Origin: Lingula anatina
Taxonomy: Eukaryota > Animalia > Brachiopoda
Direction: 5' to 3'
DNA length: 64,000 nucleotides
Assembly: GCA_051362555.1 (NCBI GenBank)
Contig: CM120647.1
Span: forward strand, 14,236,651-14,300,650
The notes beneath the pieces were generated by a model. It worked only from the letters and a program-made list of their open reading frames with translations, had not been told where the DNA came from and did no database searches. Position 1 is the first letter of the stretch. Every line of letters begins with the position of its first letter. Of this stretch, positions 1-64,000 are shown one piece after another. Position numbers and translations under genes: made by a program.

Positions 1-565
1 GCATGCAGCAAATCCTTTAAGTAATGACCAGGGAATAGATTGGGCATGCTTTTATCAAAATGAAAAGTTTGGGGGACTTGCAAGAACAATTTTACTGCTG
101 CTAGTTTGTAGCCATATTGCAGCACATTTACCGCAAATTCACAAAAAAAGAATTGCAGTTTGCAGCGATATTGTAAAAAAACTTCCTGCAAATTCGCCGT
201 GGATTTGCTGTAGACCTGATCGATATTTTCCTAAAGGACAGACTCAAAACCTATAAGAACAAATGTACTGCTTACGTGTATGGCAAAATAAACAATGAGG
301 AACAGTTTTGATTGTCACTCTATCGGCAGCCGTTTAAATTACCACTGCATCTTAATGAGTAACTCTTATTCAGATAAGGTTCGTCTCTCCCTCCTTCTAT
401 CTCTCTCTCTCTTTCTTAATATATTGCCTAGGCTTATTACTCCTTGATTCTTTGTGCGACTAATTACCAGCTACTCGGTAAATAAGTCTGTCAATCAAAC
501 GATAAGTAAATTTATACTAATATACTCATTTATCTTTTGATTAATTTCTTTCTGTAATTACTCAC

Positions 566-1322
566 CAGGCATCGTTTGTAGCTTTGTCGATTTCTTGTGA
601 TGCAAGCGCCGAAAATACCGGTGAAAAAAAACTGAAAGTTTAAGAAGAGACAGAGATTCGTATAACATTTGTTTTAGATTAGAACCATTAATATTGCCAG
701 TCATTTTTTGTAGGCATCAAAATTAAGGACATGTATCCAACAGCTAAGGAGCCGACAAGAGCAGGTATGTTACTAAATAAAATCACTATCAAAAGTACGA
801 GTTACATGGACTAAAAACATAGGTTCTTCAGAAAATATGTTTTGTCTTTCATAAAATCCTGATAGATAATCTTGTTCAGTTGCTATGTATGCTAATATAA
901 ACTGTGCGAATTAATTGCCTTAATATGACTAGTTGGTAATAAAATAATAAAATTAATTGCAATAACTTATATATTCTTTAATTATTCTAGTCGGTATATC
1001 ATGTTAAGTATTTGGAGGGTAGCTGGTATTATTAAAAATTAGAAAAATAAAAACTTACCCAGGCACCGCACCATATGGGAGCACTGACCATGGTCGAGGT
1101 ACGTTCTATGTTATAGAATGTTCTGGAGTAGCTGTCGCGATAATAATAGCTGTTGAAATCTATTGTGTAGAAGAAATAGTTTAGTTGGAGGTCAGTCACG
1201 CCACACCCTATTATAAGGAGTCCCAAAGCGATCTGGAATCCACCCAAACATTTGAGGGCACCATAAGGAAAACGGTCTAGGGGCTGCCCCGTCTGAACCA
1301 GTTGGGTATGGCTTACGTTCAT
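566..1322 (-). CDS. MS4A/CD20-like four-TM protein, copy 1 (partial; 3' exons lie left of the window)
   Basis: Coding exons 1059-1322 (MNVSHTQ...LGGFQIALGLLIIGCG...SAPIWCGAW) and 566-631 (FFFTGIFGACITRNRQSYKRCL) with GT-AG boundaries, colinear with four paralogues. LGxxQI...APIWxG is the MS4A TM1/TM2 signature. Confidence 0.85.
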
Positions 1323-1510
1323 TGTCAGTCTGAAAGAAAATAGGGGGTATGTACCGTGTGATTGTAGATTGTTTTTCTTACACATCTTTCCTTTTAAAAA
1401 TGCCACTTTTCACATTTTATACCATGGAAATATTAGACGATATATTTCCATGACCATGTTTACATATGGACTTTTTTATCTGCCACTAGCTTAGAAACTG
1501 ACGGTGCATT

Positions 1511-1541
<31 letters not shown>

Positions 1542-2139
1542 CAGAGATATTTCTACACAAAATATAGGCAATGCACATGCATAACTACAAATGATAATTT
1601 CCTTTATTAATATTATAAAAGAAATATAATATAAACGAAAAAATAAAAATGAGATTCATCATGAGAAATGACACCCACTGTTTTTGTCGGCACCAAAAAT
1701 TTTAATTCAAGAACTATTTAGAAGTACTACTAATACTAATACACTATACTCTCACGTTTTTCCATAGAGTTCGTTTTTCCATAGAGTTGCACCTACGGAT
1801 AATTTGCAACTTAAATAAACGACCAGAAAGGTGCTTGAATGAAATTCAACGCCGCACTGTTTGCTTACTGTTGTTATGATTGCGCGACAGACACAATGCA
1901 GAATCCAGGGTTCAAGAAAAGCAAGTAGCAAGCACAGGTGTGGCAAAGCGAATGTAATTGTGGATATCACACCTGAACGTAACGTTTCGGTTTAAATATT
2001 TTCATATTTTGCTTTATTTTTTATATATCGGATATAGATTTACACTAAAAGTATGAGCCTCTAATTGCTGACAGAGAAAGAGAAAGAGGGAGAGGATGGG
2101 GGAAATCAAGGGACATTAGTAGATGCCTTCTTGCCTTAC

Positions 2140-2315
2140 CTGAGTGTTTTTCAAATTTGATCCTGTAGCCGGTTTTCCTCTGTGTCTTAACCGCCTTCAC
2201 CGCCTAGCCAGCCAGTCAGCGCCCTATCTTCACAGAACGGTTTCAAATAATAAACGACACTTAAAAACTAATTCCCTTATGAGCACACATGAATGTTGCG
2301 CCACTTAGTTATAAA
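2140..2315 (-). promoter_or_regulatory. Putative TATA box and non-coding exon 1 of copy 1
   Basis: Minus-strand TTTATAA (2309-2315), Inr-like CTCATA ~30 nt downstream, ATG-free exon ending at donor CAG|gtaagg (2140). The block is conserved upstream of copies 2-4. Confidence 0.6.
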
Positions 2316-3019
2316 GCTTGTCCTTAGCCGTGTCCTCAGTATGCAGCCTCAACCGATCCATAAGACATGACCTAAATCTTTGTTGAATCAATGGCTGTCG
2401 CTTCGTTGGTAAACATAACACAAAGGCAATACTGTTTAGTCTCGATGGCTTGGAGACATGATAAAAATGTTGTTCTCCAGGTTTGTATCCACTAATCACT
2501 CAATTACATATTCCTGTGAACAGTTACATTAATTCCGAGCTCGAAAAATGGAATTTTTTGTTATTGGGGTCAATGTTTTGCAATACTAAGCCTGCGGTAT
2601 AGACTACACGTAAAGCAGGGTGCGCATTGTATTTAACAATGGCTTTTACAGGTTAAAGAAAGAAATGCACGTGCAGCATTCCTAAGTGTCGTCATAGAGG
2701 TAAGGGTATAATGGCAAAGTCATGTTGGAGAAAAATCTTGTGAGCTGCTGTGGTATCAGTGCCGCAATACCTATGCGTATATAGCACACTTATTTTAGTG
2801 CGACCGCCTTTTGTTACAGCAAGGAGTTATAACAGATCCTTGGTTACAGTTATCGTTAACATTTTACATTTTATTCGATTCGTTCAATTAGACTCCTCTA
2901 AAAGAAGTGTACATTTTAACACTTAAGGCGTATAAATGAAATGCAAGAAAAACAACGAATGGGGTGCATGGGTGAGCTTTATGTGATCCAAGTAGCCGGG
3001 TCCTCAGTTTAAAAAACAG

Positions 3020-3021
<2 letters not shown>

Positions 3022-3079
<58 letters not shown>

Positions 3080-3093
3080 GTATATATATATAT
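3022..3093. repeat. (TA)n microsatellite at the junction between array units
   Basis: Read directly; equivalent tracts at ~12475, ~20350 and ~55745. Confidence 0.95.
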
Positions 3094-3251
3094 AGTTTAA
3101 TTAAATATATAAGTAAATCTTATGTTTCATGTTTATCTATCTTTAGTTATTATATATAAATCATCCGCATTCCCTGAATGCCACACACATACACATATCT
3201 ATCTGGAATACAAATATAGCTTTGTGTATATTTTACGCCATGCATGAAAAT

Positions 3252-3895
3252 CATTATGTTTCGAATGCTGTCGGAATGCCGTGAGAATATTTAGAATGCA
3301 GTCATAGTGCAGTTAGAATACTGTTCAAATGCCATTCGATAAATTTCCTCTTGGGATGCACTTCGAAAGTTTTTGACATCACAGAAAATTTTGAGCCGGT
3401 CACAAGAATGGGTAAAAATATTTGGAATGCACTTAGGATTTTTAAAATGTTTTTAAAATGCTATTCGAATATCCTGGAATGCACAAAGTATTGTATTTCC
3501 GACGCCATTCTTAATAATCCCGCCTCTAGTTTGACGGCGATTTTATACTCCGTCAGAATGTTTCGAATGTGCCTCGGATAAGCTGAAATATTAATTATGC
3601 CAGCAATCGAACTACACCAGTGCGCCGTTCAAAGTATATTCTAAATATTTTTACTGCCTTCTTACAGCATTATAAATATTTCTAGTTTTCCAACTACATT
3701 CGAACTGCTTTTGAGAGCTACACAGTTGAAAATACACTCATCACTCCAGGCGATTTCAAGCGCATTCTGAGTATTCCAACGGTACTCTTGCAATAATTAA
3801 GGTCAATTTGAAATTTTTCATCCGAATGTGGTTCGAATTTTAAAATTCTTAGTTTGGTCCAATTCTTCTTCATTTCATGCTGATTCCGAATAAGT
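3252..3895. mobile_element. Probable non-autonomous transposon remnant rich in GAATG/CATTC motifs
   Basis: Replaces sequence present at the equivalent position of paralogous units (~12655-13030). GAATG motifs in the left half and CATTC-like motifs in the right half; termini not resolved. Confidence 0.35.
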
Positions 3896-4214
3896 GTTGG
3901 GGGGGGGGGGGGGGGGGGAGGGAAGCACCCGTAGACGTACTTGGCTGTGCTGCAAGTTGAAAATGCATAAACTGTAAAAAAAAAAAAAAAAGAAGTTGCT
4001 ATGTACATGTACTAGTGATTTGATATTGCAGACGGTATATAAGAGTTATGGTTTGATAATGGAGTTAACGTTGCCATAACAACTGTCAGAACCCTGCTAC
4101 TGCTTGGTTTCAGTGGTCGGTGCACTGCCATAATGGGTGTCACTGTCTTCATCTTCTTATTTCTGCTTTTCAGTCAGTGACACCCATTATGGTAGTCGGA
4201 GGTCGCTTAAAGTT

Positions 4215-5800
4215 TCAATAGAAGTTTTCTCCGAGGGCCAAATCCTCGGGTGGTTTCGATTTCTCTTCAGTCCAGTTACCTCCAGGTTGCTGGTAGTTTG
4301 AAGACTGGTAGGTCGGGCCTCCAGCTGTTTGGTACGGGACATATGGACCTGGCTGTTGGTATGCCATAGGGGCAGTGGGTGACATGTAGTGTTGAGACTG
4401 TGGTGGAAGCTGTTGTGGCGGGTGTTGGGCGGTTAACACTGTGACGTACTGCTGACCCTGTGTACTGCCCGGTATATAGAGAACTTGCTGAAATGACAAA
4501 CACCAATATCACAGTGTACAATGTGATACGTCTCTCTCTCTCTCTCCCGGGTGTGTTTATGTGTCTGTTTAACTATAAATAATTCTGAATGAAAACAATT
4601 GTAGATTTCAATCAATAAGATTTTATCTTAACTTAAATTGGGAGTGTAGAAGTATAAAGGCCACAAATACCGGTTCTCGCTGGTCTATGGTCGAGCAGCA
4701 ACAGCAGACGGAGGCAGACACGATGGCTACTATCAACTCAATGAAGCTCAGCCCTCCCGCTGCCCAAATAAACACCTCCTTGATAATATTGACATCGGAA
4801 CTGATCTGTAAATAAACGCATGGGCATTAAAGTGCATGTTTTCAACTGATACTTGAACGTGAAAAACCCGTGATTAAGATGTATACTGTGTCACCCTTTC
4901 CGCCATTGCAATTCATTGCAACATGGGTACCCATGGATTTAATTTTACTATCACATAACGACGAAACCGATCGTCGTGTAAATCGGGAATGTGAATGATA
5001 GAACTAAAGAACAGAGGATGTTCACACGCCTTCTCCATGGAAAACTATTCATGACAATTATATATAAGAACTTGACTGCAGCTTTAACAAGAATAGAGAA
5101 AATCGTGTTTCTAAGTGTATGCCGTCTTTGGCCGTCTGCACAGTCACCGTTATCTTGACAGGGTTCTTGTTAGCAGACCAGTGGTCCGGCCAGGACTCGT
5201 CTACATCGAGTCAGATGGTATACCAGAATTCTGGCTTGGACGCCAACCAACAACTGAACACGGATACTTGTCGTAGACACAAGCAACTTAAGCGATGTCG
5301 AGAAGTGATGGACGTCGAGGGGTTTGGAGAGCAGCTGAAAAGAAGTGGCTTCCAAATTTTCTGCCTTTTGTCATCCGGGCGCACTCCACATATGTCAAGT
5401 GGTACGGGGTGTATTGTCTACCACTGTATACAGGCGTGCTGGAAGTGGTCAACGGAGCCTTAACACAGAGCCGTGCTTCCAAATACTGTCGAGACTATCT
5501 TTGGGCACCATGACCACTCATTTATGTTTCAGGGGCTCGTTTCTCGAAGCAGAAGTTAGTTAGCGATTGGTCGTTAGCCTCTTGCTAGTAATGATGCCGT
5601 TTCACGAAGTTATCGCTAGTTCTCTGGCTCGTTATTGTGTCGTTGAAAGGATTTTCAAAAACAAAGAAAATGATGTGAAAAATATGAAACAAACAAGAAA
5701 AAATAAACAAGGCTTTAAAAGAAAAACAAAAAAAAAAAACATTCGTAGCCATAGTTACCCAAAATTATGTAAACAAACAAACAAATAAACAAGCAAACAA

Positions 5801-5835
<35 letters not shown>

Positions 5836-8800
5836 AACAATCCACCAACAATCCACCCACCGATGGTAACCGTCCCGTTGATTTCTTACTGCTCACATAA
5901 AAGTGTAGGTGAAAGGTACACAAATATTATGAAAAAAAACTTGAGTGCTGATAATTAGCAACTAACATAAACTAAAGAAACAGATCACACAAAATCATAG
6001 AATATTCAATACTTATCTTATGAGTTTGTGAATTTTGCAATATTTATGTACCTATATTAATAATTTTAATTAATAAAAATAAAAATTATAAGAATAGTGA
6101 AAATAATAAAAATAAAAAGATTAATAAAAAACCTTAAAAGAAATATGAAGTAAATGTAGAATGGGAACAATAAGATGAGAAGGAACTGGAGGATATTTTA
6201 AATACTAAAGAGATATTTGTATCTGTTGTTTATATGTATACAGAAAACAATATATATTATTAAATACTTGTTGCTTGGGTAATATGCTGTGTAGCAACTG
6301 TTGCAATGGCTTATTTGGGCTTTTAATGGCTTAAAATTGTATAGTGATAGGTTTCATGGCCTTAATCATTATCAAAAGCCTTTCAAAATATTTTGAACTG
6401 GAGAAGAAAGGTTCAATCAGCTAGTTTCTGAGGTAAATCACTTCCCCAGTAATGGTTGCTAAGCAACGCTTTGAAAAATTTGGCACTACCCTTGAAAATG
6501 ATCTGCAAAGTCCAAATAACATTTTTGCCAAGTTTCATGCTTTTTCCACCTTCTGAGCAATTTTTGCACCAATCATTTAGACTATAAGAGATCCGAGGAA
6601 CAAATATGCCCGGCTACTTGAATACGTGTTGTGTAATCCCCACAGGGAATGTATGTTGTGTCTATAATTGGGAATAAAGTGGCAAGTCTTTTAGTTGGTC
6701 ACCATACTTGATCCTCAGATCTGTTACTGTTAGTCCACGCTGTTGTAAATGCGCTATTACGCCCTGTGCTATGAGGGCTTCTCAAATAATATGCAATATT
6801 AATTTTTTTGTAACGGAACAGTAACGCATCCTGTGGTCGGAGTAAAAAAGCTATAGTTACATGTTGTCACTTTGGGTCATACTTACTCTAAATAAAGATG
6901 CAGCAATCGCTACCCCCATCACAGTCGGAGCGAAGATTATTGCAGCGAGAATTGAAAAAGTCTGGAAAGAGTTACGCTGAAACAGAAAGTGAAAGTGAAT
7001 ATGAAAGGAGCATACATAATAGTATATACATTGTATATTATCATAAATTTACTTCAGTGTAGAGACCTGTTAGCACCGAGTGTAATATATCTCAGCGATA
7101 CAACCGCATACGTATGTTTTGGGAGCACAGGTCTCAAACTACTGCGCATGTGCGAAAAATACGCTGTTTGTAATAAACAAATGGTGAAATTGACAAAGCC
7201 TGCCGGTGTTTACCGTCTGGTTGATTTAATTTAGTTGCTTTCTGGTGTTGTTTTGAGAAATCATATTAGAAATATTCTGTTGATTGTATGTTTTAAAAAG
7301 CAAATCCATTGGACTTTCCTTTGATTAACATTCATTTTGCCGTCATTGTAAGGATGATTCCCTTTGCATTTATAGTGTTATATGTGGCCCCAAGGGGATT
7401 TTACACCCCTCCCCCACTCTTGATTAATACAATTCTTCATCGAGCAGATTGAAAATTATATTCCAAAATACATTAAAATCGTAGGAAGGTTAATTGCAGA
7501 TAATGTTGTGAGGATATTCTAGTCGGGGGCAAACTCGACCAATATAAAAAAATTTACTTCGTCTTACGGTTTTGGAGCGCCTGTTCTAATTTTTTAAAGC
7601 GAGGCAATGGAGCCAAACAATACGATACAATTTGTAATCTCGTAAAAGTTGATATTTTTAATTAGAGTTTATAGCCGGGCGTACATGAAAAGGCGACTCT
7701 TTTATTATTGTGATATTCAATTATAATTAATTTAAAAGACACGAGATAAGAGGTTCTTGTCGACGGCCTATTTATTAGTTTTATTGACTTTTTAAAAGTA
7801 TTTGGAGACCAAAAACACAAAAGCTGTATGGTTTCAAATCGAGGACCCAAATATCATTCGTGTTCTTGTTTCGGGAGAAATATCTTCCATCAAGTCATAA
7901 CGTCATAGGGAGCTTTTTCCTCTTAAGTTCTCCACATCCGGGAGTACTGGTAGTTAATTAATTGGCCGTCAGAGTGAGGGGAGGGGAGGGCTGTTTTCCA
8001 CGATAACTGTCTTTCGTAAAGACGAGTCATTCGAGTGGCCATGCCCTTATCAAAATAGTTTGAAGGAACGAATTTGTAGGATTTGCAAGAATAATTCTAG
8101 TGCTGCTAATGTGTAGCCATGTTGCAGCACATTTACTGCAAATTCGCACGAAGGAATTGCAGTTTGCAGCGATATTGCAGAAAATTTTGCTAAAGGCAGA
8201 CTTTCAAAACCTATCAGAACAGATGTGCTGCCTACGTGTAGCGAAAAGATGAATGATGAGGAACAATTTTATTGACATTCCATACATGTAGGTAGCCGTT
8301 TAATTTCCACTGCTTCTTAATAAGTAACGTTCATTTTGATAAAATTCATCTCTCCCTTTCTATCTCTCCCTCTTTCTTAATCAGTATTGCCCAGGCTTAT
8401 TACTCCTTGATTCTTCGTGCGACTAATTTGCCAGCTACTACGAAAATAAGTCCGTCAATCAAACGATAAGTCAATATATACTTATATACTCATTAATATT
8501 TTGATTAATTTTTTTCTGTAATTACTCACCAGGCATCGTTTGTAATTTTGTCGATTTTCTGAGATGCAAACGCCCAAAATACCAGTGAAGAAAAACTGAA
8601 AGTTAAAAAAAGACATAAATTTGTATAGCATTTGTTTTAGACTAGAAAAATGAATATTGCCAACCGCTATCAATCAACTAAAAACTAGTCATTTTTTCTA
8701 GGCATCAAACTTCAGGACAAGTATCCAATACCTGAAGATCTGACAAGAGCAGGTATGTTACTAAATGAAAACTAGTAAAAGTACGAGTTACATGTACTAG

Positions 8801-9318
8801 AAATAAATTCTTTAGAAAATATGTTCTAATTGTCTTTCATCAAATCCTGGTAGATAATCTTTTTTTACTTGATATGTATGTTAATATATACTGTGCGAAT
8901 CAATTGCTTTAATTGGACCAGTTGGTAATACGATTCATTGCAAAAACGTTAATATTTTTTAATTATATACAGTAATTAGTCTGGTTGGTATATCATGTAA
9001 AGCATTTACAGGGTAGCTAATATTATTTAAAATTAGAGAATAAAAACTTACCCAGGCACCGCACCATATCGGAGCACTGACCGTGGTCAAGGTACGAGCT
9101 ATGGCATAATACGATCTGTAGTAGTAGTAGCCGTCGCGATAATAATAGCTGTAAAATTGCCCAATGTTAAAATAGTTCAAGTTTAGGTCGGTTGCGCCAC
9201 ACCCTACTATAAGGAGTCCCAAAGCAATCTGGAGCCCACCCAAACATTTGAGGGACCGGTAAGGAAAACGGCGTGGGGGCTGCGCCGCCTGAACCAACTG
9301 GGTATGGCTTGCGTTCAT
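4215..9318 (-). CDS. MS4A/CD20-like four-TM protein, copy 2 (276 aa)
   Basis: Exons 9052-9318, 8530-8595, 6887-6976 (RNSFQTFSILAAIIFAPTVMGVAIAASLFR), 4671-4805 (..GGLSFIELIVAIVSASVCCCCS..) and 4215-4487 (P/Q/Y-rich tail ending GENFY*). All GT-AG, phase 0, open frame; four hydrophobic helices and a Cys cluster after TM4. Confidence 0.88.
5770..5842. repeat. (AAAC)n/(AGAC)n microsatellite, possibly a HINE-type element remnant
   Basis: Read directly; the same motif pair occurs inside the element at 41033-41566. Confidence 0.7.
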
Positions 9319-9661
9319 TGTCAGTCTGAAAGAAAATAAGAGTGTATTTGCAGTGTGCTGTAGATTGTTTTTCTTCCTCTTCTTTCCTTTTAAAACTGCC
9401 ACTATTCACGGTGTACATACCCTAGGTTCTACATTTCCGTATTGCCAGCTCGATCTTGATTTCATATATAACCCATATCAGCAAACTAATAAAAGGAATC
9501 ACATCAAAAGACTTTTAACATGCTAGCTTTTACTGTGCTCTGACACTCAGGGTAGGTGTACATTATATCACTGAAATATAAAACGACATATTTCCATGAT
9601 CATATACACGTATGGACTTTTTTTTATCTGCCACTAGTTTAGAAACTGATCGTGGCTTTAA

Positions 9662-10689
9662 CCCTCAAGAGACCAAGTTATTTTACTGACTGAAATGACC
9701 AAGTGGGGTCATCTGTGACCCCATTGTGCTCTGTACAGGGATCCTTATACTAAAAGGCTGTTGAGGGTTTATCACACCTAAAATACTCCCAGGATTTAAG
9801 ACAAGTATTTTATAATGATCTAATGTAGTAAATAATACTTTTAATGCATGAAATAACCAAGCACAGAGTTTAAGAACAACATTACACTGGTATTTAGACA
9901 GTCCTTGTCAGTTTCCACTTGCAGAAATATTTCTCTTTTTATTTGCCACACTAAATGAAAAAAAGTACATTACAAAATTACTTTGTGTAAAAATATTTTG
10001 ACTTATGTTGAGATCGCATCCTGCTAACTTCAATAAGAATAATTAGCTGACTTGCTGAGTAGGGAATACTCTAATGCTGGTAAGGAAGTCATACTACTCA
10101 GAACACATTCAATCAACCTACACGTATGTTACTACCACATCTGTGTATAAAACAAAATCCACACAAACAATTTGTTAAAATATGTATAATATGATATCGA
10201 CAGAATTCGTTAGATTTCCGAAATACCCGAAAATTGTATCCGTAAAAATGAGAGACCCAGTCATGAGAACAAGTTCCAACAAAGCTACTCAAATAAGATT
10301 CAGCGCTGCACTATTAGTAACACTTCAAGCACAATCTTCACAAACCACTTATCTGTGGCTTTGTTTTGGGCACACTGGCTGGTTGCATGAAGCACATGCA
10401 TGTGACATTTTCCTGTCAGTGTTGCGTGGGCAAAAAAAAATTGAATAAAATTTAAAAAACTAATATGTAAAAACCAATGCTTCACTTTGGGGTCATAAAT
10501 GACCCCAGAAGAATTTGTGATGTATACACCACACTTATTGGTTGATCCCTACAAAAAGCTGTGAAAGTGTGTAGGATTAGTAGACTGACAAACTCATGCA
10601 AGGAAAGAAAATTCAAATAAAAAATAAAGAGATGGCACATTAAATCATATTGATGGGGTCGTAAATGACCCCACTCGGTCACTTGAGGG
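9662..10689. mobile_element. piggyBac-like non-autonomous DNA transposon in intron 1 of copy 2
   Basis: TTAA|CCCTCAAG...CTTGAGGG|TTAA. The paralogous empty site is seen in copy 3 (gatcgtggctttaatatctc, ~17572-17590). Confidence 0.85.
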
Positions 10690-11620
10690 TTAATCTCTCC
10701 TTCTCTCTCTCTCTCTCCAGAGATATTTCTCAACAAAATGCAGGCAATGCACATATATAAGTACGAATGAACATATTAATATTAAAAAGAAATATAATGC
10801 AAACAAAGGAATATAAATTAGATTCACCATGAGAAATGACACCCACTCTGTTTTTGTTTTTTTTTTACTTCAAGAACTATTCAGAAGTACTAGTACTGAT
10901 ACACTATACGAATTCCACCTACCGCTAACTTGCGACCTAAATAAACGACAGGAAAGGTGCTTGAATGAAACCCAAAGCCGCACTATTTGGTTACAGTTGT
11001 TATTATAGCACGACAGACACAATGCGGAATCCAGGGTTCGAGAAAAGCATAGGTAGCAAGCACAGGTGTGGCAAAGGGAAAGCAATTGTAGATATCACAC
11101 CTGAACGCTTTATTTTTGATATATAGGATATATGTTTACACTTAAGGTATAAGCCGTGTACCCCCCTCAAAGTCGGACAAAAATGACTGTGAAGAAAGTT
11201 ACGTTGCGTTGGCCAGGGGTGTTTCAGTTTCAGCCCGCCATCTTTTTTGGTGCATAACTGGTATATATTTCAAATGCTATAACGTCAGTGTAATATATCA
11301 TTTTGTCAATCCTACAACGTCCGTTTTAGAGCCTTTGCGACATCAAAGAGCGAGTATCACCACATACGATTCGCTCAAATGCGGTTTTGTCAAGAGTCAC
11401 CACACCCAGATCTATACGTGGCCAACACCCCCTTTTATTTGAATTACATTTTTGTTTTCTTGAATACAGTTTATCGAAAAATAATAAGTCATTGAAAACA
11501 TGACGTTAACCTTGATTCTTCTTCCGCTGCTGACACAGAAAGAGAGAAGGAGAATGAAAGAGATAAGATAGAGGGAGAAAAAGCGAGGGACGCAGTAGTA
11601 GATATGTCTTCTTGACTTAC

Positions 11621-11807
11621 CTGAGTGTTTGTTTTTTTTTTCAAATATGATTGTGTAGCCGATTTTCCTCTGCTTCTTTACCGTCTTCACCGCCTAGCCA
11701 GCCAGTCAGCGCCCTAGCTTCACAGAATGGTTTCAGGTAATGCACGACACTTTAAAACTAATTCCCACTTGTGAACACACATGAATGTTGCGCCACTTAG
11801 TTATAAA
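11621..11807 (-). promoter_or_regulatory. Putative TATA box and non-coding exon 1 of copy 2
   Basis: TTTATAA at 11801-11807; donor CAG|gtaagt at 11621; conserved across paralogues. Confidence 0.6.
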
Positions 11808-13359
11808 GCTTGTCCTCAGCAGTGTCCTCAGTATGCAGCCTGAACCGATTCATAAAATCATGACCTAAATCTTTGTTGAATCAATAACTGTCGCTTCGTT
11901 GGTAAACATGACACAAGGGCTATACTGTTTAGCCAAAAGGACTTACCTGTAGAGATATGATAAAAATGTTGTTCTCCAGATTTGTATCCACTAATCACTC
12001 AATTACATATTCCTGTTAAGAGTTACATTTATTCCGAGCTCAAAAAATGGAATTTTTTGTCATCGGGGTCAATGTTTTGCAATAATAAACCCGCGGTATG
12101 GACTTCACATAATGCAGTGCGCGCATTGTAATGAACTATGGCTTTTAGAGGTTAAGACAGAAAGAAGTGCACGTGCACAAAACCTGAGTGGCACCAAGTG
12201 AATATAGGGGTAAGTGTATAATGACAAAGTCAAATAGAAAAAAATTCCTGTGAGCTGCTGTGGGATCAGTGGCGCAATACCTATGCGTACCACATTATGT
12301 TTGAGTTATCGTTAACAGTTTACATTTTATTAATTTCGTTCAATTAAAAGAACTGTATATTTTTAACACTTAGAGCGTGTTAATGAAAGGTAAGAAAAAC
12401 AGGAGGTGGATGGTAAGTAATCCAGGGAGCCGGGTCCTTAGTTAAAGAAACAGCGGTCTTTATCATTATGTTCATATATATATATAATTAAAGTAAATAA
12501 ATAAGTATCCGACACGTTTCATGTTTATTTATTTTTAGTTATATATATAAATTATCCGCATAGTTGAGCTCTCTGAATGCTACACACACATACACATATA
12601 TATCTGGATTACAAAATACAGCTTTGTGTATATTTTACGCCATGCATGAAAATAAGTCATTGATGCATCTGCTTTATCTGCACAAGTTAATGCGGCTTGT
12701 ATTCCGCGCCAGGGGAACGACTGTTTCTCAAACACGCGTCCAGCAACGTGGCCCGCAAAAGAGCTGTATAGGGCGAAACCCATTCACCAATCGTCTGATG
12801 TACTCGGCCTATTCCAGTGTATAGCCACGACGTGAGCGGTTGCCACGTCATTTAGAGGTGATTTCCTCGGCTCCAGGAAGCTTTTTCGCTTCGTTTTGAG
12901 TGCGATCGAACGCACACGATAGTTTATCACCCCTAGCTGCTCGAGGAAGCGTGACATTCAATTAATCATATTACATTCAGCGGGAGTCCCTGAGGAGTTG
13001 GATCAATATTTGTAGGACGATAGCTACATTTGGAAAGCACCCATAGACGTGCTTGGCTGCGCTGCATGTTAAAATGCATAAACTGTAAAAAAAAAAAAGA
13101 AGTTGCTATGTACATGTACTAGTGATTTGATATTGCAGACGGCATATAAGAGTTCTGATTTGATAATGGAGTTAACGTTGCCATAACAACTGTCAGAACC
13201 CTGCTACTGCTTGGTTTCAGTGGGCGGTGAACTACCATAATCAGTGTCACTGTCTTCATCTTCTTATTTCTGCTTTTCAGTCAGTGCACTCGGAGTCCGC
13301 TTATAGTGTCAATAGAAGTTTTCTCCGCGGGCAAAAGCCTCAGTGTGTTTTGATTTCTC

Positions 13360-16300
13360 TTAAGTCCAGTTACCTCCAGGTTGCTGGTAGTTTGGATTCT
13401 GGTAGGAGGGCCCTCCGCCTGTTTGGTAAGGGGTATATGGACCTGGCTGTTGGTATCCCATAGGGGCAGTGGGTGACATGTAGTGTTGAGACTGTGGTGG
13501 GAGCTGTTGTTGCTGTTGTTGGGCGGTACTTATCATTGGATAGTAGGGCTGACCCGGTACACTGCCCGGTACATAGAGAACTTGCTGAAATGAGAAAACA
13601 CCAATACCACAGTGTACAATGTAATACATCTCTCCTTCTCTCTCTCTCTCTCTCTCTCTCTTGGGTGTGTTTGTGTCTGTTTAACTATAAAATATACTGA
13701 ATGAAAAAAAAATTGTAAAAATTTCAACTTAAATTAATGGTTTTAGAATAAAAAGGCCAAAAATACCGTTTCTTGCTGGTCTATGGGCGAGCAGCAACAG
13801 CAAACGGAGGCGGACACGATGGCTACTATCCACTCAATGAAGCCCAGCCCTCCCGCTGCCACAAAAAACACGTACTGTAAAATATTGGCTTTGGAACTGA
13901 TCTGTAAATAAATGCATGGGTATCAAAATGTTACTTTCAACTGATAATTGAACGTGAAAAACCCATGATTAAGATGCTCTGTATAATGTGGCACCCCTAC
14001 CGCCATTATATTAATTGCAACAAGGGTACCCATAGTTTTAATTTTACAATCCCATAACAACAGTGAAACCGATCTTTGTGTAAATTGGGGCTGTGAATGG
14101 TAGAGCATTGACCTATTTAACGTGATGTAATCTTATTGAACTCCCTAAAGACTAATTATTTTGATGCGGCTCCAGAGTGAGGGGTATATTTTATAGTCTA
14201 CCGGTGCCATTGTATAGGCATGCTGTCAGTGGTCAACGGAAGCCTTTACGCAGAGTCATGCATCCAAATATTGTCGAGACTATCTTTGGGGACTATGACC
14301 ACCCATTTATGTTTTAGCACGATAATGCTACTGCATGTACAGGTAATGCAACAGTAGGGTGGTCATATGCCAACCAGACTCAGCTTAACACCCAGATTGG
14401 AACGTCATTAAGAATGTACGGGATATCCACGGAAATGGATAACTGAAGGATAATCCTGCTGACAAAAATGACCCCCATACTATCTATGTACCATATGTGG
14501 AACGCCAGCATTCAGCAAACGTTGCATAACTTTTGACTCCACGCAAAGACGCGTCAGGTGCGTCAACTAGTCCAGGGGATAAAGTACAAAATACTATATA
14601 AAATGTGGCTTTGATTATTTTACTATGGTTAAGTCATTCATTGGTTGTACAATCAGTACCTTTTTGTGTAAAGAATCTTTTGATACTTTGAAATAAGAAC
14701 ACTGGATCACGGCATGATCCCTATATCACTTTATCAAGTATAGTATAGTATAGTATAGTATAGTATAGTACAGTATAGTATAGTATAGCACAGTACAGTA
14801 TAGTTAAGTATAGTATAGTATAGTAAAGTACACTATAGTATAGTACAGTACAGTACAGTTCAGTACAGTACAGTTTAGTATAGTATAGTTTAGTATAATA
14901 TTGTATAGTATAGTACAGTACAGTACAGTACAGTACAGTACAGTATAGTATAGTAAAGCGGGTTTTAGCGCTGAAATACGGTTAAATGAACGATATTTTG
15001 AAGCTCTCGACAATTTTGAAATAATGCAGATATTTGACAGACTCTGGCTATTCAATTGCTAATAAAGGTACATGTAGCACTGTCGTTTAGTGCTCATTCC
15101 CAATGAAGCTATGGGTCTACGTAAGTCGATCCAACTCCATGGGGACCCTTGCTGATTGCAGTCAGTAACAGATTAACACTCCTCCTTTTCTTTCCGACGT
15201 ACTATTATAATCACCTGCTTTTCCGCCTTCCACTCAATGTCCCCAAGGAGAGGTGTATTTACTTAACATGTGGCTAACATCTTACAGAGCATTCTGAACA
15301 TCGGACTAAGAGATCCGCCGACGAATATGGCCGACTACTTGGATACTTGTGTAATCCCCGCGGGGAATGTATTTAGTGTCTATAATCGGGAATAAAGCGG
15401 CAAGCTTTTAGTTGGTCAGCATATTTGATCTGCAGATCTGTTACAGTTAGTCTGCGCTGTTCTAAATGTGCCCTCTGCTATCAGGACTTCTAAATTAGAA
15501 AGCAAAATTAATATTTTGTAAGGGACCAGTAACGCACCCTGTGGTCGGAGTAAAAAAAACATGCTGTCACTTTGGGTCATACTTACTATGAAAAAAGGTG
15601 AAACAATCACTAACCCCATCGCAGTAGGACCGAAGATTATGGCAGTGAGGATTGAAAACGTCTGGAAAGAGTTCCGCTGAAAGAGAAGTGAAAGTGAAAG
15701 TAGTATACATAATATATCATAAATTTGCTTCAGTATAGAGACCTGTTTGTCCCGAGCGTAATATATCTCAACGATACAACTGCATTTGTATGTTTTCGGA
15801 GATATCTTCCGTCATGTCATAACGTCATAAGAGCTCGTTTCTGTAAAAGTTCTCCATACCCGAGGGTAGGTAATTAATTGCCTGTCATTAGGGTAGGGGG
15901 AGGGGAGGGGGGAGGTGAGGGCCGCATTGCAAGATAACTGTCTTACGTAAAGACCAGGCAAAAGAATGTGTTGCCGTGACCGTACCGTTGGAAACTCAAA
16001 AACTTTCTTGGAATGGATATGTTGTATTTCGCTGCAGAAAAACTAACTACTTCTGAAAACAAGCAAAAACTGACATAAACTTTATGGACTAAAACTGAAT
16101 TAAACATAAACCAATATGGTTCGGGGAAACCAGTGTCGCTGAACTGAAATGTCAGGGCGGGAGTTCAACTTTATACCTGTACGTGTGTCATGTGACACAT
16201 GAACACATCTCACTACAATACTCTGATCTACTCTCTAACTTGTAATTACTGCGCGTGTTGCAGTTACAGAATGGCAATGCCCTTATCAAAATGAAACATT

Positions 16301-17473
16301 TGCAGCTACGAGTTTACAGAATTTGCAAGTACAATTTTATTGCTGCTAGTTTGAAGCCATATTGCAGCACATTTAATCCAAATTCAAAATAAGGAATTAA
16401 TTTGCACCAATATTGCAGGAAATTTGCTGCAAATTCGCCGCGAATTTACAGTAGACCTGATATTTTGCTAAGGGCAGGCTCTCAAAACCTATCATAACAG
16501 ATGTGCTGCCTGAATAATGAGAAACAATGTTTATTGACAGGTAGACGTTTAAATTACCACTGCTTCTTAATAAGTAACGTTCATTTTGATAAGATTCGTC
16601 TCTCTCTCTCTCCTTCTACCTTTCTCTTTCTTAATCATAATTGCCTAGGCTTATTACTCGTGCGACTAATTTGCCAGCTACTCCGTAAATAAGTCAATCA
16701 AACGATAAATTAATTTATACTATAATACTCATTTATCTATTTATTAATTTATTTCTGTTATCAATCACCAGGCATCGTTTGTAACTTTGTCGATTTTTTG
16801 TGATGCAAGCTCCGAAAATACCGGTAAAGAAAAACTAAAAATTAAAAAAAGAGACAGAGATTTGTATAACATTTGTTTTAGAAAGAAAAACCACTATCAA
16901 TCAACTAAACACTAGTCATTTTTTTTCTGGGCATCAAACTTCAGGACATGTATCCAACAGCTAAGGAGCCGACAAGAGCAGGTACGTCACCAAATACAAG
17001 CACTATTATAAGTACGAGTTAAATGTACTAAGAAATAAATTCTTTAGAAATACATTTTGTCTTTCATAAAATCCTGGTAGATTCTTTTTCACTTGCTATG
17101 TATATCTTATACTTTTAAATTATATATTTAGTCTCGTCGGCCTATCATGTAAAGTATTGGGAGGGTATCTGGTATTATTAAAAATTAGAGAACAAAAACT
17201 TACCCAGGCACCGCACCATATCGGAGCACTGACCACGGTCAAGATGTGACCTATCTCATTATAAGTCATGTTGCGATGATAATACATGTTGGTATTGGAA
17301 GGGAGGGGGTTTTGGCCAACGGCAAAATAGTTGAGATGGAGGTCGGCCGCGCCACACCCTATTATTAGGAGTCCCAAAGCAATCTGGAATCCACCCAAAC
17401 ATTTGAGGGCACCGTAAGGAAAACGGTCTGGAGGCTGACCCGTCTGAAACAACTGGGTATGGCTTGCGTCCAT
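13360..17473 (-). CDS. MS4A/CD20-like four-TM protein, copy 3 (261 aa; premature stop in last exon)
   Basis: Exons 17204-17473, 16769-16834, 15587-15676, 13767-13901, 13360-13584. TAA at 13360-13362 replaces the GAA of the paralogues; the ancestral TGA is at 13309-13311. Confidence 0.85.
14738..14955. repeat. (TAGTA/CAGTA)n pentanucleotide tandem repeat
   Basis: Read directly; a pure (TAGTA)n homologue lies at ~58047-58135. Confidence 0.95.
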
Positions 17474-17591
17474 TGTGGATCTGAAAGAAAATGGGAGCGT
17501 ATAAATGGTGTGATGTAGCTTATTTTTCTTCCTCTTCTTTCCTTTTTTTATCTGCCACTAACTTAGAAACTGATCGTGGCTTTAATATCTC

Positions 17592-17643
<52 letters not shown>

Positions 17644-17700
17644 AATAGATATTTCTGAACAAAAATACAGGCAATACAGAAGTACAAATGATAATTCTAC

Positions 17701-17737
<37 letters not shown>

Positions 17738-17914
17738 ATAAAATAAACAACATAATAAAATGAGATTTACCATGAGAAATGACACCCACTCTCTTTTTGT
17801 CCACACCAAAATTTTACATTCAACAACTGTGTAGAAGTACTACTACTAATACACTATACGCTCAAGTTTGTTTTTTTTCCATAGAATTGCACCTACGCAT
17901 AACTCGCAACTTAA

Positions 17915-18549
17915 AGCAATAATAACTCTTCCATAGAGATTCAAAATTCCGCAAGAAATACATAGTAAATAACGCATGGGAATATATTATATTGCATTTT
18001 ACCACTAAAACGGCTGTTATTGTAGTAAAACTAAAATCTGTGCATTTCATTAGAGCTTTCGATACCTTTCTTCCCGGTCGTCAAGGTTGCCAATGACTTT
18101 GGGGTGCCACGCGGATTCTCGCGTTTATTCGAGACCAAAATAACCTATGGCGCCATAAGAAAGCAGACGCGTTATGCAATCCGTAGACGTAAGTTGCGAG
18201 TTTTTGTACAGTGCGTCGGATAACGAAAAGTCCAGAACTGCACACACTGTAGATATAAATGCACTTTGAGCAAAAAGACGAATATATCTTATGAATCTTA
18301 TATTATTGTTATATAGTGTTGCTGTTGTCTGCTTTTCCCGCGGTTTTAAGTAGGTCACCAGAAAATATCGCGCGATATCGCGTGACTGTGCAATGTAGAG
18401 GTTTTAACAAAAATCCAAACGTTTAGGAAAAAACCCTGGACCAACTTTGAATGCAGGAATGGGGTCGTTGACCATTGCTAAGTACGGGAAAATTGCCGTT
18501 TACTCCAGGAAAATCCTATTTTTGGCCAAACCGAAGAGTTATTATGGCT
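17915..18549. mobile_element. Kolobok-like non-autonomous DNA transposon in intron 1 of copy 3
   Basis: TTAA|AGCAATAATAACTCTTC...GAAGAGTTATTATGGCT|TTAA: TTAA duplication with purine-purine termini. Empty site gcaacttaaataaacg in copy 1 (~1806-1821). Confidence 0.8.
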
Positions 18550-19269
18550 TTAAATTAACGACTGAAAAAGTGCTTGAATGAAATCTAACGCCGCACTGTT
18601 TGGTTACTGTTGTTTTTATATCGAGACAGGCACAATGCGAAATCTAGGGTTCGAAAATGGGTAGCAAGCACAGGTGTGGCAAAGCGGAAGTAATTGTGGA
18701 TATCACACCTGAACTTAACGTTTAAGTCTAAATATTTTCATCGTTGTCTTTTTTTTTCTATATATTGGATATATGTTGACAATTACGGTATGAGCACTAA
18801 TGTACCCCCCTTAAAGTCGGACAAAAATGACTGTAAAGAAAGGTACGTTGCGTTGGCGAGGTGTTTCAGTTTGAGTCCGCCATTTTTTATTTATTATTTA
18901 TTATTATTATTATTTTGTTTTTGTGTGTGTATAACTGATACATATTTCAAATGCTATAACGTCAGAGTAATATACCATATATTTTGTCAATCCTACAAGG
19001 TCCGTTTTACATCCTTTGCGACAGCAAAGAGCGAGTATCACCACAAATGATTCACTCAAATGCTGTTTTGTCAAGAGTCGCCACACCAAGAATAATTTAA
19101 TTATGTGATTTTACTTGAATAAAACTAATCTAAGAAACAATAAGTGTGTAAAAAATATGACGTTTACCTAAACTCTTCTTCCCTTGATGACAGAGAAAGA
19201 GAGAGAGGGAGAGAGAGAGAGGGAGAGAAAGCAAGGGACGTATTTAGCAGATATGTCTTCTTGACTTAC

Positions 19270-19447
19270 CTGAGTGTTTTTCAAATTAGAACGTGTAGCC
19301 GGTTTTCCTGTTCGTTTAAACCGTCTTCACCGCCTAGCCAGCCAGTCGGCGCCCTATCTTCACAGAATGGTTTCAGGTAATAAGCGCCACTTAAAAACTA
19401 ATTCCCACCTATGAGCACACATGAATGTTGCGCCACTTAGTTATAAA
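19270..19447 (-). promoter_or_regulatory. Putative TATA box and non-coding exon 1 of copy 3
   Basis: TTTATAA at 19441-19447; donor CAG|gtaagt at 19270. Confidence 0.6.
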
Positions 19448-20069
19448 GCTTGTCCTCAGCCGTGTCCTCAGTATGCAGCCTCAACCGATTCATAAGACAT
19501 GACCTAAATCTTTGTTGAATCAATAACTCTCGCTTCTTTGGTAAACATGACACAAGGCAATACTGTTTAGTCTCGATGGCTTGGAGACATGATAAAAAAT
19601 GTTGTTCTCCAGATTTGTATCCACTAATCACTCAATTACATATTCCTGTTAAGAGTTACATTTATTCCGAGCTCGAAAAATGGCATTTTTTGTCATCGGG
19701 GTCAATGTTTTGCAATACTAAGCCCGCGGTATAGACTACACATAAAGCAGGGCGCACATTGTATTAAACAATTACTTTTACAGGCTAGAGAAAGAAATGC
19801 ACGTGCAGCATTCCTAAGTGCCGTCATAGGGGTAAGGGTATAATGGCAAAGTCAAATTGGAGAAAAAACTTTTGAGCTGCTGTGGTATCAGTGGCGCAAT
19901 ACCTGTGCGTACCACATTTTTTTCAGTGGGACCGACTTATGTTACAGTTATCGTTAACATTTTACATTTTATTCATTTCGTTCAATTAGGCTCCTAAAAA
20001 AGCATTGTATGTTTTTAACACTTAGGGCGTGTTAACGAAAGTTAAGAAAAACAGGAGATGAGGTGGTTT

Positions 20070-20236
20070 CAGGGCCGGATCCAGAGATATTTTCTGACAG
20101 TCTTCCAAATTATCTTTGTTGATCCATCCTCCATTTTTGACCGTCTTCCGACAGAAAAAATAGATACCCGTCAATGTTAACTCAAAAATCTGACCGTCTT
20201 CCAGAAGACCCAGAAGACGGCCTAAATCCGCCCCTG
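20070..20236. mobile_element. MITE with CAGGG(C/G)CGGAT TIRs
   Basis: CAGGGCCGGAT...ATCCGCCCCTG flanked by GGTTT on both sides; absent from paralogous promoter regions. Confidence 0.7.
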
Positions 20237-20308
20237 GGTTTGGTAAGCTTCAACTAATCCAAATAGACGGGTCCCTAGTTCAAGAAACAGCAGTCTTCAT
20301 CACTATGT

Positions 20309-20762
<454 letters not shown>

Positions 20763-20954
20763 ACACCAATTCGCTGGGTTAAAGAGGGAACATTTGCTCG
20801 AAATCTTCATAAACTCAAATTGAGAAAGATTAAATAGGGGGAAAGATTCCCTTAAAAAACGTGTCTCCAGGTATACATGTAGGCCATGTGTTTTGAAAGC
20901 GCGCGAATATATCAGGTGTGTGAATCAGGTAATATGTCACCATTGTTATGTTTC

Positions 20955-21400
20955 TATGTTTTTTATGGATTGGCACCAATCTACATCAATGAATTAGTCA
21001 GTCACTATGTTCCAATGCGAAATCTGCGGTCTGTAGACCAATTGCTACTCAGCCCAGTAAAAATGCGATTAAAAACCTACGGTGATATATCTTTTAAAGC
21101 TGCAGGTCCAAAGGAATGGAATCTATTACCGCTGGAAATCCGAGCAATTCAGTCTACCAAACATTTTAAAAAAGAACTCAAAACATACCTTTTTAGGAAA
21201 TATTTTGATTAACTCTTAATTGGTTTTATAAATCTTGTATTAATTGCATTTAATTGTATGGAATAATGGCTGTTTTACCTAGATTTTATTTATGATATTT
21301 TATGTAGTATTATTTATGATATTTTATGTAAAGTCTACTGAACATTTTAAATGGATTTTAGACTTAAAATAAATTTATTATTAATTAATTTATTTATTAT
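20955..21400 (+). mobile_element. 3' fragment of an L2/CR1-group LINE
   Basis: Frame encodes YGLAPIYINELV..PMRNLRS..KTYGDISFKAAGPKEWNLLPLEIR...FKKELKTYLF, the typical L2/Crack ORF2 C-terminus, followed by an AT-rich 3' UTR ending in AATAAA and (TTA)-like repeats. Confidence 0.8.
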
Positions 21401-21422
21401 TTCTATTTCATGAAACTCTGCA

Positions 21423-21907
21423 TGTAGCTGCACTCAGTCAAATAAAGGAAGTCTCTAACTGGTTGAATTTTATTAAATTCAAACGTAAAACTGAAAGAAA
21501 ATAAAATAAAACAAAATAAATAACAGAACAAAAATTGTAGAGAAAAATACTGAAAACAAATTTAAATACAAAATAACCTAAAAATTGATAACAAATTTAC
21601 ACGAAGTACATACGAAAGTGTAAGAGAAAGGATAGACGGAAACGTTGCAAAGACCCAAAGCCGGAGAAGTTTACGTTACTTTAGCGTTGAAATAATTTGC
21701 CTTACCCCCGACCAAGTGTGCTAATCGTTATAAAAGGATAGATGGAAACGTTGAAATACCCAAAGCCAGAGAAGTTTACGTTATCGTTGAAATAATTACC
21801 TTTTCCTGCGACTGGGTGTGCTAAAATGGTGTCGTTAGAGTACCCGTATCGTTCTGTGTAAGAAAGTGAAGTGAGCAAAAAGAAATAGAGAGGAGGCCTT
21901 ATATACG
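21423..21907 (-). mobile_element. Truncated solitary LTR of the BEL/Pao family present at 60778+
   Basis: Near-identical reverse complement of 60997-61484, including the LTR 3' terminus GCAGCTACA. Confidence 0.9.
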
Positions 21908-22239
21908 CACCTATTATTTTTTTCCAGTTTAAGATAGGTTGTTTAATGTTTAGAATTTGCATTCAGTCTCACTTACCACATTCTGCGCAATGACAGTACA
22001 TGTATATTTAGATGAAAAAATGATCTTTAGAAGAAGGAGATTATTTAAATATGAACGGGTATACACTTTATTTTCTCATTCTTATTTTCTTATTTAGTAT
22101 GTTAATCCCAGTTAGCAATATCATTACATGCAGTTCTGTTTTTTTAATTAATAATTTAATTGTTACAGTGCCAACAGTCAAAAGTTACATGTATCAGTGT
22201 ATAGTATTTACAAGTCTATGAAAGAGGCCTATGGTAGTA

Positions 22240-22708
22240 ACATAGGTAGATTGAATGAGTACTGAGTAGGATGACTTCCTTACCAGTATTAGCGTATTCA
22301 CTAATTAGCAAGTTAACTAATTATTTTTATTGATGTTAGCAGGATGCTAGCTCAACATAAGTCTTTTTTTACTCAGATTTATTTTCCATGATATACATTT
22401 TCATTTGGTGTGGCAAAAAAGAGAAATATTTTTGCAGGTGGGAACTGACAAGGACCGTCTAAATAATGTTGTAATGTTGTTCTTAAAATCTCTGTTTGGT
22501 TATTTCGTGCAGTAGAAGTATTACTACCAAATACTTACTACAATAGATCATTATGAAATACATGTCTTAAATGCTGGGAGTAGTTATAGGTGTGATAAAC
22601 CCCTAGCCAGCCTTTTATAATAAGGATCCCTGTATACAGTGTACAATGGGGTCATAGATGACCCCACTTGGTCATTTTAGTCAGTAAAATAGCTTGGTCG
22701 CTTGGGGG
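22240..22708 (-). mobile_element. Truncated inverted copy of the piggyBac-like element at 9662-10689
   Basis: Reverse-complement similarity to ~9662-10125 (gaccccacttggtcatt, ggatccctgta, gacttccttaccag). Confidence 0.75.
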
Positions 22709-22991
22709 TCAATGTGTTGATAGATAAGCATGCAGTCATTATTTAAGTAAGTTTGTCATGTAAAGAAAGTCAAAGCATGGAAGTTCAAGACATGTTTAAG
22801 TGGGCCTTATTTCTCAAGAAACAAGATAAGAATAAGACCATTTCAAATTTTATGATGTATACTTATTGTTACATTATTTTCCTTTGTTACACTTTCAAAG
22901 CTTTCAGAGCGCGTTTAACTAAGGCCAAGGATCATTCAAATGGTCCTTCCCCCATGCACGGTTCCCTTATCCCTTATCCCCTGCAATTGGA

Positions 22992-23277
22992 TTACTCTAT
23001 TTTTCCATAAAGATCTCCCCCGTCTTCTTACTGTTACCTGTGAGGAAAGACACGTGGTTTATTACCATTTCACTCCTACCTATGCCACCATTGCTGTAGC
23101 TAAGTCAGAGAAAATCTCTGGGGAAAGCGGAGTGTGGGAAATCTTGAGGAAACTCTTTACCAACAAGAATTCCATCTCCGTTTGCAACCACCAGCCCAAA
23201 GAACGTAATAGCCCATTTAAATTCCATGTCTAGGTATTGGTTATTAACCATTTTTGCTTGGATATCCGTCTTAGCTG
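22992..23277 (-). pseudogene. Decayed partial duplicate of the SCP-like EF-hand gene
   Basis: Translates KTDIQAKMVNNQYLDMEFKWAITFFGLVVANGDGILVGKE (vs KAEITAKMVEEHNLDIEDKWALTFFELVDANGDDTLDAKE), then frameshifts, ending GGDLYGKIE* (vs GAYFYGKVV*). EF-loop Asp residues are lost. Confidence 0.8.
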
Positions 23278-23697
23278 AGATAAAAGTTTTGGTTCAGACA
23301 ATGACAAATTAACAGTGTGCTTAACTCCGTCACGTGTTGGACGTCAAAGCACGGGTACTGTGCATGTATGTCAGACATTGAGCTGGAGAAGAAAACAAAC
23401 CTTGACACAGGCTAACAAGAAGATCAATTTAACATGTATCAAAATGAGGTTTTAATGTAAATTGCAAATATTAAATATCTAGCCGTAGTTTTTAATATCA
23501 TTTTTTTTATAAATGAAAATTTCTTACATTTTATCTTAAACAGCTTAACTATGCAAAGTTCTAGTGTAATTTTAGGCTGATTCGACATTTATTTCAGCTT
23601 GATAATAAAACAAAATAAAATTATTCTGGTTATATCTGTTGTTCGACTCTTGACCTCGTAAGTGTACACTTATTGAGACAGTATGAGAGCCATTGAA

Positions 23698-24249
23698 TTA
23701 GACTACTTTCCCGTAGAAATATGCCCCTTCCATGGTGTCACCTGCATCGAACAGCAAATGCTTTATAACCATTTCATATTTGCTAATAGCACCATTTTTG
23801 TCGGAATCCATTTCAGAGAAAATTTCTGCAGAAAATTTAGCGTGGAAAATCTTGAGAAAATTGTCATACTCTTTTGCATCAAGAGTGTCATCCCCGTTTG
23901 CATCCACCAGCTCAAAGAACGTAAGAGCCCATTTGTCTTCGATGTCCAGATTATGTTCCTCAACCATTTTTGCAGTAATTTCGGCTTTGTTTTTGATCAT
24001 GTCGTTTGCGGTAATGCTTTCTAAGTTATCGTCATTCATAATCTCTTTCCACCACTTGTCCCATACGGTCTGCAAATAAGCTCTCATTTTCTCTTCCTTC
24101 TCGGCAGACTTCGTTATTACTCGTACTCTTGCTGCCATCATATTTACAAACTCGTTTTTATCCAGCTTTCCATCTCCGTTTATGTCCAAGTTGGCTATGA
24201 CAAATCTCCATTTGGCAGTCCAAATATCACTTGGTGTCTCTTCTTGTAC
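23698..24249 (-). CDS. Sarcoplasmic calcium-binding protein (SCP)-like EF-hand protein, main coding exon
   Basis: Three canonical EF loops (DINGDGKLDKNE, DANGDDTLDAKE, DSDKNGAISKYE), degenerate EF2, SDIWxxK N-terminus and FYGxxV C-terminus as in invertebrate SCPs. Acceptor ttacag| at 24250; the ATG-bearing upstream exon was not identified. Confidence 0.85.
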   Translation of the reverse strand, partial: VQEETPSDIWTAKWRFVIANLDINGDGKLDKNEFVNMMAARVRVITKSAEKEEKMRAYLQTVWDKWWKEIMNDDNLESITANDMIKNKAEITAKMVEEHNLDIEDKWALTFFELVDANGDDTLDAKEYDNFLKIFHAKFSAEIFSEMDSDKNGAISKYEMVIKHLLFDAGDTMEGAYFYGKVV

Positions 24250-27200
24250 CTGTAAGAGAAACATGCAATCATCATCTTATGATTAAGGTTCTATCAATTT
24301 TCACCGTTATTAATGTTCCCATGTTATTTTATCTATTATAATGATATAATTTTTTTTTTTTGTGTGTGTGTGTGTGTGTGTGTTTATGTGTCTTGCTAGT
24401 CGGTGCTCAGAGCATCACTGTTTACTGCCCGTGGCTTTCTCACATATGAGACAGAATTATAGTGTGTAGTTCTGTAGCGAGCAGTACTGTTTTATGGATC
24501 TTATTAGTATTTACTATTGAATTATAAACATGAACCTGAACTGCTAACACTGACCTTCCAATTCAACATTAGTTTAGCCAAATTGGATGTTTTTGTAACA
24601 CCAAACAACAAAAATTGACAAACTTGTTTTTTTTTTTTTTTCATGCCTTATCCGAGAAATATTTCATTACATAAAGAAAAAACTTTGGTAAGTCATCACA
24701 GGTAATTTTTATACCTTTTTATCCTGTATAACCAGTGTGGAACCACTCGCCAACATGGCAACGGAAATGGTTTTCAATAGACTGCAGAACATCTTGGTTG
24801 GGTGCAAGTCTTCTTACAGAGGTTATATTCCAAGATCTGAAAGATATCAATTGAACCCCTCGTTATGGTCGCTCACAAAACCATATCACATTCTCCTATT
24901 AATATAATTAATCAGCAGGCCTATATACAGCAGTTCATTGGTGAGTCTGAGGAGGCGTTTCAACACATTTATGTTGCTCAAGGCACCTGATCACACCGTC
25001 AGTTGGACCAATATGGACATCTTGGACCGTGACCCCCCTTGGTTCAACCGAAGGGTGTAGGGGCCGTCTACATTAGGGCCCAGAGATCTTCACTGACTGC
25101 GGAAGGCGCAACCTGTCTCACATCAGGGACAGTGTTATAGCGTGTAGTTCTGTAGCGAGTTGTACTGTTTTATGGATCGTATTAGTATTTATTAATTATT
25201 TATAAGTACATTGCTTTTATCCACAAACGCAAAGAACAAAAACGTGGTGATTTACCTTGGCTGTCCCAAACAATCGTATGTATTCTACCGACTTCGTTGA
25301 TCAGCAAAGGAATAAGAGAAAACTACGCAATAATTATTTTATGTTGGAAAAGCTTTCCCATCCCATGGTGGTAATTAGCATGATAAAGACGCCAGGTGAT
25401 GATCAGACGTTGCGTGTTGTTCGGTTTTTGTAACATATCTACATCCTTTTCAAATCATTTTAACATGTTTGTGTATGTGATAATACATCCATTTCGAAAT
25501 ATTTGATATGCTACATTATTTGAACAGGTATTATGATTTCTGAATATAAGATTTAAGGAAAACTGGTCTGTTTAATAACTGGGCTCCCACAAGTCCATAT
25601 ACTTCTATACAAAAGACAAGTGAGAGTGCTAATACTACTTTTTTAAAATCTCAGTCAAAATTTCTTTGAAATCGTGGTCACCATTGTGGATAAATAGCAC
25701 CAGGTCTACACGTGCGTATATTACTGTCTGTCTGTCTTTCTGCCTGTCTGTCTGTCTACGTATGTCTGTTAAATAATGTAGAATGTATGAAATGTGTTAC
25801 TCAAGTTAGCACTTACAAAAAGGCCATAAACACTCACTCGCGCGCACTGCGCACTTACACTCACACAGACAAACATGCATACAACAATATGTTTGCATGC
25901 ATTCTTCTTGATATAAACATTAAGTTCCATTATATAAGTTGGAGAAGAAAACCAATATATGAATCTGATCGGCATCTATGTTTTAAACCGGTGTATTAGT
26001 AATCCAAGTCCCCCAGCAACCGAGGTCCGTAGTTCCGTAGTCCGTAGGACCTCGGTTCCTGGAAATGGTTGTCAGTAGGACTAACATTACTTGGGAATAG
26101 TAGTCCTACAGGACTTAGGTTCCTGGCTCATAATTAGAGTAGGTAGGACTTGTATTACTGGTGGACTTTTATTCCTGTTACACCTATGACAGTAATGTTA
26201 GTCCGGCCTTTTGAAAGTCCTATCCTAATGCAATAATACGATTAAATAATTATAATTATAGATTATATGAAAATCCTTCTGATGAGCCATATATAAGACA
26301 AAAAATGTGGAGTCCTCAATTTCAGCTCGTCTGTGTAGTGGTTAGCGTATAATACCATAAGGTAAGTATTCATGGAACTCCCTGCTACCCTGTACATGCT
26401 TGGGTTCGAGACTTACCTTTGACATGACCTCACCTCCTACGCCCACCTAGGATAACTTGTTGTAGGTTACTGTTTGTTGGTGTTTTTAATGTATAATATT
26501 CTTGATTATTACACTTACAACTGTTTTTTGTTTTGTATTTAATCTCAAAGCGCAAAAATACCAAAGGAATATTACAGAACATTATATATGATTTGTTTTA
26601 AATCCTCTATCCAAGAGCAAATTTCCATTGAGTCTGGGGTTATTTTTCAATTTCTGCGATTGTAAACCGAAAAATTAATCCCGTGTTTTGTGTTAAGCCT
26701 ACGATTTTTGGGTGTTACGGAGGCCGTGGAGGTCGTTGAGATAGAGGAAAGTCTGCCTTGCGAGTCGCAAGAGCCACATGAGATGTCCTTTCAAGCAGGG
26801 ACGCTAAATAAAGCAAACGTTTAATATATCTTTAAATCTAGTATATCTCTTTATCTATTTATTCATGTCATATCTTGGTGTAAACTATATAGGACATGCG
26901 TTACTAAAATGTTAGGAACGCACGTCCCATTAGGACGTGCATTACTACACGTAGAGCTTGCATTACTTAGGAGCATTCGTCCTACCGACACTGAATCCTA
27001 GTAACGTATGCCCTAGGACTTCCATTCCCAGCAATGCATGCCCCAGCAATACTTGCATTCAGGGCGGACTTTCGTTACTAGGACGTGCGCTCCTGCCACA
27101 CCGGCAGTCTGCCCGCATTGTATGATGCAGCAAAACAGCCGTGCAAAAAAGCTGTGTCTGTATTAGCAGTATTACTACATACATAACCGACTGTTATTAC

Positions 27201-28286
27201 TACCCGCATTGTAAAATAGACTAAAACACATGTCGCGGATAGTTATATATCACTAATATATTTTTTTCATCCTGCAGTTGTCTTCACTCTGAACGAAACA
27301 AATCTAGGGGACCATTCCCAGACCCTATCGTGCTAACCGTGGTTCGATCTATATCCAAGAGGATTCTCGCTAAATTGCAATAAACTCAAGCCGCTTAAAC
27401 TAAAAGCAATTCAGCTCTGTTAGATCGATCTAGGTATGGGAACCCAGTCTAGGTTATAAAAACCCATCCACCCAATAGCTCACGTATCATTTATAACCTT
27501 GACTACTTCATATGCACTCGTTTTTTGCCAACTGAGTCCCATAACACGTCCAAATGTTTGAAATAATGTATGGCACACATATTTAATCTGATATATAGCA
27601 TAATTTTATATGATGCAGCAGCGTAAAATATAACATTTCATTATTATGTTCCCAATTATTATTCTATTCCCAACAGAGAAATATTTGTTTGTTTTCTAAA
27701 ACTATATTTCCATTTGTTAGCTTTCTAAAAGTATATTTCACCTGTTAGCTTTGCAAAAAGTAGTCAAGGTACCTTTATTTCTACTTCAATATATTCTACA
27801 GATTTAAGCCAAGTGCAAATTGTAAGTGTACCCCATGGGTCTTCTATTACACTTAACAATAATAAAGATGGAAAAAGTAGTACATGCTTTGATTTACCTT
27901 AATGTTCCAAATTCCTGTGTTTCTTTCCGATTATGTTGTACGGCTCACAGATGTGTGGAGTGTTGTAGAATATATGTTTGAGATGTTGGCGAAACGCTAC
28001 CATGGATGTCATTAGCATAATAAAATAAACCAATGTTAAAAAGCCTATGCCTTTTGTTTGTTTTTATACTAATATAGTACGGATTCTCATGCAAAACACC
28101 ACAAATGGTTTCTATACGTGACATTGGTGTCAGACGGAGATGCATGGAGGTGATATATAAAATAATAATGAAAAATCAGCCATAGGCTTTCACGGGCCAA
28201 TTGGAATGCGAACATCATACAAAAATTTTATAATTAACTTGCGGTTATACCCGTATATATAAATAGTATATATAAAAAGTGTAACA

Positions 28287-28555
28287 CAGGGGCGGAACCA
28301 GGATTATTAGAAGGGGGATTCGGAACGACAGGCCTCGGATGCGAAGCATTGGTGTGCGGTTTGGGGCCTGCTCAACGGACCCGACAAAAAATGGTTTTTT
28401 GGAGAGCAAACAGTACCATTTGGTACGGTTTAGAACCATGGTTTAGCTAGTCAAAATTCTTATTTCAAAAGGGGAATATTGGTGTAATATATTTTTCAGA
28501 AATCGAAGGGGGGGGGGTCAGGACCCCCTTGACCCGCCCTCTTAATCCGCCACTG
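28287..28555. mobile_element. MITE of the CAGGGGCGGA family
   Basis: CAGGGGCGGAACCAGG...TAATCCGCCACTG; a related partial copy lies at ~43477-43680. Confidence 0.65.
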
Positions 28556-29301
28556 TGTTTAACATGCACAATATCGAAGACATCAGGCTTTCTAAAGAGA
28601 TAACCCCCTTTCATATTAGGCCGAAAAGTCAAATGGCAGGCATAGATCTCAGAACAATTGCAATAACCCCCCGTTTGTACGTAGCATGGAATTTATTATA
28701 TTTCTTTGAATTATTAACGGCATATTTATAGTTGATTTTTGAATCTGATATGAAGATGTGTTATCGCTTTAGTTCAATAAATGTTCTTATTTACCATATG
28801 GTACTAAAACTTTCTTTATGTCTTCTTCCAACAAGGTAGATCAGTACAGAAAAAAATGTCATTCTTGCCAATTTAACTTGGCAGACAAATGTAGCCATAT
28901 CATGAGAGTGATTATAATTATGAGTGTCGATCATCCAATGTACAATCAAGTTTGGCTCTTGCAAAATTTTTTTTTTTGCTTCCACCAGTAAAACAACGCA
29001 CATAACCATATGTTTACCCGCATTGTACACGCACAGAAAAAGCCATGTACTCTGCAATAACGGATTTTAATATACCGGTTATTAGGTCCCCGACATGAAC
29101 GGTAAAGTTCATGATGTACACGAAGTCGTGTTTGACAACCCGACTAGAAGCTCGGAGTTTGTTTTACATTAAGATTGATTTTGGCTTTACCCATGTTATT
29201 AAAGAGTACAATGGGATCAGAGGCGGTTCACAACAGACGGGTTTTACTTTTAGCGAGACCATAAGAGGAGAGAATAAAAAAAAATACATTCAGATGTTTA
29301 A

Positions 29302-32300
29302 GTGTGTGTCCACGAGAAAACCAAACCAAATGTAGAAAATGCGGCAAGGTGGGGGTGAACGGATTTACATCATATTTGGTGGGTTTGAACCTTTATATGA
29401 ACAATACCTGAGGCTACAATATTTCCTGAAAAAAATCCCTACTTACAGAGATATAGCCAGTGACAATTTGGGGGTATTATCAACCAAAAATTCTTCTGAA
29501 AAACAGGGTTATATTGATTGGCCTTAAAGTTTATACAGGTGTCACTAAATGATTTAGTTTGGATATATATTTTAACATAAAGATAGGGGATTAAAATGAT
29601 ATACACTTTTTTCACTCTCTTCGTTTCCATGGTAACAAACCAAGCGTTTTTCTCAGGCCTACAAACCACATGCTTTTAACACCCCCCTTCTATTTTTGAC
29701 AATATCTTCATCTTCACAGGTCTTTGGGGTAAAGCGTGTTCAGGACTAACAGATAACTCATTATTCTATTTGTACATGAAATCAAAACTTACTGCTGTTC
29801 TACAACTTGTCCGTTGTAACAGATAGAACATGACCTAATTTCTTCATTTTTCGTAAATATATCCGGACACATATATATCGGTGCTCTCAACTTCAGCTAT
29901 CTCTTTCAAGTCAACAAATGGTTTAAAACACTGTAAGTTGAACTTTTTATTTTCATTTTACTTATTTTAATTTTTTTCTGGTTGAAACAAGCATCTAACA
30001 CATTTTAAAATCATGTGAAACTAATGTACTAACGTCAGAACAACACAACGTCATTATCCAACATGGCGGAAATTGCAGACTGTTTGTTTGCAAATCTTCC
30101 TCAACGAAGTCGTATATCATGTGGTTTATACTCTGTGTACAGATATAAAAAACATGTAGTGTATTGAGAAATTGCAACAGAGATATTAACAGTCATCTTC
30201 GTCGCGTTTACATGAAGCAAAACAGCGTGAGTTACGAAAGCAAACTGATTCTTGTCAGGTGTGGATTCTTTTGTCTCCGATGATCGTAATTGGACATTTC
30301 CAAGTATCTTTGGGAGAATGAATGGGTTACACCATGTGACCAGCACTGGGATATGGGCTTGGTTTGTGCTGGAAACCATCCACACAGGGAAAAACGAGCC
30401 TATAACGAAATATGTCATGGGATTAACCTGCAGATGCCAGTGTAGACAAAAAGCCATTTGAATGTACTGGTACCACTTGGTTCAGGTAAGAAACGGGTTT
30501 GTTTGTATTTTAATACAGGCTAAAAGCCAGAAAAAAAGTTCACTCAGAAAAATTATCTAGGTGTAATTTTTTAATGGTAAGCGGTCCATTTTTTTTTCTT
30601 TTTTTTCTTTTTCTTTTTTTTTTTTTTGAAAGAAAATGCCCCCTTTCAAATAATGAAATTGCAGCCTAAGGACCTGTGATAATTTTATCTTTTAAGCTAT
30701 ATTTGTGTGGGTATTTATGTAGGTTTAATGGTATTTGGGTAAAATAAATTTAAGGGTAACAATTGGAATTAGATTGAAGCTATGGCTGGTCTTGGCAAAA
30801 TTGCTAGGCTCATCATAATTAATATTCGAAACCATGCCTTACTTATAAAACATGGACAAATGGGATAATAATTTATTTTTCATCAATGTATCAATTAACT
30901 TTCAGATAAGTGTTTTCATGTGTCTATAGTAAGCTATATGTATATTTCAGGCATATTTGAGAAGTGTTATTTGACACACAGTGATCTTATGGTCAGCAAA
31001 AGAGTCCAAAGCCTTGCAGAAACTGAAACTAGTGTGGAAATGACTGCTGTTGTAGAAAGACATGTATGTAAATGAAAGCCACAATATAACAAATGCTGAG
31101 GAGATGCATGAGGCCCTAGTTTCTGCAGTTGGAGCCATTTTCTACATCCAGCTAGACAGACATCTTCCAAACCTGCGTGGACTGGAGTGTCCAGTTACAA
31201 CAATTTAGCTTTCTTGATTCCTACAACATGAGAAAAGGTGTCTCCCTTCCTTGAGCAGTTTTAACATGAGTGATGCTGATGTTAAAGTTAATTTGGGTTT
31301 TTCAAAGGCAAATGTGTCAACTGGGACTATACCAAGCAAGATCACAAACAAGGAAATTTTTCTTGTCCAGAGAAGTCTTCTCTGAAATCTTTTGCTACCA
31401 AGACTGAAGAGTAATTGTATGGTCCTTTTTTTAAGTTATGAAATGTGCCAAAAAACAGCTTTTGATCAAATTAAAGTCTAGTGGGTCAACAATCTGACTA
31501 AAGAAAAACTTAAAGCACATCAGCTGTGAGAGAACTCCACCCTCTTGAATATCTCACTGAGTTACACAATGGATGAGCTTTAAAGTCATCTAAACCTTTG
31601 AAACTATATTCAAATAAAGTAAAGGAGTTTTTACTGAAGGAGTGTAGAAGGGCACAAGAAACAGGCCAGCAGAACGTAGCATTTGTGAGCATGAAGATGA
31701 GATTGAAATGTCAGTAAGGAGGGTAACAGACTATTCAGGAAGAAAAAATCGGCATTTATTTTTGAATGTATTAAAAACTTTGATGTTATGAGCTGTAATG
31801 TTTGATATAAAACTGCAAAGATGTTTCATAACACCAGGATATATTTTGTGGTTGTGTTAGTTTTGCTTTTTGAATAGAAAATTATCTTGTTTTGCTACAT
31901 TATGATATAGTTTGTGATGATCACAACTAATGTTGCATTGCTTTGCATGTATTGCAGTATTATAATTTTGTGATTTTTTTATTATTATTATTTGTAATTA
32001 TTCATCTGAGACAACAATAAACTAAATTGAATAATTTTTTAGTTTCTTTATGCTCATAAATAGTCACCAAAAAGTGGTGTGGATGAATAAAAAACCCTCT
32101 TGATAATTTTAATTTAAAAAAAAGATTTGTTCTGGCTTTGCTCTCATAAATACTATGGCATATCTCTATATAATAAATATTGCACCAAAAGGAAATCGCT
32201 ACTAAACTAAGATTTTAATTTGTATTCACCAAATTGATATTAAAAATATATATATTAAAATTATCATGTAAACTCTCAAGTTAATTGCCAGTGCCTATCC

Positions 32301-33105
32301 AAAGTAACAGAATCTAAGATTTATTTCCTCTAAACTTTTTGTCCATACAAATTAAAAAGTCCATATATGGCAATTTACAAATATGAAGCCCAGTGACCTT
32401 GACCTATGACCCACTGACCTGATATTCATTAGTACACATCTACTTTCCATGCTCACCAGTCCTATTAATTAAGTAACATCATTGTAGAGCAAAATGGTTT
32501 AATAAATTAATCAAACCCATTGTCTACATAGACTTGAATGAATCCACCACGATTTTTGCCTTAAAAATGGCCAACTTTGGGGGTATTTTTCAGTACCTGT
32601 TTTAATACAGCAGTAACTTTTGAAACTTGATTTGGAGTGATCCATATCTGCCTAAAATATTCATGCAGTTTTATAGCTGTAAACCCTGTGAAGATGGAGA
32701 TATATGCAATTAAAGATGGTAGTATCAAAATTGGACTTTGGGGGGAGGGGTGTTATAAATGGGTGTGGCCCGCCCAAGCAGGGTCTTATCTGAATTCTAC
32801 ATATATCTGTGGCAAGCCAAATGATTGTTTTCAATGTTTGTAAGGTCTAATATTTTTTAGTTTTCTCCATTTTTGTTTAATTTACACAAAATATATCATT
32901 ATTTTTCCAAGGTAAAAATGGAGTCTCAAAGAGGCTACATAAGCCATGACTTATAATAGGCTATAATTCTCTGAAGAAAGGATATTTTTGGGATTCCTTC
33001 CTCACTCATGAATAACTTCCTAATATGCCTCCATACAACAAATTTGGTTGAAATCCGCTGACCCCCACCTTGCCACCCTGGGCTGGTTCTCTCGTGGACA
33101 AGCTC
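29302..33105 (+). mobile_element. Decayed Sola3-type DNA transposon
   Basis: TTAA|GTGTGTGTCCACGAGAAAACCA...TGGTTCTCTCGTGGACAAGCTC|TTAA with subterminal inverted GGCAAGGTGGGGGT. Broken transposase motifs at ~31060-31705 (YVNESHNITNAEEMHEALVS, WTGVSSYNN, FSCPE, G*ALK, YSNKVKEFL..ETG..VSMKMR). TTAA target plus GAG terminus fits Sola3. Confidence 0.75.
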
Positions 33106-33109
33106 TTAA

Positions 33110-36100
33110 TTACTGGTGCGACTACAGCTATGGACATTTTAAGTAAAACATATTTGGCAAATAATTCCGCCAAGGAGATACCGTTTTTCTACCGAACACG
33201 GTTAACAGGTGGTATGTCGTGCTTTAATACCGGAAAAGCTACATAATCAAAACTAGTTGGATCGTATTCATTGATACGCCTGTTCTGTACTTTCCTAGTA
33301 AGATGACTTCGGATGCTTTTCTTTTCATTTGGTTTTGCATTGAGATAACATTTGGATTCACATTTGACGTTATAGAGCACGATGACGTCCAAAGCTGTTC
33401 ACACCTCGGCAGTTTTAGTATTGAGTAGTCTTTACTCTTTCAAATGTCGACTGCTGACTTGCCTCGGGTACTGTATGAACATATGAACAGTCTTGAGAAG
33501 CAAGGGCCCAAGACAGGAAAAGACGGGAATAAAAAGACAAAACGTGTGCCTGATAAAAGGACTTTTGTAAAAAATCAAAAGTTTGCTCTCTGATAATCCC
33601 TCCAAGAAAATAGCACATTTTGATGAAATGCAAACCATGCGGAGTTAGTTATAGCTCAATTTAAGTTCGAGATCTGCGGCACCAATATAAGGACTTTAAA
33701 CTGAAGAGAAAGGAAATATAATTGTCGAACGCAGATGTAAACTTTCTAAAGTATACCGTAGTTTTATGCAAAAGGTAATTTGCTAAGTCCCACGAGAGCC
33801 CTCATTCGTTCTCGTCTCGTGACATCAAGATTCGGGGGCCAGGTCGTTGTCGTGATGGACAGACGTGCCTCATCCGGGACTCGAACCCGTGACTTTGCGT
33901 TACCAAGGTTGATGACGCTTTGAATGTCTCATTTGCATCCATGCACGCTACCTACTGCTCCGTGACTGACCCGCCCAACCTCCGTACGTGCGAGTTTCCT
34001 CTTATAGTAACCGATCGAACCAGCGTCCGAGAGTCTGCCTGTACGCAAGTCAGCAGAGTTACCACGCAACCACGACAGCTCGGTTGGTACGAAATGATCA
34101 GATGGAAACTTTCAACCTCGTCACGGAGAGCGCCAGATGGGGTGTACATGTGTAGACCTGCTGTCGCAAACGATAATCTGGGTGCCGCATTTCAGCCCAT
34201 GCATCCCCATTCCCCGACATGAACGGTAAAGTTCATGATGTACACGAAGTCGTGTTTGACAACCCGACTAGAAGCTCGGATTTTGTTTTATATTAAAATT
34301 GCTTTTGGCTTTACCCATGTTATTAAAGAGTACAATGGGATCAGAGGCGGTTCACAACAGGCGGGTTTTACTGTTAGCGAGACCGTAAGAGGAGAGAATA
34401 AAAAAAAATACATTCGCTTTAATACCGGAAAAGCTACAGAATCAAAACTAGTTGGATCGTACTCATTGATACGCCTGCTCTGTACGTTCCTAGTAAGATA
34501 TGACTTCGTCTGCTTTTATTTTCATTTGGTTTTGCATTGAGATAACGTTTGGATTCACCTTTGACGTTGTAGAGCACGATGACGTCCACAAATGTTCACA
34601 CCTCGGCAGTTTTAGTATTGAGTAGTCTTTACTCTTTCAAATGTCGACTGCTGACTTGCCTCGGGAACTGTATGAACATATGAACAGTCTTGAGAAGCAA
34701 GGGCCCAAGACAGGAAAGGACGAGAATAAAAAGACAAAACGTGTGCCTGATAAAAGGACTTTTGTAAAAAAATCAAAAGTTTGCTCTGTGATAATCCCTC
34801 CAAGAAGATAGCACAATTTGATGAAATGCAAGCCATGCGGAGTTAGTTATAGCTCAATTTAAGTTCAAGCTCTGTGGCACCAATATAAGGACTTTAAACT
34901 GAAGAGAAAGGAAATATAATTGTCGAACGCAGATGTAAACTTTCTAAAGTATACCGTAGTTTTATGCAAAAGGTAATTTGCTAAGTCCCACGAGAGCCCT
35001 CATTCGTTCTCGTCTCGTGACATCAAGATTCGGGGGCCAGGTCGTTGTCGTGATGGACAGACGTGCCTCATACGGGACTCGAACCCGTGACTTTGCGTTA
35101 CCAAGGTTGATGACGCTTTGGATGTCTCATTTGCATCCATGCACGCTACCTACTGCTCCGTGACTGGCCCGCCCACCCTCCGTACGTGCGAGTTTCCTTA
35201 CTGGTGCGATTGCAGCCATGGACATTTTGAATAAAACATATTTGGCAAATAATTCCGCCGAGGAGATACCGTTTTTTCTACCAAACACGGTTAACAGGTG
35301 GTATGGAGTGCTTTAATACCGGAAAAGCTACAGAATCAAAACTAGTTGGATCGTATTCATTGATACGCCTGCTCTGTACGTTCCTAGTAAGATGACTTCG
35401 GATGCTTTTATTTTCATTTGGTTTTGCATTGAGATAACGTTTGGATTCACCTTTGACGTTGTAGAGCACGTTTTATGTCCACAGCTGTTCACACCTCGTT
35501 AGTTTTAGTATTGACTAGTCTTTACTTTTTCAAATGTCGACTGCTGACTTGCCTCGGGTACTGTATGAACATATGAACAGTCTTGAGAAGCAAGGGCCCA
35601 AGACAGGAAAGGACGAGAATAAAAAGACAAAACGTGTGCCTGATAAAAGGACTTTTGTAAAAAAATCAAAAGTTTGCTCTGTGATAATCCCTCCAAGAAG
35701 ATAGCACAATTTGATGAAATGCAAGCAATGCGGAGTTAGTTATAGCTCAATTTAAGTTCAAGCTCTGCGGCACCAATATAAGGACTTTAAACTGAAGAGA
35801 AAGGAAATATAATTGTCGAACGAAGATGTAAACTTTCTAAAGTATACCGTAGTTTTATGCAAAAGGTAATTTGCTAAGTCCCACGAGAGCCCTCTTTCGT
35901 TCTCGTCTCGTGACAAACCGATTCGGGGGCCAGATTGTTGTCGTGATGGACTGACGTGCCTCATCCGGGACTCGAACCCGTGACTTTGCGTTACCAAGGT
36001 TGATGACGCTTTGAGTGTCTCATTTGCATCCATGCACGCTACCGACTGCTCCGTGACTGACCCGCCCACCCTCCGTACGTGCTAGTTTCCTCTTATAGTA

Positions 36101-36240
36101 ACCGATCGCAATTTTTAAAAATTAATTCTGCAAAAATAAACGACACAGTAGCTACTGTATCTCGAACCAGCGTCCGAGAGTCTGCCTGTACGCAAGTTAG
36201 CAGAGTTACCACGCAGCCAGCGTTGGATCGAAATGATCAG
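33110..36240. repeat. Tandem array of three ~1.0-1.3 kb units (unit 1 begins at ~29087 and is split by the Sola3)
   Basis: Near-identical blocks at ~33221-34000, 34416-35197 and 35310-36090; 29087-29290 matches 34212-34414. Confidence 0.9.
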
Positions 36241-36784
36241 ATACATTATTTGTCCATCAAATAGTATTTCTATTTTGATGACAGCTGTTTTGGCGTGATA
36301 GTGCTACATATACCTGGTCCCGAATCAAAATCAATGACAAATAAGTATTGTGCATGAGTAATATATGTTGATGCGATTTACAAGCATCAATAGACCATAC
36401 ATAACAGAAAAAATATAAAAAGGTTATAAAACTTCAAAAAGATGTGATATCCTGTGCATATTATATTTTAAGTGTTTAACAATAAAACTACATATTATGT
36501 TTAATATTATGAAAATAAACACAACTTCAGAGCAATTGAATCTATCATGTATTTTATATTAGCAGTAAAATAAAATTTAGTTTTATTTTGAAAGTCGAGA
36601 CCTCGAGGTAATGCACAAAGCTCACTTGGTGGAGAACTGTGTGCAACAAGGATTGCACTACTTTTCCGTAAATATTCGCCCCCTCCATATTGTTACTTCC
36701 CTTTCCCATGAAAAACCATTTATAATTATTTCACTTTTGCTTGCAGTGCCATTGCCATCACCATGTATTTCACATTGAATATCT

Positions 36785-37490
36785 CTAAAATCTAAGAATT
36801 CTACAGTTAATCCGTCCGAACCTGGACTTTTATCATTTCTCATTTTAGTGAAGAATATCCTGGCTTCAACATTACTTATTAGGTCTTCTACTGTAAGCTT
36901 TCCCTCTCATCTGTAGTCAGTTTTGGTACATTAAGGTCTTTCAATTTTATTTGCCAATCAATATCAGCGTACTTTTTATTTTCTGAGTACAATTATTCGT
37001 AAAACTTTTGTTTCCTTTAATATTTCATTCTGTTCAGTAATTTATTTATTTTCACCAACCTGTAGTCGCGGAATAATTTTATCTGTAAATCTTCTTTTTT
37101 CAAGGCTGAAAAAATATTTTGTGGTTTTTTCTCCCTCAGTCAACCATTTTTCGCGCGATCTAATAATACTACCTTTTAACCTAGCTTGCACTTCTCATCT
37201 CAACTAACTTATGTTTTTTTCTTTCTAATTCCAGTTGAAGACGGGCATCACGATTTTCAAAATCTCCTGTTTATTGCTATATTTCTTCCACAACCCCTTT
37301 CTTTTTCTTCTTAAAACATGCATACGAAATAGTCGTTCCTCTTAAACGTCAAAGCAAAAGTTTCAGCAACATCTGGTCATTCAACGTAAAATGTAATTCC
37401 TGGTCAGGAATGTTGTCAATATTTTCAAGATTATACAATGCAATGTGTATTTTAAAAAATCTCGTATGGATTTGTTAATTTTTGCAACAT
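36785..37490 (-). mobile_element. Decayed L1/Tx1-clade LINE ORF2 fragment
   Basis: KGSIIRSREKWLTEGEKTTKYFFSLEK and MRNDKSPGSDGLTVEF are motifs of the L1/Tx1 EN-RT linker; multiple frameshifts. Confidence 0.8.
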
Positions 37491-38618
37491 AGGTTAGAAA
37501 ACCTGTAGGCCCGCCCCTATAAGCTTCCACAATTAGGCCTGTATTTAAAATGAGAGTTTCAAATACTTTAAGACTGTGTAAAATGAACTTTAGACTGCGT
37601 AAAATGAACTTTACTCGAATATTGAATTATATTTTGGCAAAAGGCATTTGAAAAGAAACGAAAGCGATTTAATGTTTCAAGGCAAATGCAAAACATGACT
37701 GTGATCAATGTGATTAAATAGTCCTTAACAAAACATACGTTCTTCTGGTCTTCCTGCATGAGAGAGAGAGAGAGAGAGTTAAATTAAATAAATAAGTAAA
37801 CCCGACACATATATTATGTTTAATTATTTTTAGTTACATCTAAATTATCCACATAGTTGAGCTCACTGAATGCCACACACACATACACATATATATCTGG
37901 AATATAAAATATAGTTTTGTGTATATTTAACGCCATTCATGAAAATAAGTCACTGATGCATCTGCTTTAACTGCACAATGCTGCTTTTATTCCACACCAG
38001 GGAACGCATCCACGTGTCCAGCCTCGTGGTCTTCAAAAGAGCGACAAAAAGGGCGAAATCCACTCAACCATAGTCTGTTTTCGGTCTACTCCGGTGTACA
38101 TGTACATAACACGTATAACCACCACGTGATCGGTTGCCACGTCAGCGTGACCTTTTCAACGGTCCAGCTTAATATAAACCAAGGACAAGAATATTCATGT
38201 TGGTCGGTGACCATTTCACGGTTCCTAGACATCATTTCACACTGCGCATGTTCGAGAATGGCCTAGTGGGAATAATTGTGCCAGTGCCCTTTCTTCACAT
38301 ATTGTTAAAATACAATATGGGCTCCAACTAGCCTATCTATAAAACACCTGTCACTTCTGCAGCTGGGGGCGTTCCATGTATTACACATTTATACGAGATA
38401 AACTTGAATATCTATATTACAGGAATGTTTGTTTGAGGCACACCACAATTTTAGACTCGATACAGCATGAACGAAAATTAAAAGAAAAGATTATTTTAAA
38501 CTTCCAAGGCCTAAGAACAGATTTACTTTATCCCTAAAATACCAGTATTCCTCCTCTAAATTGTTGGAAAAAATACGCACACATATACCTTTGAGTTCTA
38601 AGTTCCTAATATCAGTGA

Positions 38619-38621
<3 letters not shown>

Positions 38622-38687
<66 letters not shown>
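38622..38687. repeat. (TA)n microsatellite
   Basis: Read directly. Confidence 0.95.
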
Positions 38688-38689
<2 letters not shown>

Positions 38690-39367
38690 AGAGTTACAAG
38701 ATAATATTGGAACTGAAACAGTAAACGGTGTTAGGCGTAATACAGCAGAACGTCTCGACCTTGTAGGAATTGCGACATTTGCAAAATAAAAGAAGTAGAT
38801 CAAAGAGTACTTCAGCGACTTATAGGGTGTGTTCCCAATGAAACTATTGTTTTACGCAGATCGATCCGACGCCGCGGGGGGTTTCGGGCAGCTAAGGGGT
38901 GATTTATTCGGCTTTAGGATGCTTTTTCACTTCGTTCTGAGTGCGATCGAACGCACACGATAGTTAATCACCCCTTAGCTGCTCGAGGAAGCGTGTCATT
39001 CAGTTAATCATATATTGCACTCAGCGAGAGTCCCCGAGGAGTTGGATCAATCTATGTAGGACGATAGTAACATTGGGAAAGCATACATATAAAATACATT
39101 AACTGTAAAAAAAATTCTATGTACATGTGCTAATAATTTGATATTGCAAACGCCATATAAGGGTTCTGATTTGACAATGGAATTGACGTTGTCATGACAA
39201 CTGTCAGAATCCTGCTACTGCTTGGTTTCAGTGGGCGGTGCCATATCATAATCGGCATGAACCGGGGCGACAGCATTTTCTATCTCCTCCTCGATGTCAC
39301 TGTCTTCATCCTCTAATTTCTCCTTTTCAGTCAGTGCACTCGAAGGGCGCTTAGTGACAGTAGTTTT

Positions 39368-42300
39368 CTATGTGGACACTGCCTCAGGAAGCTTTGGTTT
39401 CTCTTCACTCCAGTTAGCTTCGGCAACAGCTTGCTGGTAGTTTGGAGGATGGTAGGACGGCCCTCCGCCTGGCTGGTACGGGTCATACGGTGGGTAGTAT
39501 CCCATGGGGGGAGGCGGCGGTGGCAGCTGTTGCTGTTGTTGCTGTTGTTGTTGCTGTTGTTGTTGGACGGTACTTATCATTGTGATGTTCGGCTGAGGCG
39601 GCGCACTGCCCGCTATGAAGATAACTTGCTGAAATGACAATAACCAAAACTTAGAGAGCATTCACATCGAGAAGAGCCGAGGTCTAGCACGGCCGAGACC
39701 TAATTATGGCGGACCTACATGAAAGGAACACTGCGTAATCCTTTAATGGTCTCTCAATGTAGGTCCGCCATATTTAGGTCTCGGTCTTGCTAGACCTCGG
39801 CTCTTCTCAATGTGAATGCTCTCTAAAATGCTAAATGTAATCTCTCTCTCTCTCTCTCCCTCTCTCGTGTGTGTGTGTTTTTGTGTGTGTTTAACTACCA
39901 AATATACAGAATGGAAAAAAGTAATCGTTACTTTCAATCAATAAAAGTTCGTCTTAATTCAAAATAAGAATAAAGTAACTTTTCTATAGACAACAGCTTT
40001 ATGTTGAAAAAGTTTTTACCTAAAATATTTATTGGATATATTGGAAATATTGGACGTAAAAACTATTTCAATATTAAGCTGTTGACAGAAGAAAAATTAC
40101 ATCATCCTTACAACATAAAACAGCTGTTAAAATTCTTAAATTAAGTATTTTGGAATAGAAAGGCCATACATACCGGTTCTGGTTGGTCTATGGTCGAGCA
40201 GCAACAGCAGACAGAGGCGGACACTATGGCTACTATCCACTCAATGAAGCCCAGCCCTCCCGCTCCCGCCATAAACACGTACAAGTATATATTCCCATAG
40301 GTATGGGAAGTAACCTGTAAATAAATTAATGCATGGGTATTATTATCACATGTGTTCAACTGATGCTTGAACGTGAAATATAATGACTTAAACCCGTGGT
40401 CAAGATATATATACTGTGTAATGCGATCTGACACACACCTTGAAAACGGGTAGTGTGGTCTGATCTACCGGTGAATTCAGGATCATTCGGTGCCGAGTCT
40501 GGTAGTTGGGTAGGCCTGAAACATGTAAGCGACCAGTCGACTAAATACTGTCAATCGACCGTGCAGTTGCAAGTGGTATGCTACTGGTTATAGCAACCTA
40601 CTGACAACCAAGAAGAGACCGATAGGCAAACTTCAGGATACCGATATTTTTCATTTTTAGTCGCATTGGTTGTCGGTGCACAAAAAATGGCCTTCATGTG
40701 TCAATTAGCAACCTTATGCAACCACTTTAAAACCTATGGCAACCTTCTTGCGACTGAGGTTGCAAAGAGGTTGCCAAAAGGTTCCAAGCGCAGTGTGACC
40801 CAGGCTTAAGACAAGAGTAGGCTGGTTATGTGCGAATCGGATCCAGACCCACAATGGACACCTTAACCCCCAAATCTGAACCTACTTAACAATGGGTGGG
40901 ATATCCATAAAAATGGATAACTGAAGGATAACCCTGCTAACAAGAATGATCTAATACTATCTTCATGTATGCACCGTTTGTGGAACGCCATCACTCAGCA
41001 AAAAGTTATATGACTTTTTGACTCCACTTATAACTAGAAAAGCACTCAGAGAGAACAGACCTCCGCCAAGGCAGCAAAGTCTCCATCCAATGCCGTTTCT
41101 CCTAAATTTTCGATATTTTTGATTATTGATTGATTATTGATCCGGATCACCACCAAAAACTAACCATCTGTTCCTTGGCCCACTTTTGACAATTCCTGAA
41201 AATTTTATCAAAATCGGTCCATAACTTAGTTTTTTTATTATCGATTATTGATTGATTATTGATCCGGATCACCACCAAAAACTGACCACTTCTAAGATAA
41301 CCCATTTCTGACCTACCCTGAAAATTTCATCAAAATCGGACCATAACTTTTTGAGTTATGTTGATGATTGATTTTGATTATTAAATTGATTGATTACCAC
41401 CAAAAATCAATTATCTCTTCCTTGGCCCACATCTGACAGTTTCTGAAAAGTCATCAAAATCGGTCTATAACTTTTTGAGTTATGTTGATGACAGACAGAC
41501 AGACAGACAGACAAACAAACAAACAGACAAACAGGGGTGAAAACATAACCTCCTTGGCGGAGGTAATTACAGATGCTTTTGGTTTTGATACAGTTAGGTG
41601 AGGTCAACTGGATATTTAGTCGGATGTATATTGACTGAGTGGATCGTTTATTATTGAACGTATTTTCGGTTAAGTTTAACAGATCAGTTTTAAGAGTGCA
41701 ACGTACTCTTATAGTCACCAGCTTTTCTGTATTCTACACAACGACCTGAAGAAGTGGTCCATGTACTTAAAGTTTATATCCTCTGATATCAGGGGTTTGT
41801 TAAATAGCATACAAAATTAAGATAATTTTGTAACTGACTACAAGCGAATCCTGTGGTCAGAGAATAAAAAAATGTTGTCACTTTGAGTCATACATACTCT
41901 GAACAAAGGCAAAGCTCCGGACATGCCCATCAAAATCGGACCGAAGATAAAGGCAGTGAAGATTGAAAATGTCTGGAAAGAGTTACGCTGAAAGAGAAAG
42001 TGAAAGTGAAAGAAGCATACATAATATACACATATTATCATAAATTTACTTTAGTATAGAAATCTGTTCATATCGAGCGTAATATATCTCAGCGACACTG
42101 CTGTATTGGTATGTTTTGGGAGGAATACATTCCGTCATGTTATATGCCGCAGCCGACGATAGATATTTGATTGGCCGTCTTTAGCCCAGCCCGGGGGGGG
42201 GGGGGGGGGAGGGGAAGGGGCCGTAATGAAAGATGACTCTCTTACAAGGTGTATGTAAAAACCAGGCAGTAGAATGGCCAGATTATCAGTACAGATGTGT

Positions 42301-42448
42301 CGCTTAGATACATATGTATAACGTAAAGATGAACAATGAAAAACAGCTTTAATTGACGCTCAATTGGCAAGCCATAAAATTACTACTGCATCTTTAAACG
42401 TAACAATCTGTTTGAGTTAATAAGTAACATTCAGTTTGAGAAGATACG

Positions 42449-42481
<33 letters not shown>

Positions 42482-45400
42482 TTCTCTCTTAATCATTATT
42501 GCTTAAAGGGACAAAAAAATAGGATTAAAAACGCCTTTTTAGTGCATGGATTGCTTCCTTTTTAACTTATCTAAGAACAATAGCTATGGGTAAAGCATAA
42601 AATGGCAGGTAAATGGCCTTAATCAATATCGAAAAAAAGAATCATATTCACCGTCCACTTTCGAACCCCGGGCGTCAGCCATCTTGACACAGTTTGAAAT
42701 AACGCGGCTTCTCGACTCAGATACGAGATGTAAACAATGCAGCCAGCATGTCTCACTCGACTGCAAAGGTGAGCGTGGGCGAGAAGAAGAGGAATTGTTC
42801 ACAGAATCTTTGCAGGTAAGCGAGTTAAAGTCACTATATGTGCTTTAGAATGGGAAGGTGGCAGTGGAAATAAAAATATCTAGCAGTGGAAGTTTAAAAG
42901 CGTAGATAACTGCTACATTTCCTCGGATAACGCACTCGCAGCTAGTCCCCAAACCACTCGCACTGCGTACTACTAGTTACATGAAGCGTGGTAGTGCACT
43001 TTGCCCCTGAGGTATATAGTTCTGTAAACCAGGAGGAATACCGGCGTTTTCTGCTCAATGTGGTCATCTACCAGTACTTGCAGACGAACCTCACACCATA
43101 TTCCCGCAGGGGAATCCCATGAGATATACAATGTAACTCGAGTACTGTACTAGCTGGGATAGAGGGTGTTCTTTGTACAACACGTAACTCATTTGTAAAT
43201 TTATTAATATTGTCAGATAAGATAAGATAAGAGTTTATTTAGCCAATTATAAAAATCGGAAATCATTTTATTTTTGGAGCAATATAAAGAGTAAAATAAT
43301 AGAATAATACAATAAATAAATAAATAAATAGATAAATATGAATATGATTATAAGAAATGAATATGATAACAAGGAATGAATTTTTTAGCCTTTCAGAGGA
43401 GGAACTGGTTGCTACACCCCTTCAAGCACAAAGGAGAGAACAGGTATGTTAATAATTTTAGCAATACACCAGGTAACAGGGGCGGATCCAGGATTATTTG
43501 AAGTGTTGGGGGGGGGGGGGGTCCGCGGATGCAAAGCCGACCCTCTAGTTGCCGTAGGGTTCTGGGCCCGCTTAAATTTTTTGCTACTTTAGAGGGCGAA
43601 CAGTGCCATTTGGTATGGTTTAGTACTATCGATTAGCTTGTCAAAATTCTAATTGCAAATGGGGAATATTAGTGTGATTTTTTTTACATCAGTTCTTTAA
43701 AACCATGTGTGATTATGTTATTTCTTCTTGTGGCCTTTATGATCTAATGCAGCTATAGCTATTTAAATTTAATTATCTTCTTCATCAAGAGCTGGTTATC
43801 ATGTAGTGATCATGCCCTCTAATTTGTTGATTTTTGTTTAAGAATAGTGCGGATTTGATTATATCAAGAGGTTTTTTTCTCATTAACCATTTTATGTAAT
43901 TTTACCATTACAGTGCCTCAAGTTATATCTGGAAAACTCATACCAGGAAGCACTCCAATCTTACAATACTGCCTCACTTCAATGTCGACGTGACAAGTTG
44001 TGCAAAAGACTGCTACAAAAAATGTGCACTGATGACCACATAATCCACCACCTTTTACCAAAACTGAGTGAACAGTTTTATATTATAATGCCCACGTATT
44101 TAAAGTGCCAAGACTGAGATCACCGAGAGCCTCAAGGACTTTTATTTTCTGGGCATTGTCAACTCTTCAATAATTTAGGAATTTTGCCAAATACATCCAA
44201 AGATTCAATTCTCATGCAATTCTTGAAAACTTTTTTAGAATATATTTCAAAAATTAAATGAGATTTATTGAAATTTAATTGAAATTCTATGAAGTTTCTA
44301 ATACAAATGAGAGGTCATACGAGATTTCCGTTTTTGCGAGAGCACTTGCGCACGATAGTCACTATCTCGAGTGACCAGCACTGCATACCAGAAAATTGAT
44401 GCAATTGTAATACCACTATGCAATAAAAGGAATATAAAATCCTTTTCAGATAAAGTATATCCTTCTCATCCAGTTAACTAAATGAAGATAATATAAATAA
44501 TTATCTTAGGTGCATTATAAATACCAACCCAAAATATGGTTATGAATTGAAATGATAACTTAAGTTATCTTAGGTGCATTACAAACATCAACCCATAAAT
44601 ATGGTTTTACATGTTTCTATGTAAACCAGGCACTGCCCCCCCCCCCCTTTTGCTGTGGAATAGGGGAGGTGGGTGGGCGTATGACCTCTCATTTGTATTA
44701 GAAACTTCATAGAATTTCAATTAAATTTCAATAAATCTCATTTAATTTTTGAATTCTATTTCGTTTCTATACAAATGAGGTCATACGAGATTCCCGTTTT
44801 ATGCGAGAGCATATGCGCACTTGCGCACATCTTCACAGTTCGAAGCTTGCTGGTCACGAGAGCAACTTGGCTCTGAACATAGTACTACATACCTTTTCTA
44901 ATTATTTAAAACTGCATCAGCAAACTCTTTCCCTTTAATGGGTTTATTATAGTACTTTGCAAAAGTCTTGCTTGAAGACCATCCAGCTGCTTTCAAAATA
45001 TCATCTACGGGAACTTTTGCTCTTTCTGCTGCCGACACTGCTGCAGCTCGGGTTGAATGAGCCTTAAATGATTCCTCTACACCTGCTTGGTGCATCAATA
45101 TCCGAATCCATCTGGATATTGTATCTTTTGAAACAGATGAGAAAGGTTTTCTATAACTAATAAAAAATTTTTCTTGTCCATTTCTCAATGGCTTTGTCCT
45201 TTTTAAATATTCCTTAACATATGTCAATGTACACAATCTCCTATCTGGAGGGTACGATTTAAATTGTATAGATATTGTACCAATTCCTGGTCTTGTTTGT
45301 TTCAAAGTTTCTTTTATGTTAAATAAAACATAGTTTTTGTGAAGTTCTAACTCTTGGAACTTCAGTAAATGCAACGTTTGTGCTCTCTGTGCAGATGTAA

Positions 45401-48400
45401 GAGACATAAGCATGATCAACTTCATTGTTAGATCTTTCAGTGATAACTGCCTTGCTGGTGACAGTTTCCTCATGTAATTTAAAACAATTGATACATCCCA
45501 CACTTGTTGATATCTGGATGCAGTAGGTCGAGTGTTAAAAACTCCTTTCAAAAACCTTACAATCAAAGGATGACTCCCCACTGTTGAAGCACCAATGGTA
45601 ATAAATGTTGATAATGCACATCTTGCAGTGTTTATAGCACTGTAACTTGAGCCATCTTCATAGAGATGTACTAAAAAATCTAGCACATTCGCTACAGTTG
45701 GTCTATAAAAATTGACCTTCCTTTGATTTGAAAACATTCTCCACTTTTTAATATAGACTGAATATTGGTTCTGAGTGGATTTTCTCCATGACTGAAAAAT
45801 GATTTCGATAGCTCTCTCTGAAATTCTATCTGATTTGAGAGTTTTCCGGATACTTTGCATGCCAACAGTTTCAAGTGATTTCCCATTGGGTGTGTCACCC
45901 CTTTCTGGTGTGGAAGTGATAATACTGTTGTTGTTGGCGGTAACAGAATAGGGATGTCTACTAACATTTCCATTAATGGAGTGAACCATGCTTGTGTCAA
46001 CCAAAAAGGTATCACAACTAAAGCATCTGCCTGATCTTCCCGAATCTTCTTGATTATCCTGGGAATCAGGCTGAAAGGAGGAAAAATGTATGAATACATA
46101 TTCTCCCAAGATATTGAAAAGGCATTAATGTATTTAGCACCAGGTTCTGGTTTCCAAGAAGCAAATACTTCTAATTTGCTATTCAATCTTGATGCAAATA
46201 GATCTATACATGGCATACCAAATATATCTGTCACTTTTTTAAATATATCAATATCTAGTGACCATTCAGTTCTAATATTCACATTCCTTGATTCCCAATC
46301 TGCCTCTACATTTAATATTCCAGGCAAATATTCAGCAGTAAGCCATATGTCATTTTCAATGCATTTATTCCATATGTCTGATACTATTTCATCACAAACT
46401 GGGGATTTCAAACCTCCCATATGTGTAATGTAGGCAACTGCTGTAGTATTATCAGATCTCAATAAAACTACCTTTCCTTTGATTTCTTGAATAAAGGCAT
46501 GTAAAGCCATTTTTATAGCAAGCAATTCAAATGCATTGATATTATCATGACAGAATAAAATTTCTTCTTCAGTAAAGAATCCACCAATTCTTGTATCTCT
46601 ACATATAGCTCCCCATGCTAAAGGAGTAGCATCTGATTGAATTTCAATCTGTGCATTGCCATGATAAATTTTATTTGTTGCAAACAATATATTTCTAGAC
46701 CACCAGTCTAGATCTACTTTCATGTCATCTGTAATATCCATTACAGCTTCATAATCATCTTTATTTTGTTTCAATGCATTAATTTTTGCTCTCTCTAGTT
46801 TTCTATAATGCAATGGCCCGTATAGGAGTCCAGGCAAACATGATATTAATATTCCTAATATTTTTGCAATTTCTCTAATAGATGCATCATCTCTTCTGAT
46901 TGAATCATCAATCATTTCTTTATAAGCTTGTTTCTTTTCATTGGTCAGTTGCACAGTCATATTTCTAGAGTTTATTTTAAATCCCAAAAATACAATTTCT
47001 TGAGTTGGGATTAATGCCGACTTTTCATCATGGATCAAAAATCCACAAGTTTTGAATAACTTAACCGTTTCTTGTACTGCCCATAGACATTCATTTTCTG
47101 AACTAGCTTGTATATAAATGTCATCTATGTAAGATATCATAATAATCCCTTTCCTTCTTAAGGATGCACATAATGGCTTTAATAATTTTGTGAATGCTCT
47201 TGGAGCATCTGAATAGCCATTTGGAAGGGCAGTATACATATATAATTTATTTCTCCATTGAAATTTGAGAAACTTCTGATGCTCTTTGTAAATTCTAACC
47301 ATATAATATGCATCTCGTAAATCTATGCGTGCCATGTATGCTTTATGACACAATAAATTCAAGACTGTCTTTAAAGTATCCATTTTAAACTTATGGTACT
47401 TCATAAATTTGTTGAAAGGTTTAAGATTTAATATCATTCTTCTTGTGCCATCTTTTTTAGGCCTAGTAAATATTGTATTGACAAATTGTCCTTCTTCATT
47501 TTGTGTTTCAACAATGACACCTTTACATAATAATCTTGAAACTTCAATATCAATCAATTTTTCCTCAGATTCTGTGAATCTTATTTCTCTTAATGGTGTC
47601 GTCTGTTTAGGATAATTATTATCCACAAATTCCAATCTTAAACCTCTAACAGTCTGTAACACCCAAGCATCAGATGTCAGCAATTCCCATTGGGAAATAA
47701 ACTTTGATATTCTACCAGCAATGTTATGTTGAGGACTTACCTCAAAAATTTTCTTCAACTTTTCCACATCTAATGATGCAGAGTTGCAGGGCAGTTTTTT
47801 AAATCTTGCTGCCTGTGATAGGTCCTAAATTGACCTCTACTGGTGCCACTTCTTGCACCTCTAATGCTCTTAGTAGGAAAACTTCTTCCCCTAGCTCGCA
47901 TGCTGGTTCTTCTTCCTCTTTCTCTGGGAGTCCCAGAATATGATGGACCAGTGTTTTTAAACACTTGGTGATTCATTTTGTTGACATCAGACATGTCACG
48001 GATTCTTTTTACTATTTCATCCCCAAAAAGCCTATTTGTATATGGGATGGAACTCGCACACAAATGTGAATATTGCTTATCAATGTGAGGTCTTAAAGCC
48101 TCTTTCCTTCTTGTGCAAAGTTCAAAGTTTGTGCAACCAAATGCTCGAAGTGCATTCGTAGCATCATTGATTATTTCTTCAAAATCTTCTTCTTCCAAAT
48201 TTTTAGTATCTGAATCCCATTTACTAATGAGTTTGTTCATTGCAACTGCCATTGAGGAAACGCCCTTTATCAAGCAATTTTGCACTCTCTGAAGCTTTAA
48301 ATCTTGTGTTTTAGCATCATGACTAATGCTAGGCCAAATTTCCTCGTTAATTGTAATTGGTTGCAAACCTTCACAGTTGGAAGGAGCTAAAATTTTCTCA

Positions 48401-51400
48401 AAAAGAGCTTTGGTCTCTTCTTCCATTGGTTTAGACCTCATGAAAGCTGTAATGTTGTCAGCTAAGGTTGTGTTAATTTCAGGCCCTTTGGGCTCAGATT
48501 TTTTAGCTGTTTCAGTCATTTTCTTCAAAACTTTCATTTTCTTTTCCGGAAGAAGTTCTTCCTCTATGTTTCTTTTACTTGTACTGGGATTTTCATTATG
48601 GGCAGTGTCTGCCATCTCGAACACTTGGTCTGAATCCCGAGCCTCACTAAGAACTGACGTGTCGTCATAAACTGGCTCTTCATAATACTCTTGAGGATAT
48701 TCATACCTTATTTCGTTTTTAAAATCCTCCATTTGCTTTTGAAGATTATCTTGCATATTCTTCATTGTGCCAGCTATAAAGTCAAGTGCTGCACTAATTT
48801 TATGATCCACAGTCGTGGCATTATCGGCACTAGTGGACGCGCCATTTTCATTTTCCACATGAACGCTACTCTGCGTCAGAGTTTGAATCTCTGTGAGAAA
48901 TTGTGGTGTGTCACCACTTTCTTTCGACTTCCCGTCGGACGATTTCTTGTGGCCATGCGTATTTTTCTTAACTTTTGGTCTACTTTCGACCTTTTCAGCC
49001 ATAATGTTAGAATATTCTTGAAAATTTTTGTGCCACAAATTTTCCACGTGCCGTGCTCGCTCGACAAAAAACCGGAAGTGAAGATGTGCGCAAGTGCGCA
49101 TATGCTCTCGCATAAAACGGGAATCTCGTATGACCTCATTTGTATAGAAACGAAATAGAATTTAATGTCGAACATGTTTTTCTAAGAACTAGCTCTTTAG
49201 TAAATTAACAAAGTACTTTCCAACTGTTATTATTATTATTAACATATTGTTATGTACAAAGCATAAGCTGCAGTATCAATGTAGCATTAACTGGGTAGAG
49301 ATTATGAATGAAATAAAAGTTTAAATATTGAAACATCTTTTATTTATATTTGGCAAAAATACAAGAATAAAGTTTGCTACATAAGTTTGGAATTTGGCCA
49401 AATCATCTTTATTATTACCTGTCACATGTAATGAATAAGACATACACAGATTTTGTAAGCTACAATGCATAATTATTTTCATACTTATTAATGCTTTCTT
49501 CATAAATAAGCCTTCCATTCAAGCATTCACAAACTTTCACATTGTGCAGTACACATTATAGTATGGTAACATTTTTGAGAGAGACTTATTAACAGTTAAG
49601 AGTCTGATGTACATGCAGACCCATGAGGATTGCAGATCAACAAATTATCCCCCTCTCTGTCAGTGTATTGACTCATGTGAGCTGACACAAAAATATCCAT
49701 GCAAAAGGGATGTGTCATGAGAAAGGACTAACCCCACTTACACAAACATAAAATTGTTTTATCGGAAGATATACACACATACTTTTCCAAGATGTGCAGG
49801 GAATAAATAGAAAGGTATAAATATTTCTTTAAAAAATACAGGCATGGCTTCCCTGCATGAATTCTAAATAATGGCTTTGTGGAGAAGTGAATACAGGCAC
49901 AAGTGTTCACTCAAACCATTTTTGTAGGTCTTAAAAGAAATGACATACAGTCACTTGCCAAATACAGAATTTTATGCTGGAACAAAGTCACAAAACTGCA
50001 ACTGGTGATCTTACAAAATCTGACAACACACTGGTTTAAAATCAAGTTGAAGTCACAATATGCCACCCATATTCCATAATACATTTAATGTCATCTAGAT
50101 TTAAAAAGTAAATGCTGGACCAAAATGGTTTATTCTCAATATCAGGCATATGACTTAGTTTTGGGAGGAAAGACCACCTTGATTTCCAATCTGTCTGCAT
50201 TATAGCATACATGTCAGTGCTAGATGGTTTGAAGTCAGCAGATTATGCTTTGTCACATTGGCAAGATGAGTTCACTGAATATATCCTGTAAGCAGCACTC
50301 GAAAGTCAGGAAAAGTCTCTCACTATCCAACTTGTCCCCGCTTTGGACCCTCAAGAAAAGTTCCTCTTTTTTTGGTGTTCCTCTTCCATGTAAAAAACTC
50401 TTCTTCAGGACATCATACTGGCAGTTGCTCATAACCTTAAGGTCTAAAAAAGCAAATCAATAATAATAATAATTTATTAAGATTGCAACCCAGTGGGTTG
50501 AAGTTGTACATAGTGTTAAGAAAATTATAATGAAAATAAAGTGAATATTTGCTTGAATAAAACTGAGTTAAAAGACTGCTAATTGAACTTTAAAATTATT
50601 GTACTTAGGATAAAAGACAACATAATACTATTGGAAATTTAAAAGTGCATATGGAATAAAACAGCATCGGAATCTGTCGGTCTTAAATTGTGGCACTTTG
50701 TTACTATTGTTTGATCTTAAAAGATGATTGGATTGCTCAATAAAGATGTGATTCAGTTTGTCAGAGGATTCAGTTATTTTGTAAAAGAAAGTTTTGCACA
50801 TCTCTTCGTTTATCTAAAGTACACATATTTGCCGGGTTCAGGGTTTCATTATAGTGTAGGTCAGGGAAAATAATCTTCAAAGCACGAGTTTGGTCAGTCT
50901 AAGAGTTTGCATTGCTCTATAGTTAGGCCTGGATGCCACACAGGGCAGGCATATTCTAGAATCGAGTGCACAATACTTTGGTAAAGCTTAGCTCGTTTCA
51001 GTTGATGGAAGAAATAGAGTCTTGCATTATGTTTACATTATATGTTGCCAATTTGGAAAAAAAAATTGATAAAAGAGAAATCATGCACCTATAATGCCTA
51101 ATATATGGTGAGTGAATATCAGCTTATTAAAATTCTTCTTACTCTAAAGACATGTTTTAGTCCCATGTTGGATCATCAGGATCCTTTAATTCCCTCTTCT
51201 TCAGCATCTTCCTCCTCTTCCATCTGCACTTCTTCCAGTTCAGGCAACCCATAGGAAAAAGTTACATTGACACTGCAACCAAAAAAAAAGCAACAGTACA
51301 TAAAATTAAGATAATCAAGTTTGAGAAAAATCATGTAAAAACATAAATGAAATAAGTATAAAACTCAACTGAAATAAGTATAAATGCCATTTGTCTCAAC

Positions 51401-53806
51401 ATGATCACCTTAAATTATCTAGACTGTCATCTTCAACTGCACTAGTATTAACTACAACTTGATTTTGAAGTTTCTTGATCACTTCATATTGGATTAATCT
51501 CCGAAATACTGGTTGGACGCTAATGTAAAAAATTGTATGATCAAAATTATTACTCTGGACTATTTATCCATTTACAGATGTACCAAACATACACATGCAA
51601 TATCCCCTTTCTGATTTATTTATTTATTTATTTTTAATGTAAAAAGGAAACTTAATTGCCTTTAAAATATAAAATCAAAATACTACTCAAAGATATTTTC
51701 AATTATAGTTGACATGCCATTTAAAACTAAGTTAAACTTAGATACAATATCAGCTTCTGCACATTCATTTTGGGATTAAGATGCCTAAAGAAATAGCATC
51801 TTGGACATACGTCTTATTTACTGTGTTTTGTATGCCCAGATGTAAGAGGCACAAGAAATGTGCCCTCGGTAAGTCAACAATTCGCCCCGGCCATGGTAAT
51901 GTACATGTAATGAAACCAGTATCTCCCACCATGTCCATTTCCATTTAAACTTTCTTTGCTGTATAAACTTACCCAAACCCTGTCAGAGTCGACATATTAG
52001 CAACACTTGTAATTCCTGTTATCGATACTATACTCATATATAGTTACAATTTCATGGCATATTTTGACAGACGAGCCTGACAATCGTTAAGAAATACAAC
52101 GAACACACGTAAATAAACATTAATCTCTGTGCTTAATAAATATTTTTACTGGTGTCTTATCTCAAACATTATTGTAAATGGTACTCACAAATCCAGTAAA
52201 TACTTCGAGGCCAGGTGATCCTTCGTATCCATGGCCATCCATGCAAGCAGGTTTTCATCTGCCTTCTTCCTCGCCGGTGTTTATTGTTTGCCTGTCGTAC
52301 ATTTGCTGATACACTGTTTTACGCGCATTTTATTTTCTGGTGTTGACTTTTGTAAAGGGTGTTTCCTTTTTCTTTTTGTTATCTTTCTTCCCTTCTTCGA
52401 TGGAGTCTCAACTAATTCAGCCTCCTGTTCCATGTGCTTTCCCGGCAGCTTGAACTAGTTTTAACTAGGTCGCAATACGAGAATCTCGCGATATCCGGAA
52501 GTCTAGAGAGCTCAATAATGAAAATGGAGGTGGTTGTTGGTAAACCTCCGCTTAAGCGGAGGTTTTCTTTTTATTGTATTTTCCAAAAATGTTACAGAGC
52601 GATGGCGAGTGCCGGGAATGATAGATTAAAGGTTGGTAAATCGCAGAAAAGTACTGTTAACCTCGGGATAAATCGGGATAAATCAATTTTGGCGCGAAAA
52701 TCCTCTTTTGTGTCCTTTTAAGCTAATTACTCAACTGATTCTTCGTCAGAAAAGTTCATCTACTTTGTAAATAAGCCATTCAATCGACCAATAAGTTAAT
52801 TTATATTAATTTATTCATTTAACTATATATCTTTTCATTCATACAGTAAATCATTTCTGTTATCACTCACCAGACACCGTTTGGAACCTTGTCGATCTCT
52901 CGTGATGCAAGCGCCGAAAATACCGGTGAAGAAAAACTGAAAAAAGAGGGCTATATTGGAGATAGAATTTTGCACAACGTTTGGTCTTAGTCTAAGAAAA
53001 TAAACATTGTCGACCTCTATAAATCAACTAAACCTCTAGCCATACTTTCTAGGCATCAAACTTCAGCACAAGTATCCAACAGCCAAGGAACCGAGAAGAG
53101 CAGGTACGTTAGGAAATACAAACAGTGCTACATGTACGAAATACATGTTCTACCAATAAATCCTTAGACATTCTACAAAGAGAAAACACATCTTGTCTTG
53201 CATAAATGTCTGGTTGATAATCTTCCAATAGCTATGTATGCTGATATAAACGGCGTATTTCAATTGCCTTAATTAGACCAGTTATTAGTCTTGAGAAGAT
53301 TCATTATGTAAATATTAATAAAAATGTACATTCCATTTTTGTCGTTTTTTTTTTTTTTTTTCATCTCGTTATTATGTCATGTGAAGTATTTGGAGGGTAG
53401 CTCAGACAAGTCTTGGTTAAGTTTGGCATCTGCATTCTTCAAAAGTATAAAAACGTAGAATAAATTAAGGTTTAAGTAAAAAAAAAATTATAAAACTTAC
53501 CCAGGCACCGCACCATATCGGAGCACTCACCATAGTCAAGGTGCGAGATAGACCAGAAGCATAACTGTTGAACGAGTACGAAGTGTAGAACGAGTTGTAG
53601 CTGCTATAATGATAATATCTGTAGGCATTTAAAGTCAAGGAGCTTTGGTCCGTTTCAAAATGGTTCAGATAGAGGTCGGCCGCGCCACACCCTATTATAA
53701 GGAGTCCCAGCGCAATCTGAAATCCACCCAAACATTGGAGGGACCCGTAAGGAAAACGGTCTTGGGGCTCCCCCGCCGGAACCACTTGGTTGTGGCCCAC
53801 GTGCAT
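39368..53806 (-). CDS. MS4A/CD20-like four-TM protein, copy 4 (287 aa; intron 3 expanded to ~10.9 kb by nested transposons)
   Basis: Exons 53501-53806, 52871-52936, 41898-41987, 40174-40314, 39368-39628; all GT-AG, phase 0, open frame; poly-Q/poly-P tail. Confidence 0.85.
39654..39823. mobile_element. Fold-back MITE (170 bp, ~65 bp inverted arms, TA flanks)
   Basis: ta|GAGAGCATTCACAT...ATGTGAATGCTCTC|ta; absent from paralogous introns. Confidence 0.85.
41033..41566. mobile_element. HINE/pearl-like (Helentron-associated) non-autonomous element
   Basis: Subterminal inverted repeat ACCTCCGCCAAGG / CCTTGGCGGAGGT, ~120 bp internal tandem units (gatccggatcaccaccaaaaact), (GACA)n/(AAAC)n tract and a 3' palindrome. 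Confidence 0.7.
44678..44836. repeat. DIRS internal complementary region (ICR), circle-junction template
   Basis: Joins copies of both element ends at TTTTTGAA|TTCTATTT (44753/44754). Confidence 0.9.
44898..46109 (-). CDS. DIRS tyrosine recombinase (N-terminal SAM-like plus catalytic domain)
   Basis: SWRKSTQNQY, SYSAINTARCALS, HPLIVRFLKG, SAQRAQTL (Arg), KAHSTR (HxxR), GWSSSKTFAKYY (Tyr); overlaps the 3' end of pol in another frame. Confidence 0.93.
   Translation of the reverse strand: MGEYVFIHFSSFQPDSQDNQEDSGRSGRCFSCDTFLVDTSMVHSINGNVSRHPYSVTANNNSIITSTPERGDTPNGKSLETVGMQSIRKTLKSDRISERAIEIIFQSWRKSTQNQYSVYIKKWRMFSNQRKVNFYRPTVANVLDFLVHLYEDGSSYSAINTARCALSTFITIGASTVGSHPLIVRFLKGVFNTRPTASRYQQVWDVSIVLNYMRKLSPARQLSLKDLTMKLIMLMSLTSAQRAQTLHLLKFQELELHKNYVLFNIKETLKQTRPGIGTISIQFKSYPPDRRLCTLTYVKEYLKRTKPLRNGQEKFFISYRKPFSSVSKDTISRWIRILMHQAGVEESFKAHSTRAAAVSAAERAKVPVDDILKAAGWSSSKTFAKYYNKPIKGKEFADAVLNN
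45692..47767 (-). CDS. pol: DIRS pol: reverse transcriptase, RNase H and DNA adenine methyltransferase-like domain
   Basis: RMILNLK, IDLRDAY, ALPNG, YIDD (RT); SDA..WG, INAFEL, SDNTTAVAY, NVEADWESR (RH); IDLFASRLN, YIFPPF (MT). The frame starts at GTG without an ATG. Confidence 0.95.
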   Translation of the reverse strand: MEKLKKIFEVSPQHNIAGRISKFISQWELLTSDAWVLQTVRGLRLEFVDNNYPKQTTPLREIRFTESEEKLIDIEVSRLLCKGVIVETQNEEGQFVNTIFTRPKKDGTRRMILNLKPFNKFMKYHKFKMDTLKTVLNLLCHKAYMARIDLRDAYYMVRIYKEHQKFLKFQWRNKLYMYTALPNGYSDAPRAFTKLLKPLCASLRRKGIIMISYIDDIYIQASSENECLWAVQETVKLFKTCGFLIHDEKSALIPTQEIVFLGFKINSRNMTVQLTNEKKQAYKEMIDDSIRRDDASIREIAKILGILISCLPGLLYGPLHYRKLERAKINALKQNKDDYEAVMDITDDMKVDLDWWSRNILFATNKIYHGNAQIEIQSDATPLAWGAICRDTRIGGFFTEEEILFCHDNINAFELLAIKMALHAFIQEIKGKVVLLRSDNTTAVAYITHMGGLKSPVCDEIVSDIWNKCIENDIWLTAEYLPGILNVEADWESRNVNIRTEWSLDIDIFKKVTDIFGMPCIDLFASRLNSKLEVFASWKPEPGAKYINAFSISWENMYSYIFPPFSLIPRIIKKIREDQADALVVIPFWLTQAWFTPLMEMLVDIPILLPPTTTVLSLPHQKGVTHPMGNHLKLLACKVSGKLSNQIEFQRELSKSFFSHGENPLRTNIQSILKSGECFQIKGRSIFIDQL
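47770..49002 (-). CDS. gag: DIRS gag-like ORF1 (410 aa from MAEKVES)
   Basis: Open frame upstream of pol with PSNCEGLQPITINEEIW, DLKLQRVQ, RRKEALRP, LFGDE and an Arg/Gly-rich C-terminus, typical of DIRS ORF1. Confidence 0.88.
   Translation of the reverse strand: MAEKVESRPKVKKNTHGHKKSSDGKSKESGDTPQFLTEIQTLTQSSVHVENENGASTSADNATTVDHKISAALDFIAGTMKNMQDNLQKQMEDFKNEIRYEYPQEYYEEPVYDDTSVLSEARDSDQVFEMADTAHNENPSTSKRNIEEELLPEKKMKVLKKMTETAKKSEPKGPEINTTLADNITAFMRSKPMEEETKALFEKILAPSNCEGLQPITINEEIWPSISHDAKTQDLKLQRVQNCLIKGVSSMAVAMNKLISKWDSDTKNLEEEDFEEIINDATNALRAFGCTNFELCTRRKEALRPHIDKQYSHLCASSIPYTNRLFGDEIVKRIRDMSDVNKMNHQVFKNTGPSYSGTPRERGRRTSMRARGRSFPTKSIRGARSGTSRGQFRTYHRQQDLKNCPATLHH
50460..51035 (-). mobile_element. 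3' fragment of a CR1/L2-group LINE inside the Kolobok
   Basis: Minus frame LYQSIVHSILEYACPVWHPGLT; ends in AATAAA plus (TTA)n at ~50460-50480. Confidence 0.7.
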
Positions 53807-54960
53807 TGTGGGTCTGAAAGAAAATGGTGGTGTATTAACGGTGTGCTGTAGATATTTTATTGTTTATTTTCTTGATTCTTTTTTAACTGCCATTATTTAC
53901 GGTGAAAATTATATACACGTATGGACTTAATTGCCACTACCTTAGAAAATGATCGATGCCCCAATCTCTCTCTCTCTCTCTCTCTCTCTCCACAAGTATA
54001 TTGGTGTATAAACAAAAAACACAGGTAATACATATGTGTAAGTGCAAATTAAATAATGCATATAAATAGATAAAAAGATTATGATATAAACGAAAAAATA
54101 TAAATGAGATTTATAATGACAAATTACACCTACCCTGTTTTCGTCCGCAAAATTTTTTTTAAATCCAAAGACTATTCAGAATACTACTACTAATACACTA
54201 TACGCTCAAAGTTTTTTTTTTTTTTTTTTTTTTTTTCCCACATAAAATTGCACCTACGGCTTACATGCGACTTAAATAAACGACCGGAAAGATGCTTAAA
54301 TGAAATCCAACGCCGCACTGTTTTGGTTACTTTTGTTCTGATAGCGCGTCAGACACAATGCGAAATCCGGGGTTCGATAAAACCATCGACAGCAAGGGCA
54401 GGTATGGAAAAGCGAAAGTAATTGTCGATATCACACCTGAACTTAACGTTTGAGTTTAGATAGTTTTATCTTTCGTTTAATTTTTGAAATATCTGATACA
54501 CGTTTACACTTAAGATATGACCCATTAATTTATACCCCTTAAACAAAAATCGACTGTAAAGAAAGGTACGTTGGGTTGGCTAGGGGTATTTCAGTTTGAT
54601 TCCGCCATTTATTATTTTATTTTTAAAAAAAATTTTTTGCATAGCTGATATATTGTTGTCAATCCTACAATGTCCATTTTACATCATTTGTAACATCAAA
54701 GAGCGACTATTACTACGTAAAATTCGATCAAACACAGTTTTATCAGGAGTCACCACACCCCAACCAATACATGTCCCATACAACCTCTTATGCAGTTACG
54801 CTTTTTTTTTTCTGGAACCAATTAACTGAAAAATAATACGTGTGGGTATAATAAAACGTTTACCTTAATTCTTCTTCTGTTGCTGAAAGAGAGACAGAGA
54901 AAGAGAGAGAGAGGGAGAGGAGGAGAGGGGCGTAGTAGTAGAGATGTCATCTTGACTTAC

Positions 54961-55137
54961 CTGAGTTTTTTCAAATTTGATCGTGTAGCCGGTTTTCCTC
55001 TGCGTCTTAACCGTCCTCACCGCCTAGCCAGCCAGTCGGCGCCCTATCTTCACAGAATGGTTTCAGGTAATGCACGACACTTTAAAACTAATTCCCAGTT
55101 ATGAGCACACATGAATGTTGCGCCACTTAGTTATAAA
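54961..55137 (-). promoter_or_regulatory. Putative TATA box and non-coding exon 1 of copy 4
   Basis: TTTATAA at 55131-55137; donor CAG|gtaagt at 54961. Confidence 0.6.
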
Positions 55138-55740
55138 GCTTGTCCTCAGCCGTGTCCTCAGTATGCAGCCTCGACCGATTCATAAGACATGACCTAAATC
55201 TTTGTTGAATCAATAACTGTCGCTTCGTTGGTAAACATGACACAAGGGCTATACTGTTTAGTCAAAAGGACTTACCTGTAGAGATATGATAAAAATGTTG
55301 TTCTCCAGATTTGTATCCACTAATCACTCAATTACATATTCCATGTTTTGCAATAATAAACCCGAGGTATGGACTGCACATAATGCAGTGCACGCATTGT
55401 AATGAACTATGGTTTTTAGAGGTTACAGAAAGAAGTGCACGTGCACAAAACCTGAGTGGCACCAAGTGAATATAGGGGTAACGGTATAATGGCAAAGTCA
55501 AATAGGAAAAAATCCTTGTGAGCTGCTGTGGGATCAGTGGCGCAATACCTATGCGTACCACATTATGTTAGAGTTATCGTTAACATTTTACATTTTATTA
55601 ATTTCGTTCAATTAAAAGAACTGTATATTTTTAACACTTAGAGCGTGTTAATGAAAGGTAAGAAAAACAGGAGGTGGATGGTAAGTAATCCAGGGAGCCG
55701 GGTCTTTAGTTAAAGAAACAGCGGTCTTTATCGCTATGTT

Positions 55741-55816
<76 letters not shown>

Positions 55817-56605
55817 GTAAATAAATAAGTACCGACACGTTTCATGTTTATTTATTTTTAGTTATATACATAAATTATCCGCATAGTTGAGCTCTCTGAA
55901 TGCCACACACACATACACATATATATCTGGATTACAAAATACAGCTTTGTGTATATTTTACGCCATGCATGAAAATAAGTCATTGATTCACCTGCTTTAT
56001 CTGCACAAGTTAATGCGGCTTGTTTTCCGCGCCAGGGGAACGACTGTTTCTCAAACACGCGTCCAGCAACGTGGCCCGCAAAAGAGCTGTATAGGGCGAA
56101 ATCCATTCTCCTATTCCAGTGTATAACCACGACGTGAGCGGTTGCCACGTCATTTAGAGGTGATTTCCTCGGCTTCAAGAAGCTTTTTCGCTTCGTATTG
56201 AGTGCGATCGAACGCACACGATAGTTTATCACCCCTAGCTGCTCGAGGAAGCGTGACATTCAATCAATCTTATTACATTCAGCGGGAGTCCCTGAGGAGT
56301 TGGATCAATCTATGTAGGACGATAGCTACATTTGGAAAGCACCCATAGACGTGCTTGGCTGCGCTGCATGTTAAAATGTATAAACTGAAAAAAAAGAAGT
56401 TGCTATGTACATGTACTAGTGATTTGGTTATGCAGACGGCATAGAAGAGTTCTGATTTGATAATGGAGTTAATGTTGCCATAACAACTGTCAGAAGCCTG
56501 CTACTGCCTGGTTTCAGTGGGCGGTGCACTACCATAATCAGTGTCACTATCTTCATCTTCTTATTTCTGCTTTTCAGTCAGTGCACTCGGAGACCGCTTA
56601 TAGTG

Positions 56606-56936
56606 TCAATAGAAGTTTTCTCCTCGGGGAAAAGCCTCAGGGGGTTTTGATTTATCTTCAGTCCAGTTACCTCCAGCAACAGGTTGCTGGTAGTTTGGAT
56701 TCTGGTAGGAGGGCCCTCCGGCTGTTTGGTAAGGGGTATATGGACCTGGCTGTTGGTATCCCATAGGGGCAGTGGGTGACATGTAGGGTTGAGACTGTGG
56801 TGGAAGCTGTTGTTGCTGTTGTTGGGCGGTACTTATCATTGGATAGTAGGGCTGACCCGGTACACTGCCCGGTATATAGAGAACTTGCTGAAATGACAAA
56901 ACACCAATACCACAGTGTACAATGTAATACATCTCT

Positions 56937-56975
<39 letters not shown>

Positions 56976-59900
56976 GTGTGTTTGTGTCTATTTAACTATA
57001 AAATATACTGAATGAAAAAAAATTGTAAAAATTTCAACTTAAATTAATGGTTTTATAATAAAAAGGCCAAAAATACCGTTTCTTGCTGGTCTATGGGCGA
57101 GCAGCAACAGCAGACGGAGGCGGACACGATGGCTACTATCCACTCAATGAAGCCCAGCCCTCCCGCTGCCACAAAAAACACGTACTGTAAAATATTGGCA
57201 TTGGAACTGATCTGTAAATAAATGCATGGGTATCAAAATGTTACTTTCAACTGATAATTGAACGTGAAAAACCCGTGATTAAGATGCTCTGTATAATGTG
57301 GCACCCCTACCGCCATTATATTCATTGCAACAAGGGTACCCATGGTTTTAATTTTACTATCACATAACAACAGCGAAACCGATCTTTGTGTAAATTGGGG
57401 CTGTGAATGGTAGAGCATTGACCTATTTAACGTGATATAATCTTATTGAAATCCCTAAAGACTAATTATTATTTTGATGCGTCTTCAGAGTGAGGGGTAT
57501 ATTTTATAGTCTACCGGTACCATTGTATAGGCATGCTGGCAGTCGTCAACGGAAGCCTTTACGCATAGCTATGCATCCAAATACTGTCGAGACTATCTTT
57601 GGGGACTATGACCACCCATTTATGATTAAGCACGATAGTGCTACTGCATGTACAGGTAATGCAACAGTAGGGTGGTCATATGCCAACCAGACTCAGCTTA
57701 ACACCCAGATTGGAACGTCATTAAGAATGTACGGGATAACCACGGAAACGGATAACTGAAGGATAATCCTGCTGACAAAAATGACCCCATACTATCTATG
57801 CACCATATGTGGAACGCCAGCATTCAGCAAACGTTACATAAATTTTGACTCCACCCAAAGACGCGCCAGGTGCGTCAACTAGTCCAGGGGATAAAGTACA
57901 AAATACTAAAATGTGGCTTTGATGATTTTACTATATGGTTAAGTCATTAATTGGTTGTATAATCAGTAACTTTTTGTGTAAAGAATGATTTAATGCGTTG
58001 AAATAAGAACACTGGATCACGGCATGATCCCGATATCCCTTTATCAAGTATAGTATAGTATAGTATAGTATAGTATAGTATAGTATAGTATAGTATAGTA
58101 TAGTATAGTATAGTATAGTATAGTATAGTATAGTAAAGCGGGTTTTAGTTTTTGAAATTGATTAAATGATCGATATTTTGAATCTCTCGACAATTAGAGA
58201 GCTCTCGACAAATAGAAATGAAAGTATAAACAATTAGGCTACTAAGCTTAGAGGAATATGGGTTTCATTTAAAATAATGCAGATATTTGACAGATCTCAA
58301 GTGACTCTGGCTATTCAATTGCTAATAAAGGTAGAACTGTCGTTTAGTGCTCATTCCCAATGAAACTATGGGTCTACGTAAGTCGATCCAACTCCATGGG
58401 GACCCTTGCTGATTGCAGTCAGTAACAGATTAACACTCCTCCTTTTCTTTCCGACGTACTATTATAATCACCTGCTTTTCCGCCTTTCACTCAACGTCCC
58501 CAAGAAGAGGTTTATTTACTTAACGTGTGACTAACATCTTACAGAGCATTCTGAACATCGGACTAAGAGATCCGCCGACGAATATGGCCGACTACTTGGA
58601 TACTTGTGTAATCCCCGCGGGGAATGTATTTAGTGTCTATAATCGGGAATAAAGCGGCAAGCTTTTAGTTGGTCAGCATATTTGATCTGCAGATCTGTTA
58701 CAGTTAGTCTGCGCTGTTCTAAATGTGCCCTCTGCTATCAGGACTTCTAAATTAGAAAGCAAAATTAATATTTTTGTAAGGGACCAGTAACGCACACTGT
58801 GGTCGGAGTAAAAAAAACATGCTGTCACTTTGGGTCATACTTACTATGAAAAAAGGTGAAACAATCACTAACCCCATCGCAGTAGGACCGAAGATTATGG
58901 CAGTGAGGATTGAAAACGTCTGGAAAGAGTTCCGCTGAAAGAGAAGTGAAAGTGAAAGTAGTATACATAATATATCATAAATTTGCTTCAGTATAGAGAC
59001 CTGTTTGTCCCGAGCGTAATATATCTCAACGATACAACTGCATTTGTATGTTTTCGGAGATATCTTCCGTCATGTCATAACGTCATAAGAGCTCGTTTCT
59101 GTAAAAGTTCTCCATACCCGAGGGTAGGTAATTAATTGCCTGTCATTAGGGTAGGGGGAGGGGAGGGGGGAGGTGAGGGCCGTATTGCAAGATAACTGTC
59201 TTATGTAAAGACCAGGCAAAAGAATGTGTTGCCGTGACCGTACCGTTGGAAACTCAAAAACTTTCTTGGAATGGATATGTTGTATTTCGCTGCAGAAAAA
59301 CTAACTACTTCTGAAAACAAGCAAAAACTGACATAAACTTTATGGACTAAAACTGAATTAAACATAAACCAATATGGTTCGGGGAAACCAGTGTCGCTGA
59401 ACTGAAATGTCAGGGCGGGAGTTCAACTTTATACCTGTACGTGTTTCATGTGACACATGAACACATCTCACTACAATACTCTGATCTACTCTCTAACTTG
59501 TAATTACTGCGCGTGTTGCAGTTACAGAATGGCAATGCCCTTATCAAAATGAAACATTTGCAGCTACGAGTTTACAGAATTTGCAAGTACAATTTTATTG
59601 CTGCTAGTTTGAAGCCATATTGCAGCACATTTAATCCAAATTCAAAATAAGGAATTAATTTGCACCAATATTGCAGGAAATTTGCTGCAAATTCGCCGCG
59701 AATTTACAGTAGACCTGATATTTTGCTAAGGGCAGGCTCTCAAAACCTATCATAACAGATGTGCTGCCTGAATAATGAGAAACAATGTTTATTGACATTC
59801 CATAGGTAGACGTTTAAATTACCACTGCTTCTTAATAAGTAACGTTCACTTTGGAAAGATTCGTCTCTCTCTCTCTCTCTTTCTCCTTCTACCTTTCTCT

Positions 59901-60729
59901 TTCTTAATCATTATTGCCTAGGCTTATTACTCGTGCGACTAAATTGCCAGCTACGCCCTAAATAAGTCGGTCAATCAAAGGATAAGTTAATTTATACTAA
60001 AATACTCATTTATCTATTTATTAATTTGTCTCTGTTATCACTCACCAGGCATCGTTTGTAACTTTGTCGATTTTTTGTGATGCAAGCTCCGAAAATACCG
60101 GTAAAGAAAAACTGAAAATTAAAAAAGAGACAGATATTTGTATAACATTTGTTTTAGCAAAGAAAAACCGCTATCAATCAACTAAACACTAGTCATTTTT
60201 TTCTGGGCATCAAAATTTAGGACATGTGTCCAACAGCTAAGGAGCCGAGAAGAGCAGGTATGTTATTAAATACAAGCACTATTATAAGTAAATTTTAGAA
60301 AATACGTTTTGTCTTTCATAAAATCCTGGTAGATAATCTTTTTTTCACTTGCTATGTATACCTTATATTTTTAAATTATATAATTAGTCTCGTCGGCATA
60401 TCATGTAAAGTATTGGGAGGGAAGCTGGTATTATTAAAAATTAGAGAATAAAAACTTACCCAGGCACCGCACCATATCGGAGCACTGACCACGGTCAAGA
60501 TGTGACCTATCTCATTATAAGTCATGTTGCGATGATAATACATGTTGGTATTGGAAGTGAAAGCGTTTTGGCCAACGGCAAAATAGTTGAGATGGAGGTC
60601 GGCCGCGCCACACCCTATTATAAGGAGTCCCAAAGCAATCTGGAATCCACCCAAACATTTGAGGGCACCGTAAGGAAAACGGTCTGGAGGCTGACCCGTC
60701 TGAAACAACTGGGTATGACTTGCGTCCAT
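56606..60729 (-). CDS. MS4A/CD20-like four-TM protein, copy 5 (280 aa; near-identical to copy 3)
   Basis: Exons 60460-60729, 60046-60111, 58845-58934, 57077-57211, 56606-56887; open frame ending GENFY*. Exon 1 is displaced beyond the window by the BEL insertion. Confidence 0.85.
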
Positions 60730-60777
60730 TGTGGGTCTGAAAGACAATAGATATTTCTGAACAAAAATACAGGCAGT

Positions 60778-61484
60778 TGTAACTGCCCGCGACATTTTAT
60801 TTTATTTTATTTATTTATTTATTTCTCATTATTCATTCGAAGTACATTTTCCGTTCTTTCTCTGTTTACTCTTTCTCTTTCTCTCTTTCTCTCTCTCTCT
60901 CTCTACTAATTATAACGTTACAGGCCACCGCACTTACCTAACCGCACCGTCACATGCCTGTACCACACCCTGCACTGAACAGTTTTCATTCCACAACGTA
61001 TATAAGGCCTCCTCTCTATTTCTTTTTGCTCACTTCACTTTCTTACACAGAACGATACGGGTACTCTAACGACACCATTTTTAGCACACCCAGTCGGAGG
61101 AAAAGGTAACTATTTCAACGATAACGTAAACTTCTCTGGCTTTGGGTATTTCAACGTTTCTATCTATCCTTTTATAACGATATTAGCACACTTGGTCGGG
61201 GGTAAGGCAAATTATTTCAACGCTAAAGTAACGTAAACTTCTCCGGCTTTGGGTCTTTGCAACGTTTCCGTCTATCCTTTCTCTTACACTTTCGTATGTA
61301 CTTCGTGTAAATTTGTTATCAATTTTTAGGTTATTTTGTATCTAAATTTGTTTTCAGTATTTTTCGCTACAATTTTTGTTCTGTTATTTATTTTGTTTTA
61401 TTTTATTTTCTTTCAGTTTTACGTTTGAATTTAATAAAATTCAACCAGTTAGAGACTTCCTTTATTTGACTGAGTGCAGCTACA
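60778..61484 (+). repeat. 5' LTR (707 bp) of the BEL/Pao element
   Basis: TGTAACTGC...GCAGCTACA terminal inverted repeat; TATATAAG 60999-61006, Inr-like TCACTT ~61030-61035, AATAAA ~61433. The 3' boundary is supported by the copy at 21423. Confidence 0.85.
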
Positions 61485-61617
61485 GTAAAACTTTTCCTCC
61501 GACTGGGTGTGCTAAAATGGTGTCGTTAGAGTACCCGTATCGTTCTGTGTAAGAAAGTGAAGTGAGACAGAGGAAAGTGTAAGAAGGACTCAACGAAAAC
61601 AGAAAGTGACAAAAAGA

Positions 61618-64000
61618 ATGGCAGAATATTTAGAAGCAAGAAAACGTGAAAGAGAGCATATGACCAGTGCCAAACGCTCTACCGGTGATTCTGCTACAAC
61701 CGAGAGTCGAGATCAGGCCGAGCCTTGCGATGGTGGGAGTCACGTTGACACTTCACAGAATACCAGCGCCGCTACACCTGCGTCGTCGCTACAGGATATG
61801 AACACTCTAGTTAAAGCTCTGACCGATTCCATGAACCTTAACAGATTGCCGATACCAGAACCCAGCGTTTTTACTGGAGATCCACTACAGTACTTAGAAT
61901 GGAAGACATCCTTTCAGATGCTCATAGAACGAAAAGGTATACCCCCTGAAGAAAGGATCTTCTACTTAAAGAAGTATGTGGGATATCCAGCACGTAAAGC
62001 ACTTGAAGGGTTTTTCTACGGCAACAGCCCCTCTGCGTTTCACAGCGCATGGAAAATTCTGGATGAGCGTTACGGACATCCTTTCCTAGTACAGAAAGCC
62101 TTCCGAGACAAACTAGACACGTGGCCTAAGATCCCAACCAACGACCCTGTAGCTCTGAGGGACTTCGGTGATTTTCTACAAGCCTGCCATGATGCAATTC
62201 CACACGTGCCTAATCTGCGCATTTTAAACGATTGTACAGAAAACCAGAAGCTCATCGCCAAACTACCAGAGTGGGTGACAGTGAGGTGGAACCGTGAAGT
62301 GACGCAGTGTATTGACATTACAGGTGAATACCCTCCCTTTCAGATGTTTGTGGAGTTTGTGACCAAGGAAGCCAGAATTGCCTGTAACCCGATTTCGTCG
62401 ATACACGCCCTCAACGCTACGAAGACTGCTGCTGCTGCTCACAAGGTCAAAGGTAATGCCAACGTTCTTACCACTACCTCCAGTCCTCCTGTGTATGTTT
62501 GCAGTTACTGTCAGAAAGGACATTTCATTTCACAGTGTGAAAATTTTCGATCTCTGACACTTGATCACAAACGCACTTTTATTCGTGAGAACAATCTATG
62601 TTACGGGTGTTTACGTCACGGCCATCACAACAACACTTGTAAAAGGAAACTAAGATGCGAAAAATGCCAGGGAAGACATCCCACGTGTTTACATGATGAC
62701 AACTTTAGGTTAGCTCGCCCACAACCTACAACAGAGTACCAGGTAGCAAATTCTCTTCAGATTGACCAAGGTAAAGATGACAGCACCTCCATGATAGTTC
62801 CGGTGTGGGTTTCCAGTAGGGAAAATCCGTCAAAGGAAATCCTGACGTATGCTCTCTTGGACACACAGAGCGACACTTCCTTTATTCTACAAGAGACGGC
62901 TACAGCATTGCAGATTACCGGACAGCCCGCACGTTTATCGTTGTCAACAATGACCGCCTCAAACACAGTTATTAACAGTTCCCGGATTTCCAGTTTACAA
63001 GTAAGAGCCTTCAACTCATCTGAAATTGTACCCATCAATGCCTGTTTCACCAGAGATTTCATACCAGCAAATCGATCTCACATTGCAGTGACGGAAACAG
63101 TTAGTAAGTGGCCACATTTACAGCAACTTAGTGCCGAGTTACCACCCCTACAGTCATGTGAGGTAGGACTTTTGATCGGGTACAACTGTCCGATGGCTCT
63201 AGCTCCCAGAAAGGTCTTAATTGGAAAAGAAAATCAGCCTTTTGCAGTCAGGACTCTGCTTGGTTGGAGCGTGGTGGGATACTCTACTCCTCCAAGTGCC
63301 AATGTCAACGTTGTCATTGCTCATCGTACAGCCGTCAAAGAACTACCTCAGTGTTCTTCAAAAGAAGTCATCAGAGTAATAGAAAAGGACTTCGCTCATG
63401 ACAAAGGCAGCGTTGCTGAAATCTCCAAATCACCACGGTTGACTGGACCCTCCTTCCCTAGGCAACGGCAGGTGAACCTGGAACGTGTCACTACAGAACT
63501 ACAGTTGGGAGATCCAGAGGTGAGAGCCTTTTCATTGTGTACTGATACGTCTACAATGCCTAATATCCTTGAACTCTTCACGAGATTATCTTGTTCGTGG
63601 AAAACCGTGTCTGAGATGGGGAGGATCCAACGAATTGCAAATGGTGTAAATGGAACACAGCCTCTGACTATTGAAGAAAGAGGAAAGGCAGAAAAATCTC
63701 TTGTTATGCTTACCCAACGCGATGCATTTCCAGACGCATTCAGTGCCCTCGATGCAGCTACCACGTTACTTAAGACGCATCAGCTTCACCCCCAAGATCT
63801 GGTTCTTGAAGATGGTCTTCTTCGAGACGGCGGCCGATTACGGAAAGCAGGTTTTCCAACGCCATTAAAACGTCCATCCATCCTACCAAAGAATCATCAT
63901 GTTACGCGACTGATTCTTGATTATGCTCACACGGACTCCCAACACCAGGGCAGAGGTATGACTCTCAACAAGCTTCGTTCCCTTGGTTTTTGGATTGTAG
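61618..64000 (+). CDS. BEL/Pao Gag-protease-integrase polyprotein (open to the window end, so absent from the ORF track)
   Basis: ATG at 61618 and no stop through 64000: PEPSVFTGDPLQYLEW, LDERYGHPF (gag); CSYC..H..C, CYGC..GH..C, CEKC..HPTCLH; YALLDTQSDTSFI (protease, Asp at 62860); LLIG, TLLGW; DPEV, DGLLRDGGRL, H..QHQG...GFWIV (integrase Zn-finger start). Confidence 0.9.
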   Translation, partial: MAEYLEARKREREHMTSAKRSTGDSATTESRDQAEPCDGGSHVDTSQNTSAATPASSLQDMNTLVKALTDSMNLNRLPIPEPSVFTGDPLQYLEWKTSFQMLIERKGIPPEERIFYLKKYVGYPARKALEGFFYGNSPSAFHSAWKILDERYGHPFLVQKAFRDKLDTWPKIPTNDPVALRDFGDFLQACHDAIPHVPNLRILNDCTENQKLIAKLPEWVTVRWNREVTQCIDITGEYPPFQMFVEFVTKEARIACNPISSIHALNATKTAAAAHKVKGNANVLTTTSSPPVYVCSYCQKGHFISQCENFRSLTLDHKRTFIRENNLCYGCLRHGHHNNTCKRKLRCEKCQGRHPTCLHDDNFRLARPQPTTEYQVANSLQIDQGKDDSTSMIVPVWVSSRENPSKEILTYALLDTQSDTSFILQETATALQITGQPARLSLSTMTASNTVINSSRISSLQVRAFNSSEIVPINACFTRDFIPANRSHIAVTETVSKWPHLQQLSAELPPLQSCEVGLLIGYNCPMALAPRKVLIGKENQPFAVRTLLGWSVVGYSTPPSANVNVVIAHRTAVKELPQCSSKEVIRVIEKDFAHDKGSVAEISKSPRLTGPSFPRQRQVNLERVTTELQLGDPEVRAFSLCTDTSTMPNILELFTRLSCSWKTVSEMGRIQRIANGVNGTQPLTIEERGKAEKSLVMLTQRDAFPDAFSALDAATTLLKTHQLHPQDLVLEDGLLRDGGRLRKAGFPTPLKRPSILPKNHHVTRLILDYAHTDSQHQGRGMTLNKLRSLGFWIV

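Follow-up and report, generated by a model that had tools for sequence, protein, structure and literature searches.

The closest described systems are Tf1 and Tf2 of Schizosaccharomyces pombe and the Tf1/sushi group, in which no tRNA is used and the element's own RNA pairs with its primer binding site (PBS). According to passages of PMC7175516, the first 11 nucleotides of the Tf1 RNA pair with the PBS, and base 11 is followed by the RNase H cleavage site. The primer site is afterwards copied into single-stranded DNA at the 3' end of the cDNA, as stated in an excerpt of PMC11042837. Tf1 belongs to the Ty3/gypsy superfamily, and the 11 nt at the start of its RNA that serve as primer are uninterrupted in the DNA. 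Outside this group, self-priming was predicted from complementarity between LTR and PBS for the plant element Tcn1 (Ty3/gypsy) and for TAR/Houba/Osr-1 (Ty1/copia), and thus in more than one superfamily; these and Tf1/sushi are the only predicted self-primers named in the available passages of PMC6317226, where Tcn1 and TAR/Houba/Osr-1 were found as contiguous matches of at least 10 bp.

For the Belpaoviridae, ICTV gives a PBS of 18 nt for tRNA-Arg or tRNA-Gly and calls the replication poorly understood (PMC8742986). In the available portions of their main texts, PMC554778, PMC6238403 and PMC3118150 mention neither PBS nor tRNA, and those of PMC3601003 and PMC8220671 hold nothing further on the question. 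A description of self-priming or of a spliced primer in BEL/Pao was not found in the portions of the literature covered, and subscription papers, Repbase Reports and GyDB lay outside this search.

Here, a BEL/Pao element of Lingula anatina is described, which lies in a window of 64 kb (the whole stretch of DNA that was analysed). As in Tf1, the element's own RNA is complementary to a site adjacent to the LTR, over 82 nt after predicted splicing and over 11–13 nt in nine of ten relatives, which also resemble Tf1 in this length of about 11 nt. In contrast to the contiguous first 11 nt of Tf1, the predicted primer is interrupted by a GT-AG intron and occupies the end of a longer exon 1. We consider it probable, at roughly three in four, that the family of this element, a BEL/Pao family of likely Sinbad/Sailor lineage, primes itself in the manner of Tf1, by means of a primer that splicing creates. 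The complementarity, the signals resembling splice sites and the covariation of both over the relatives are present in the sequences themselves, and splicing, start site, cleavage and priming are predictions.

Identity and coding content of the element

The element had been assigned to BEL/Pao in a previous, sequence-only reading of this DNA. This assignment is borne out by the homology of its gag and protease, which are encoded by one frame:

61618..63999, plus strand: open gag-protease frame with DUF1759, Cys-His boxes and protease, running off the window

The frame matched PF03564 (DUF1759) and 603 homologous polyproteins (best 57–58%, bivalve); PF05380 is also present in most of the homologues among the matches listed. 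A gag with DUF1759 and Cys-His boxes, the protease and LTRs with TG...CA ends (here 60778–61484; the 3' LTR lies beyond the window) are shared with the canonical Belpaoviridae (BEL, Pao, Tas), and the full-length relatives show the order PR-RT-RH-IN. The proteins are thus those of BEL/Pao and not those of Ty3/gypsy chromoviruses of the Tf1/sushi group.

The gag-protease frame is 54% identical to protein P0004 and was aligned to its residues 367–939 and then to about 1475–1680. At about 63408–63411 it jumps into the pre-integrase region. RT and RNase H, both present in the full-length relatives, are missing, and this copy is therefore non-autonomous. It is a defective, internally deleted copy of a BEL/Pao family rather than a member of a different family.

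In run X2, one contig spans the RT/RNase H deletion (63408–63411) with a depth similar to that of gag, and in run X4 contigs depart from the window sequence exactly at these positions. Possibly the RT/RNase H-deleted form has been amplified as a non-autonomous family and coexists with undeleted copies.

The lineage is likely Sinbad/Sailor. A conserved RT motif of the closest relatives was found at nine places in supplement 6 of PMC3118150, and the six families looked up among these matches were all labelled Sinbad. The label is indirect, as the comparison was made via the RT motif of the relatives, the copy itself having no RT, and the tree described below holds no named reference. In the available part of PMC6238403, the name Sailor is used for the Sinbad group, with Sinbad, Sparrow and Surcouf as its divisions.

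LTR boundaries and the inverted repeat

Two LTR copies and the TATA box define the 5' part of the element:

60778..61484, plus strand: 5' LTR, 707 bp, TG...CA ends, 8/9 terminal inverted repeat
60999..61006, plus strand: TATA box TATATAAG, 30 nt before the start of the left arm
21423..21907, minus strand: second LTR copy, solo and 5'-truncated, 98.4%; donor, intron, acceptor and LTR end kept

The LTR's 3' end at 61484 is fixed independently, since the match to the second LTR copy ends exactly there. A host paralogue (17644–17673), which matches as far as 60775, and the terminal inverted repeat place the 5' end at about 60778. The solo LTR (21907–21423, minus strand) begins 2 nt before the TATA box, the greater part of U3 being absent, and a clear target-site duplication is not seen.

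The sequence-only reading had noted that a TGG-type PBS is absent from the LTR edge, and indeed the first TGG lies 19 nt past the LTR. The 18-nt PBS of canonical Belpaoviridae, matching a tRNA 3' end, is missing in the Lingula element and its clade. No tRNA was detected by ARAGORN in the window. Directly behind the LTR, six bases (GTAAAA, 61485–61490) separate its end from the right arm of an inverted repeat, which starts at 61491, and this gap is also as it had been reported.

The inverted repeat of about 76 nt with one indel in an A run, likewise reported before, was recovered base for base. The left arm (61029–61105, 77 nt) is the reverse complement of the right arm (61491–61566, 76 nt) at 76 of 76 bases, with one extra T in a T run at about 61078. 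This arm pair is the longest inverted repeat within 52000–64000 (blastn E about 1e-31). The second LTR copy, whose arm agrees with the right arm at 75 of 76 bases, does not have the extra T. In all four DNA runs, most of the depth likewise lacks it; contigs of either arm can map to this place in these runs, and depth was never taken as copy number. The TATA box at 60999 and the Inr-like TCA near the start of the arm (61030–61032) were both found where they had been claimed, and from the usual spacing between a TATA box and its start site a transcription start at 61029–61032 is predicted.

A predicted intron in the LTR

Signals resembling those of a GT-AG intron were detected within R, and the features that follow from them are:

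61029..61105, plus strand: predicted exon 1 of R, equal to the left arm, ending at a GT donor (best of 37 GT sites in the LTR)
61106..61416, plus strand: predicted GT-AG intron in R, 311 nt, 68% A+T, 46% T
61183..61280, plus strand: diverged second copy (80%) of 61081–61172 inside the intron, with GC where the GT donor stood
61417..61422, plus strand: start of exon 2 (six bases, TTTTAC), complementary to the six post-LTR bases; predicted 3' end of the primer
61433..61438, plus strand: AATAAA poly(A) signal, 16 nt past the acceptor
61485..61566, plus strand: predicted PBS, GTAAAA and right arm, an 82-nt complement of the spliced 5' end; core of 11 nt at 61485–61495

The left arm stops precisely at the donor context GAAAAG/GTAACT (61105/61106). 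The acceptor context TTTCAG/TTTTAC (61416/61417) closes a T-rich stretch and ranks first among the 20 AG sites of the LTR, all ranks being those of one simple, crude in-house score. The six bases TTTTAC, with which exon 2 would begin, are complementary to GTAAAA, the six bases between the LTR end and the right arm. Removal of the 311-nt intron (309 nt in the second LTR copy) would thus give a pairing of 82 bp with one bulge, which reaches from the predicted start site to the first post-LTR base and ends there. The calculated duplex energy is -155.7 kcal/mol for the spliced and -147.2 kcal/mol for the unspliced form.

The sequence-only reading had explained the repeat differently, namely by an unspliced 5' end that folds onto the post-LTR region, so that the 76-bp duplex would be the self-primer of the family. 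At -147 kcal/mol such a duplex would form without splicing, and its 3' end would point toward U5. However, it stops short of the LTR end and leaves 6 nt unpaired ahead of it, which exon 2 fills exactly, and it leaves unexplained why the arm ends at a splice donor. Together with its absence from the relatives (see below), this makes priming by the unspliced duplex very improbable. The more general part of that proposal, self-priming, is supported in kind by the complementarity between the element's own predicted RNA and the post-LTR site.

RNA reads on 60760–62000 numbered 10, 8, 22 and 0 in four runs from three studies (40 in total), none of them joining across the intron and without a pile-up at the start site; they bear neither on splicing nor on the start site, because they are too few and the mapping skipped 61374–61420 including the acceptor. 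An intron-less joint was likewise missing from the DNA runs, which carries no weight on account of the same skipped positions. Inside the intron, the repeat at 61183–61207 differs from the end of the left arm mostly by C>T and A>G changes, which by eye would keep G-U pairs with the right arm. The GC at the donor position of this repeat is a possible alternative donor.

Junction and PBS in related elements

The relatives comprise 23 BEL-type loci (L001–L008, L033–L047) from one metagenome contig and from contigs of metagenome-assembled genomes; scans of viral contigs gave no relatives. Ten loci of the near group have a readable LTR and post-LTR region (L001, L003, L004, L005, L007, L008, L034, L035, L036 and L047), and eight loci were dropped as unreadable (L002, L006, L039, L040, L042, L043, L045 and L046). 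L002 lacks the middle of its LTR, and its post-LTR region begins with GTAAA. L045 (about 6860–7200, reverse complement) is a degraded relative with the same donor-intron-acceptor layout in its 3' LTR, and no 5' LTR end was found for it. Four matches to a DNA pattern were discarded, since their contexts resembled chance matches. The animal BEL/Pao loci L001–L008 and L033–L047 sit in prokaryote metagenome-assembled genomes, with 13 Pao-peptidase matches in G003, and are likely due to contamination with host DNA.

The long inverted arm occurs in none of the ten readable relatives. Conservation of the arm had been suggested as a check by the sequence-only reading, which had itself named absence from relatives as evidence against its proposal, and the long unspliced duplex is not supported as the mechanism of the family. 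A plain, unspliced complement between LTR and PBS, which was looked for before the split one, did not turn up in the relatives; the longest unspliced match measured 7–9 nt in nine relatives and at most 7 nt in L008 at the four ends tried.

A perfect complement was found only across a GT-AG junction of the locus' own LTR, with 11–13 nt in nine of the ten relatives; the LTR ends were set by two LTR copies in L004, L035 and L047 and were read by eye, with the idea already in mind, in the other seven. It comprises 11 nt at offset 0 in L001, L003, L004, L005 and L035, 11 nt at other offsets in L034 (1), L008 (3) and L007 (5), and 13 nt at offset 0 in L036, and L047 showed 10 of 11 positions. L008 failed at the first four candidate ends; it passed only when ten CA ends were scanned. 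The nine perfect cases represent eight distinct words, because L003 and L004 share one and are not independent. The junction divides the complement at points between 3+8 and 9+2, and the introns measure 76–625 nt; acceptors ranked 1–11 and donors 1–6 by the crude score.

A random 11-mer would fit any GT-AG junction of one LTR with a probability of 0.0007–0.0055 at offset 0 and of 0.004–0.025 at offsets 0–6. When LTRs and PBSs were swapped between loci, 1 of 108 pairs reached 11 nt, versus 9 of 11 own pairs in the same matrix, the two misses being L047 and the tRNA-type control L033. What is conserved is a complement of about 11 nt that forms only across the predicted splice junction of the LTR, and the 76-nt arm is a family-specific extension. 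A test for contiguous matches of at least 10 bp would miss split primers such as those of the relatives, whose unspliced matches end at 7–9 nt.

Distant BEL loci in the same assemblies as the near relatives carry TGG-type sites. Such a site right after a CA-like end was present in L033, L037, L038, L041 and L044 (27–33% to P0004), with the two-LTR check made for L033 and the other four read by eye, no LTR pair being found for them. In the RT-RNase H tree, the junction-type elements are split from the TGG-type BEL loci with a support of 0.966.

These comparisons bear also on the idea that the primer is an RNA of the host, either an internal piece of a tRNA or a different small RNA, and that the pairing of junction and PBS serves regulation, dimerisation or the control of splicing. 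ICTV has the Belpaoviridae as tRNA-primed (PMC8742986), and half-tRNA primers exist in Ty1/copia elements according to passages of PMC6317226. Against this, the post-LTR 11-mers vary among the relatives and each tracks its own junction, which disfavours a fixed host RNA. The pairing also stops at the LTR edge or close to it, which is where the end of a primer has to lie, and Rfam gave no match to 60700–61800. Hence, a host RNA is a highly unlikely primer.

Proposed mechanism of self-priming

In the preferred reading, self-priming by a primer built through splicing, the transcript would begin near 61030 and the spliceosome would remove the cap-proximal intron (61106–61416). The exon-exon joint would then anneal to 61485 onward. 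A cut after TTTTAC, probably by the element's RNase H in analogy to Tf1, would create a 3' OH at the LTR edge, from which minus-strand strong-stop DNA would copy U5 and the short remainder of R. As this DNA would extend over no more than U5 and a small part of exon 2, the 3' LTR has to supply U3, exon 1 and the intron. They would be copied from an unspliced 3' LTR, whereby the intron would be inherited; its inheritance thus demands that the 3' LTR copy of the RNA is unspliced.

Several observations favour this model. The arm ends at the top-ranked donor, the first bases of exon 2, as given by the top-ranked acceptor, close the gap of 6 nt exactly, and the pairing ends at the LTR edge. Against a strict rule stand the offsets of 3 in L008 and 5 in L007 and the mismatch in L047. 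Against the model itself, the same intron would have to be spliced at the 5' end and yet be kept at the 3' end, and the Lingula copy is without an RT of its own.

The demand for two splicing fates would disappear if the spliced joint primed in trans, provided by short spliced LTR transcripts (from solo LTRs or as RNAs ending at the poly(A) site of the LTR) and not by fold-back of the same genomic RNA. With an AATAAA 16 nt past the acceptor (22–38 nt in L001, L003, L004 and L005), a short capped, spliced and polyadenylated RNA could form, and the solo LTR at 21907–21423 retains all signals. However, Tf1 works in cis, according to passages of PMC7175516, a trans primer would have to be co-packaged, and the poly(A) site of the 5' LTR normally has to be read through. 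Priming in trans is therefore regarded as improbable, although less so than priming by the unspliced duplex or by a host RNA.

Origin of the long arm

Self-priming with a spliced primer might also explain how the long arm arose. During plus-strand synthesis, RT would copy the whole spliced primer up to the cap, and the resulting overhang would displace the older leader. Run-off of RT at the cap would yield the complement of the spliced 5' end from the LTR edge to the start site, as is seen, and the far end of the long arm lies at TATA+30. The arm would then be a reverse-transcribed copy of the whole spliced primer in place of an older leader, and thus a fossil and not a requirement.

A sister form in the DNA runs, about 87% identical in the first part of gag, departs from the window sequence at 61490–61493 and rejoins it at 61561–61563 after a different, longer leader. 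One of its contigs has about 130 other bases in between, and eight positions before the point of rejoining resemble the window copy. In run X5, the post-LTR continuations listed represent only the sister form, without the long arm. The sister form fits a replacement of an older leader, and a template switch at the DNA level fits almost as well; the origin from a copied primer is therefore favoured only slightly above an even chance.

In the alternative, template switching would have perfected a short inverted repeat at the DNA level, and the arm would be without function and might even make the RNA a target of dsRNA silencing. The short likeness at both ends of the replaced leader could be used by such a switch, and the right arm proper (61491–61566) complements contiguous genomic DNA. 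That the far end coincides with the predicted start site is expected from run-off of RT and is not needed by a DNA switch, and an origin at the DNA level appears rather unlikely.

In its widest form, the proposal would cover a whole widespread lineage of animal LTR retrotransposons. These would prime with a primer that is assembled by the spliceosome and absent from their DNA, splicing the 5' copy of the intron and keeping the 3' copy, and the leader of the Lingula element would contain a reverse-transcribed copy of the entire spliced primer, a fossil marking both joint and cap. This combined view is put forward tentatively and given a little less than an even chance.

Implications

If true, LTR-type reverse transcription could begin in a third way, with a primer made by splicing, besides tRNAs and contiguous self-priming, and retrotransposition would be linked to the splicing machinery of the host. 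The introns at the 5' and 3' ends of an RNA, although identical, would need opposite splicing fates. Such a primer would also explain the failure of tRNA-based PBS searches on Sinbad/Sailor elements. The complementarity of junction and PBS offers a simple genome-wide test and an annotation rule. In the Lingula element, the 82-nt arm predicts both cap site and primer end with single-base precision, so that the element lends itself to mapping them.

Other features of the window

A host segment occurs in five diverged copies (73–93%) at 78–1343, 8033–9338, 16243–17673, 52768–53825 and 59501–60775, which are probably a tandem gene family; Pfam gave nothing for two frames tried from these copies. 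The BEL element directly adjoins the last of them (59501–60775). On the minus strand, a set of three overlapping frames at 44898–49161 matched RT (PF00078) and tyrosine recombinase (PF00589), and we take it to be a DIRS-like retrotransposon. Finally, a frame of 191 amino acids with EF-hand domains is located at 23698–24276 on the minus strand.
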